A stretch of DNA of 64,000 bases from Hamiltosporidium tvaerminnensis FI-OER-3-3 (GCA_022605425.2 JAKIMF020000011.1:186001-250000), one strand, 5' to 3'. Shown: positions 1 through 64,000, counted from the first letter of the stretch. Notes: generated by a model not told the origin, from the letters alone. A program made the numbers and translations.

Positions 1-3000
1 TTTTATATTTTAATGAAAAAAACTTGTTTATCTAGAACATTTTGTATATTTCATTTAAAAATACTGAATTTTTTTTTAATTTTTTTACTAAGAACTTAAT
101 TTGAATTTTTATTAAAAGTTTTTACCTGATTTTCATATTATCTATTTTGTCCGTAATAGAAATATTGAACCGTTTTGTGGTACGTGTATTACACATAAGC
201 TTTGTTTCTATTTAAGATAAATAGGTTTGCCCTCCAATTTCGTTTTTTTTATTCATGAGACTATTTTCTAAATTTTAGGTTATAAATCAATTCTTTACAT
301 GTCTAAAAAACATTTAAGTTACTAACCTAAGTCCCTAATTCGGAAAACTTTGATTTTCCTCTTTTTTGGAGAGCATTCTTGATGTTTTTCTTGAATTAAG
401 TCTAATGTGTATTCAATTTAAAATTTTTGATTTGAAAACACTAAAATAAAATATTTTACTGTATTTTACAATTTTAGCAATTATTTTTTATTTCAAAAAA
501 TATTACATCTAAAACTTATGATTGAACACAAATAAAAGCAAAATACTTTTTTTATATAATTGTATTCTCTTTGTCAGCATTCCGCTACCGAATCTTCTTA
601 ATTTAACAAATAAATCTTTAAATTGGTATTATTTATGGCCATTTGCTTTTTTTCACTTGCTAAACTGCCATTTTTCTTTTTATATAGACCTTTTAACATT
701 TAAGTAAATACTAATCTATTTATGCAAATTTTAAACTTCTGTTTTTTTAATTTGTTTTAAATTTAGAATGTAAAGTGATTTGTTCTTCTTAGATTTTCTA
801 TATAATATATACTTTTTAATAGTAAGTATTAAAAATGTATGCGAAACAGGGGGTTTCAAACCATTCTGGTAAAGTTACCTTAGTTAAAATTTTTCCTTCT
901 AATTTAGTTAAGGTAGTTTTGCATTATCGTACAGTTTCACACAATTTTTTCGTTGGTTCGGGGTTTTATTGCTTTCTTAGATTTCGAAGTCTTTTTTTAG
1001 TTATTACTTTTTCTAATACTTTTTTTATTTTTTAATTCTATTTTTTTTTTTAGTGTATACTTTAGGCGTTTTTTTTGCTTTTTGCTAACAATTTTGGATT
1101 CTTAAGGCTAATATGGTGTTTTTCGAAATATAGTCTTATATCAGTTATTATAAAGCTTTTAACTGTAAAGTATTCCGCGATTTTTACTTTTTAATATAAA
1201 TGGTTCTCGTTTTACATTTTTTTAAAATGTTTTTTTTTATATTTTAAAACTATGTTATTCATTTGCTAAAAGTTTTTTAATAATTTACAATAATATTTAT
1301 TGGTAAGGTTTTTTATTAGCTTTTTAGATTTGGTTACAAAATTATTAAGTTTTCTATATGTTTTTACCTTTCTTTTCAAGCTTTTTAAATTTTATCTTAA
1401 ATTTAGCTGTTTTCCTCGTTTTTTACATTTTTTCAAATTTTTTAGTTTTTTTCAAATATTTTATTTTTAAAACTTTTCTACTTTTAGTTTGATTTGAAGT
1501 TTAACAACTTTTTAAGTGATCGGCTTAGGTCTAAGTTTTTTTAAAATATTAAAAAGAGATTTCATTGTAAAACTGCACACTAAATGGTCAATTTGGTTTT
1601 TTGACAAAAATCTGAAGATTTTTTGAATTATAGCTCGGTAATATAAATAAATTGCCCTAATAAAATTGTTAAACCTTAAATTCTGTGTAATTTATTTTTA
1701 TAATAAATTATTAATGTTATATATTGTTTTAAGTTTATTTTATAATGCTTCTATGATTTTTCATAGGCTAGAAATTACCTAGCTACGAAATTCGGAAAAA
1801 TTCTTAACAAAAACTATTTTTTGAAAAAAATGTTTATTTTAACATTCTTAAATACTACAATCTACTTTCAGTTAAAAATTTTGGAATTATCTGTAAAATA
1901 CGGTTTTTAAAAATATAAATTTAGATGATGAATGGTTGATTTAATTTAGTTCGACTTACTTCCATTTGGGAACAATACGTACGGTACACCTTGTATTAAG
2001 ATTGAATTATTTTTTTTAATAACTTAAATTTGCAATTCTTAACTCGGGAAATAGAAAAGTTAAAGCAAACATTTGTGGCTAAAGTAGATCTCTCTTTTAA
2101 CTCAATACACTTAATGCAGTAATCATAACTGAGAGTAATAGTATTAATTTTCAACAGTTTTAAATTTATTTTTGTTTTATATAAAATTACTTTCTAGCTT
2201 CATTATTCTTTTAAATATGTATTAAAAATACTTAAAGCTATCATCTTAAAAAAAATTTATTAATGTATAACCTGTAAATAAGTTATATTAACAAACATAT
2301 ATTTTTTGACTATAGTAAAATTTGCAAACTTATTATTTTATATGTTTGGTTAATTTGCCTAAAAAGGAAAAGGCACGTAAATCTGAAAATTTCTTATAAA
2401 TTTTACCTAGATCTAGTTTTACAAACTTACTAAATAGTTGCTAGAAAATATATGCATGGTTTTTTATTAAAAATTTCCATTACAATTTCACTTTAGATTA
2501 CACTAATAAGAAGTCTCAGGGTTTATAAAAAATTAAATATGTTTTTGCGTGTTTTCATTTAAAAGGTTCCAATTGTTTCAAATCTTTACTTTTTTTGTTA
2601 AAAATTTGAAGAATGGTATTTGTAAAATAAAATTTATGATTCACTATTAAAATACTACAATTATGAAAAATATCAACGGAACTATAGCTACCTTAGTTTT
2701 ATTTTTGAAGAAAGAAACAGAAAATTTGTTATATATACATAAAGTGTATATATTTTCTAAATTTGGGGAATCAATATTATTATTTATCCTTTAATCGGAG
2801 GAAAATAAGTTGGACATATAAAAAATGAATAAATCATTTATTTTTTCATTTTTTAGATCTCTATTATAAGTGATTATGGCTATTTTCTAAGTTAAAGCAT
2901 TTCTTTATATACATAGAAAGTTTCATTTTCAATACAAACAATTTTTTTATTTGTTTCTTTTTAAAATCCATATACTAAATTTTTATTAAATATTTTAAAA

Positions 3001-6000
3001 ATTTTTGTCATATGTATATGAAATGGATATTTACATCGAGAATATCCATAGTGTCTCTCTAAAAAAGGGTATGTAAAAGGGATATTCTCGAAGAGAATAG
3101 CAGAATTTTACTTCATTTAATATCGTAGGGTGCAATTCTCGAAGAGAATATTAAAAGTGTATTTTATGTAGTGTATCTATATTAGATATTCTCAGAAAAA
3201 ATTTCGATAAGAGAAAGACTTTCTATTTTTAGTTCTTAAAATGATTTTATTTTTTCATGTTTGTTATCAAGCAATGACATATGTAACTGAAATATAGAGA
3301 TATATAGGAAAAAAAAGCATTTTTCTATAGGAATATCATGAAATCAACGACATATATATCCAAGTATTTTTATAGGAGAAGTCATTTTAAAGTCTAAAAA
3401 ATAATTTGTAAGGTATTTCATTTGTAGTACGTTATATATTATATACTTTCTTATAGTTTGGTAGTTTAATATATATCTTAGCAAGGTGTAAAGACTTGTT
3501 ATTGTATTGGTTTAAATATATATAATTAGATTAAAAGAATGAAAACTATAAATACTGCTACATTTTTAATTTCGTGGCATCTTCTAAAGGGATACTTTTA
3601 CTGTTTCTATGAGTTAGGGCTTTGCTATCTTAAGGGTAGTAATTCTACGATGCCCTGATATAACTCGTTTTCGCTAAACTAATGTAGAAGCCATAAAATG
3701 CATGCCACCAATACTTAAGGATTTTGGTCCTACTTTGATCTAGGCAGCCAATTTATTTTTACTTCTGCTATCTATCTAAGATGATATGGTTTTTTAAAGA
3801 GCTCATGTAAAATATTTTGCATAGTTCTGATCATAATTCATAGATAGTAAACAAATAACTCGTTCGATCTCGTAAAACAGTCGAATTGCCTTAAATAAGT
3901 AACTTTATTATCTTATGAAAATGTTGATATATAATCATATCAGTATCAATAACTGTGTTACGGTAACTTTGGAGCAATGATACCGATTACGGGACAAAAT
4001 TGAAAATTTAAATAGAAGACTTTATAAGAGCGTGTACAATGAAATGACCTTAAAATATGAGGCTAGAAGCAGAATATTTCAGCTCTTAAAGCTACTTGTA
4101 TAAATTTTTAAAAAACAATAGAAACTTTATTAGACTTATCTCTAAGTTCTTACATCAAAATAAAAAGTCGTCATTCTGTTACAATGATATCTCCAAAGCT
4201 GTTTATGTTTTCAGTAGGGTAATTTCTATTTAAATCATTATATGCGTTCTATGTTTTTAGGAGCCAATATAGAAAATCTTAACTTTAAATTAAAACAACC
4301 TCACAGTGTTTTCTATATAAAATTTTGGTTTTGCCATCCGTATAAACACAAAGTCTACACGCTTTAAATGACACCTTACTATTGTGAATGACCTATCTAA
4401 GTTAGTTGAATTTCTAAGCAGATGAATGTCTGCGCTCTATTTCTGAGGATTAGCTTTCTTTTATATATTTGCTTATATTTATTTTATGAAATATACCGTC
4501 TTGAGCAATGGAAATTATATCGTATTGTATAGCTATAAGAAAAAAATTAACCTAGAATATAAAAAAATAGATGCTCGAAATATCTTTGCATTGAACTTAA
4601 TTAATACAAGGGCTTTAAACATTATATAAAAAAATTAAATTATCTATGAGATTGAAATTTCTTTTTAGACATAAATTTGTTTTTTATTTGTATAAACACA
4701 AATAAAAAACTTAACTTATATTATTTTTTAATTTAAAATTATTTTTGCAACAATAAAATGTATAGATAATCTCAAAGAAAAAATAAACATAAAACTTTTT
4801 TAATGCAGAGCTAAAAAGATTGTAAAATCCTAGGTATAATTTATTCTTTGCCTTCTACCCTATTTTAACATGGCATTGCTTTTCGTAAAAGAAAGCGTTT
4901 ACACATTCTTTTGTTTCTAAATTTACTAAAAATTGACCAACCTCTTAAAATTTTATATATCTTTATAAAGGTCTGAGAAGCTATAAAATATTTTTAAAAG
5001 CATATAATGGGTACAGATTTTGTGCTTAGTTTCTTATTTTCATACTGATATCCCAGATTCACATATAGAACTTTTCTTTAAGACGCTCTACTCACAGTAT
5101 AATTTTGATATGTTTTTATCTCAATTAAGTTAAGATTTTGATATTAAGGTTTATAAAAACACGACGTTTTTAGATACAATTCATTGTGGGGCTTCGTATA
5201 TAAGCTGCATGTTTTTAATTCGGAGGATACATGTAAAAACAAAAGAAATAATTATATGGAATAGTTGGCAAATTTAAAAAAATCATTAATCAATAGAGAA
5301 ACTATTTGCAATTAAAATTCTAGAGATATTTTGTAAAATTTCTTCTTACTTCGAAAATTACTTTATATATGCAATAGTTAATAAGAGCTTTATCTCCATG
5401 TAAAATTTTATTAGTAAGTTATTCATTAGTTTAAAATTTATTGAAAATCTGTTATTGTTTTTATAAAATTAAATTTTTTAACCGGAATATACCAAAAATG
5501 TTGGTTATTTTTTTGTTTTGATATTCTAATTTTTGAGTTTAATCAAGCTAAAATCAATTTTTTTATTTTAAGTACAATAATAAAACTTTGTTTTTGATTC
5601 TTTATGTCGTATGATTTAAGCTTCTAGTATTTATATGTAATATATGCCTTTAATTTAATTTTGGAAATAATTGAATCCATAATGGTTTATTTGCAAACAA
5701 AAATAAATTAAATTACAGGTTTAGCTTCGATTTTTTTCCTTCTAAAAACCTTTTTTTTGCATTTTTATAAACTTAGAATTCAGATAAATTCAATAAAGGG
5801 AAATTTGGTATGTTATATATGTTTACTTTTTAACGCAAATAAGCGAACTACATGATTTTAGCAGTAAAAAATTGGTTTATGGGCATATTTTAGTTTGTTT
5901 GTCAAACGTCATAATAGATTTACAAAAAAGATAGTTGAATAAAAGGAATTTAAATAATATCTCATTTGTATTCGCTTAAAAACTTTAAATATTTTAGAGA

Positions 6001-9000
6001 AAAATCCAAAGTTTTGTATGGTAAAGAATTTACTTTTTTGAAATTGTTGCTCTTTAAGAATTGTCAATTTATATTGCAGTTTTTAATCGAATTTTATTTT
6101 TTTAATCACCGTTATTCACAACATTTATTCGATTTTTTTTTAAAACAGGTTATTTTTCAATTATTTTATTGCTTGTAAATAAATATCTCCTAAAAAAGTA
6201 TCATAACAACATTCTTCAATAAATTTGTGCTTTAACCTACACCTACTAAATGTCTCTGTAGTCATAATATAAAATTTGGCATCATAGAGTAAAATTTGAG
6301 AGCTTTATATATAAATTTTTCTTTTAATATAAAGAGTATTTAAATCTATCTTTAATACAAAGATTCTTAAATTTTAACTTGACTAAAATCGGAAAAAACA
6401 ATTTAAAATTGAATTTTCTTCTATAACCGAAAAAAACTATTGTTTAGCTACATTAATTTTTATAATTATTTTTTTTATAATTTTTTTGATGAATTCACAT
6501 GTTTTTACGTTGAATAATTTCGCTGCGCGCAATTATGGTTAAGATATAATTTATCTCAATTATAGCAGTTGAATTAATAATTATGTTTTCATGTTTTATA
6601 GACTAATGCTTATGTTCCATTAATTAAATTTATTTTGTTCACTCCAAGCTTATATATTATTTATGAAAATTTCTAATAGATTGAGATGTCTATAAATTTT
6701 AAATTATTTCTGCATTAAAAAAAACTTGTATTTCATGAAATTTTATATTTGATTCAAGTTTAAATTTTAATTTATGAAAATCGTAAAATAGAACGATTTA
6801 ATAAAAAAAATTTCCAACATTAACCTGGCAAATAATGTTTTGTCTTAAAATAATGCAGATATATTGATTTTGCCTTTACAATCTATATAAACTTGTCACT
6901 GATTAGTTTTTTTAAAAAAAAATATTTAAAATTATTTTATAGCGATGAGCTAGAAGGTTGTTGCTTTTTCTTTGCATATTTTTATCAATTTTAATGCTCT
7001 ATTCTTACTTTTATATATATGGTATAATTTTAAACTATATTCTTGGTCTTTTTTCACAGTAAAAGTTCTAAAATCAGGCATTCAAAATTACAAATAAATT
7101 TCTTAGCTTTTTTCTACATAATATTTTAAATCATATTAGAGTATATATCTTGCTGCATTTTATTTGAAACCTTTAAGCCCTTTTTATCAGAGTACATTTG
7201 GTCTTCTATCAAGTCTTTTTCAAAGGCTAAAAAAATAAAGTAGTGCATTTTTTATAAATTTTCTAAACATTATTTATCGATCAGGTCTTAATATTATAGA
7301 TATAAAGATTCTTATAAAATAATTTCCAAAGGTACTATTATCAAGCCAATATAGAATTTCTTGTTTTGATAAATCAATACTAAAGATAAATTAGTATTCC
7401 AATATTGTAGTTTCGAAAATTCAAAGTATCTAGATTGTTAAAAAAAATTGAATACAAAAACTTAGAATATATTATAAAACATAAAAATATCTATTCATTT
7501 GTTTAATTCTTAAAAAAGTTGTATCCTGGTCATTTTTGATATCTAGAATCATTTTTTATGCTAGTAATTCTGTGGGGCGTCAATCCAAATAGTTGAATAT
7601 AAAAAAATGCAAGATTTGTATTAAAGATATTTCGTGATGATCGAAACTCACAATTTCAAGATTGATTAAGAAATATTTTATAAAAAAGCTTATATTTATA
7701 TAAACATTTGCAAAGATGAAGAGCTAAAATTATAAACTCGCGATATATATTTTCAAAGTAATTCAATGTTTTTCTTTAATTTTTTTTCGAAATATGATCT
7801 ATGGTTTTGGAAAACCCGGTATTATATAATATGATTTACGATACTTGTTTTTAGGAAGTATTGTTAGTATATTTCCTATTCTAGAATGGAATTGACCGCA
7901 AAAGACAAAGAATCATCGTATATATGATGATAAAGAGGTATAATTGCGCAAAAGTTTATCGTTTAATCTTAATTGCTTTTTTTTCGTCATATGTAAGTAA
8001 GACAGTTCCAAATAATATACTGTAATTTTTTTTATGACTACCAATACAGTTCTCCACCCCGATCCATATCTGTACAAGTATTATCTTTAGTGGATGTATT
8101 TTAAGGCTTATTTCATATTCATGAGAAAGATTTTGTAACGCTTCTGATAAATACCTTTGTAAGCTCTCTAAAATTTTTTATTTTTGCTGTAATATTTTCA
8201 AATTTATAAAAAGTCTTTCGAAAATATATGGAACATGTGAAGATTTTTTCCTTGGTGTGATTTGATATGTTATCTTTAAACATGTGAAAAAATAATATAT
8301 TTTCATTAATTTTAAGTTAATTTTGTATTTTAAAATTTTTTAATTAATATTCTTTAATTTCAAAGCCTAAAGGAAGCCTTGAAATTTAATTTTCTGGCTG
8401 ATTTTTTGTTTCATTTTATTTCGTAGTTAGAATTTCTTCCAAAAATGTAATAATTTTCTTCATGTCAGTAATATTAGCACTTCCCTAGAAGTTTTGGAAT
8501 TATATTCTTAATATTTCTATACTAATGATTTTTGAACAATTATAATTTGCCAGCTGAAATTTTTATCTGAGACATTTGTGAAAATTCTTTGAGCCAGAAG
8601 ATTTTAAATTTCTAAATTATCTTCCAAATTCAATTTCCTCTTCTTATTTCTAAACAATAATGTTCTATCTTTTTATATTCCTTATATCTAACTATCAACC
8701 TTATCGGTAGTATTTTTCCGATACCTTTCAATATATAGGCAACGTTTTCGTCTACATGATTCTGCGCAAGCTTATTGATATATCATAAGGGGGGGTTTAA
8801 AATACTCGTTTTTCAGCTGGCTTTTTTTAAAATAAAAAAGATTTTTTTGGCTTCGCTCTTTTCTTATTTCTCATCGAACGCCTTATTTATTGCCGGATGG
8901 AGTCACGTTGTAACCTCATATCTATTTCAACCCGTATTTTGGTTCCCTATCGTTTAATATGAATCCGTACGTTCGACTAGCTGCTACTATTTGAGATAAA

Positions 9001-11522
9001 TTTTCGTTATTAGCGGTAAACAGAAATCGTACCTACCTGAAAGGTTTTCGGGCATGTTAGAATTTTCAATTTTTCTTTCTTCTTCCACTGTATTTTAATA
9101 TTTTACATTTCTACAAATTTGATATCGTACCATGTAATGAAAGTTGGATCAAGCAATTGTTAATTTTAATATTTGGTACAAAAAATTAGAAAAAATTGCT
9201 TTGTTTAAATGGTATTATTGTTCTATTATCAAATAATTAGAAAGGGAAAACAAATAGTTTATAAATAAATTGTACAAATGGTAATATGTGCCGATTTATG
9301 GATCTTGAATTGTTATACGGCAATTATTTCTATATTTTACCTTCTTTTTCACATATATTTGTAATCTAATCTTTATGAATGAGACTTTGCCCATTTATTT
9401 CTAATTTTTACTCAATTTTATTTTAGTTTTAAAATTATCTAGTATTACGGAATCACTAATATATTTGGGTCATTTTCTTTGTAGGTTAATTTTTTCTCTT
9501 TTCTTCATGATTAATTTAATACTTAATCATCTTCTCTGAATATGGAAAATAATTAAATTCATATTTTAAATTAGAAATGTTATTTTTAAAGATTGATGTA
9601 TAAGAGGAATTCAAACGATTATTTATATTTCCAAACTCGATTTGGAATCTAATCTAGAGAAACATAGAGAATAAATATACTTGGGCTTTATTTCATTTTA
9701 GAAAACTTATTTCTAATGCATAGAATTTAAAATTTTTATTTAGGAATAAATTACATTTTTTCTATAAGTTTCTATTGTTATGAGCAATTTAAGAAAAAAA
9801 TTCAGCTTGACTATTTTTTGTTTAAAAATATTTATGTTTAGTTTGAACATTCTTTGTCCAATTTTAGTCTTTTTTATTTGCTTTTGTTTAAAATCTAATG
9901 ACTTGCAAATATAAAACAAAATCGGCATGAGTCTATATGTCAAGTCAAAAATTGTTCAAGAATGTCAATTAGAACAAAAATAAGTGTGCAAAATATTGTA
10001 ATCATAATTTATTCTTTTTTAAATCAAAGAGTATTTTATATCCTGAACCAAAATAAATTTATTCAAATTTAAGTGGGATATTTAAGGGCTTGTATGGTGG
10101 AATAAAAACTTAAAAACCTAGATATTTAATTGAAATATTATCTTTGTAAAATCAAGGATCTTGAATAGAATATAAGAAGAAATGTAAAAAAATGATAAAA
10201 TCTAAGTAATTGTTCAAAAACCTGTGGAAATTTTACATAGATTATATAATGCTTCGACCAAACAGCTAATTTATATTTAAATACTTTTTCATAGATCGAA
10301 TGTCATTTTTCCACCATACATAATCGGATTTTTTCTACTAATTTACTTATCGTGTAAAATATCTGTTATAGATATGACAGAGATATAATTTTAGACGTAA
10401 GAAGTAGACTTTAATAACTATTTATGTTATAAATCCTCCCGTGGAATTGAATGATTTTTTATATTTAATCCATTACTTCGTAATGGCATCTAAATTGACT
10501 TACGTTACATTAAGATATTTGATAATTTATTTCGTTTTTCTCGAATATAAATATACGTTGGTTAGAAATAAAAATACTTTTCATCAGCATCTTTATTTAA
10601 ATAGAAAAGGCTTGCGAAAAGAGCCGCAACATAAATTGCAAGATATTTTTTTTAATTATAAGGGCTATGAAGAGAAAGAAATATTATAATAACTTGTTGT
10701 TTCAATCTACTTAGATATTTGGTATAAAGGAAAATCCTCTAAAGATTTTAGTGCAAAACCCAAAGCAATCACGATGAAATATTCTAACCTTTTCAAGTTA
10801 TTTTTTCAAGGCATAATACCCTTTTACTTTCAAATAATTGTCAATTTTCACAATTACAAACGTAATAGAACATCGATTTTTTAAGCGAGTGGTTTAGGTT
10901 TATATTATGATGGGTTTAGACTGTATACAGAATTTTTTTATTTTTCTGATCTTGGTTTAGAAGAGAAAGGATCGAAAGTATTTTTAATACGAAAATATGC
11001 TATGCTTTTTCTGAAATTAATAGATAAAAAATAATGTTAAAAAAAACATGATAAAGGCTTTATCTGCAAGAGTGAAAATGTGATAAATATGGTTTCAAAT
11101 CAAAATTGGCTTTTTCATGTTTAACTATGTTTATTTCTGCAAAATTGCAAGCGAATATTCACGTGATAGGTATTACTTTAGAATTAAGAAGAAAAATGGA
11201 ATTTATTAAATCTTTAAATTAAAATATTAAACTACTACATGTAATAAATCTTATGCTTAATAAAAAAAGTACGACTACATTTTAAACTTATTTTGTTTAT
11301 GTCTTAGCTATAAGTGCAACATAAAATTACAACATTGCTATCCACGGTAATTTGCATATAGAATATTATGCGCTTTAAAATGCTGATGTAAGATTTCTTC
11401 GTTATATTCAAATGTCTTATAAACTTTTACATTTACTTATTGGTAGAGGTTACCTTGAATAACCAAATATAATTTTAGATTCATCGAAAAAATATGATTA
11501 AAGCTAGTCTATCATCTTTACA

Positions 11523-11752
11523 GTCCCTGACTATGCCAAGAACATAATTAGCTTGGTGTATTCTCTGCTTGTCGTAAGAGGTGACTAAACTGACTGGTCC
11601 TCAAAGTTGGGGTTGAGTGTAAAACCAATCGTTTAAACCACCTTGCTACGAAACCCCGAAAAAGTAAACAAATTCACTGTAAAAAGACAAATGGGCAGTA
11701 TAACTTAGAGCAGCCATGGCTCGTGCAGGGCTTTGGTGGCAAGGATAATAAT
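11523..11752 (+). mobile_element. Short bipartite RTE-like non-autonomous retroelement (SINE-like)
   Basis: GC-richer island. 5' part CTGCTTGTCGTAAGAGGTGACTAA...GTTGGGGTTG...TTGCTACGAAACC resembles RTE 5' UTR blocks. 3' part GCCATGGCTCGTGCAGGGCTTTGGTGGCAAGGATAATAAT resembles an RTE 3' end with a (TAA)n tail. Recognition from memory only. Confidence 0.5.
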
Positions 11753-12399
11753 CTTCTTTAACTTCATTATATATTATATTAAGTTTAAATTTATTGATCT
11801 TTTCAAAAAAGATTTTATACCTTTTTCTAATCGTTTGTCCTGTGTATTTTTTTTAGCATTTCATATACGGATTTTGAGCCACTCTTCTATCATTTACTAA
11901 TTAATCATTGGCAGGTTGATTTACTTAGTATGCTATTCCTCATCTGGTTATTGGTTTTAAATTTATATACGTAGGTCAAATTTCTTTTTCGCTCATTTCA
12001 GCTTGTGAGTTTTTTTTTGCATTTCGCTTTACTTTTCATGTATTTCAAGATCTGTGGGTTTTTTTATTATAAATAAACACCTGTCTTGGTGTCCTGATGT
12101 ATTTTTTCTAAATGTATAATTTATTAGTTCATTTGAATTCAAATGTTTTAGTCAAATTGGATATGTAAATTCTATACTAATAATCTAAACAAAATTAATT
12201 GTTGAATTAAATTCTTTTTATACAAATAAATTAATAAGAAACAGCCTTTATAAATTAATTCTATTGTACAAGCGTTGTGTACAAGTAAATCAAATTTAAA
12301 AAAAATATAAATAGAAAGTAAACCTTATAAAGCAATTCTTAAAAAAAAGTATATGAAAATATGCATCGATGCTATTCATAGGAAGTATTAAATTCTTAC

Positions 12400-14250
12400 A
12401 AGTTGTTTAGTAATAGTTAGAGCAAATATGATTTGGATTTTATAAAACGAATTCAACTGGTTTTTTTCGAACATTAATCTTTTTGTATAAATTAAAATAG
12501 CATTATAAAAGTAATTCTCTTGATATTTCACTATAATTAGTATCTTACGGTTTTCGGATCAATTGAATAATAGGGGGATTCTTCCTCATTGCATATCTTG
12601 ATTATATTATAAATATTATTTGCCTTCAAATGAATATGATTAAAGCATTTGTAATAAATTTAAAAACTTCCTTTAAAGTATTATAAAAAAAGGCTCTAAA
12701 TAAGTCCTATAAGAGGATATAATCATAATGATGTATGAAACGACCTAGTATATTCTTTAATTTGAAATTATTCGATATCAGATGTTATGAAGTAAAGATT
12801 GTTTCTAAATAGCCTACTTTATCTATAAACTATTTACTCAGAACGATTACTTTTAAAAAGCTAGCCTTATTCTAATGAAAGATATTTATTTTTAAGATTT
12901 CGATATAATTACAAGAATATTAAGTAATGTTATGCATAGGATTATGTTTTAATTCTACTGTATTTTTAACAGTATGAGCTGAAGACAGATGATATGCGAA
13001 GCATACTAAAAATATATTAGAACGATTTTACGAAAGTATTTAATAATATAATAAATTTAAGATTCGAGCTACATATCTTATAAATATGCTTATATATGCC
13101 TGTGAGAATGAATAATCTTATTGATACTACACGTATGCAATGAAAAATATGACTTAAAAACAACAACATTTACATAATGTACTTAAAAATTAAATATTTA
13201 AGGATTAAATGTACAGAATCAATCGAGAGAATATGAAGCGAGAATAAATTATGGTATAAAAAAAGAGAAGAAGGTATATGTTATGAAAAGAAATTTTTTA
13301 TGAAAATATATTGATTATTAACTCAATGGATTATATTTTAATGTGATATGGATTATTTTTCAAACTAATGCAAAGCTTATTTTTATGTTAATTTCGTGTA
13401 TTAGAACAAACTTATGTGTGTTTTCTCTGATTGTTTACATCTCTTTTTAAAAATAAAAACTCGCATTGTTACGAAAGCTTGCTTGTAATATTTTTTGAAA
13501 GATTTACAAAACTTATTATTTTTTAAAAAAAAAAGTATTTTGAAAATACAATTCTCGTTACAATGTTAACATTCATAAAATATAAATGTTTATAAGCATC
13601 GTATGTAAAAAGATGTTTAGATAGGTTCGTTGTGTTTAAAACAAAAAAAAAATCTTGAAGAATTTCAGTTAGCTATGAATTATATGTTTAATGAATCGGA
13701 ATTGGTTTTAATAATACTTTCAATCATGTTAAACAACATTGAAATCTTAGAATTATAGCAATTGCAAAGTTGCAAAACAATGAAACAGATTATTAAGATA
13801 AAAAGTGGAACTGATTACCAGTTTTATTTCTTTGTTAATAATTTTTTAGATTTTAAAGTTTATCAATCGATAAAATGTATAAAAAAGAATGAAATTTTTT
13901 TCGTAACAAGTATGAGCAAATTTCTGTAATTTGGTGTTTTGGGAACTCAATATAATGTTTCTGTTGTTTAGACATAAAAAAAATATTATTAAAATAAACT
14001 TTAAAGAATCTTCAAATATTTATGTATATGGTTTTATTCACTTAAATAATAACTTTTCCACGCTTAAAAATATGGTTCTTTACTTACTTTCAATTGATTT
14101 GATATAAGGCATATTCAGATAAATAATCTAAGACATTAAAAAGTGCAAACAATTATTTTCAATGTGGCTCATGCAACTAAAAAAATATCAAGTTGAACAC
14201 ATTGAACGTTTAAATGGTGTCTAAATCAAATTTTAAAAAAAAACTTGAAT
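12400..14250 (+). mobile_element. Highly decayed Ty3/Gypsy-type pol remnant (RT-RNaseH-integrase)
   Basis: FLIAYLDYII at 12582-12611 (cf. YLDD), YELKTD at ~12975 (cf. RNase H LxTDAS), KKYQVEHIERLNG at ~14180-14220 (cf. integrase ERxN). Gypsy order and plausible spacing, many stops; boundaries approximate. Confidence 0.5.
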
Positions 14251-14961
14251 TGTATTAAAAATAGAAAGATTATTTAACTACTAGAAGAGCAAACTAAAAG
14301 CTTAATTTTAGAGAATTTTAACCCCCGAATGTGAATCTAATCAACAAAACAAAAATTAATTTGAAAAAATTGTATATCAAAAGCTTTCTAAGAACAAATA
14401 TAACTTTTCAGTTTAATAAAAAAATCAGATTATTTTGTTCTAATTAAATCATAATTTTAATAATTGTCTTTAGATTACAAAATTTCTATTTAAAAAAATC
14501 TAATAAGTGGTTTTTTTTTCAATAAAAATATAAATTCATATTGAATTTTGAATAATTATGATTTCAAGCAATAATTTTTAATTATCAATTTTTTATTTCT
14601 ATTTTCTTTTTTTAGAATGTTGATTATTGTAATGCTCTAAAATAGAAAAATATTTTTTTTTTCAATTTAGATTTTTATGAATTTTATTTTTATGACAATT
14701 TTGAAATAACATACATTCATATTTTAAAAATATTTTATATAAAAAGATTTAAGAGCTAAATTTAATGTCTAACGAATTGAAATAAATTTGATTAAGAACC
14801 AATTTGATTATTTTTCATATATATTAGAAGATTTTAAGAAGATAATTTAGTTTCAAAACAATTTTAACTCGAAAAATAAAATTATTAAAAAATTGCTGTT
14901 TTAGGAAAATTGGAACAAAAAAAATATTTAAATATTTCTGGATTTCGGTTTCTAAAAAGAA

Positions 14962-16514
14962 ATGAAACCGATCATATTTTTATTTTATATCTTGGTGACT
15001 TATACTGTTACTAATAAAAGGAATAAACAGATAAAGATGTTACAAAAAAAAAGTAAACCGAAAACAATAAAATCTATTCCGGATTTTGTCATTTATAATG
15101 ATAAAAATTCATTGGTATATAAAATACTTCTTAACAAACCTCATATAGAAGGCATATCTAATTACCTATCGACAATATTTAATAGATATTTGAATCAAGA
15201 ATCTTTTGAAACAAAAATAAAAGAAATTGTTTCTGATTTTAAGAAAATCCCACACAATGAGAAGAATTATGAGGAATTATATGACACAGTAAGTTCATAC
15301 TTAGAAAATCAACTTGATGATCATAAAGAAATGTTTTTAACAAAATATAAAACTGATGAAATTAGAAAACAGTTTTTTGAGTATATGTTTAGAACCTCGA
15401 AAAACGAAATTTGTATTCCGGATTCATATTTTTTAGCTCCTGCGATAAAATACTCTGTGTCTAAGCTTGGAGTGTGCACGAGTTTTAAAACTTCAGAAGA
15501 GGTTTTCCTGAAAAATATTGAAAAAACTGGAACACTTGAAAATGATATTATTATAAATGTGTTGATTAGACGTTTCGAAAATTTTATATTATATATTCAA
15601 ACTTTTTTGCCAATTATCAAGATTTTTGTAACTTTCTTGTGAAAAATGATTGTAGAAATCTGTTGTATAAAAAAGATTCTTCGAAAAAAATCATTTTTTT
15701 CAACAAAAATCACTTCAAGACGGTATAATCACGGAAAAATCATTTTGTGGAGATATAATGAAACAAATAATTGCAAAATCAAAATATTTTGCAAACGAGA
15801 AGTTTCACTTTGCCTATGAAAATGTCCAGCAGATTTGCCCGAATCATATAATCTAAATACCGGAACATAGATTTCATTTTTTTGGTAATTTTGATATTCA
15901 GATGAAGTAAAAACTACAGAGTATTTAAACAAATTAAGTGATGTGAACACATCAAAAGACCAAAAAAAATCAGAAATTCTTTCTGAAGAATCATCGGCTT
16001 TAAATAAGACTACTTGCATTGAATTAAAAATGAATTTTAAGGCTTTCTTGGATCAGCAAAAAACTAGAAGAAAGGAAACACATAAAAAAAAGAATTTAAA
16101 CATTTATTTTCCTTTTGATTTTAACGAAATGTATACTAAATTTCTAAATCATGATCAAACAAAAATATTTGAAAAAATTCAAATAAAAAAGGATTCTGAA
16201 AGGTGTAATTATTTTTCAGTTCAGACTATCTTTACATTGGTAACAAAATATTTTAAAACTAATCAACTTACTTTGACACACAAATATTAGAAAATATTTT
16301 CAAAGAAATATTGGAACTTTTAAAAGAAATAGATCTATTTTATTTTTTGCAAATTATTCCTGAAAATTTTAATCATTTCCAATTAGGTTTTGCGTTCGCA
16401 AAAGCAATTTATTCTAATTGCAAGTTAAGCGACTTTGAAAGGAAAAATCCGGACATTGTCAAAGAAATTAATCTACATACAGCGGAAATATATACAACAA
16501 ATTTAAAGCCTTGA
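14962..16514 (+). pseudogene. Fragmented hypothetical (possibly secreted) protein gene
   Basis: 226-aa ORF with hydrophobic N-terminus (MKPIIFLFYILVTYT), then same-strand coding-like pieces 15943-16290 (same frame) and 16311-16514, separated by stops and a frameshift. Confidence 0.45.
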
Positions 16515-16738
16515 TTGAAAAATCAAAAAGCAAGTATTTCAAAAAAAGCCTTTAAAATACAAACAAAAGTAAAAATTTTAATAAATTTACTTATCTACTC
16601 TTCTTTTCTAAAAAAACGTCTAAATTTTTTCACAAATATCAAGATTATTATTAATAAATTTATTAATTTCAAGAATGGAATATAATATAAATGGTAATAT
16701 ATAGATTATATTTGACTATTTCAACCCGGCATTGGTGT

Positions 16739-17524
16739 TTATTCATTTTTTATCGGTTTTTTTCTTTCCGCAATTCTTTTGGAATATGTCTGCTTAGAAA
16801 ATTGATTGAACAAACCAAATAACACAGCAACATAAAATACATTGCTCAACAATGCCAGTACTTTAAACGAAGTAAAAATATTTTCATTTTTAAGTAAATC
16901 TCCTTTAAAAATATGAATTAAAATAAAAATATTTCCCATAACAAATTGTGTCATCTGCATTTTTGTAATAAGATGCTTGTATTTAGTTTTAATTCCAAGG
17001 CACGTCAAAGAATAATAAGCATACATTATAGTATGAACAAATGAATTAAGAACTACAAATATCCAAGGAACATGTGATTCACATTTGGCAAGCATCCAAC
17101 AACAAATAATAGCACCTGCATGGTGATACATCTGTAAGAAAGAAGTTCTTTTTTTATTTACGTGTAAAATTATTGTGTCAATTATTTCATAATATTTTGA
17201 TAAATAAAAAAGTTTCGTCCAAAAGATCATTTTTTTATACAAAAATTTATTTCCGTCATTTAAAAAATTGTAAAACGTACTTTTTTTATAGCAATCTAAT
17301 AAAATATTGTAAGTTTTATAAAATACGATTCCACTAAAAACACATAAAATTAGATTATGAAGAACCATCATTAAAGTAAGTAATGAAAATTTCTTTCTTT
17401 GTGGTGGTGTTACTTGTGATATTCTTTTATTTTCGTACTGAACATAAGCCATATAAAGAAATGAAGAAATAACAGGTGTTTTCCAGTCCATTATAAAAGT
17501 ATCGAATTTATCTTTAAATTCCAT
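16739..17524 (-). CDS. Fatty acid elongase, ELO/GNS1/SUR4 family
   Basis: FYLSKYYEIIDT, FLQMYHHAG, NSFVHTIMYAYY, ITKMQMTQF motifs. Start moved to ATG at 17524 (MEFKDK), preceded by CCCTTAT. Confidence 0.93.
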   Translation of the reverse strand: MEFKDKFDTFIMDWKTPVISSFLYMAYVQYENKRISQVTPPQRKKFSLLTLMMVLHNLILCVFSGIVFYKTYNILLDCYKKSTFYNFLNDGNKFLYKKMIFWTKLFYLSKYYEIIDTIILHVNKKRTSFLQMYHHAGAIICCWMLAKCESHVPWIFVVLNSFVHTIMYAYYSLTCLGIKTKYKHLITKMQMTQFVMGNIFILIHIFKGDLLKNENIFTSFKVLALLSNVFYVAVLFGLFNQFSKQTYSKRIAERKKPIKNE

Positions 17525-18149
17525 ATAAGGGTATTCTTTTTTAAGAATTTTTATGATTAAATGATTAACCCATTTTGATTTAAAAATATATTTTAGAATA
17601 AAAGATTTTTTAAAAAAAATATTAAATAGAAAAAAAAATATGAAATTGAGAAATAGGTAATTTAAGTTAAAATTTATATAATCATTTGAAAAGGAATGAT
17701 ACAAAAATATTCTAAAGGTGTATTAAAATATATATTAGTCGTTTTGGTGTAATAGGAAAAATACTGTTTTGAACAAAAAAAAATTGCGTTTAACGATGCC
17801 AACTCTAAAAGATGCTAAAATTATATTTGATTTCATCTTTTAAAACAATCAAACGAATTTTTAACTTATATTAGAACGCTAATAACCGAGCATTATTATA
17901 TTATAGAATTTGTAGAAATTACTTATTTGTTAAAATTATAATTAAAAATTTTATCTTTGTTTTAATATTCTCTTCTAACATTTTAATCTCTGAATTTGTG
18001 TATTTCTTAAATTCTCTTTATAATTTATATGACTATTCTTCTGATTTGCTGTCTTAATCTAAAGATAGGATTATATTATATTTTTTTTTACGTGTTTACC
18101 AAATATTCTCGGTGCCTGTCTCATATAGATTTTTGATTTACATACCTTT

Positions 18150-18800
18150 CAATTCTAAATAACGCTTTAGATCAAAGTTCTTCGGAATTCGTTTTCTGCT
18201 CAAGCTCTTTTTAAAGTTCAAGATAATAATTCTGAATATTTTCTTACGGATAACGATTTAAGTATATCTCTATATTTAAAGTTGTTTGAAGTCTTTTAAG
18301 ATAAATATGTGGTGTTTTGTCACATTACCGTTCAATTTATTCCATAGGTGATTATCTGAACACTGAAGCATTAAATGAGACCTATTTGAGTAGATTAAAG
18401 AGCATGCTTTAGCTATTTTTTAAGTTTAAGAAATTTGAGTGTGAATTCTTACTTCAATAAAGTTTATGATGTTTTTACTTTGTATAAAGTATATTTTTGG
18501 GTCATTTATTCTAAATTCGACAGTAGTTTTTTTTGATTTCCTCTTGATTTTACGTATACATTCTCAAGGAATTCTTAACCAACCAATTGACTCGAATTCT
18601 TTTCTTTATTTCAATTTATAGCTATTGTTAGAAGGTAGGTATTGGCATCTAACTTCTTCATGATGCTATCTATGTAGTTATGCCTAAGAAATTTTTAACT
18701 TCGAGTAGTAAAATGTCTATATTTCACCGGATTTTGACTGTGTAATTATCCGCTTTTTTGCTTGACCTATAAAAAAAATAATTTTTAGAATTTTATATAC
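18150..18800 (-). mobile_element. Old degenerate copy of the RLE-type non-LTR retrotransposon
   Basis: Reverse complement aligns by eye to ~62820-63400 (GGTAATGTGACAAAACACCAC..CTTAAAAGACT vs GGTATTGTGACAAAATACCAT..CTTAAAAGACT; CATCATGAAGAAGTTAGATGCC vs CATAATGAAGTGGTTAGATGCC). Confidence 0.75.
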
Positions 18801-21800
18801 TTTTTTAAATTTAACGATTTGGTTCTTTACTTAGTTAAACGTCAATTTAAATTTTCAACCACTTTTAATACCGGATATTTCAACCTTTGGTTAAATAAAG
18901 TGATGAATACCTTGAACTTAATATTCAAATACCGTATATTTCTTAGAATCATTACATTCTTTACCTTTTTAAATTTAGCTTGTAGTTCCATAAATATTTC
19001 AATAAAGAAATGAGATGATCATGAATTGTAAAATAGAAGGTTTCTTATATTGTGAATTTTAAATGTGTGAAAAATATTTAGGAATCTTATGATATAAAGT
19101 TAGAAATTAATTGTAAAAAATTTAAGAAAACATAAACATTTAAATTAGACTATTTGCTTAAATTTTTCTAACTATATCTTAGCGTTTCAAAATTATCTAA
19201 ATATTAGGGTCTGAATTTTTGGTACTGAATTTTTTATTCTAAATTTTGAACTTTGAATTAAATCGCGAACTTACATATTTTAGTTGGTTATCGTTACGTA
19301 CTGGCAGACAAGTTCCAAAAAATGATAAAAATAGGGGTTTTTCCTTAATTATGAATCTTTTTTATAGAAATCTCTGATCCAATGTTTTTTTAGTAAAATT
19401 GTAATCCAATTTTCGCACTCTTTTATGAATATTTTTTTTCACTTTTGGGTTTTTTTCTGAAGTGGTTTTTTCGTTGAAATATAAACAGTGTCTGCTTTTT
19501 TCTTATTACTTCGAAGTGTAAAAACAATATTATTTTCAGAATTCTTCATGTATTTTATTGATATAACGAAATCTTAACTTCAACCAGAAATCTAAGCCAT
19601 TTATTGGAATTTATTTTCAATATTAATTTATATAAAAAACCACGAAAAAGTTTTAGTTTCGACATCTAATGTGTATAAAAGGCATTTATAATACTTTCTT
19701 ATAATTTAAAGATTTTATTATGAACTAAAATTCTGGTTATATAATTAAAAGTATACAATTCTGTATAATCAATGAAATACATCCTTCGAAAAAGTGAATA
19801 AAGAGGTTTCTTTAACTTTCAAAAGCATATATTTAAAATTTTTTTTTATTTCATGATTTATTTTGAAAGCTAAAAGTTTTTATACTCAATGTTTAATTTT
19901 ATTGAAATTTGCTGTTATATCAAAATGAAAAATTGGAAATTAAAAAGTCTATATTAGTTAAAAATATATTGTTTTCTTTTTACTTTTTTACATTAGTACT
20001 CTTGGGGCGCCAAAATATAAAGACTAAGTCGGCGTAAGGTAACTATTAATATTATTTCTGATTTTTGTTGTTTAATTATTTTCTTTATGTTATTAATTTA
20101 AATAAATTAGATAAATTAAACAAAACCTACCGATAATATAAAAAATTGGTAATTTTCTACAAATATATCGTTTAAATATAAAAATATTACCAGAATATAA
20201 AGAATTTACAAGCTTTAAACGGGTATTAGAAAAGTTTTAAACTAAAATTCACTTAAGAATATTTTGGAAAGTTTATGTTCATATAAATTTATGAAAAGGT
20301 AATAAAGTGTAATTTACTTCGGATTTCATATAAAATTTTCCAATTGCTTTAAATTTAGTATCAGTGTGCCTTATATGTATTTTATGGAAAGCAGTAAAAA
20401 AATTTCTTTTTTAAAGCTTTATTAAAAGAAATAAACTATTTCATTATGAAAATTTACTAATATACAGAGATAATAAAACCTAAATCTGAATTCATTATCG
20501 AATGAAATCTATTCAATTTATAATTAAGAAGGAATTGAAAATTTATTAATTGTAAATTCATTAAGTTACGCAATATTTGATTCTTAAATAAAATAAAATA
20601 ATATTTTTCAGCTTTTATAAATATTTTAGATTTTATAGACCTATACTCAGATTATCTTGCAAAAATTTTAAATTTTTAAAACAAAAAAATGCTTTTATAA
20701 AGAAGGAAAACTATTGTCTAACTTCATATTATCAGTCATAAAACGAATCTTAATTAGAATATCGTGTTTTTATTTGAATTATTTATCTCTAACGTTCTGT
20801 AAATATGTGTGATAATTGCTAATATTAATGAAAATACCAATTTTATATTGATGAAGTTCTTTAAACTATTTTTATTAAGAATGATTAAAAGTAGTAACCT
20901 TATTTACTAACTTGTTCTGGTCTTCTTATACTTCTCGGTGTTGAAGATAAAGTTATAAAATTATGAGTCATAATAGGAAATATTATAAACAAAACAAAAA
21001 AGAAATAATGCCACTTCTGTGATCATATTTCATCCATATATATATCAAATACGATATCGAAATAAGATTATAATCCTAATTCTTTCAAAAATACAATATA
21101 AATATAAAATATTTTGTATGTGCTTTTTAATTATACCCAATAACGATAAAAAAAACCATTAAATATTTATTAAAAAAATTATTTGAAATATTAATTCTTC
21201 TCAAATCACTATTTAAAGTATAAGTAACTTAAAAATGTGAATAGCGTGTTGTGTATCTTAATTCCCATTGAAATAACTTTTTTAAGAAAATTAAGAAAGT
21301 CTGTGACATATAATTTGATCTAAGAAATTCGCTAAAAATTTAAATCAAATTTAAAATGTTCATTTTAATCAAAAAAGATATTTATAGTCATTTTTTAGAT
21401 ATTATTTTTTCCTATCTTTATGATAAACTTCTAAAACATCCTACACAATAAAAAACGCACAATTTATCTTTTATATGTTGATAATATAATATTATTGAAT
21501 TCTGTTATTGTATTTCTACTCAAAATCTTTGATTTGAATCGGAAAGATGTTTAGATCTTCCAATTTTAGAGTAGCATGAACTTTTTTTTCCTTTGAATAG
21601 AGTATGACATAAAATGAAGTATATGTGTGTTTTTCTAAATCATATCTTAGTATTTTCTTGATTTTGCAAGATATAGACTGCTTTACTTTACACGATCACT
21701 TAATCATTGTTTTGGTTTACGTTGGTTTTAAGTCTGAAAAGAAGGCATTTTCTATTTGTGAATACTATATCAGAATAAAAACTTCATCATATTTAAGAAT

Positions 21801-22917
21801 ATGAGTATCAAGTATAATTTATAACTTATGAGAATTAAAAAAACGAAATTTTTCATGATTTGTTGTTCTGAAAATATTTACCTCATGAATTGAAGATGCT
21901 ATAGAGTTTGAAAGTCGTAAAAAGTGAATGTAATATTCATTTTGGCACGAATAGAACTCTTATTTTTTTAGTATTTCTTGTGAAATACGCATTATATTTG
22001 ATTGTTTGGATTTAAATTTCCTAAGAAAAAATGCTTGAAGTTCAAATTCCGTTTTGAAAGCCAGTAATTACTGTATGAGCATTCGTAGAGCAACAAGACA
22101 GAAATAACTTTGGTTATAGAATATAGGAAGTATTTTTAAGTCAAATCAAATTAATTTTATAATATAATTCGACATTTTGTGTATAAAAAGTATTTTAGAC
22201 TATAAATTCCTTGATTAATTTTTTTACAATTTCAATCAAGATTATCTTGATTATTACTTTAAATTATAAATTAATCTTGGGTTGTTTTGTTTAATAAAGA
22301 AAATTAATCGTATAGTTTATTTTAAAGTTTAAGCACTCAAAATGCCTGGCTAATTTCTTAAGAAAAGGTTAGGGTTATTTTTGGAAGAATCTAGTATTAT
22401 GTATAAATGTATATAGTAATTACTTTATGTTATAGCGATAACTATTGGCATTTAATAAATATACTTTTACTTATAAAGACTATTTTCTATTTAGAAAAAT
22501 GATTAAAAAAAATTAAAATTTGATGAGATATGAAAATAGCCTTTTCTGGTTCCAAAGAACAAATAAAGAAAGACAAACAACCTATATATATTAAATTAAA
22601 GTAAAAACCAAAATGTTTATATTTTCATTTTTACTCAAAGTATAAAATTTTTTATAATAGATCTATAACCAAGTACTCCTAAATTGAAAGAATATAAAAT
22701 TTTTAAAAATAGATGAAATTAGATGTAAATAGAGCAATAAAATTGTAGAGAAAGTTAAATATTTGACAGCCCAATATGAACTTAGTAGTTTACTAAAATT
22801 TTATCAATTTTCATCTATTAGTCATTTATAAAATTCGATTAAAAAGTTTATTTATTAGAAGTCTTATTAAAAGACTAAAAAGAGTCAAAAGTACTTAACT
22901 GATATTTTTATAATAAT

Positions 22918-23115
22918 TATTTTCTATTTTCTATTTTCTATTTTCTATTTTCTATTTTCTATTTTCTATTTTCAAACATTTCAAAATTTTCTATTTTCTA
23001 TTTTCTATTTTCTATTTTCTATTTTCTATTTTCTATTTTCTATTTTCTATTTTCTATTTTCTATTTTCTATTTTCTATTTTCAAACATTTCAAAATTTTC
23101 TATTTTCTATTTTAT
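22918..23115. repeat. (TATTTTC)n heptamer microsatellite
   Basis: Long 7-bp tandem array interrupted twice by CAAACATTTCAAA, just upstream of the Pus3 gene. Confidence 0.95.
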
Positions 23116-23218
23116 TTTTAGAAATGGTATTTATATTTTCTGTTCCTTGCATTCGCTTTTCTCAAAAAACAATTTTTTTTTAACATTTATTTCTTTAAAA
23201 AAATTCCGTTTTTTTCGA

Positions 23219-24238
23219 ATGGTTAAAAATAAAAACGAATCAATTGAAAAATCAAAATATGAAAAATATTTGCATTCACTTTCCAAAGATCAACTAATAA
23301 AAATAATTTTTCCACCTGTAAATTTTATAAAGAATAAATACATAAAATCGTACAAAAAAATTGCATTGAAATTTTCATATTACGGAAAGAATTTTTATGG
23401 TTTAGTTATGCAAGATAACAAAGATACTGTTGAATTAAGAATATTAAGAGTGATGTATTATAACGGATTAATAAATTCTTTTACATCAAATGATATATCA
23501 TTTGCCGGTAGAACTGATGCAGGTGTAAGTGCAAAGAATATGGTAATGTCTGTAACTTTCCCTTCAATTCGTACTGAAGATGAAAACAGTAATATTTTAA
23601 AAAATACAGTTGAAAAAAATAATTCAAATGAAAATTTTATTTTAGAGAAAAACAAAGAATACGATTATATAAAAATGCTAAATAGTGGTTTACCAGAAGA
23701 AATATTAATACATTCTTATTCTTTGGTACCAAAAGATTTTGATGCTCGGCATTCATGTATTTCAAGAAAATATAAATATTTTTTTCGAAGTAATAATTTG
23801 AACATAAATTTAATGAAAGAAATTTGTAAATATTTTTTTGAGGTAAAAAATTTTGAAAATTTTTGTAAAAAATCCAAGGAAAAAGAATTTAAAAAGAAAG
23901 GACTTGAAATAGACAAAGCATATTATTGTAGATCATTGACCAGCATATCTATAGAGATGGTTGAGGATTCTGTTTATTGTCTGAATATAAAAGCCAAATC
24001 ATTTTTACACAATATGGTAAGAAAAATATTTTGGGTTTTACAACAGGTTGGTTTAAACAATTCAATTGATATTTTTTATAAAATTCTTAATGGTGATGTT
24101 CAGTGTGGGACTGCAAAAGCTGAGAATCTATTATTTTATGGATGTGAATATGATGAAAATTTATATTTTTTAGGAAGTAATGAAAACAAAAATGATTATA
24201 TAATTGAAAAATTTATTAAATCGGAAATATACAAATGA
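23219..24238 (+). CDS. PUS3: tRNA pseudouridine synthase, TruA family (Pus3/Deg1-like)
   Basis: IALKFSYYGKNFYG, catalytic AGRTDAGVSA, FDARHSCISRKYKYFF, FLHNMVRKI. First ATG at 23219 (MVKNK). Confidence 0.88.
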   Translation: MVKNKNESIEKSKYEKYLHSLSKDQLIKIIFPPVNFIKNKYIKSYKKIALKFSYYGKNFYGLVMQDNKDTVELRILRVMYYNGLINSFTSNDISFAGRTDAGVSAKNMVMSVTFPSIRTEDENSNILKNTVEKNNSNENFILEKNKEYDYIKMLNSGLPEEILIHSYSLVPKDFDARHSCISRKYKYFFRSNNLNINLMKEICKYFFEVKNFENFCKKSKEKEFKKKGLEIDKAYYCRSLTSISIEMVEDSVYCLNIKAKSFLHNMVRKIFWVLQQVGLNNSIDIFYKILNGDVQCGTAKAENLLFYGCEYDENLYFLGSNENKNDYIIEKFIKSEIYK

Positions 24239-24390
24239 GAAGATCTTTTTGGGTGTTTTTTATATTTTATACTGATTTAAAGACTAGAATATTGAATGAG
24301 ATACGTGTTTAATTTTGATTTTTACTTTTTAATTTTCAAAAACATCTAAATTGGGAAATTATGTTTTTTTTAGAAAATTGAAACAAATAT

Positions 24391-24502
24391 AATGAAGAGT
24401 CGGATTTAGAAGAAAAAACTACTGTGGTAAAAGAGGTGGAAGAAAATATATAAAAATGGTAAAAAAAAAATATTTTAATTTAGAATTTTATTAAATAAAT
24501 AA
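24391..24502 (+). mobile_element. ~110-bp 3'-terminal stub of the RLE-type retrotransposon
   Basis: AATGAAGAGTCGGATTTAGAAGAA...AAAAATGGTAAAA...AGAATTTTATTAAATAAA matches 63568-63671. Degenerate TSD TTAGAAAATT at 24370 and 24503. Confidence 0.85.
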
Positions 24503-26843
24503 TTAGAAAATTAAAAAAATATGCTTTTCCGTTAAAATTAATCAATATAATACACCAAAACCTCTTTTATATTTAAATAAGATATTTATAAGGAAATAAT
24601 CATATAATTAAAAGGTAAATAAAATATCTAAATTTTATAATAGAACCATGATTTTTATTCGCTTAAAATCTAATTGAAATTCTTATTGAAATTCTTATTA
24701 AAATACTTTTTAATATTTATTTAATATTTTATGAGTAAAATAATTTTATAGCTTAAAAGTAATTTTGGAATTTATATTCTTAGAATCTGTGGTAATAATT
24801 AAAAGTTATAAAATAATCGAGTGTTTTCTATTAATAAAATATTAAATAAATGTGTTTGGAGATATTTTTCGAGTAATTTTAATAATTTATAATATATTGC
24901 ATCTGATTTAATTATACACAGTTAGTCATGTTTTCTGGTTAAATAAACTATAAAAAAAGTATTTGTATTATCATATTCTTTATTTAAATAATAGTTTGGT
25001 TGAAATTATTATAAGATTAAATATTTTATGTGATTCAAGAACTTTTGTAGATTTATTTTTAAAATTCCGGTGTGTTTTGATTAAATTTCTTATCTGAAAA
25101 AAAAGAGTAAAATTTTAGAAACACTATAAAATTAAACTTAGATATATTATATAACAGTAAAATCATAATTATATTTTCCTTAGAGTGAACCTAAAAAAAG
25201 GTATGAGCCATTTTTTTATAAACCGAGATAATTTGACAAAGAAAAAATTAAAGAATCAAAGAAAAAACGTAACAATATGTCATACAAGGAGATGAAATAT
25301 AGATATGATTCATACTATCACTAAAAGTATATACTATTTGTTAGAAAGTGTTCAGCAAGCTAATATTAAAATTAATTGAGATAAAAGCTGAAACGAAATG
25401 GTTGAAACTACCACTTCGATATTAAATATAGTAAATCAGTAAACTCTAAAAACGTGTAAATAAAAGACATATAGATAGATTTATACTTTGGACTGAAAGA
25501 AATCACAAAGTATTTGATGTTTTTACTGCATTTAAATTTTATTAAATTGTCGATTAAATTTAATTTTTATAAATAATCGGGGAATTAATAATACATTACC
25601 AGCAGAGAAATATATTTCTATATGATATATGATATATGATTAAAAATAATAATTAACTTTTTTATGTAAACCTGGGATTATTAAATATACCAAATATGTT
25701 TTTTAAAGAGAAATGTGCTATGTTGTTTACAGGAATTCAAAGCCTTCCTGGTTGAAAAAATGTAACTGCTGTCCAAAAACACTATCGATATTCGATATGA
25801 TTTTTACATATCTATGGTTTTATCTTGAAAAATGCGTAAATCCATTTAATGAATGATAGGCGCAATCAGGGGATGTATTTCGCTTTCATGGATTTTATCT
25901 GGATTGTATTTAACCTCAAACGCCTCCGGACAATGTGGCTTTTCTTCTTACTTTAGGATTTTTAAACAAATAGACTAACACACAAGATGTATCTCGAATA
26001 TCTATGTAGATTTCTTTGAAGCGATAGCATATCAAAATTTATAAAATGCTGCTTCGATTACCTGGCTTTGAAATGGTATTTTTTGTGTCTTCTAAGCATC
26101 TGGTCTTATATCCGAGTGATTAAGGCTTGTATTCCAGGTTTACACATATCGATTACCTAAAAAACCAGTCATGTTGTAAAATTTGATACATTTCGAAAAA
26201 AAAGTAATTATTTAGATTTTTTAGATTTTTGTAGACTCGCTATTTGTAAATAAATTTAATAAATTAAAAAAAAAGGTATGATTTCTACCTAATAGAAATC
26301 GAAACAATGATATGAACACCGATTTCATTTCATTATTTTATAACGGTATATTTTAAAAGTATTTTCCTCTTCAATAAGTCGGGTATACTCAATTTTTATT
26401 ATATGATATTACTAGAAAAAATAATTTAAATATCTGTTTTAATTTGATTGTATTGATTTTTCTCAAATAGATTTAAACATAATATTACATGACAAATGAA
26501 TTGGAAACATCCGGTGAAATTTGATTTAAGTGATTTATTTTTCAAACCGTTTTTAATTTAATTTTTTAAAAAAAAGCTTTTAAGGAAAATAAAATTTTTT
26601 TAATTTAATTTTTTTTAAATCAATTTACTAAATATAAAAATATGAATAATTTAAGAATATTATTATATATTGGGTTATACTTTAAATTTTTTTTAATATT
26701 TCTCTTTTGGAATTATGTAAAGAAATTTATCAATTACTATATAAGTAAATTTATTTTAAATTTATATTTTAAATCTTTTTAATTTTCTTTTTTCGTAAAT
26801 TAGGTTATAATTTCAAATTTATGGAAATTTATTTTTGAAAAAC

Positions 26844-28004
26844 ATGGATGAAATAACTATCGAAACTATTGTTAAACGTGGAAATCTAGCTAAAACGGAA
26901 GAAGTTATACAAACTGCAGGTGACAGTGAAAATAGTACCATGAAAGAAGAATTTAGAAAAAGTGACAGTTCTGAAGCAAAACAAGTTGCTCAAATAATTT
27001 TAGATTCTAATGAAGAAGAAGATATTTCTAAGATTAAAAATGATTTCCCGAAATCTGGTATAAATATTGTGGGAAGTGTAGATAGTAGAGGGAATCAAGA
27101 TGCTAGAGATTATAGAAATATAAAAGATATAACTTCTGCTATGGATTTTTGCGCTTTAAAATCGCAATCTAGCTCTGAAACTATACCCACTAGTTTTTCT
27201 GGTGGGTTAAAAGACGAAACATCCAGACAGGCATCTTCACGTGAAATTGATCCAAACTCAATTACTATTGGAGAAAATATACCTGGCATGGGAAAACTAA
27301 GCTCGAATTATTCGCCTCCGGGGAAATATATGCCAGTTGCCGAAGTTAATCAATCCGGAAATACTTTACCTAAACAAAAACGAGTCTTTCCTCAGCAACC
27401 CCACTTTAAAATGTTGGAATCTAGTAATTATTCAGTTTCTGCTTTCGATTTAAATTATTCACCTTGGCAAAGTAATGATGCTCATCCAACTATTGAGTTT
27501 TCTGGTTTACCTCTAGTTAAATTCCCCGGAGTAAAATATGAAGGAAATTCGAATTTAACATTCTCCCAGGAATTATCACCACGTTCTGAATTAGAATATG
27601 AAAGCAGCATGAATCTTTCTAATTTTGCCGAAGCTCTACAAGTTTTCACACCAGATCTTGACGAAAGAGACGCAGATGAATCAGTAGCTTTTAATTCCCA
27701 AATATATTCAAAATCATCTAAGTATATTTACTTAGACATCTATTTAATTTTCTTCACCTCTTGTTTATTATGTGGCATAAGTATTTCAAATTACAATCAC
27801 TTAAATGATTTATTTTTAGCTACATCGTTACTTGCTATTCTTTTTTTAATAATCTTTTCATGTAATATTTTAGTAACTGAATCAAATCTAAAGAATAAAG
27901 ATAAAATATTTCATTTTATCAATAGTATCACTATTTTCACTACTATAGCTATTATACTTACATTTACATTAGGAGTATTTCAAAAATATTGGGTTAAAAA
28001 ATAA
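26844..28004 (+). CDS. Hypothetical membrane protein (S/E/P-rich N-terminus, ~3 C-terminal TM helices)
   Basis: Open 386-aa frame from ATG 26844, GC above background, three hydrophobic segments at the C-terminus; no family recognised. Confidence 0.8.
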   Translation: MDEITIETIVKRGNLAKTEEVIQTAGDSENSTMKEEFRKSDSSEAKQVAQIILDSNEEEDISKIKNDFPKSGINIVGSVDSRGNQDARDYRNIKDITSAMDFCALKSQSSSETIPTSFSGGLKDETSRQASSREIDPNSITIGENIPGMGKLSSNYSPPGKYMPVAEVNQSGNTLPKQKRVFPQQPHFKMLESSNYSVSAFDLNYSPWQSNDAHPTIEFSGLPLVKFPGVKYEGNSNLTFSQELSPRSELEYESSMNLSNFAEALQVFTPDLDERDADESVAFNSQIYSKSSKYIYLDIYLIFFTSCLLCGISISNYNHLNDLFLATSLLAILFLIIFSCNILVTESNLKNKDKIFHFINSITIFTTIAIILTFTLGVFQKYWVKK

Positions 28005-29854
28005 TTAAACTTTCCCAATCTTTATTGTTCATGATTTTATTTTGTACTCTTTTATTCTAAAAAAAAAATGTTATTCTCCAACTTCATTTTATTTATAATA
28101 TATTTAAAAAAGGCTGTACAGCCCAATAATATACACTAATATTTTAGATCATTTAATTAGCAAATATCTCTTGGTGTTCTTCTTCTAACATACCTGTAAT
28201 TTCCTCATGTCCTTAAAAAAACCGATGATATGGAATAATGAGATAAACTTTAATTCAATTTTCTATCCGAATCTACTTTGATAAGGTGAATACCTATTTA
28301 TATTAAATAAACGTAGACAACAAAAGATGTATTATTTTTTGTCCTTGTTTTAAAATAAGACTATATACACAATCTTCTGTTTGTAGTTTAAATAAATTTA
28401 GGATCTTCAATTCCTTTGTGATGACTACTAATGTTTTTAATAAGCTGAGTAATTTTTACTTGATGATTCAGTTACTGTTCAACTGAGTTCCGTATACATA
28501 TTTAGCAAAATACAAAATGGAGCAAAGTAGATTAATTTTCGGGTTTCATTAATTTTGAATCTCTGATTTATATATTCTAGCAATTTAGTTTTAGTTTTCT
28601 AAATTCAAGCATTCATCTCTGACCCGATAGTTTTGCAAGAGAACAAAAAATATTTTCATTTATGAATCATATATCGAGTATAAATCTGTATGTCTTTCCC
28701 GATGATTTAAAATCTCTTGTATAAATCGTATTTTGATATTATTTTAACCAAATATTATGTTCGGCATTGTAAATTTCACGATTTATCTTCTGGTCTTTTC
28801 TGAGTATAAATCATCTTAAAATGCCTTTTATTATGTTCTAAACGTTATTTCTTGCTTGTCGCAATAATCTAAAATATTCTATAGTCATCAGTATCAGGTC
28901 TTGGGTTTTTGTTGCATTATTTTATATTCCTCCGTTATTGACACTTATTGTAAATCAGTCACACCATTTTAATCTTTCCAAAGGGTAAAAACTGACTTTA
29001 AGACATAGTTGCATACTAGTCATGTATTTTTTTTGGTTACAATACGCGAAATTAGTAATCAGTTTAGAACCATAATTGCATTTTGTATTAAAATTGCCAT
29101 GATCCGAATAATGGTTTGAAACATCACTATATATCTTTATATTTATCAAGATTACTCTAGTCTTATATATCATACTGCTGCAGAACCTTCCAAGCACGCT
29201 GCCTTTTAAGTATTATATCGATTTTCATGTTCGTTGGAATATAAACTTGCTGTATTTCTTGTAGATTCTTAGTATAATTTTTCGTGGTCTATAATCAGCA
29301 ATATTTATAAGTGCAAAAATTTGTGCATAATCTTACTAATTTCAATATTATATAAATTTTTCTGGTGCCATACGAGAATCAAGTGATTATAGTGGCAATT
29401 TTCGCTGTTTTTCTTTTATTCAAATAATGACTAAACATATACGCGAGTGATGAGAAATTAGAAATTTAAGTCGATTTGTTTTGTTTCTGTCTTTGTATTC
29501 CCTTGCATTGCTATTATTTTGTAGGAAAAAGGCTCTATTACTCATTATAATCTAATACTTTGTTTTAAATAAAGAAAGTATGAAAGATAAAATGAGATTT
29601 CACATTCTTAAAAACTAAAAAATTGATCTTTTAATTCAATTTGTATTTGTTATCAAATTGTTACAAATAAATGACAAAAAGAAATTATTACATCTATATT
29701 CCTTTAAAATAAATATTAATTGTTTTTTAGAATTATTGCAGCAAGTTTTATTTGTATATTAAACACTTTTTTTTGAAATATAAACTTAATTCATTTTTAA
29801 ACAGTTTTTTTGTAAAAATATGCATTTTATTAATTTTTTTAAACAAATTCTTTC

Positions 29855-30391
29855 TTACAGATCTTCTTCTTCATTATTATGATGATGAATCATATGATAC
29901 TTAAGACCATTCAAATTCTTATAGCTTTTATAGCAATCTTTTATTAAACATGGATATTTCTTCTTCATTTCTTGATTTGAATACAAATCTGCACTTTCAT
30001 TTTTTTTAATATCAAAAGATAAATTATTACTTTTATGCGCATGATATAGCACATCTTTATCTATTTCATTTTTAAGATCTTCCGATCTATTATCATGAAA
30101 TTCATACGTATGCTTTACATAACAGTCGAAATCTGTAAAAGTACACCCACAACACGAAAAATTACGTATAAAACGATCTTTCACTCTTTTAATAGTATCA
30201 AAAAAAGAATTATTCCCACCATTTTCTTCTTTAAAATAAGTTTCTCGTTCTGCATCCAACAATGCAGATATCATACACGTATAATCACTTCTCATTATAT
30301 TTTTATCTAATTTTGTAAATGCATGTTTCAACAAAAAGTATTTTTTCCTTCGCACTTCTATATTTTCTTCTTTTAATTTGAATTTTATCAT
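29855..30391 (-). CDS. SFP1: Sfp1-like split C2H2 zinc-finger protein
   Basis: N-terminal FSCCGCTFTDFDCYVKHTYEFH and C-terminal YPCLIKDCYKSYKNLNGLKYHMIHHH match the Sfp1 finger signatures. CCCC motif ~30 nt upstream. Confidence 0.75.
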   Translation of the reverse strand: MIKFKLKEENIEVRRKKYFLLKHAFTKLDKNIMRSDYTCMISALLDAERETYFKEENGGNNSFFDTIKRVKDRFIRNFSCCGCTFTDFDCYVKHTYEFHDNRSEDLKNEIDKDVLYHAHKSNNLSFDIKKNESADLYSNQEMKKKYPCLIKDCYKSYKNLNGLKYHMIHHHNNEEEDL

Positions 30392-30826
30392 TTTCCTTCA
30401 ATTTTTCTTCTTTTTTTCTGGGGCTTATTTTCTAATAATAATTTTTTATATTTTACTATTTTAGGTAAATTAATCATAATATAATCAAAATCAATTTTAA
30501 AAAAAAAAATCATTTAAAATACAAGAAAACTGTAATTAAAAAATAATTTATAAAATAAAATGTATATTAAATTCCCATTTACTTTCCAATTTACATTTTC
30601 TTAAATATTTTACTTCTCATTTCTCATTTGCTTTTTTTAATTTTTAAATTATTAATTTATCAATTTAATTTATTCAATTTAGAAATATTATTAAGTGATA
30701 AATCTGTAAAAAAATGATTTTTTTTAATTTTGAATCAAAAAAATTTCTTTTCTTTTATAATAGGAAATAGTATTTTTATTTGATAAACTAATTATTAAAA
30801 TAGTAAAATATTAAGAAAAATAAAAA

Positions 30827-31421
30827 AAAATTCTGAGTTAAAACATTTTTACCATTTTTATATGTTTTCTTCTACCTCTTTAACCACTTTTGTCTCTTCT
30901 TCCAAATCCGACTCTTTATTTATGTTATTGGTCGGTTCCTCCAAAGTGGTTCCTCCTTGTGAAATAAGGGGTGTATTATTTTTTGGTTTTAAAATTTTAA
31001 CACCATCTTCCTCTCTTTTCGCTTCTTTTAAAGGGGGTATTGGTTCCTCATGCATCTCTGATCTCATAATAACACCCATTGACGCTCTCTCCCAGCTCTC
31101 TTCGGCATTTAGTCCTGACTCAAGTCCTCTTCGTCGATCAAAGGAAATTGTTTCGACTGTTTTCTTAAGTACTATAGACTGAATGTATGCCTCTACATTC
31201 ATGGGTATTTCTAGTCTTTTAAGATGAGATTTATGGTATTTGGTCTCAATACCGTCCCAGGTCATCACATAAGGGATTATCTCAACACTACACTTATAAA
31301 TAAGACCCAACTCATTGGCTAACAGGTCATACTTCCTAAGTTTTTCAGTTTCAACTATTTGAAGTGAATCTTGGGAAGTGATTCCTACTTCAATGGGTGT
31401 TATCTTATTCTTCTTCTTATC
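30827..31421 (-). mobile_element. Young 5'-truncated RLE-type non-LTR retrotransposon copy with TSD
   Basis: Near-identical to ~63065-63660. Flanked by direct repeat TAAGAAAAATAAAAA at 30812-30826 and 31422-31436. Confidence 0.93.
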
Positions 31422-31667
31422 TAAGAAAAATAAAAATAAATATTTTAAAGAATTAAATTTATTTAAATATTCAATCCATTATTAATTTAAATAAAAGAAA
31501 TCCGTAAATAAAAAAGAAAATTTAAAGAATTAAAATATTAAATCCAATATTAATTTAAATAAAGGAAACTATGAACAAAAAAAAATTTATTTTTAAGAAT
31601 TAAATTTATTAAAATATTAATTTAATAAACCCAAGAACAAAAAAAAATTTATTTTTAAGAATTAAAT

Positions 31668-33545
31668 TTATTTAAATAAAAATGGAAATCTTTCATTCCA
31701 TTTACTATCAATAATATCTTTAATTTCTAAATTCATAACCTTTTTAAGTGCTGCTACAAACATAACACCATAATTATCATTCAAAATATTTTTATTTATT
31801 TCTTCTTTTAAAATAAAAATTACTTCTTTAAATATTTCTTCATTTCTTTTACACAACTCAACAACAATTATAAATCTTTCATTTAAAATACAATTTTTTA
31901 AATTTTTTAAAATGTATTTTTCCATTTTTTGAATCAAAAAAGCGGTCGTATTTTTTGAGATTTTATTATTTGTATCTGTTTCCTTTTTAAGTATTTCATT
32001 TGTATCTATTTCTTTATCATTTATTTCTTTAGCTTTACTATCTTCTTCCTTAGATTCTAATTTATTATTCGATTTATTAAATACATTTGCTTCAAAATTT
32101 ATTATCTCATTCTCACTTTGTATTTCATTAAAAAGCATTGGAAAATATTTCTTTTCTTTGTTTAAAATATAGAAATACAACAAAGAAGAATTTTTATGTA
32201 AAAAAAGTTCTTTAAAATTTTTTCTTAAATTTTTATAAAAATATTTTTGTAAATCTTTTTCATTACAAATACTCATCACTCGTAAATAAAATATCACTCC
32301 ATTAGAATCCATCACTATTTTATTAAAATACGGTTTTAAATTTTTAAGAATTTCTTTTTTATCAAAACTTTTTAATAAAATTTTATCTGAAATTTTTATT
32401 CCACTTCTTGTGTGTAATAAATCTACCATAAATTCTTTTAATTCTTTTAAAACTGCTTCTTGTTCGTTTTCATTTAAAGTTTTTAAATGGTAAAATATTA
32501 TATCATGTGCTATTTGATAATTGGTTATTCCTTTTCTAGTAATTTTGTAATAAATTTCATTTAATTTTATTTTTTCTATTGGAATTTCATCCAATTTGTT
32601 TTTATTGAATAATAAATTTATTTCATTTCCCATTAAACTTTTAATAATTTCATTTCTTTCGTGGTATTTTAAAGAAAGATATAAATTATTAAAAATTGAA
32701 ATTCCAATTCTGTCACAAATTAAAATTTTACAATTTTTTTTAAAAATATTTCCTATTTTTTCTCTGATTTTAAAATTTCGTGTAATAAATTTTTCTATTA
32801 TAAATCTTCCGTATCTACAACACGTAAGTTCTATTATTTTATCTTTTATTTCTTCAAAAATGTTTGTGTAAATTTCTACATTTCCATATTTTATAAGAGA
32901 TTGTATTAATTTGGAAAAATCTCTTCTTCTAGAAGCTTTTGAAAATTTTCCTTTCATTTTTTTATAAATTAAATTTATTGAAATATTTCTTTCTGAAGAT
33001 GAAATGTTTTTTAAACGGGCTTTTTCCCATTCTTTTTTTACATCGCTTTCTACATCATCAAGGGATTCATTAGAATTTTTTTTACGATTTTCCTTAGTTT
33101 TTTCATCTTTATTGTGGTTGGATGGTGTTAGAATGTCTTTGGTGTGTTTGTCTTTATTTCCTCTTTCTTTATTATGTTTGGATGGTTTTGATGTGTCTTT
33201 GGTGTGTTTTTCTTTAATATGCCCTTCTTTACTCTGTCTTTCTTTACTATGCCCTTCTTTACTCTGTCTCTCTTTACTATGCCTTTCTTTACTCTGTCTC
33301 TGTATATTATGCCCTTCTTTGCTATGCCCTTCTTTACTCTGTCTTTCTTTACTATGTCTCTCTTTACTCTGTTTGTCTTGTCTTCCATCTTCCCTTCTAC
33401 GCTTGATAATATCTCCTCTGTTACTTCTGTCTTCTTTTGTTCTATTATCTCTGTTCTCTGAATTCTTTTTATGCTTTTTTACTTCATTTTTATTTTTTTG
33501 TTTTCTTTTATGCGTTACTTTGGTTTTTATTTCTTTTACTTTCAT
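31668..33545 (-). CDS. PUF6: Pumilio homology domain protein, Puf6/PUM3-like
   Basis: Basic N-terminus, SKLIQSLIKYG, ELTCCRYGRFIIEKF, MVDLLHTRSG (cf. LxHTxxG). CCC motif before ATG. N-terminal 15-bp (RQSKE/GHSKE) repeat at ~33215-33375. Confidence 0.78.
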   Translation of the reverse strand: MKVKEIKTKVTHKRKQKNKNEVKKHKKNSENRDNRTKEDRSNRGDIIKRRREDGRQDKQSKERHSKERQSKEGHSKEGHNIQRQSKERHSKERQSKEGHSKERQSKEGHIKEKHTKDTSKPSKHNKERGNKDKHTKDILTPSNHNKDEKTKENRKKNSNESLDDVESDVKKEWEKARLKNISSSERNISINLIYKKMKGKFSKASRRRDFSKLIQSLIKYGNVEIYTNIFEEIKDKIIELTCCRYGRFIIEKFITRNFKIREKIGNIFKKNCKILICDRIGISIFNNLYLSLKYHERNEIIKSLMGNEINLLFNKNKLDEIPIEKIKLNEIYYKITRKGITNYQIAHDIIFYHLKTLNENEQEAVLKELKEFMVDLLHTRSGIKISDKILLKSFDKKEILKNLKPYFNKIVMDSNGVIFYLRVMSICNEKDLQKYFYKNLRKNFKELFLHKNSSLLYFYILNKEKKYFPMLFNEIQSENEIINFEANVFNKSNNKLESKEEDSKAKEINDKEIDTNEILKKETDTNNKISKNTTAFLIQKMEKYILKNLKNCILNERFIIVVELCKRNEEIFKEVIFILKEEINKNILNDNYGVMFVAALKKVMNLEIKDIIDSKWNERFPFLFK

Positions 33546-33756
33546 TAAACAGGGTAGAAGAAGAAGGATGTTAATTTAAGAGAAGAAAAAGTAGGAAGAA
33601 GAATTTAGTTAAGAACTGTTAAATATGAAAGAAAGAGAATTTAATATAGATATGAGGTAAAGTAATTGTGTAATATATATGTAATTTATGATACTGGATA
33701 TGAAGAATATTTTAGATTTTTATTTTGTTATATTATTAAAAGAGTTTATTATACCC

Positions 33757-34950
33757 CATGTGAAGATGCTGCTACTCTTATAGAAAATATGGATATGTTT
33801 TGTTTTTATGAATAATTGAAAAAAATAGAAGAGGAAATCAAAGAAGTACTAAATTTAGAATGACAAAGCAAGAGTGAATAGGCTCTGTCACACTAAGTTA
33901 AATGCAATAAATTTATTTTCTGCAATTAATCAACATGCGATATTATTAATCAACTATCATATAGGAGTACTTCAATTTTACATGCTGAATTTCTAAAGCT
34001 GATCGAGTTAGTGTCTTAGTAAATAATAGGTATATAATTGTTTTGAATGTAAACAGTTGTTTTACCATTTGGAATAGAACTTGAAAGAGGTCTTTAATTG
34101 GTGAGCATCAGGGAAAGATTCTGCAGATTTTGTATTTACTGAAAAAAAAATACCAACTATAAGTGCTGCAACTAACAAAGTATAATTTACTAAAGGAACC
34201 AGAATTGGATTACACAAAGGCTTTATAAAAGTAAAATATAAATCGATAGAAATTTTTAGAAAAATTAAAAAACAAAGGCTAAATTGGAATTCCTATATTG
34301 TTTTTTAAAATTGCTTTTAGTATAGTGGACACATCAAGGTGTCTAAAACAAGTAATAAAATACTTTTATACAGGATTATTTTGCTTTATTAAAATATGAA
34401 ATATATTCTAGGGAGCAGAAGGAATGTATCAATGGTGCAAAAACCTTCGTAAAACAGTAGAATAATATAATTTTTAAGAATTTTATATGAGAAAATATAC
34501 AGGCATGACAGAAACGGACAGGATGAAGGAGTTGTTAGAAACCAACACGAACTTTTTCTTGAAAGATCTAAGTGTAAGTCGTTGAGAAAAATTTAGAGTA
34601 ATTCAGTTTAAAAAATTCTCGAAAATGTGTATGGAAATGAGATGTGAACTAAGATAAAAACCGGTATCTGGATTAGAATAATAGATTAATATGTTTGTTT
34701 TAAATAAGAGTAGAGATGAGATAACAATCATTCAAGAAGAAATTACTTACCAAGATTCACTTCAAAAAGTCTTAAAACAAAATCTAAAACATTATTATTT
34801 ACTAGCCAATGATTCGGGTCTTATTTATATGTATAGTCTGGAGACAATCTATATTTTAGAAGAATGTGACAAGAATATCATAAAATAATATAAAAAATAC
34901 TGGAATATACAGCAACTACATATAAGTGTAAAGGCATGCTTTTCTTCGAT
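33757..34950 (+). mobile_element. Old degenerate copy of the RLE-type retrotransposon
   Basis: TGTGAAGATGCTGCTACTCTT and TTAAATGCAATAAATTTATTTTCTGCAATTAATCAACATGCGATAT match 62044-62260. ORF 34691 (FVLNKSRDEITII..QDSLQ..LLANDSGLIY) matches the RLE domain. Many stops. Confidence 0.88.
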
Positions 34951-37169
34951 AATATCAAGAAGGCTTTCGAATCCGTTTACTTGGATCTATGGTGATGACT
35001 TAAATTATAGCAGATACTAGAGAAGTATCATCAAGTGCTATTTGAATAGCTGAAGTACTTAAACAAGCAAAAATTGTTTTATAGTAAGATAAGAACGAAG
35101 TTAGGGTTGTGGAATAAGTAAATATGAAAAACGGTTGCTTCATAGATCGAGGACTTGGCTTTTTTGAAGGAACAAACATTAAAAATACGTTAGAACAGGA
35201 TTTATAAGAAGATTGAAAAAAATATAAAAGAGATGGAACAACATACACAAAAAGATTTAAAATTCTTTTACTATGACCTTAATTTGATAAAGAAAACTTC
35301 AATTAAAATGTAAAACCAAACCTAATACATGTTATGTTTAATTTCTTTCAATTCTATATTCTATGACTCATTTTATTTAAGCCATTTGTCTACTTAATAT
35401 AAATCATTGAATTGTTAGATATGTGCTTCTTACCAAAACGAAACCCTTTATTTCAAGCTTCCTGCTCTGGCAATGTATGTTTTCTTAACATAATTAAGAC
35501 ATTATTAGACCGTTCAATACATAATCAATTGAAAGCTTTCATGTAGAGACATTTCTAAATATTTTACACAAATTAATATACATAGACAGTACTAAGATAT
35601 TTTTATTCAGGAAATAAAGAGAGAGGCACTAAAATAATCTTAAGGCACTAGTATTATAAGATTGAAATAAATGAAACATAAACAAAAACGGTATGATATA
35701 CTTATTTATTTTATTAAAATCAATTCTACATGTCTGAACTTCTATCAAGCATATTTTTATTATGGTCTTTTTGATTTAAAAAAAATACCGAATTTAAAAA
35801 TCTTTCGTAAAATTTTAAATCAATTAAATAATTTCATAGGAATAAAAGATGCAATATTATATCGGAAAGGTATACCTGAGTGTTTCCTTTGTAGTTCAAA
35901 TACATTTTTTTAAAAACAATTCAGCCAATATATATCAAAAATATTACTTAAAAAATGATCTGTTACCGAATATTAAATAAATATTAGATACTTGCAACTC
36001 AAAATTATTGAAATTTTAGTCAATAATACATATCAAAACTATAAAAAAAAGGTTTAAGAAATAGCGCATAGTATTTGAGATTTACAGTCATGAAGACGTA
36101 AAAGAATAAGCCTAAGCCACCATGATATTATCTAACAATATAATATGAATAAATTGTAAGTCATAGCCTACATTATTCAAAAACACGTACTTTTATCAAT
36201 ACTTAGTCTATGTATAGAATAATTTTAAATTTAAAAGTTGAAGCGCAATTTTACTACCTTAGGTTGTCAGAAGATGGATGATATAAAATAATTTTTATCG
36301 TGTCAACAGCCAGGGTTATATTATCTGCATGAACTCTTACTTGTGTATAGAACATAACTAGTAAGATAATCAACAAACAAATCACTGTAATTTTTTTCAA
36401 ACAACCAGATTTTAAAAATACATTTTTCGGAAGAATAATTACATTGAAAAATATAATTAGATTCTTTCTATCAAAGAAAGCTTAAACTAAGATCCAAAAA
36501 CCTTGAATTTGGTTTAAATCACAGAAGACATCTGATGATATTTAAAAAATACCAAATCAATTAAACCAGCTTCATTAAGTTCAGCAATAAAAATACTTAA
36601 AAATAGTAAAAAGTATAATATTACGATCCAACCTCACTATTCATTCCTCAACAATAAAAAGAATCATAGAAATATAATATAAAGAAAACTTCTCATATAT
36701 CAAGTTTTAATAAAAAAAGAAATTTAACCGTTATTCTCAAACAAAGAAGCCAATTTAAATTCAAACATAAATTTTTCCTATTTAGAATAATTCTGTATTA
36801 CACAACCGAAACCTATTAAAATATAAGAGAACATAGAATAACTAAGAAAATATCAGATTTCTTTATATTCGTATTTCCATATTTTATATATATTCTTACT
36901 ATTTTTCTAATTTAAAATTAAAAAGTAAAATCTTTAACAAAAAATAAAACAAAAAGAATTTTAGTTTTTCTTTTAAAGTTTTACATCCTCTTCTCTATCC
37001 AAAGAACCCAAATTATTAATAAAGACAGATATTTGTAAATATATTTATTCTTAATATTTCTATTAAATAACACCCTTTAAACATTTTATTAAATAACACC
37101 CTTTTATTATAGTAAATAAATAACACCTCCTAATCCCTTCTCACCCTTAAATACCCATAATCATTCACC

Positions 37170-37329
37170 TCCTCTATTCTCCTCTTTTACCTCTACTCTC
37201 CTCTTTTACCTCTACTCTCCTCTTTTACCTCTATTCTCCTCTTTTACCTCTATTCTCCTCTTTTACCTCTACTCTCCTCTATCTTCTCACCTCATCTATT
37301 CTCACCTCCTCTATTCTCACCTCCCTCCT
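37170..37329. repeat. 19-bp pyrimidine-rich tandem repeat downstream of GSH1
   Basis: (CTCCTCTTTTACCTCTAYT)n, period 19, decaying toward the stop codon. Confidence 0.9.
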
Positions 37330-40300
37330 CTACTTCTTAACCCTTAAATACTCATAATCATTTACCTCCTCTATCTTCTTAAACTCCTCAATTAACTCAT
37401 TAACAATCTCCTCCCCAACAACACTATCTCTACAATACTTCCTATGATTAACAACAAACCCACGTATCCACTCACTAACACTCATAACCTCTCCACACAC
37501 TTTTTTTCTAATAAATTCCAAATATTTATTTATCCCCTGATTATCACCACAATGTTCTCTTACAAACTTACACACCACATTTAAAATACCAGGATATTCT
37601 CCCACCCCACAAAATATTTCTTTTAAATTACCTTCTTCTATTTTACAAATACCCTTCTCATAAATATTTCTTCTATAATAAAACTTAAGACTATCCACTG
37701 ACAAATCTAATGAGTGACAAATGATATTATTTAATTGGTTGTTCGGTTCGATTTCTACTTTGTTTTTTATTTGGTTTTCTACTTTGATTTTTAATTGGTT
37801 TTTTATTTGGTTTGTATCTATTCCCTCATTTATTTCCTCATTTATTTCCTTATTTATTTCTTTTTTTATTTCTCTAGTATTACCACTATCTCTACTACTA
37901 TCCCTACTACTATCCCTACCACTATCCCTACTACTACCACTACCCTTAAACATATCCCTACTACTATCCCTAAACATATCCCTACCATTATCCCTACTAC
38001 TACACCCACTACTACACCCTCCACTACACTCATACTCCTCTACTCTCCTTCCTAACAGATTAGCTCTTCTAAAATTCTCATCAACAAAACTAATCGGTAA
38101 ATATAAATTCAACTGATAAGAAATAACAGCACGACTTAATAAAACTACAAAAACACAAAAAGCTGAATTTTCAAAACATGTTGGTTGTAACTCCATTGGT
38201 CTTATTTCTACTTTCCAACCACTCATATCACCACCTGTTATATCAGGTAATTTAAATCTCATACTTCTCCAATTGGAGCTTTGAATATTCTCAAACTCAT
38301 CAAGACAAGGAACAGGGTTATTTAGATGGTTGTTATTGTTTAGAAGGTTGTTATTAGAAGGGTTATTACTAATATAGGAGTTAGTAGTATAAGGGTTACT
38401 AGTATAAGGGTTACCAGTATAAGGGTTACTAGTATAAGGGTTACTAGTATAAGGGTTACTAATATAAGGGTTACTAGTATAAGGGTTACTAATATCCTTA
38501 GTACCATTATCACTAGTATTACTATTATCACTATTATCACTAGTATTACTAATATCTAAATTATCACTAGTATTACTAATATCTAAATTATTACTAATAT
38601 CACCACTAATATTACTAATATCTAAATTATTACTAATATCTAAATTATCACCACTAGTATTATCCCTTTTTATATCTCTGCTACTACACTCCATTCTCTT
38701 CTTCATCTCTTCTATTCTACTTATACTGTCTTCATATACAAGTATAGGGTCTCTAATGAATAGAGAACTGATATGTTTTGACATTAAAATATCTACTTTA
38801 TTATTTATAAGTAAATTATAACATTCTATATTTAAAGGTACTTTAATATCATTATATTCTTTAAGGTTTAATTCTGATTGTGAAATGAACATATCAATAG
38901 AAGAGAATCTACTTTTAAAGATACGTTGTGTGGTGGTAGGTGGGGGGTGGTTATTAGAGGGGTTGTTAGGGGGGTGTTGTGTATTAGTAGTGTTATTAAG
39001 GGGGTTTTGTTTAGTAGTGTTGTTAAGGGGGTGTTTATTAGTACTGTTGTTAAGACCCTGTTGTTTATCAGTACTAGTGTTATCACCCTGTTGTTTATTA
39101 GTACTAGTGTTAAGACCCTGTTGTTTATCAGTACTAGTGTTATCACCCTGTTGTTTATTAGTACTAGTGTTAAGACCCTTTATATAAGACTCCTTATTAT
39201 TAAGACCCTGTTGTTTATTAGTACTAGTGTTAAGACCCTGTTGTTTATTAGTACTGGTGATAACACCCTTTATATAAGACTCCTTATTATTAAGACCCTG
39301 TTGTTTATTAGTACTAGTGTTAAGACCCTGTTGTTTATCAGTACTGGTGTTAAGACCCTTTATATTACTACCACTGTCGTTAACACCCTTTATATTACTA
39401 TCACTCTCATTAACACCCCCTACTCCTATACCTTTATCATTAACACCCTTTATATTACTACCACTGGTATTAACACCCTTTATATTACTACCACTCGCAT
39501 TAACACCCCCTACTCCTATACCTTTATTATTAACACCCCTGTTACACATACCACACTCACATCCGTCAAACCCTGATCTTTCGTAGGGCGACCCTCTCTC
39601 ACTATCAGTTCTACAATCAACACTATACACTAACATATCCCATCGTGTCTCAGTATTAAGTAACCTACCTTGTGCTATAGGAGTAGCACGTGTTAGTCTT
39701 AACAGTAATGGACACATTACAGCTAACTGGTCGTATATAAGACGTGCTTCTTCTAGTTCTGAAGCTTGTAGTGTTACTTGTAAGCAACAACACCCCATTC
39801 CTTGACCCATACTGTCTATTAAGATACCGTTAACACGTCTAGTATTAGAATTGGTATTTTGGGTGTTAGAACGGTATTTGTTAGGTGTGTTACTAAAGGG
39901 GTGTTGTTTATTAGTACTGGTATTAACACCCTCTAAACTATACTCTCTATCATTAACAGGGTTATAATTACTATTCCTATCATTAACACCCTCTAAATTA
40001 CTATCCTTATCATTAACACCCTCTAAATTACTATCCTTATCATTAACACCCTCTAAATTACTATCCCTGTTATTAACACCCTCTAAATTACTATCCTTGT
40101 TATTAACACCCTCTAAATTACTATCCCTGTTATTAACACCCTCTAAATTACTATCCTTATCATTAACACCCTCCATCAAATCCTTTGTATTAATACCCTC
40201 TATACCCCCTACCTCTCTCCTATAAATAACACCCTCCCCTATTTTACCCACTACAGTTGTCATATCCGTATTCCTATCTCTCATTATACTAATATAACCT

Positions 40301-41481
40301 TCAATCTGTTTATTTCTTCTTTTTCTTATATTTTTAACAAAAGAAAAAAACCTAAAATGATTCGTTATTGCATTATCAGGAAAGAAATAAGACTTTGTTA
40401 TTTTATACTTTAAAAACCTACCACGTAACAAGAATTGTTGTCTTAGATCAGCAATATCAGTGGTGTGTTGGTTATTACTATCAGTTATATTACTATCATT
40501 GCTACTATCTATCTCATTACTACTATCTATTCCTCTATCTATTCCTTTATCTATTCCTCTATCTATTCCTCTATCTATTCCTCCATCTATTCCTCTATCT
40601 ATTCCTCTATCTATTCCTTTATCTATTCCTCTATCTATTCCTCTATCTATTCCTCTATCTATTCCTCTATCTATTCCTCTATCTATTCCTCTATCTATCC
40701 TTTCCTCATACATATCCTCATACATATCCTCATACTCTCCACCCATCTGCCCATAGAATGCTTTACCATATCCTATATTAGGAAATACAGTCATAAGTAA
40801 AGGAAACCCTTCAATTTTAAGTCTTTTAATTTCCTTTTTAATACAATTTATACGTTCTAACATATTAATTTCCATTTCTAAAAGAGAAGATACTTTAGAA
40901 GTGTAAGGTTTTATAGGTGTTGATTCTACCATATAAGAAGCAAATTCTGGTGTAAATAAAGCGGTTTTAGATTTTAAATTTTTAGTAAAATGTTCAGCTG
41001 CTAAAAGGAGTTTATAGTGGGTATTGATATTTGTAGGGATAGTATATATTTCTTTAGTACTCTCTTTAATATTATTTATTGCTTCATTTCTATAAATATT
41101 GTTTTTAATACTTTCTTCATTTCTATAAATATTATTTTTACTACTCTCTTTACTACACTCTTCAATACTCTCTTTACTACTCTCTTTACTATTCTCTTCA
41201 ATACTCTCTTTACTACTCTCCTTACTACTCTCCTTACTATTCTCTTTACTACTCTCTTTACTACTAGTGTTATAATCATTACTCATATCCATCTTATCAT
41301 ATGTCTCTTTTGCTACTAACATTACTTCAATTTCATCTCCCCATACAAACGTATTATGAAATCTATTTCTACATAAATGATATATTTCTATAAACTGTGT
41401 AATTCCAACGACTTTTAAATCATTTTTTACTTTTAATATTTTTTTGTACGGTAAAGCTTTTTGATTGCGAAGAAGACCCAT
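37330..41481 (-). CDS. GSH1: Glutamate-cysteine ligase catalytic subunit with large low-complexity insertions
   Basis: MGLL, WGDEIE, PEFASYMVESTP, DSMGQGMGCCCLQVT, KSRFSSID, FIRDP, FENIQSSNWRSMRFK, GWKVEIRPMELQ..FENSAF. CCC motif upstream. Confidence 0.95.
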   Translation of the reverse strand: MGLLRNQKALPYKKILKVKNDLKVVGITQFIEIYHLCRNRFHNTFVWGDEIEVMLVAKETYDKMDMSNDYNTSSKESSKENSKESSKESSKESIEENSKESSKESIEECSKESSKNNIYRNEESIKNNIYRNEAINNIKESTKEIYTIPTNINTHYKLLLAAEHFTKNLKSKTALFTPEFASYMVESTPIKPYTSKVSSLLEMEINMLERINCIKKEIKRLKIEGFPLLMTVFPNIGYGKAFYGQMGGEYEDMYEDMYEERIDRGIDRGIDRGIDRGIDRGIDRGIDKGIDRGIDRGIDGGIDRGIDRGIDKGIDRGIDSSNEIDSSNDSNITDSNNQHTTDIADLRQQFLLRGRFLKYKITKSYFFPDNAITNHFRFFSFVKNIRKRRNKQIEGYISIMRDRNTDMTTVVGKIGEGVIYRREVGGIEGINTKDLMEGVNDKDSNLEGVNNRDSNLEGVNNKDSNLEGVNNRDSNLEGVNDKDSNLEGVNDKDSNLEGVNDRNSNYNPVNDREYSLEGVNTSTNKQHPFSNTPNKYRSNTQNTNSNTRRVNGILIDSMGQGMGCCCLQVTLQASELEEARLIYDQLAVMCPLLLRLTRATPIAQGRLLNTETRWDMLVYSVDCRTDSERGSPYERSGFDGCECGMCNRGVNNKGIGVGGVNASGSNIKGVNTSGSNIKGVNDKGIGVGGVNESDSNIKGVNDSGSNIKGLNTSTDKQQGLNTSTNKQQGLNNKESYIKGVITSTNKQQGLNTSTNKQQGLNNKESYIKGLNTSTNKQQGDNTSTDKQQGLNTSTNKQQGDNTSTDKQQGLNNSTNKHPLNNTTKQNPLNNTTNTQHPPNNPSNNHPPPTTTQRIFKSRFSSIDMFISQSELNLKEYNDIKVPLNIECYNLLINNKVDILMSKHISSLFIRDPILVYEDSISRIEEMKKRMECSSRDIKRDNTSGDNLDISNNLDISNISGDISNNLDISNTSDNLDISNTSDNSDNSNTSDNGTKDISNPYTSNPYISNPYTSNPYTSNPYTGNPYTSNPYTTNSYISNNPSNNNLLNNNNHLNNPVPCLDEFENIQSSNWRSMRFKLPDITGGDMSGWKVEIRPMELQPTCFENSAFCVFVVLLSRAVISYQLNLYLPISFVDENFRRANLLGRRVEEYECSGGCSSGCSSRDNGRDMFRDSSRDMFKGSGSSRDSGRDSSRDSSRDSGNTREIKKEINKEINEEINEGIDTNQIKNQLKIKVENQIKNKVEIEPNNQLNNIICHSLDLSVDSLKFYYRRNIYEKGICKIEEGNLKEIFCGVGEYPGILNVVCKFVREHCGDNQGINKYLEFIRKKVCGEVMSVSEWIRGFVVNHRKYCRDSVVGEEIVNELIEEFKKIEEVNDYEYLRVKK

Positions 41482-41602
41482 TTTTAATTTTTTTTAAGGG
41501 TTTGTATTTTTATATTCTTGGTAGTGAATGTTAAATGATAAGAAACTTTGTTTTATATTTGATTTGTATGTTAAGTGTTTTAAGATAAGAGATATAGATT
41601 AT

Positions 41603-41718
41603 AGTTGGTAGTTGTGTTGGTAGTTGTGTTGGTAGTTGTGTTGGTAGTTGTGTTGGTAGTAGTGTTGGTAGTAGTGTTGGTAGTAGTGTTGGTAGTAGTG
41701 TTGGTAGTAGTGTTGGTA
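41603..41718. repeat. 12-bp tandem repeat (GTAGTWGTGTTG)n
   Basis: About 9 copies upstream of GSH1. Confidence 0.92.
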
Positions 41719-42024
41719 GATATTTGTTATATTAATCTTATAATCTAATATTATAATCTAATCTTAGAATCTAATCTTATATTTGTTGTCTTACTCTTAT
41801 TTTATAACTACTTTACTTTTAATTATTTCTAAGAATATATTTTTTAACTAACCATTCTAATTATTACATACCATTCTAATTATTACTGATTATTACTAAT
41901 TATTCTATTTTAAGATTTATAAGACTAATAAAGACTTATAGATTTATAGGATTCTTAGATTCTTAGATTCTTAGATTTTTAGATTCTTAGATTCTTAGAT
42001 TTTAATTTATCTATTTTTGTATTA

Positions 42025-42580
42025 TAATTAAGAATAAATAAATTAATATATTAGCATAAGAATAAAAAAGTGATATAAGGGGTATGAAGTAAGGTAATAA
42101 AGTGAAATAATTATAATTAAGAATAAAGAATAAAATAAATTAATATAATGAGCATAAGAATAAAAGTAATGAATTAATATATTAGCATAAGAATAAAGTT
42201 AAGAATAAATTAATATCTTAGCATAAGAATAAATAAAGTGATATAATTAGAATAAGAATAAAGTTAAGAATAAATTAATATCTTAGCATAAGAATAAATA
42301 AAGTGATATAATTAGAATAAGAATAAAGTTAAGAATAAATTAATATCTTAGCATAAGAATAAATAAAGTGATATAATTAGAATAAGAATAAATAAAGTGA
42401 TATAATTAGAATAAGAATAAAGTTAAGAATAAATTAATATCTTAGCATAAGAATAAATAAAGTGATATAATTAGAATAAGAATAAATAAAGTGATATAAT
42501 TAGAATAAGAATAAAGTAAAGAATAAATTAATATCTTAGCATAAGAATAAATAAAGTGATATAATTAGAATAAGAATAAC
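42025..42580. repeat. Compound AT-rich minisatellite
   Basis: Shuffled modules TTAGCATAAGAATAAATAAAGTGATATAA / TTAGAATAAGAATAAAGTTAAGAATAAATTAATATC. Confidence 0.9.
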
Positions 42581-42601
42581 TTTGTTTTTACATAAAGAAA
42601 A

Positions 42602-43320
42602 TATCACATCTTTTTAAACAGAAGGATTTTATATTTGTTTTTATGATATTAACGCAGTTCTAGGTTTAAGATAAATAAATGTTACCCCAACACTTTATGG
42701 GTAAAATTATAGAATTTAAATACTAAAGCTTTTTATTTAAAAGGTGTGTAGAACCTAATAAATAGGCGAGGAGGTTAGTCGGGGTTCAATAATGTCTGTT
42801 GCATGGGGTGTATGAGCTTATATCGAATCTTTTAAGGGCGCTTCATCTTAAAATTATGCAGCATTCACACTTACACTACACCTTCTGAACCCAATGAACT
42901 TCTAGCTAAGATATATTTCAGAGATTTACATGGGGTCCACCTAGATAGTGCAATGTCATACCAACAGGTATAACCTGCTACTTAGCTTTCCCGGCTTTAA
43001 ATGGTTTTTATTTTTATATCTCCCAGGCGCCAAGTCTTCTAACCCGAGTGAGCAAGGCCAGGTTTCTATGCTTTTACATGGCAATTACCTACATGTTCAA
43101 CTGCAGTCTGCAATCTGGTTACATAAAAAACTACAAATAAATTCGTAGAAAAAGTTTCTCCATTTCTTAGACCTCTCCTCCTCATAACAACTCCCATGGA
43201 ACAACCGAAGATGTAGTGTGGTTTTATTCCCACCAAAAATCCAAACAATGACCTCACACCAGTTTCACACACTCATTACCAACCAGAAAGTCTTTTACTG
43301 TTGTTATCTTATATCCAACA
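42602..43320. repeat. Dispersed ~715-bp element, copy 1 (structured RNA / solo-LTR-like)
   Basis: Collinear direct-repeat match to 52900-53614 from TATCACATCTTTTTAAA to TCCAACA. Confidence 0.9.
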
Positions 43321-43430
43321 CTTACTTATTATACTAATAGTATTAATTACACAAATAAAGATTATTTTTTTTGATATATTAATTAAGAGTAGGATTGGTA
43401 TTTATTAAGGATAATGATAAGTTAATTTAC

Positions 43431-43765
43431 TAAATAAATATTTTATAATTGTTTATAAGAGATGTGATAGAATAAATACGATAAGATATAACAGATATTC
43501 TATTAAATAAATATTTTTTAATTGTTTATAAGAGATGTGATAGAATAAATACGATAAGATATAACAGATATTCTATTAAATAAATATTTTTTAATTGTTT
43601 ATAAGAGATGTGATAGAATAAATACGATAAGATATAACAGATATTCTATTAAATAAATATTTTTTAATTGTTTATAAGAGAAGTGATAGAATAAATACGA
43701 TAAGATATAACAGATATTCTATTAAATATTAAATATTAAATAAATATTTTATAATTGTTTATAGT
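43431..43765. repeat. 73-bp tandem repeat, ~4.5 copies
   Basis: GAWGTGATAGAATAAATACGATAAG recurs at 43461, 43534, 43607, 43680. Confidence 0.93.
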
Positions 43766-44925
43766 TTAAATATCTTATTTGTAATATATTTATGTTAGAA
43801 TTTTATTTTTATTTATTTTTAAGTTTTTTATTCTTTATAGTTCCCATGTTAAGAATTGAATATTTTATAATTCTTTATAGTTATCAGGTTTAATATTTTA
43901 TGATTCTTTATAGTTCTCACCTTTAGAATTCAATATTTTTTAGGTTTTTTTAATTTTTTTTTAAAATATTTTGTAATTCTAAAATATCGTGTTCGTTTTC
44001 TTGTTGATACACTCTTTATTCTTTGAGTAAGAAAAGTTTGTGTTAGACTTACAATCTAACTAATCAAAATATAAATGTTTATCAAATGATTTTAATTTGT
44101 AAAAAGTTTTTATTCCCTCATGGATTGTGTTTTGATCCAAAGAAAAATACTAAAAATATAAATTAAATACTAAGAATTTAATACTAAGAATATAAATATA
44201 AATACTAAAGTATAAATCTAATTTTTACTTATGCCAGTTCTCCTTCACCTAATTAAGTTGAGAAATATAAATACTAAAGTATAAATCTAATTTTTAATTA
44301 TTCCAGTTCTCTTTTACCTAATTAAGTTGAGAAATATAAATATGAATATTTACTGTCTTAATTATATAGTTAATCTATATTCTTAAGGTTATATTAAAAA
44401 TCGTTTTTTTTTTTATTTTTTGAGGTAATACTCTGATTTCAATTAAATTATTTCTAATTTGAAGTTTAATAATTTCTGTATTTGATTGGTTAATACTCTC
44501 TTTCTTTTATGTTAATGAAAGTATGAGTTTGTTCTTATATTTCTATTTTATTTCTATTTAATTTTAATTTTAATTTTATTTATTTATTAAGACATCAGAA
44601 TATCAAAGGTTTGAATTTGTTTTAAAAATTAAATTTTAAACGAAAATACGAGTAAAGGAAATTGAAGGTGGAACCATTATTTCTTATTTCTTTTTTATTT
44701 CTTTTTTATTTAGTTTTAATTTTACTGTTTTTTATTTATTGTTTTTTAATTTTATTGTTTTTTAATTTTATTGTTTTTTAATTTTACTGTTTTTACAATT
44801 TTACTGTTTTTTATCTCTTCTCCCTCCCTTCCCTTTATTTCTTCTCCCTCCCATCTTCTCCCTCCTTATCTCTTCCATCTCCTAAATAATTATTTTATTT
44901 CATTTTTTTTATTTCCCCCTCTGAA

Positions 44926-45225
44926 ATGGTAAGTTTTACAATTTAAAAATAATTTTAGTCAAAAGGAACAAAGAAAGTAGGAATAACAGGAAAATATGGT
45001 ACTAGATATGGTTCATCATTAAGAAAAAGAATAAAAACATATGAAATATCTCAACATAAGAAATATGAGTGTTCTAGTTGTGGTAAACATACAGTTAAAA
45101 GAGAATCTTTTGGTATTTGGAAGTGTAAAGCTTGTAATGTTACGTTTGCTGGTGGTGCTTATGTCCCACTGACAGAGGCTTTTATTACGGCTAGAAATAA
45201 TGTTAAGCGATTGGCTGAGATTTAA
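44926..45225 (+). CDS. RPL43: 60S ribosomal protein eL43 (L37a); exons 44926-44928 and 44959-45225
   Basis: ATG, 30-nt intron GTAAGT...TAATTTTAG, then SKGTKKVGITGKYGTRYGSSLRK...CSSCGK...GIWKCKAC...AGGAY. CCCCC motif upstream. Absent from the ORF track. Confidence 0.96.
44929..44958 (+). other. 30-nt spliceosomal intron
   Basis: GTAAGTTTTACAATTTAAAAATAATTTTAG directly after the ATG; contains an in-frame TAA, and removal restores eL43. Confidence 0.93.
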
Positions 45226-45251
45226 ATAAAGAATTTTATTTTATTTAAAGA

Positions 45252-45295
<44 letters not shown>

Positions 45296-45820
45296 ATTTT
45301 CTCTCTCTAATATAAATTACTTTATTTTCTCTTTCTATTATATTTTTCTATTATTTGTATTAAATTTTAATTCTAGTTAAATATTAATATTTTAGATTCT
45401 ATCATAGTCCTTCTATTTTCTTACTTTTATATTTTATATTATTAGTATTTTACATTCTATCATATTCCTTCTATATTCCTTCTATATTCCTTCTATATTC
45501 CTCCTATATTCCTATTATATTCTTTACTTTAATATTATTTTTTTACGACTTATTTTATTCTTCAAATATATTTTTAATACCTTTGTTTTAAAAGAATATA
45601 AATATAATTCTAGGAACAATTTATATTAATATTTTTAATTAGAATACCACAATTATATGACAAATTGTACATTTTGTTGTATAAATTATGCCTTAACCCT
45701 TCAATTACCGGAGTTGAGATCGAATGATCGGTACACCGGTTTTTTTGTTTCCTTAATTTTAATATTGTAATTTGTAAGAAGAATAATGGAGTAAGAAGTG
45801 TATTTAATTATTGTTTTAGA

Positions 45821-46102
45821 GATTTAGAAGATATTTCTAATATTAAATTTATAGGTATTTATTGTAATATTAGTTTTTAATATATTGTTTGTGTGATATA
45901 GAAGATATTTCTAATATTAAATTTATAGGTATTTATTGTAATATTAGTTTTTAATATATTGTTTGTGAGATATAGAAGATATTTCTAATATTAAATTTAT
46001 AGGTATTCTAATATTGTAATATTAGTTTTTAATATATTGTTTTGGAGATATAGAAGATATTTCTAATATTAAATTTATAGGTATTTATTGTAATATTAGT
46101 TT
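45821..46102. repeat. ~74-bp tandem repeat, ~4 copies
   Basis: GAAGATATTTCTAATATTAAATTTATAGG recurs at 45827, 45901, 45975, 46053. Confidence 0.92.
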
Positions 46103-46470
46103 CGTGAAGGACTAAAGTGTGTTAAAATAATTTTATAATTTAATATAATTTCATTTAATATAGCAATTATTAATTAAATAATATATTTTTAAAGTAAATT
46201 TAAGGTATTGGAGATGTAAGTCTGAGCAATAGTAAAAGTTTACGTAATTTCTAAAGAAAATAGAAAAAAATAGGTGGGAAATATGAAATAGTAAAGGAAT
46301 AATAAATAAATAATGTTACAGGTAATTTCATTACTTTCTTTCAAATATATTTGTGTTTCATTTATAGATTTGAAAACAAATCGATATCTTTTCAAATATA
46401 TTATTATATTATCTAATTTGAAACAGTGTGTGAAGTGGATATTTAAAATTTTATTCTAAAAAATAAACAT

Positions 46471-47082
46471 ATGTTTCTATTTATAAGTTGGGTGAGTTGT
46501 GGCTTGACACAGATATTCCTAAACAGACTAAACAAATTTAGTGAGTATGATCCGGGTATGTTGTTGGTGAATGTGGATATGCCGGACTATGCGCTGAAAA
46601 TATTTGATTTTAATATTTTAACTTCTAAAGAATTGCCTGTGGCGATGGCAAAATTGAAGGAAGAGGATTTACCGTATATGATATTACATTCGTATTATGA
46701 AGGAAATTCTAAGAATTTCTGGTTAGAGATGGATAACCAATATGGGATTAAGATTTCTTTATCGGGAAATTTATTACAGGCTAGTCGGTTTGATATTGGT
46801 GGTAAATCTAAGTTAATTGCTGCTAAGGTGTTGGGAACTAAGAATGTGCTTTTGATGCATAATAATCAGTGTTTAACTGTTGATGCAGAGCAGAGTAAAT
46901 ATAGGGAAGGATATCCGATACGGCTGAAGAAGTGTAAAAGAGATGAGCCGAAACAACTTTTTAGATTTGTGAGTGCTTTAAAGGGAGCGTGTGTTTTAAA
47001 TATGCCGGTTTGTCCAGGATTAGAAATTTTGACGGATGTTGAAAGAGTAATTGAGCATCGTATAAGTCATTTTGCTATTTAA
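46471..47082 (+). CDS. Secreted ricin-B-lectin-like protein
   Basis: Short hydrophobic signal. NNQCLTVD...LKKCKRDEPKQLFRF (C..C..QxF beta-trefoil subdomain motif). Confidence 0.75.
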   Translation: MFLFISWVSCGLTQIFLNRLNKFSEYDPGMLLVNVDMPDYALKIFDFNILTSKELPVAMAKLKEEDLPYMILHSYYEGNSKNFWLEMDNQYGIKISLSGNLLQASRFDIGGKSKLIAAKVLGTKNVLLMHNNQCLTVDAEQSKYREGYPIRLKKCKRDEPKQLFRFVSALKGACVLNMPVCPGLEILTDVERVIEHRISHFAI

Positions 47083-48058
47083 GTATTAAAATTATTCCTT
47101 GATTTTATTTATTTTATTATTGGAAATGTGTTTTTTTATTAAATCAGAGGAGAATAATCACATTAAAAACTATCTCTTGTCAATGTGTGTAAACATTTCG
47201 TGTCGAAATCCTTGCTGCCATTGTGTTAGGATATAAACCAACCGGATTTATAGACTTCTCTCCTATATCTAGAGTTACAACAGATTAAAAGAAACTAATA
47301 AAAGTTTTTGATGTGTTCATTCTAAACAATGAGAGGTAAAAGAGGAATTGAATATGTAAGTAAGTTTTTTATTGACAGAATTTATGTATTTATATTAAAA
47401 ACGTATAAAAATTTTACTGATATAACAAGGATTTTATATATATTTAGATAAGATAGTATAATCTATACAAACAAGTAAAATTTTTGTATTTATTTGTCAT
47501 ATGAAATACAATTGTATTGTAGAATAGTGCATTTAAAAAAATTGAATAAATTTATCACTTTCTCTCTATTTATTTTATAAATTTGATTATAGAAATATTA
47601 CAGATGATTCAAATTGAAATAAATATGTCAGATAGATAATCTTATTCTAGATACTATAGTTGTATTTGGAAATAATGCAAAAAATGTAATTTTACTTCTT
47701 GAATCTAATTTTTTGTTTTGATTATTTATAATACAGATTTATTGTAGAAATCTTGAACATACTTTTCATTTCATTAAGCCTATTTCGAAGTTAAAAAAAG
47801 TCCAAATTTATTTCCTTAATGTTTCAACTGTTAACCTTTTAAAATTTAGATATTAAAAACGTGTTTATTTTTTATAAGTATCTATTGAATTCTCATATGA
47901 TATTTCAGCGGTAAAAAAAAGAAAATAATAGATGTAAATTAAAACTATATCTGATATGATATCATAAATATTCCTAAACACGTTTCATTGTAAATAAATA
48001 CGCATCAGTAAAAACGGTAATATATAAATATTTTTCGTATCTTCTTAAATATAGAAAA

Positions 48059-49129
48059 ATGATGGAAAAATATTGTTTAATATTAATAATCTGTATAAAA
48101 CATATTTATACATCAGAATTGGAGTATTTTTTAAATACTGATATCAAAATAATGTTTAGTGCGTATGAACACTTTCATTTGGCTTTAAAAACAGCCGATT
48201 CTAGTAAGTATCCTTTTATTGGAATAAGCAGACACTTGAATGCCAAAGAATATAACTTTGATGACCGTGCACGTATAACTAAAAATAGCGATAGATATGA
48301 AATAAGTATAGGGGAGGAAATGTTATGTAAAGAAAAGAAAACCATAATAAAGTGCGGTGAAACGGGCAATAGTGCATGGAGCATTGATAAAAGAGATTTC
48401 GGTTATACCATATCACAAGACAAAATGTGTATTACAAAAAAAGACAGTGACGAAATCATACTTAGTAAATGTTCAGACACAGAAGATCAATTATTTGATT
48501 TCAAAAGATCTGCTGGAATAGGAAAGTGTTCTGAAAACCAAGATGTAAGTCAAAAAAACGAAAAAATGTCGAAACAAAATAAATCAGATACAAGCAAAAA
48601 ATCAGACAACAGCAAAAAACCAGACAAAAGCAAAAAATCGGAAACAAAAAAGAAATCATATACAAACAAGAGATCTAAGAAAGCAGATGAGGAGTCTACT
48701 TCTGATTCTAAAGATCAAGAAGATTCTAAAATATCGGAAGAAAAAGATCAAACAAAAATTTCTTTATCGTTGGATTGCAAAGGCGATGAATGCAAATTTA
48801 GGAGAATTTCCCGGAACAAAGATAATTCTAAACCTGATTTTAACGATTTTCGTTCTTTAGAAGACTCGAACTCATTTCAAGATCTCCTGATTCCGATAGA
48901 AACACCTCGAAATACTTTATTACCAGGTATTCGAAATCCATATAGACCAAACATAGAATCTTATTTAATTCCAAACAACCAAAATTTTATTCAAGAAAAT
49001 GTTTCGTTATATACAAACATTCCAAGGCCATTCAAATCCCATGATGTTTCGAATCTAAAATATCCGCTATCTTCTTCAGAAATTGAGCGCGGAATGAAAA
49101 AATTCGATTCATTTTTTTTTAGAAATTAA
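48059..49129 (+). CDS. PTP4: Ricin-B-lectin-like polar tube protein 4-like
   Basis: Signal peptide, ELEYFLNTDIKIMFS..RH...YEISIGEEMLC...CITKK..LSKCSDTEDQLFDF, then K/S/D-rich tail. Directly upstream of a PTP5-like gene. Symbol from recalled similarity. Confidence 0.65.
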   Translation: MMEKYCLILIICIKHIYTSELEYFLNTDIKIMFSAYEHFHLALKTADSSKYPFIGISRHLNAKEYNFDDRARITKNSDRYEISIGEEMLCKEKKTIIKCGETGNSAWSIDKRDFGYTISQDKMCITKKDSDEIILSKCSDTEDQLFDFKRSAGIGKCSENQDVSQKNEKMSKQNKSDTSKKSDNSKKPDKSKKSETKKKSYTNKRSKKADEESTSDSKDQEDSKISEEKDQTKISLSLDCKGDECKFRRISRNKDNSKPDFNDFRSLEDSNSFQDLLIPIETPRNTLLPGIRNPYRPNIESYLIPNNQNFIQENVSLYTNIPRPFKSHDVSNLKYPLSSSEIERGMKKFDSFFFRN

Positions 49130-49385
49130 AGTTTCTTTATTTCTCTACTTTTTAGATAAATTTTGATTTTATCAACATTTCTACATTCAAATGCTTTATT
49201 TGATAAACGATTGGCATTTTTTGTTTTAAATTCACAAATATTTTTTTTTGGTTTTGAAAATTCAAAACTTTAAATATTTTTGTTTTCATTATTTATTCTA
49301 CTCTCTGGATATTTCAATAAAAAAATCAACATTTTTGTTATGAAACTTGAATTTTTAATTTTTAAATCCTAAAAATACACAACAT

Positions 49386-50132
49386 ATGTTTCAAATATTT
49401 CTAATTCTAACAACGTATATATTTGCAAGAAATATTGTAGATTCTTTTTTAGGAAAGAAATTAAATATATTTTTTTCGGGTATGGAAAACTATTTTTTAG
49501 CTGAGAACTTAACAGATTTCAGCAATAAGCCATTTATAATACAGAATAGACTCGTAGAAGATGAGAATCTGGTTGTAACAAATAAATGTGAATTACTTAA
49601 AAATGGTTTGGAGTATGAAATAAAAATAGGAGATTCTAAATTGTGTTCAGATAAAGAAAATGTAAGAAAATGCGATGCTAAAGAAGTTCAACCATGGAAA
49701 ATCCAAAAGATGACATTTGGATTTTCCGTAGCACGAAACGATAATTGCATTACACGAGATGAAACAGGAAAGATCAAACTTTCTAAATGCGACACTTCAA
49801 AGAATCAAATTCTATTTATTTTAAAGTTAGAAGATTCTGAAAAATGCTTGGAAATGACGGGTAATTTAAATGAAAAACCTAAAAATGTACAAGAATTAGC
49901 CTATCGTCGTAAATTAGCTCCATTAATAGAAAAGGGTGTTCTTAAACCCACAGAAACTTCTAATACAAGTAAAAACCCAGCTGATCTTAGAAAATTGTTA
50001 GACAAAAAATTCCCTGACAAAACAAAAAATCAAAAGAGTAAAAAAGTATACGCAAGTCTTTGGAATAACACATGGGGATTCAAAATACCGAGTTTATCTA
50101 TTGGTGACTGGACAAAACTTTTCTGCGAATAA
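49386..50132 (+). CDS. PTP5: Ricin-B-lectin-like polar tube protein 5-like
   Basis: Signal peptide, FLGKKLNI..LAENLTDFSNKPFII..SKLC..WKIQKMTFGF..CIT..LSKC, K-rich tail ending LWNNTWGF..W..FC. Paralogous to 48059. Symbol from recalled similarity. Confidence 0.68.
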   Translation: MFQIFLILTTYIFARNIVDSFLGKKLNIFFSGMENYFLAENLTDFSNKPFIIQNRLVEDENLVVTNKCELLKNGLEYEIKIGDSKLCSDKENVRKCDAKEVQPWKIQKMTFGFSVARNDNCITRDETGKIKLSKCDTSKNQILFILKLEDSEKCLEMTGNLNEKPKNVQELAYRRKLAPLIEKGVLKPTETSNTSKNPADLRKLLDKKFPDKTKNQKSKKVYASLWNNTWGFKIPSLSIGDWTKLFCE

Positions 50133-50238
50133 AATTTTATTATCTTTACTTTTTATTCAATCATATCACATTTGGTTTCTTTTTTTGAATCATTGTTTCA
50201 CATTTTTTGAATAAAAATCACATTTCTTTTATTTTCAA

Positions 50239-50952
50239 ATGGCTCTTTTATTTGGTCTAAAATTCTTCCAAATTTACTTATTCCCTCTGTATGTCTTTAC
50301 TCGTTCAGAATATCTAAAATATATTTTAGATGATAGAGCTATGATATTGTTGACAGGTATGCCGTTAGAAAGAATGGCAATTGGCCGTAAACACAACGGT
50401 GTTAAAATACTAAATATGGAAAGTTTAATAAACAATCGAAATTATAGATTTGTTGCTGGAATACACGGTAATTCAAAAACAGGATATATGATTCATATTG
50501 GAAAAAATTTTCTTAAAATTGATAAAGATGGATATGTCGTAGGGACACGTTTTGAAAACGATGCCAATCTTTTTGACATTGAACATACCAAATTTGGATA
50601 TAAAATTATTTACAATAAAAAATGTGTAACCAAGGGCACTGAAACCGGCACAGTTTTTCTTTCAGATTGTTTTGACGACGGATCCCACAATTCTGTTTTC
50701 CAAAGATTTGATTTTATTTCTTTAAAGAAACCCAACAACAGCAAAGCATTATCAAAAGATAAAATGTGTAAAAAACCCGAAAAAAATACCGATATTTCCA
50801 ATTTAGATGTAAATCTTGAACAAAAGTTTTACGACTCGATATTTGACAAAAATTTTAGTTCAAGTTTTGATTTTATAGTAAGTTTAGCAAAATGTCGTGG
50901 AAACGACGTAGATTGTATTTGCTTAAAAGCGGTAAATAATCCGTGTAAATAA
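50239..50952 (+). CDS. Secreted ricin-B-lectin-like protein
   Basis: Signal peptide; FDIEHTKFGYKIIYNKKCVTK..LSDC..QRFDF; Cys-rich C-terminus. Confidence 0.75.
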   Translation: MALLFGLKFFQIYLFPLYVFTRSEYLKYILDDRAMILLTGMPLERMAIGRKHNGVKILNMESLINNRNYRFVAGIHGNSKTGYMIHIGKNFLKIDKDGYVVGTRFENDANLFDIEHTKFGYKIIYNKKCVTKGTETGTVFLSDCFDDGSHNSVFQRFDFISLKKPNNSKALSKDKMCKKPEKNTDISNLDVNLEQKFYDSIFDKNFSSSFDFIVSLAKCRGNDVDCICLKAVNNPCK

Positions 50953-51213
50953 AATGCAATAAATTTCAAAAAATATTTAGAAAACCCAAAGATTTTTAAT
51001 GAATAAACAATAAAAAGAATTTAAATTTTTATTTTTTTTAATATTTTCTTAAAAATGAGAAAAACTCAAAGATTTTTAATGTGTAAACAGCAGGAAAAAT
51101 ATTTAAATTTTAAATTATTTTCTTAAAATTGAGAAAAAACTCAAAGATTTTTAATCACTGAACAGCGGGAAAAATATTTTAATTTTAAATTATTTCCTTA
51201 AAAAAAGGAAAAC

Positions 51214-51822
51214 TCAGAGATTTTTAATAAAACGTTGAAAATCTTCTATATTTGCCTTTTCTAACAATTCTTTCAATTCGTTTTTATAAACATTATTTCT
51301 TATTTCTTTATGTTCCATCATTTTGTACAAATCCGTATTATTTTTGCCACAATTACTTTTTAAAAAAGTATCTCTCATTTCACTAACACTTTGAACATAA
51401 TTTACCATTTTTATAGAACTATCAAGAAGATTATCCATTTCCTTTTCAATCTTATTAATTTGTAAATATTCATTATACTTATATTTTTGAATATCCAATT
51501 TATTCTGTAATATTTGTTTCTCTCGTATTATATTTGTCTCTTCTTTTACCAACATTAAATATTCATTAATTTTTTTTTGTACATTTTCTTCGATTCGTAA
51601 ATCCGTAATTTTTCTTTCAAATTTGAATGACACAGGAAATCTAAAAACATTTCGTAAAACAAAATTTTCAAAAATATAAAAATTTTTTTCAAATAATTTT
51701 AATGTTTCTTCATCTGCGTTATTCTCATTTAAAGTTTGAATTATATTTTCTTTGAGTTCTTTTATAAAACAAGAAGGAATAAAACCAAAAAATTCTATTT
51801 CATCGGTTTCTATTGAATGCAT
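51214..51822 (-). CDS. MIS12: Kinetochore protein Mis12/Mtw1 family
   Basis: EFFGFIPSCFI and FEKNFYIFENFVLRNVFRFP match Mis12 motifs; coiled-coil C-terminus. Confidence 0.8.
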   Translation of the reverse strand: MHSIETDEIEFFGFIPSCFIKELKENIIQTLNENNADEETLKLFEKNFYIFENFVLRNVFRFPVSFKFERKITDLRIEENVQKKINEYLMLVKEETNIIREKQILQNKLDIQKYKYNEYLQINKIEKEMDNLLDSSIKMVNYVQSVSEMRDTFLKSNCGKNNTDLYKMMEHKEIRNNVYKNELKELLEKANIEDFQRFIKNL

Positions 51823-52899
51823 TTAAGGACAAAATTATTTGGAAAATAAATAAAAATACTTTGAATGTAAAAAAAAAATGGAAGATTTAAAAATATTTAT
51901 TTAGGTAGGAGATTGGAAAGAAATATTTTATTACGTTTGATTGTTAGATTAAGAAATATATTTGAAAGTGAATAAGAATTGAATCCAACAATTAAAATTA
52001 TAATTAAATTCAATTTATAAAAGAAGAAAATTAAAATATTTTTTAAATTACAGAAGAATTAAATCAAACAATTAAAATAATAATTAAATTCAATCTTAAA
52101 TATTTGAAAATAAACTTTTATCAAATTTTTAAAAATAATTATCAAAACTAATTTACAGAAAATAAAAAAGAAAATATTTATTTTTACAAATATTTAAAAA
52201 AACCAAACTCAGTATTTGTTTGATTTTTTGTAAGTTTAAATTATTTTTTATTAGAATTTTAAATTTCGTTACCTAATATTTTAGTATTTATCTTCCTATA
52301 TAACGTATATTTCTCAATTTAATCTTATCATTTAAAAATATGAAGAATTATAGTAAATCTCTTTTTTTTTTAATGTATCGACATATAATAATATCTTCTA
52401 ATTTATATTTGAATTTGTGTATAAAAATAATATTTTAGACCAAGTCATAAGAAATAGTTTTTATTCTTTTAATTTTATGCGTTTAATATATTCTTTTATT
52501 CTCAGTAGTACTTGTAGCTTTTTATTTATATTTCTGAAGTATTTTAGTAGAATTTATTACAATTATATTCTTTGGAATTATTTAAAACTTAATTGCTTAA
52601 TAACTTAGGTATTTCTACTTACAAAGTATATATTTTAAGTTTACTTAGTTTATAAAACAGAATAGAACATAATTTTTATCATTTTAAAATTTTTTATTTA
52701 ATTTCTTATCTAAATTAAATATATCAAATTTATTATATTAAATAATTAGACTAATTTGATCTGTAAATTTGCTTATGAAAAGTTTGTTTCTATTATAGAA
52801 TATATAAATCTGTAAAAATTAAATTCTTTGAATGTAATTCAAATGCTTGATTCACTTATAAAGAACAGAATATTTTAAGAATTTGAATTAATTTAAAAG

Positions 52900-53614
52900 T
52901 ATCACATCTTTTTAAAATAGTGGCAAGTGTTATATTTGTTTTTATGACATTAACGCAGTTCTAGGTTTAACATAAATGACTGCTACCCCAACACTCCATC
53001 GGTAACCCCAGCGATACCTACGTCCCAAAGCTTTTCATTTACCAGGTGTGTAGAACCTAATTAATAGGCGAGGCAGTTGCCCGGAGTTCGTTAATGTCCG
53101 TTGCATGGAGTGTGATCGAAGGCCGAAGCCCCCCTAAGCTCCCCCAAGACTATGCAGCGTTCCCAAGTACTCTACACTTTATGAATCCAATAAACTTCTA
53201 GCTAAGATATATTCCAGAGATTTACATGGGGTCTACCTAGACAGTGCAATGTCATACCAACAGGTATAACCTGCTACTTAGCTTTCCTGGCTTTTAATGG
53301 TTTTTTGTTTTGTATCTGCCAGGCGCTAAGTCTTCTAACCCGAGTAAGCAAGGCTAGGTTTCCATGCTTTTACATGGCAATTACCTACATGTTCAGTTGC
53401 GGTCTGCAATCTGGTTACATAAAAAACTACAAATAAATTTGTAGAAAAAGTTTCTCCATTTCTTAGACCTCTTCTCCTCATAAAAACTCCCATGGAACAA
53501 CCGAAGATGTAGTGTGGTTTTATTCCCACCAAAAATCCAAACAATGATCTCACACCAGTTTCACACACTCATTGCCAAGCAGAAAGTTTTTTATGTGGTC
53601 ATCCTCGCTCCACA
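52900..53614. repeat. Dispersed ~715-bp element, copy 2 (GC-richer)
   Basis: Direct repeat of 42602-43320; two C-UUCG-G hairpins and long stems on the minus strand. Confidence 0.9.
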
Positions 53615-55065
53615 GTTTTAAGAATTTAAAAATAAATTATTTTTTTAAAATTATAATTTTCAAGATTTTTGGTTAAAAAATCTTAATACAATTAATATTT
53701 TAAATATTTCTTTAAATTCTATTTTTAAAATTATATTTTTCGAGATTTTTTAACCAAAAATCTTAATACAATTTATCTTTTAAATATTTCTTTAAATGTT
53801 ATTTTTTAGGAACGAAAACAATATTTATAATTTACTAGCTATTTTGAATTCTTTAAAAAAGTTTTAAGTATTAATTTTAAAGACCTGGCAGGTATATATT
53901 TCTATTAAATACCAACTCTAATATTTTTGTTGGGTTTTTATACAATGATGGGAAAAAAAACCAAATTTATGATTTATGATACAAAAAATCTCAAAATAAA
54001 TTCTATGCTTCTCTAAATTACACTTTAATTTTTGCTAATCTTCCTCTTATAAACAAGGTAAAGACTTGATATTTTTTAAAATTTTAAAAGTTACGGATTG
54101 GTATTGTATTACACCAAATCCTTGACCTTACCTATTACAAAAAGAGAATTTTCGCAATTTATTAGAATTTCTAAAAAAAATATTTTTTTATTGTGGTCTG
54201 TAATCATTTTTCTAAATTAATTTTACTTTTTTTTGCTGGTCTTAAATCATTTTTTTATGGATCTAAAGTCGATAGATGATTCTTCTGTGATTTATATTTT
54301 TTTTATTTCATAAATTTTACCATTCAATTTATTTTTGTTTAAGTATTTGACTCATTTAATGATGCTAAAAATATATCTATGAATAAAAAAAATTAATTTA
54401 TCCTTTTATTGATTATTACAATTATTAGTCATTGAAAGATTTGGAGAAATTAAATTTGCGAGTCCTCTAAATTAGAATTTATTAGTTTATCAATTATAAT
54501 GAATAATTAATATTTATAAAGTTTAGTTTAAAAGTATTTGGAATAAGAAAGATGTTGGCAAATGAAATTTAATCTTTTATTTCAAATTAATTGTTCGATA
54601 TTATTTTACGGAATGACTTTTTAAGTAATAATTTGAACTACAAAATCTAAGATTTATATTTTTTTAAATACCTTTACATCTTTTTCTTTAAAATAATTGA
54701 ATCATTTAACTTTTATTTGAGAAAAAGGTTTGACTAAAATGTATACTAAGTTGGTTTGTATGGATATATCGTATAATTAGTATAACGAATGTTAAAAACA
54801 CGACACATGTTTCACAATTTAATAAATTGTATTTCTTTAAATGGAAATAAAATTAAAACAAATTTTGATATATTTTTTGTGTAGGTTTTTATAACCGAGA
54901 AACTCTATTTCGTTTTTTGATAGGTTTGCAGATATTTTAGTGTTTTTTTTAATTTTTGTTCTTTGTTTCAAAACCAGTTACATATCTAAGATTTCAATAG
55001 TAAAAAATGTAAAACGGTGTTTTAAGAATGGGAGATTTTAAAAAGATATTTCGCAACAAATAAAC

Positions 55066-55953
55066 ATGCTTATCGCATACATATGTTTAATTCGTACATT
55101 ATCTACGGATGTTCTGAATACACCTTTAAATATTACATTGATATCAAGTGACCAGGTACTAGCAGCATATGAAAAGCAGTCGATTGTATTTACTGAAAAA
55201 GAAAAGTTCAAAAATATTGATTACGACGGTCTGTCGTCGATAGAAAAAAATGGAAATTTATATCGTTTAAGATTTAACAAATTGTTTGTTTGTATTGATG
55301 GAAATACTAAAGAATTGTCGCTGTGTCCTTCAACGTCTTTGTATACCAAAGATTTTCAAATATTTCGGGTTGGTAAATGCACGGTGATATCTTCAGAATC
55401 TAAATGTCTAACTGTTCTTAAGAACGAGGTTTTTCCTTTTAAAAATACATTTAAAGGCCATTTTATGTCGTGTATACCTAATGATAAGCAACAGTGCTTC
55501 GACTTTAAGCACAATATGTCTGATGAATCAATCAAGTCGAAAAATGAAAGCGATTCTAATGCAAATGAAATGAGTTCGGATGCAAATTCTGAACAAAGTA
55601 GTGAGAACAATACATATGATGATTATACTAAGGGATATAACGAAAAGGATAGTAACCGCCAGAAAAAACCCAAGCAAAAATCTCCCAAACCATTTCCTAA
55701 TAAATTATCATCAACCTTGCCTAAAAAAAAATGGGATATGGATTATGTCAATAAGAATTTAGACGATGCCCATCACCTGGTAGCGAAGACCAACCCAGAA
55801 CTAGATATTTCAACAAAAAGATATTATCCGGAATGTTTCTATGGTTATGACAACATGACAATGTTTTTAAATGATGTAATGCCTAGCTTAAGAAAAATGA
55901 AAAAGAAGTACTGTTGGCATAATATGAATCAAGATAGTTGGCATTTTTCATAA
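55066..55953 (+). CDS. Secreted ricin-B-lectin-like protein
   Basis: Signal peptide; YRLRFNKLFVCID..LSLC, SKCLTV..FMSC..QQCFDF; S/N/E-rich linker and W-rich C-terminus. Confidence 0.75.
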   Translation: MLIAYICLIRTLSTDVLNTPLNITLISSDQVLAAYEKQSIVFTEKEKFKNIDYDGLSSIEKNGNLYRLRFNKLFVCIDGNTKELSLCPSTSLYTKDFQIFRVGKCTVISSESKCLTVLKNEVFPFKNTFKGHFMSCIPNDKQQCFDFKHNMSDESIKSKNESDSNANEMSSDANSEQSSENNTYDDYTKGYNEKDSNRQKKPKQKSPKPFPNKLSSTLPKKKWDMDYVNKNLDDAHHLVAKTNPELDISTKRYYPECFYGYDNMTMFLNDVMPSLRKMKKKYCWHNMNQDSWHFS

Positions 55954-57727
55954 ATTTTATAAAAATAAAATTATATTTCTAAATATTTAATTAAATACTT
56001 ACGTTAAGATTAAAATCAAAACTTTATACTATTTGACTATTAATTTATAATACATTCTTATGAAGAAGTAAAATTTTACTAGTTTATCACCAATTTTTTG
56101 TAAAATATTATAGATGCATATAACATATAAAAAACGGTTATCTTAGTTTCTAATTAAAGATTTATATGAGAAATTATTATTTATAATTATTTCGTGAATA
56201 ATTCTTTAATTAGGAAGCAATCAAACCTTTTTTTATATGTTATATGCATCTATAATATTATATATGCTGCTTAAAGAATAACTATATTTTATTAAAAATA
56301 TTTTTAATATTCAATATCTATCTCATATTTAATTACAAATATATAAATTATTTGATCAATCTTTTAAGATAAGAATATAAATAGATTAAATTGTATGCTG
56401 AAAGGAAAATATAATTTAGATCTAAAATTAGCCTTTTAAAACACATTTGAACAATAACATATACGAAATTAGATTACATTTAAAAATAACATTCGAAGAT
56501 TCGCTATCTTTGAAGTTAATACATTAATATAAATTTATTTAGATAATTTTCTGATTTTTTTTCATATTTTAAATAAAACTTTGTGTTTTTATAAATACAA
56601 CGAGAAACTTTACCAGAAAATCCCAGTTCAAAAATATATTTGTTTAAATTTAATAATATTTGACAAAACAAGTAATTTAGGCACAGAAAAGATAATCTCT
56701 AACTGTACAAAGACCTTTTTTAATCATTATGTTCCTTAGTTCCAAATTTGAATATTTTGAACTTATTTATCAATTTAAAAGATAATATATGTCCCGTATT
56801 TGTTTAAATATATTATAGATTTCTTCATGTTTTTATGATTAAAAATTTCTTCGTATGTTTTAATTTATCCTATTATTGGTAATATTCTATAATAATATCA
56901 TTTATGAGATTTCAGATGTCCCAAAACGTTATACATTTAAATATATTTGGATTGACTTCTTCAACCACAAAATATTAAATTAAAAGGTTCTTAGCACATT
57001 TAGGGAGTTAAACTGATCGTTTAAAAATTTAATACAAAAATATACGATAGATACACTTTTAAATAGTTAAAATACCTTAAAGTAATCAAATCAGAGAAAA
57101 GCACACACAATAATCAATTAGTAAGTTGTAATATGACAGATAATATACACATAAAACCAAACAAATCATAATAAGTAATTCTTACTCCAACGACAAAGAA
57201 TATACCATAATTCAAAATATTTACTTTAGTTTTATCTGAATCGAACTCTTAATTCTATTTCAAAAGCAAATGGATATATTAACTTCTAAAAATTCATTTT
57301 AGGATAAGAAATTATTTATAATTAGATAAAAACAAATTGTCTTTAAAGTCTCTTTAATTCTGTCTAGAATCTTAAAGTCACAACCCTTAACCTTGAGTCT
57401 TTGAATTAATTATTAATATAAATTAATATTGTCATTCTATAATACATTTTTATCCTAAATATAGCAGAACACAGCTTCATCACATATTTTATAGTTTTTT
57501 ATAAATCTATTCAAAGAATCTCTGAAATAGATAAATATTATTTCTAGCTTTATATAACTTTGAATATCTTAAATCTTTATACAACAATTATAAGGATTAA
57601 AACTTATAAATTATCAACTTCTGAGTCTCTCTAACGAAAACCCAGGGTAAAAAAAATACATTTTATATTTTTTAAATCCATAAAATTTAAAATTTTTATA
57701 AATAATTTCTTCCCCTTCAAAAAAAAA

Positions 57728-58114
57728 ATGATGAATCCATTAGCTGCTACATGTAAAGCAATAAACAACGCCAATCGTATAGGAAAAAGAAGCGTATTAT
57801 TACGTACATCCACAAACATGACATCTGCATTCCTAGAACTTATGCTTAAACACCAATATATATCTTCTCTTACCTATATAAACGACCATCGTAATAACAA
57901 AGTTATTGTTTCTCTTAACGGTCGTTTGAATAAATGTGGTGCTATTTGTCCCAACTATAATATCAAAGTTTCTGATGTAGAAGGTTTCCGTAACAGAATT
58001 TTACCTGCTCGTCAGTTTGGACACCTTGTTATTACTAGTACTAAGGGTGTTATTGATCATAATACTGCTATACAAGAACATACAGGTGGCAAGGTATTGG
58101 GATTTTTCTATTAA
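57728..58114 (+). CDS. RPS22: 40S ribosomal protein uS8 (S22/S15a)
   Basis: INNA..GKRSVLLR, LNGRLNKCGAICP, LPARQFGHLVITSTKGVIDH, GGKVLGFFY. CCCC motif upstream. Confidence 0.97.
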   Translation: MMNPLAATCKAINNANRIGKRSVLLRTSTNMTSAFLELMLKHQYISSLTYINDHRNNKVIVSLNGRLNKCGAICPNYNIKVSDVEGFRNRILPARQFGHLVITSTKGVIDHNTAIQEHTGGKVLGFFY

Positions 58115-59149
58115 AGATTTCTTTTATTTATTTCTCTTTTCTATGCTTTCCATCCTTGCTTTTTATATTTATTATTTCCTCTTTTATTTCTTTTCTTCTT
58201 TCCTTGTTTATGCTCTTTTTTCTATAATTTTTTTATTATGATTTCTATTTCTATAATTTATTTTATAAATTTTCATGGTATGATTTTCTCTTAACTTATA
58301 ATTCTATTTCATAACTTATATTTCTATTTCTTAAATTTTATTTATATTATTCTTAGCCTATAATTTTTATTTCTTGAGTTCATATTTTATGATTTTATCT
58401 TAATTTCAATTTTGTTTCAATTTTTTAATGAAGAAAGAAAAACTTAAGATTTCAAGAAAGTGAAATTTATTAAAAAAAATCATAAGAAATATAAAGAGAA
58501 ATGAATTACTAATTAATAATTATAAAATATTAACTGAATTTGGTTTCTCAATCCTTACTTTTCATTATAAAATAAGATTTAAATTTACATTTAAAATAAA
58601 TTTATTATTCTTCTATTGTTTTTAATAACAGTATTTAAAGAAGACTTGTTTAAGCCTGAGAAATATACAAACAAATTAACTATATCTATAAATCGAATTA
58701 ACATATAACATTATTAAATACCGAGTTTTTTTCTTCTTGCTTTATTTTGGTCTATTTTAAATTTTTCTTTGTGTTTGATTGTTGCTTAATTTTAGATATT
58801 TTACATATTTTGATTTACATATTTTATTCAATGATTTTGTATTTTTTTGTTTAAGATCTTCTCTTCCGTGACTAAGTTGTAAATTAAAGAAATATATTAT
58901 TCGATAAACTTCTATTACAGGAATATATTCTTATATATCCTCCCCTGTTCTCGTTTGAAAGCGTTGCAACTAGTCCCAATCTCTTCTTTGGTATAAAGAA
59001 GTAGTTTAGACTGTGTTGAGCACTTTGATTGTATAATTTCCTTTATTCTTGTACTGATTTTGAGATTCTGAAGGTAGATTTAGTGATATTTTGTTTTGAT
59101 ATCCATCTAGAGCTTCAAATTCATGGCTATATACTACTAATAAATAAGA

Positions 59150-60150
59150 TCATAATCCTTGATAAATAAGCTACCTGATTAAATTTCCTTTCAAAAATTT
59201 TCGAAGAATTTTTCAAAGTAGTAACCAGCAAAAAAGTGTAATCATATTAAATTTAGCGCAAAAAAACATATTTGATTTTTGATCTCGAATTTCTGCATCG
59301 GGTTTTCCTGTCTTACAATCTTTTTGCTGGATACTTATTTTCAAGGATTTCTTGTAGTGATAGCTCTTAATTCGTTTTGTAGATTTAAAGTTATATATCT
59401 CATGCGCAGGTAAGAGTATATTGCGGTGTTATTTTGTCGTCTAGTAAATTCATCGTCGATATTTTTTTCATATCCAGTTGCCAAACGCATCATCGCTTTT
59501 CCAAAGTTTCCATGATGTAACATGTTCCTTTAACCAACTGAAAAGTATTAGTATACGTAATATGACATAAATTATCTTTTCAGATGCCTAGTTTTATTTT
59601 TCTTTTGAGTTTGTGAGAAGCATTTACACTTAAAAACGTCTATTTACCTCATTATATAACTTTGAATGCAATCTTATATTTAATTTCTTATAATATTACT
59701 TAATAAGCTTCTTAGATTTTCCGTGTAATAACTTATTTTATCAATATTTTATTCGAATAAAGCAAATACTAGTTTAAAGTATATTTTTCATCATTTTAAA
59801 CAGCGAGATCCTACTCTCTAGTTAATATTTCTTGATTTGTTTTCAGATGTTTACCAGTCTACTGTGAATGTCCTTCCCTATTCAACCCAAAGAAAACTAC
59901 TTAAAAATTGAAAACTAGATCTATACAGAGTTATTTATATCCCAGACCAAAACGTACCTTTTTCTGCACCTCTTTCTGCAGGCATAGAATCATCTAACTT
60001 AAAGAAATCATCTTTTATAAGTCTAAATAATCACACGAATTAATTACTAACGATGTGCATCTTTATTACATTTCATGAAAATTTTTCGAGTTTCAAATTT
60101 GGTTCGACGAGGTTTTTCAACACTCGTTGGATAATAACGATTCGGGTAAC
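59150..60150 (-). mobile_element. Old degenerate copy of the RLE-type retrotransposon
   Basis: ORF 59341-59523 GKAMMRLATGYEKNIDDEFTRRQN resembles GKTVDHLATRCEKMLGHDYTRRHN. SLQEILENKY resembles SVQEILDNEY. GATTTCTTTAAGTTAGATGATTC resembles GACTTCTCTAAGTTAGATGATGC. Confidence 0.78.
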
Positions 60151-60854
60151 AACCAGTATGTTAATTAAAGAAATCTTTGAAATTTAAACTAAATTATATT
60201 TCTTTGACATATTTCTGGATATAAAGAGTTAAATCATGATTTAAGTATACTAGACTGTGAATATAATGTATATCTTGAATGAATAACTGTACGGAGAGTT
60301 TATATATCTTTATATAAGAATCATACACAGAATTCAAAGTTTTCAAGTTTGTAATATAAAATTCATATGCGTGTTTCAAGAGAAGAGCGGTTTATGAGTA
60401 CATATTACCCCTTTCTACTAGAATTAATAGATTAAAAACCCAATATTTTCATCTCATACTTTTTGAAGAAATTAAAATTATTTAGTTCATTTATTCATAT
60501 AACACTGTTATTAATTTACCCGAACATATGATTCGTATTAAATAATTATAGAAAACAAAACGAGAAAAGAGAAGGAATAAATAGTAAAAACAAGAAAATA
60601 AATTCCAAATATTATATGTATGGTATTATTTTCCAAAGGAATATTGCAAGAATATAAAGTTAAAAGATAGTAAATTATAAAATTAAAGTTTTTCACCAAT
60701 TTATAAAAACAAAATTGTATTTTATTTAACTTAAATTTTATTGAAGATAATTTGAACTCAAATATCTTTTTTTACGTTATTTTATAAATTCAATTTTTTT
60801 TATTGTTAACGATATACTATTACTATTAATTGGAATGATATTGGTATTTCTTTT

Positions 60855-61616
60855 TTAAGTAACTCTGGTTTTTTCATCTGCCCATCTCAATGGTATTCCG
60901 TGATGGTAGGCATGGAAAGCCCATGTAGAGTGTCTATCAGATGGATGATACGAATAAAAGGTATAAAACGCTCTGTTAGAGGTTTCACCAACGAGATGTA
61001 CATGTGAGTTGTGGTGTCTGGCTGTATCCTGATCAGTGGTATAATTTGGATCTGATTTATGTTTACCGAGATGTTTAAGATGCTCCTTTTCCGTACGTTC
61101 TATAAGTTCGGGGTTTTCGCTCATATTACTGTGGTGGTGATGATGATGATGATGATTTGTTTCGCTTGGGTTAGAAATATGTTCCTTTTCTATTTTTCTA
61201 TCGTGAAGTTCGTCAGACTTGGTATGATTGTTTCCTTTAATACGTAAGAGTTTATCAGTAATTTTTTCAAACTTATCGTACTCTCCACATTTAAGAAAAG
61301 CCAGCCCAGTACGATCAGCAGCAAGACATTTATCATTTAACATAAAAGTGACAGTACCATCATCATTCCGTATCATAAGAACTGCTGTACCATTTGGTCC
61401 AAATATAGCAGCACTATTCTTTTCAGTCAAACAACCAGCCGAACTGCACAATCCTACTTTATGTGTACCTTGTTTCTCTAAATGGAAATGCAATGCGTCT
61501 TTCTTTTTTACCAGACCCGGTGTCTTCTCATACACACCAATATATTCTGGATGGTTTAATCTTTTCAATCTAAATTTTATGAACAAAAATCCCGGTATAA
61601 AAAGAAATATTAGCAT
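60855..61616 (-). CDS. Secreted ricin-B-lectin-like protein with His-rich tail (possibly PTP6-like)
   Basis: Signal peptide; LCSSAGCLTE, NDKCLAAD..FLKC; tail with HHHHHHHH and many further His. Confidence 0.7.
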   Translation of the reverse strand: MLIFLFIPGFLFIKFRLKRLNHPEYIGVYEKTPGLVKKKDALHFHLEKQGTHKVGLCSSAGCLTEKNSAAIFGPNGTAVLMIRNDDGTVTFMLNDKCLAADRTGLAFLKCGEYDKFEKITDKLLRIKGNNHTKSDELHDRKIEKEHISNPSETNHHHHHHHHSNMSENPELIERTEKEHLKHLGKHKSDPNYTTDQDTARHHNSHVHLVGETSNRAFYTFYSYHPSDRHSTWAFHAYHHGIPLRWADEKTRVT

Positions 61617-61959
61617 AGTAAATTATAGAAATTATAATAAATAGACTTGAATTTAACCATGAAACAGTTTCAAGATAAAACATTTGATATCAACGTGTTT
61701 TAATTTTATTGTCTAAAAGAAATTACGTGTTATTTATAGTTAAATTAAATTGTTTTTGTTTTATTAATTTATCTGATTTAGTTTATAATCATAGATGTTT
61801 GAATCTGCGTTTCTTTTTCATATCTTAGATTTTAATAATTCAATTCCGAATAGACTTTATAAGTAAATTTAATCTTAAGAATTCTTATCTTACGATTCGA
61901 ACTTTATTTTAAAATTATTTAAGAAATTTAAAATATAGAATCTTTATTAAAAAATATAT

Positions 61960-63671
61960 GCTATGACAGGCGAGGCAAAGAAATTTTCAGAGGTGATTGG
62001 CTTAGAGATTAACAAAGAGAAGTCAGCCACAAATGATACGTGTTGTGAAGATACTGCTACTCTTCTAGAAGGTGTTAGTGTTTACAAATATTTAGGAATA
62101 ATAGAAGATAGCAGAGGAATTCCAACACATAGCTCATTTGAAGAAGTACAGAGCAAACTTATATCAAGAGTTGAAAGACTTTGTCACACAAGATTAAATG
62201 CAAAAAATTTATTTTCTGCAATCAATCAACATGCGATATCGTTAATCAACTACCACATAGGAGTACTTCGACTTGAACCGGCTGACTTCTCTAAGTTAGA
62301 TGATGCAGTGCGTGCGGTGTTGGTGAAGAATAAGATACATCTCCGCCCAGGATGTAAAGAGCGTTTGTATCTTCCTAGAACAGAACTTGGAAGAGGCCTA
62401 CATAGTGTTGAGTTGCAAAGCGAACATATGCTTCTGCAACTCTTGGATTGTCTGGAAAAAAGTAAAGAAATATCAACTAGACGAGCAGCAATCCTCAAGG
62501 TGGAGAATAATAATAAAACCCATCTTGCACTAATAAAAGGCTTCTTAAAAGTAAAGTACAGGTTGGTAGAAGAAGTCACTAAGAAAAGTTTAGAAGAAGC
62601 TCAACTTGCAAAACTATATAACGAAATAGAAAAACGAAAACTACATTCAAAGTTATATAATGCAAGAAAAAATGAGCTTGTGAGTGTTAGTGACTCTTCA
62701 AGATGGCTAAAGAGAGGAAATATTAGGCCACGAAATGAAGCTGTGTTCTGCTATATCCAGGATAGAAATGTATTCTGGGGAGCAGATGGTGTGTGTCAAC
62801 ATTGCGGGAAGTCTGGTAAGACTGTAGATCATCTAGCAACTAGATGTGAAAAAATGCTAGGCCATGATTACACTAGACGGCATAATGAAGTGGTTAGATG
62901 CCTACACCTACTTCTCCTAAATAGATATAAGTTTAAGTCTTCAAAACGAATAAGGAGTCACTCAGTTCAAGAAATTCTTGATAATGAGTATGCAGAGATA
63001 AGTGTAGACACCAGAATAAAAACTGATGTTAAAATTCGGAATAACAGACCGGACATATTTATTTTAGATAAGAAGAAGAATAAGATAACACTCATTGAAG
63101 TAGGAATCACTTCCCAAGATTCACTTCAAATAGTTGAAACTGAAAAACTTAGGAAGTATGACCTGCTAGCGAATGAGTTGGGTCTTATTTATAGGTGTAG
63201 TGTTGAGATAATCTCTTATGTGATGACCTGGGACGGTATTGTGACAAAATACCATAAATCTCATCTTAAAAGACTAGAAATACCCATGAATGTAGAGGCA
63301 TACATTCAGTCTATAGTACTTAAGAAAACAGTCGAAACAATTTCCTTTGATCGACGAAGAGGACTTGAGTCAGGACTAAATGCCGAAGAGATCTGGGAGA
63401 GAGCGTCAATGGGTGTTATTATGAGATCAGAGATGCATGAGGAACCAATACCCCCTTTAAAAGAAGCGAAAAGAGAGGAAGATGGTGTTAAAATTTTAAA
63501 ACCAAAAAATAATACACCCCTTATTTCACAAGGAGGAACCACTTTAGAGGAACCGACCAATAACATAAATGAAGAGTCGGATTTGGAAGAAGAGAAAATA
63601 GTGGTTAAAGAGGTAGAAGAAAACATTAAAAAATGGTAAAAATATTTTAACCCAGAATTTTATTAAATAAA
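61960..63671 (+). mobile_element. Young 5'-truncated non-LTR retrotransposon (R4/Dong-like, RT C-terminus + CCHC + restriction-like endonuclease)
   Basis: 14-bp TSD ATTAAAAAATATAT at 61946-61959 and 63672-63685. The element begins downstream of the RT YxDD motif. Confidence 0.93.
61963..63639 (+). CDS. Truncated retrotransposon ORF (RT thumb, Zn knuckle, RLE endonuclease)
   Basis: GLEINKEKS, YKYLG, RLYLPR..GRGL, CQHC..TVDHL..C, RHN, RPDI..IEV..EKLRKY. Confidence 0.85.
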   Translation: MTGEAKKFSEVIGLEINKEKSATNDTCCEDTATLLEGVSVYKYLGIIEDSRGIPTHSSFEEVQSKLISRVERLCHTRLNAKNLFSAINQHAISLINYHIGVLRLEPADFSKLDDAVRAVLVKNKIHLRPGCKERLYLPRTELGRGLHSVELQSEHMLLQLLDCLEKSKEISTRRAAILKVENNNKTHLALIKGFLKVKYRLVEEVTKKSLEEAQLAKLYNEIEKRKLHSKLYNARKNELVSVSDSSRWLKRGNIRPRNEAVFCYIQDRNVFWGADGVCQHCGKSGKTVDHLATRCEKMLGHDYTRRHNEVVRCLHLLLLNRYKFKSSKRIRSHSVQEILDNEYAEISVDTRIKTDVKIRNNRPDIFILDKKKNKITLIEVGITSQDSLQIVETEKLRKYDLLANELGLIYRCSVEIISYVMTWDGIVTKYHKSHLKRLEIPMNVEAYIQSIVLKKTVETISFDRRRGLESGLNAEEIWERASMGVIMRSEMHEEPIPPLKEAKREEDGVKILKPKNNTPLISQGGTTLEEPTNNINEESDLEEEKIVVKEVEENIKKW

Positions 63672-64000
63672 ATTAAAAAATATATATTTTCTCTTCTTTT
63701 TTTTGAATTTTAATTATTTGATAGATTAATTTTCTAAAAAGTTCTAATTATAAATATACGTACTCATTATAATTCAAATCTTTAAATAAATTTATTTGAA
63801 ATACCAAAAATATCTTTGAATTCAAGAGATAATAAAGTAATTTCAATGTTTCGAGGAATTTAACTAAGTAAAAAAGAAAGAATTTTATCTATTTAAATAG
63901 AGATTATAATTTTGTGACTTATCCAGTCTACAGCAATAAAGACCGACAGGAGTCAGATATATTTTATTAATATTTCCTTTATAATCGAATTATCTTCAAA

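Follow-up and report, generated by a model that had tools for sequence, protein, structure and literature searches.

Results

Genes of the array

In this work we have investigated a window of 64,000 nucleotides, which is the whole stretch of DNA analysed, from Hamiltosporidium tvaerminnensis, a parasite of water fleas. The part which concerns us here carries six open reading frames (ORFs) with a common cysteine motif and, upstream of them, two genes which serve as synteny anchors:

37330-41481, - strand: glutamate-cysteine ligase (GSH1/GCS), a repeat-swollen synteny anchor
44959-45222, + strand: coding exon of RPL43 (eL43/L37ae), the synteny anchor that immediately precedes group A
46471-47082, + strand: group A, ricin-type beta-trefoil protein (fold from a model, secretion predicted), 203 aa
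48059-49129, + strand: predicted PTP4 orthologue, 356 aa
49386-50132, + strand: predicted PTP5 orthologue, 248 aa
50239-50952, + strand: group B, predicted third tandem ricin-B-lectin-like (RBL) paralog, 237 aa
55066-55953, + strand: group C, predicted RBL paralog, 295 aa
60855-61616, - strand: His-rich predicted secreted protein, 253 aa

Five of the six ORFs lie on the + strand, and four of these (46471, 48059, 49386 and 50239) follow one another in tandem, just as the sequence-only reading of this DNA had described. The same reading had noted a motif C-[LIV]-[TA]...C...(Q)xF in six ORFs with differing tails, and both the coordinates and a pattern search agree with it: the expression C[LIV][TA]-x(8-24)-C-x(3-10)-[QDE]x[FWL], composed after the motif had been seen, matched exactly these six out of 409 window ORFs with a length of at least 40 aa, against a background of 0.135 matches per round in shuffles of the window's 19 long ORFs. 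A strict QxF is present in four of the six proteins, with QIL in 49386 and DKF in 60855. The tails are K/S/D-rich in 48059, K/W-rich in 49386 and Cys-rich in 50239, and that of 60855 has an H8 run. N-terminal signal peptides were judged from Kyte-Doolittle hydrophobicity, and all six ORFs have a hydrophobic N-terminal stretch, with the best 10-residue mean between 1.9 and 2.7. Pairwise BLASTP among the six backed the paralogy of 48059, 49386 and 50239 (E 3e-25 to 6e-6) and weakly that of 55066 (E 8e-5), but gave no support for 46471 or 60855, so that profile and fold evidence was needed for both of these.

The array is interrupted in the window by an unrelated 202-aa gene, a dispersed repeat and the uS8 gene, and it runs on just beyond the window end, where there are three further lectin-like genes. 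The window also holds many repeats and transposon remains.

The PTP4 and PTP5 genes

A profile built from the three tandem domains found 101 proteins among 1.84 billion, 60 of them at E<=1e-10, and all 101 are short N-terminal-domain proteins with the same architecture. Named matches include PTP4 and PTP5 of A. algerae, EROM_071040, EDEG_03856/03857 and TCON_2618, the last of which is labelled 'Ricin B lectin domain-containing' in UniRef. The product of 48059 consists of a predicted signal peptide, an RBL domain (residues ~20-170) and a disordered K/S/D-rich tail. The three-paralog profile, in which it is included, matched P0016 (WAQ68438.1, 'PTP4 [Anncaliia algerae]') with E 1.8e-25, and the two proteins fall on the same side of a quick tree; 48059 scored 179.5 bits with a PTP4 seed HMM and 117.0 with a PTP5 seed, and it is the best match of the upstream gene (PTP4) of the Encephalitozoon romaleae pair (E 9e-29). 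It also comes first in the pair, as elsewhere. From profile, seed HMM, tree, BLAST and gene order we assign 48059 as the PTP4 orthologue.

The neighbouring gene, 49386, lies directly downstream on the same strand, and the order PTP4 then PTP5 is likewise found in E. romaleae, Edhazardia aedis, Binucleata daphniae and the microsporidian locus L016. Its product has a predicted signal peptide, an RBL domain, a K-rich linker and a C-terminal W-rich motif finishing in FC. This tail (...LWNNTWGF...DWTKLFCE) fits a signature which is common to nearly all of the 24-27 PTP5-side proteins compared, including A. algerae PTP5 (the WAQ68439.1 cluster) and E. romaleae EROM_071040, and absent from the 16-17 PTP4-side tails compared; C247 is invariant in alignment A6. 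EROM_071040, the E. romaleae PTP5, has 49386 as its best match over 238 aa (E 1e-22), and in the quick tree 49386 shares a subclade of 91% aLRT with the A. algerae PTP5 cluster. With domain-only seed HMMs the PTP4 seed scored above the PTP5 seed for 49386 (124 vs 99.8 bits), and the deep PTP4/PTP5 split has an aLRT of 64 in the quick tree and is a polytomy in the careful one. The subclade, BLAST, tail signature and gene order nevertheless point to 49386 as the PTP5 orthologue. The expectation that the two genes would group with PTP4 and PTP5 was thus borne out by profile, tail signature and reciprocal BLAST.

Groups A, B and C

Group A, directly upstream of PTP4, has a short, helical tail with two Cys. 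The AlphaFold2 model of 46471, made with 10 homologues, has 12 strands (pLDDT 80.9, pTM 0.78), and Foldseek against the PDB gave 118 beta-trefoil matches at E<=1e-3, with HA33, ThreeFoil, Symfoil and CNL lectin at the top. Its ESM Atlas rows with RicinB_lectin_2/Ricin_B_lectin have TM 0.56-0.62. By hhalign, group A matched the PTP4/5 family with 87.7% (E 3e-6, 57 columns), and orthologues were found in B. daphniae (BDAP_001671), Gurleya vavrai (GVAV_003201) and C. obtusa (COBT_002117). The confident model and its PDB matches identify 46471 as a predicted ricin-type beta-trefoil.

In group B the segment 'LE.KF..SIFDK' is conserved and the end is rich in Cys, and alignment of its orthologues backs the long start at 50239. 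A group B orthologue stands right after PTP5 in B. daphniae (E 2e-18), E. aedis (1e-10) and L016 (hhalign 95%), and the E. romaleae gene in that place (L013 8834-9346) is PTP4/5-like, with 97.5% by hhalign. In group C an S/N/D/E-rich linker is followed by a strongly conserved C-terminal module of ~70 aa (...NLDDAHH...PECFYGY...FLND..P.L.K.K.KYC). Its orthologues come after group B in B. daphniae, where 81 aa of the tail show 47% identity (E 1e-22), and in L016 (E 2e-21). The PTP4/5 family HMM found 55066 among the window ORFs at E 3e-11, and the Atlas feature matches of this protein at 0.90, which are a lead only, all belong to the beta-trefoil clan. Groups B and C each form their own cross-species clade, that of B with the B. 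daphniae and E. aedis orthologues at 98/92. Both match the PTP4/5 family by hhalign, group B with 98.7% (E 3e-16, 132 columns) and group C with 98.1% (E 1e-13, 125 columns), and on this comparison 50239 and 55066 are assigned as divergent homologues of the PTP4/5 domain. The proposal that a PTP4/5-like pair lies in a larger array of ricin-B-like paralogs thus holds through 46471, 50239 and 55066.

The lectin signatures of these proteins are faint. The best PDB sequence matches of the PTP4/5 family profile were the abrin-a B chain (E 0.0054) and the TKL-1 lectin B chain (0.016), after which came CdtC, agglutinin B and ricin B. None of the six proteins reached the gathering score of Pfam Ricin_B_lectin; the best was 46471 (E 0.0087, 16.7 bits vs the 29-bit cut-off), and the rest matched more weakly or not at all. 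The (QxW)3 pattern, one per subdomain, was not found in the six, where only the last repeat retains Q-x-F, in four proteins. The same degeneration of QxW is found in NbRBLs (PMC9224602). Folding in this analysis covered 46471 and 60855; for 48059, 49386, 50239 and 55066, homology, the marginal PDB and Pfam matches and published models (PMC10759460) suggest a beta-trefoil as well.

Synteny and copy number

H. tvaerminnensis has one copy each of group A, PTP4, PTP5, B and C, and individual checks of the genome for group A, group C and 60855 gave a single copy of all three. The five have one-to-one counterparts in the same order and on the same strand in B. daphniae and L016. In B. daphniae they follow GCS, PTP5 being an uncalled gene (L011 11301-12047), and two more RBL-like genes come after C, all on one strand. 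Parts of the block occur in three others: E. aedis has PTP4, PTP5 and B; G. vavrai has GCS, RPL43, A and PTP4; and E. romaleae has PTP4, PTP5 and the B-like gene, and also RPL43 followed by an A-like gene. The five-gene block is not universal among the microsporidia compared, as PTP5, B and C were not found within 8.5 kb after PTP4 in G. vavrai. Within each orthologue group the tails are conserved.

Both anchors were identified by tblastn with G. vavrai proteins, the RPL43 exon with 67% identity (E 1.5e-36) and GCS with blocks of up to 75% identity (E 6e-40). RPL43 directly precedes the group A gene also in G. vavrai (L015) and L017, as it does the A-like gene in E. romaleae, and GCS stands ahead of the array in B. 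daphniae and G. vavrai, where it shares the array's strand. The additional genes, which the sequence-only reading had taken for uncharacterised extra paralogs, are rather old lineages, each in single copy, whose one-to-one orthologues in other microsporidia keep the same order.

Discussion

Considering the gene structure, homology, group A fold, orthology and synteny demonstrated here, we think it probable that the locus is the PTP4-PTP5 locus, embedded in an old syntenic block of five ricin-B-like genes, all single-copy. Each of the five would code for a signal peptide, a single ricin-B-type beta-trefoil domain that bears disulfides, and a tail peculiar to that paralog, and they probably arose by tandem duplication predating the divergence of the lineages compared. 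Since each paralog retained its own tail, they appear to be subfunctionalised and not redundant. We infer secretion, localisation, ligand binding and any co-regulation of the array proteins as follows. During sporogony they would pass into the secretory pathway; the beta-trefoil would act as a lectin-like or protein-binding adhesion module, and the tails would place each paralog at a different site of the extrusion apparatus or spore surface. At the tip of the polar tube, PTP4 would attach to receptors of the host, in line with what has been published for Encephalitozoon hellem, whose PTP4 is at the tube tip and binds the host cell according to the summary in PMC10759460; PTP5 may be tube-associated through its W-rich, Cys-terminated tail. 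Groups A, B and C could have polar-tube roles too, and together the proteins might form the 'one invasion module' of polar-tube subunits. The array is carried further by 60855 and by the three genes past the window end, and these look lineage-specific.

Much of this accords with known systems. It has been published that ptp4 and ptp5 invariably lie next to each other and that PTP4-6 have RBL folds (PMC10759460), and that microsporidian RBL genes occur as syntenic clusters (Campbell 2013, PMC3749934); the conserved five-gene block is a modest addition, and the locus is an ordinary but complete instance of the invasion-gene clusters known from microsporidia. As in the pairs of E. cuniculi (ECU07_1090/ECU07_1080) and A. 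algerae (WAQ68438.1/WAQ68439.1), to which sequence homology was found, the two genes of the H. tvaerminnensis pair are neighbours on the same strand, and each encodes a signal peptide and a single RBL-type domain, the first tail being acidic/charged and the second K-rich with a W-rich, Cys-terminated end. The PTP4 tail is K/S/D-rich, whereas that of E. cuniculi PTP4 is glutamate-rich (PMC10229552), and our pair, known from sequence, is considered alongside A, B and C, which are its conserved neighbours. Small secreted beta-trefoils in tandem, with very low mutual identity and a degenerate QxW motif (QxF), are also typical of published RBL/RBLL clusters (PMC3749934; Xu 2022, PMC9224602; Svedberg 2024, PMC10759460), but those are mostly species-specific duplications, whereas here five old single-copy lineages keep their order across genera. 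With the R-type lectin B chains of ricin and abrin (PF00652, CBM13) the array shares the beta-trefoil of the group A model, conserved Cys pairs and the Q-x-aromatic motif in the last repeat. It differs from them in having a single trefoil instead of a tandem pair, one of three QxW motifs left, sub-threshold Pfam scores and no linked toxic A chain, and binding of galactose-type glycans is putative.

Could A, B, C and 60855 be secreted host-directed effectors or spore-wall lectins, which share the ancestry and neighbourhood of PTP4 and PTP5 and are not parts of the polar tube? We consider this a serious possibility, if short of an even chance. RBLs of S. lophii are released upon germination (PMC3749934), NbRBL28 goes into the host nucleus (PMC9224602), RBLL-1 interacts with the spore wall as cited in PMC10759460, and the tails of A, B and C are wholly unlike those of PTP4 and PTP5. 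However, effector families usually vary in copy number in a lineage-specific manner, while one-to-one orthology and a stable order over deep divergences suit housekeeping parts of an apparatus better, and RBLs of V. necatrix co-purify with PTP3 (PMC10931468). Far less probable, indeed very improbable, is a recent tandem expansion of a PTP4/5-like gene specific to Hamiltosporidium and driven by host-parasite conflict. RBL families do expand in this way in Nosema and Vairimorpha (PMC9224602, PMC10759460), and repeats and transposon remains abound in the window; but the paralogs of the array are only 17-31% identical, groups B and C are clades of their own across species, and A, PTP4, PTP5, B and C each have a closer orthologue at the same position in other genera, which contradicts such an origin for these five. 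In these five genes the array is not a lineage-specific expansion, an origin that could still apply to 60855 and the three genes beyond the window end.

More questions are raised by 60855, which is 100% identical to H. tvaerminnensis CWI37_0653p0030. It had been counted as a paralog of the other five, and this was not supported: hhalign against every group and every single member gave at most 4.4%, the Pfam search gave no match, no homologue was found outside its own 90% cluster, and no positional orthologue was found in B. daphniae or L016. The fold comparison by AlphaFold and Foldseek supported a beta-trefoil for 46471, whereas the single-sequence AlphaFold2 model of 60855 (pLDDT 42.7) was unusable. 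The gene also runs on the other strand, at a distance of 5 kb from group C. It may be that 60855 is an orphan His-rich secreted protein outside the family, with a match to the C-L-A...C...xF motif that is due to chance or convergence; we hold this to be a possible but not the favoured explanation. The leads that oppose it come largely from the ESM comparisons. The Atlas features of 60855 reach 0.91 to Ricin_B_lectin clusters, its ten best matches all belong to the beta-trefoil clan, and its ESM model aligns 115-129 residues to beta-trefoil clusters; for those of FGF, RicinB_lectin_2 and oomycete ricin-B the TM is 0.70-0.79 (by query). A beta-trefoil is thus possible for the N-terminal ~130 aa, as suggested by language model and ESM model only, and membership of the PTP4/5-RBL family is unproven. 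In addition, the protein carries two CL[TA] motifs ~35 aa apart, which is trefoil spacing, and the gene sits between group C and the three further lectin-like genes. A signal peptide, a possible small RBL-type domain and a His-rich tail, with scattered His besides the H8 run, also fit the published polar tube protein 6 of Nosema bombycis (NbPTP6, 247 vs 253 aa; PMC7493173), a likeness by composition and architecture only; PTP6 was subsequently classed as an RBL (PMC10759460). The ECU08_1700-type cluster, that of the published PTP6 homologues, more likely corresponds to a second RBL cluster on contig C1.

Results

Hamiltosporidium tvaerminnensis is a microsporidian parasite of Daphnia, and the window, C16:186001-250000, comes from a genome of 21.6 Mb in 17 contigs with about 23% G+C. 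In this work we have investigated six open reading frames (ORFs) of the window which a sequence-only reading had proposed to be ricin-B-lectin-like (RBL) paralogs built around a PTP4/PTP5 pair:

from 46471: group A
from 48059: PTP4
from 49386: PTP5
from 50239: group B
from 55066: group C
from 60855: poly-His gene

An ORF scan located all six at these starts, five of them on the plus strand and the first four in tandem, as proposed. Each has a hydrophobic N-terminus which fits a signal peptide, predicted heuristically from hydrophobicity. When all six are aligned, the only invariant column is the Cys of C-[LIV]-[TA]. A regular expression for the whole motif, C-[LIV]-[TA]...C...(Q)xF, found exactly these six among the 409 window ORFs of at least 40 aa; the expression was composed post hoc, and shuffled long ORFs gave 0.135 hits per round. 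The tails also differ in the way described earlier (K/S/D-rich, K/W-rich, Cys-rich and poly-His).

That all six are paralogs was confirmed in part. All-against-all BLASTP showed 48059, 49386 and 50239 to be paralogous (E 3e-25 to 6e-6) and 55066 weakly so (8e-5), and gave no support for 46471 or 60855. No array member exceeded the Pfam threshold, and a word-index protein search with 48059 returned only itself. Profile comparison by hhalign against the family of PTP4/5-type domain proteins matched group B, represented by 50239 and the orthologues from B. daphniae and E. aedis, at 98.7% (E 3e-16, 132 columns). For group C, represented by 55066 plus two orthologues, the value was 98.1% (E 1e-13, 125 columns), and for group A, represented by 46471 plus nine homologues, it was 87.7%, over the final 57 columns only. 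Membership stands for the four genes linked by BLASTP and hhalign, is favoured for 46471 by its fold and this partial match, and is at most possible for 60855, which as a single sequence scored 4.4%.

ORF 60855 encodes a protein identical (100%) to H. tvaerminnensis CWI37_0653p0030. It matched none of the other groups in hhalign, a word-index search with its N-terminus gave the self match only, and neither relatives in a metagenome scan nor significant paralogs in its own genome were found. Its feature hits in the ESM Atlas fall in the beta-trefoil clan (0.91), and its Atlas ESM model reaches TM 0.70-0.79 to beta-trefoil clusters. By description only, it is like NbPTP6 (PMC7493173) in size, His richness and signal peptide, the last being predicted in 60855.

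An exhaustive HMMER search with a profile built from the domains of the three tandem genes found 101 proteins. Of these, 60 reached E<=1e-10, and in nearly all of the 101 the domain is N-terminal in a protein of 150-500 aa. Cluster look-up identified among them A. algerae PTP4 (P0016, WAQ68438.1 'PTP4 [Anncaliia algerae]') and PTP5 (WAQ68439.1 'PTP5 [Anncaliia algerae]', in the P0061 cluster), the neighbouring E. aedis genes EDEG_03857 and EDEG_03856 (P0004, P0024), E. romaleae EROM_071040 (P0068) and an A. contejeani protein with the UniRef name 'Ricin B lectin domain-containing protein' (P0005). A quick tree of 90 rows had two sides. On one, 48059 fell with A. algerae PTP4; on the other, 49386 and 50239 fell with A. 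algerae PTP5 and EROM_071040. This split was weakly supported (aLRT 64), and 49386 grouped with the A. algerae PTP5 cluster in a subclade supported at 91%. We also built HMMs whose seeds were restricted to PTP4s or PTP5s of five species that are named or defined by position. Their scores for 48059 (179.5 bits with the PTP4 seed, 117.0 with the PTP5 seed) clearly mark it as PTP4. The domain of 49386 is ambiguous by the same measure (124.0 versus 99.8 bits), and it is the tail signature which settles its assignment as PTP5. In nearly all proteins of the PTP5 side, the C-terminal part is K-rich and closes with LW...W...W...FC, in which the terminal Cys is invariant in our alignment. The tail of 49386 (...LWNNTWGF...DWTKLFCE) has exactly this pattern, and the W-rich FC ending occurred in 0 of the 16 PTP4-side tails inspected. 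The best match of E. romaleae PTP5 is 49386 (238 residues, E 1e-22), and that of the gene upstream of it is 48059 (E 9e-29). In a careful tree of 46 rows the PTP4/PTP5 backbone becomes a polytomy once the long-branch groups join, so the orthology of 49386 rests on tail, position and best hits. The proposed pair thus held, 48059 being placed by tree and seed HMM and 49386 by tail, subclade and best hits.

Groups B and C formed their own cross-species clades in the careful tree (98/92 and 96/70), and 46471 and 55066 have no significant paralogs in their own genome. The tails are conserved inside each orthologue group: a helical end with two Cys in A, 'LE.KF..SIFDK' and terminal cysteines in B, and in C a module of about 70 residues (55690-55950 (+), ...NLDDAHH...PECFYGY...FLND..P.L.K.K.KYC). 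This module is 47% identical to that of the B. daphniae orthologue, above the conservation of the lectin domain, and matched no Pfam family. The database version of the 50239 protein (P0003) has 203 aa, begins at a Met inside the ORF and is missing the hydrophobic stretch; when the B. daphniae orthologue is aligned, a longer model of 237 aa (50239-50952 (+)) is favoured.

The proposed beta-trefoil fold was found for 46471. An AlphaFold2 model of group A from a 10-sequence alignment has twelve strands (pLDDT 80.9, pTM 0.78), and at E<=1e-3 Foldseek matched it to 118 chains of the PDB, with botulinum HA33, ThreeFoil, the Symfoil designs, a Clitocybe ricin-B-like lectin and IL-18 at the top. Its nearest ESM Atlas clusters carry RicinB_lectin_2 or Ricin_B_lectin (TM 0.56-0.62), and the group A profile had zero hits among PDB sequences. 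For 60855, the AlphaFold2 model of residues 1-135, made without an alignment, was unusable (pLDDT 42.7). Structure predictions covered these two doubtful members, so the beta-trefoil of PTP4, PTP5, B and C is predicted from homology, marginal sequence hits and published AlphaFold models (PMC10759460). Among PDB sequences, a 35-sequence profile of the PTP4/5/B domains best matched the abrin-a B chain (E 0.0054) and the TKL-1 lectin B chain (0.016), with CdtC, agglutinin B and ricin B ranked lower; Atlas feature hits of 55066 (0.90) are a lead only.

Could the array be a recent expansion in this species? We rejected this for A, PTP4, PTP5, B and C, which have orthologues at the same positions in other genera. 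The fullest comparison is with Binucleata daphniae (JBLVQH010000011.1; positions within the extracted locus):

4901-7423, same strand as the array: glutamate-cysteine ligase (GCS)
8951-9631: group A (E 8e-20 to 46471)
10001-11107: PTP4
11301-12047 (+): PTP5, an intact 248-aa ORF omitted from public gene calls
12429-13109: group B (E 2e-18 to 50239)
13269-14174: group C (E 1e-22 to 55066)

Two more RBL-like genes follow C, and the whole series lies on one strand. The order A, PTP4, PTP5, B, C recurs in a public-run contig of another microsporidian (L016) and in part elsewhere. The order is PTP4, PTP5, B in E. aedis and GCS, RPL43, A, PTP4 in G. vavrai, where PTP5, B and C are absent from the 8.5 kb after PTP4; a further contig (L017) has RPL43, then A. 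In E. romaleae, PTP4 and PTP5 are followed by a 170-aa PTP4/5-like gene (97.5%) and, seven kb further, by RPL43 and a gene that is similar to group A over its first 86 residues (91%, E 1e-6). The same anchors precede 46471 in the window, and other genes lie among the array members:

37330-41481, inverted: GCS
44959-45222 (+): RPL43
51214-51822 (-): 202-aa helical protein, non-family, between groups B and C
near 52900-53614: dispersed element, non-family
57728-58114: uS8 gene, non-family (Pfam Ribosomal_S8, E 2e-14)

The RPL43 block contains no in-frame ATG-started ORF of at least 45 aa, and its start codon is probably split off by a short 5' intron, as occurs in other microsporidian ribosomal protein genes. 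The 202-aa protein has no Pfam match above noise, and B. daphniae has no such gene at that position.

Three more genes for predicted secreted, lectin-like proteins bearing the motif (C-L-[TAK]...C...QxF/EFEW) lie past the window end, so the array has at least nine genes. Four others form a second RBL-like cluster on another contig, C1:

C16:250307-257674 (flank L007): 1307-1780 (-), 3844-5244 (-) and 7169-8674 (+)
C1:670946-681138: 6946-8886 (+) of stretch L008; 1944-2555 (-), 5499-6041 (+) and 6614-7138 (+) of stretch L009

The former three matched the PTP4/5 family at 88.9%, 83.4% and 7.7% in hhalign, one reached E 0.018 with Pfam Ricin_B, and a predicted secreted peptide of 93 aa lies among them. 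The C1 genes matched at 87-96%, one having a Pro/Gln-rich tail of about 500 aa, and perhaps correspond to the ECU08_1700-type RBLL/PTP6 cluster of Encephalitozoon. A 47-aa ORF at 36539-36679 (+) weakly matched the family HMM (E 0.0012 among 409 ORFs) and is probably noise or a relic.

Discussion

A locus of this kind is to be expected in a microsporidian genome, and earlier publications already describe the adjacency of PTP4 and PTP5, the RBL fold of both and the way in which RBL genes cluster. What appears to be new, judging from sequence comparison, is that the pair lies inside a five-gene block of one-to-one orthologues whose order is kept across several genera. Published RBL clusters are mostly presented as species-specific duplications, whereas we find cross-genus orthologues; groups A and B may equal the RBL1/RBL2 clades of PMC10759460. 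The block consists of five old single-copy genes whose order is conserved. Each product begins with a hydrophobic stretch, carries a single beta-trefoil-type domain in which cysteines are conserved, and ends in a tail that is conserved and specific to the paralog.

According to published work, PTP4 has a role in host binding at the polar-tube tip, all of PTP4-6 belong to the RBLs, and the ptp4 and ptp5 genes always lie side by side (PMC10759460). Germination releases RBLs, whose genes form syntenic clusters (PMC3749934), and PTP3 co-purifies with RBLs (PMC10931468). Most likely, the trefoil would serve as an adhesion or binding module, and the tails would direct each paralog to its own place in the invasion apparatus or on the surface of the spore. 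The conserved cysteines, five in PTP4 and six in PTP5 including the terminal one, suggest intermolecular disulfides, given the odd number in PTP4 and the extreme C-terminal position in PTP5. Such bonds are known for other polar tube proteins. Complex prediction for the PTP4 domain and mature PTP5 scored 0.03, which is evidence neither way. RNA reads from four runs gave zero coverage of 46400-52000; their species label, probably the host's, differs from that of the DNA, so this says nothing about expression.

A, B and C may belong to the tube as subunits, act as lectins of the spore wall or be effectors directed at the host. The sequence-only reading went further, to a possible single invasion module. 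We consider it rather unlikely that A, B and C are core polar-tube or anchoring/tip-complex parts, co-inherited with PTP4 and PTP5 as a five-gene invasion module since early microsporidia, with the group C module as a new assembly/docking domain. To our knowledge, PTP4 alone among the polar-tube proteins has a host receptor that is known, and the list of tube components is not yet complete; the retention of A, B and C beside ptp4/ptp5, with their order kept, in distant microsporidia offers a short list of candidate partners or extra tube or spore-surface components. The gene order RPL43, A, PTP4, PTP5, B, C can also guide the annotation of such divergent genes when new genomes are read, and it has already revealed the uncalled PTP5 of B. 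daphniae and the truncated gene model at 50239.
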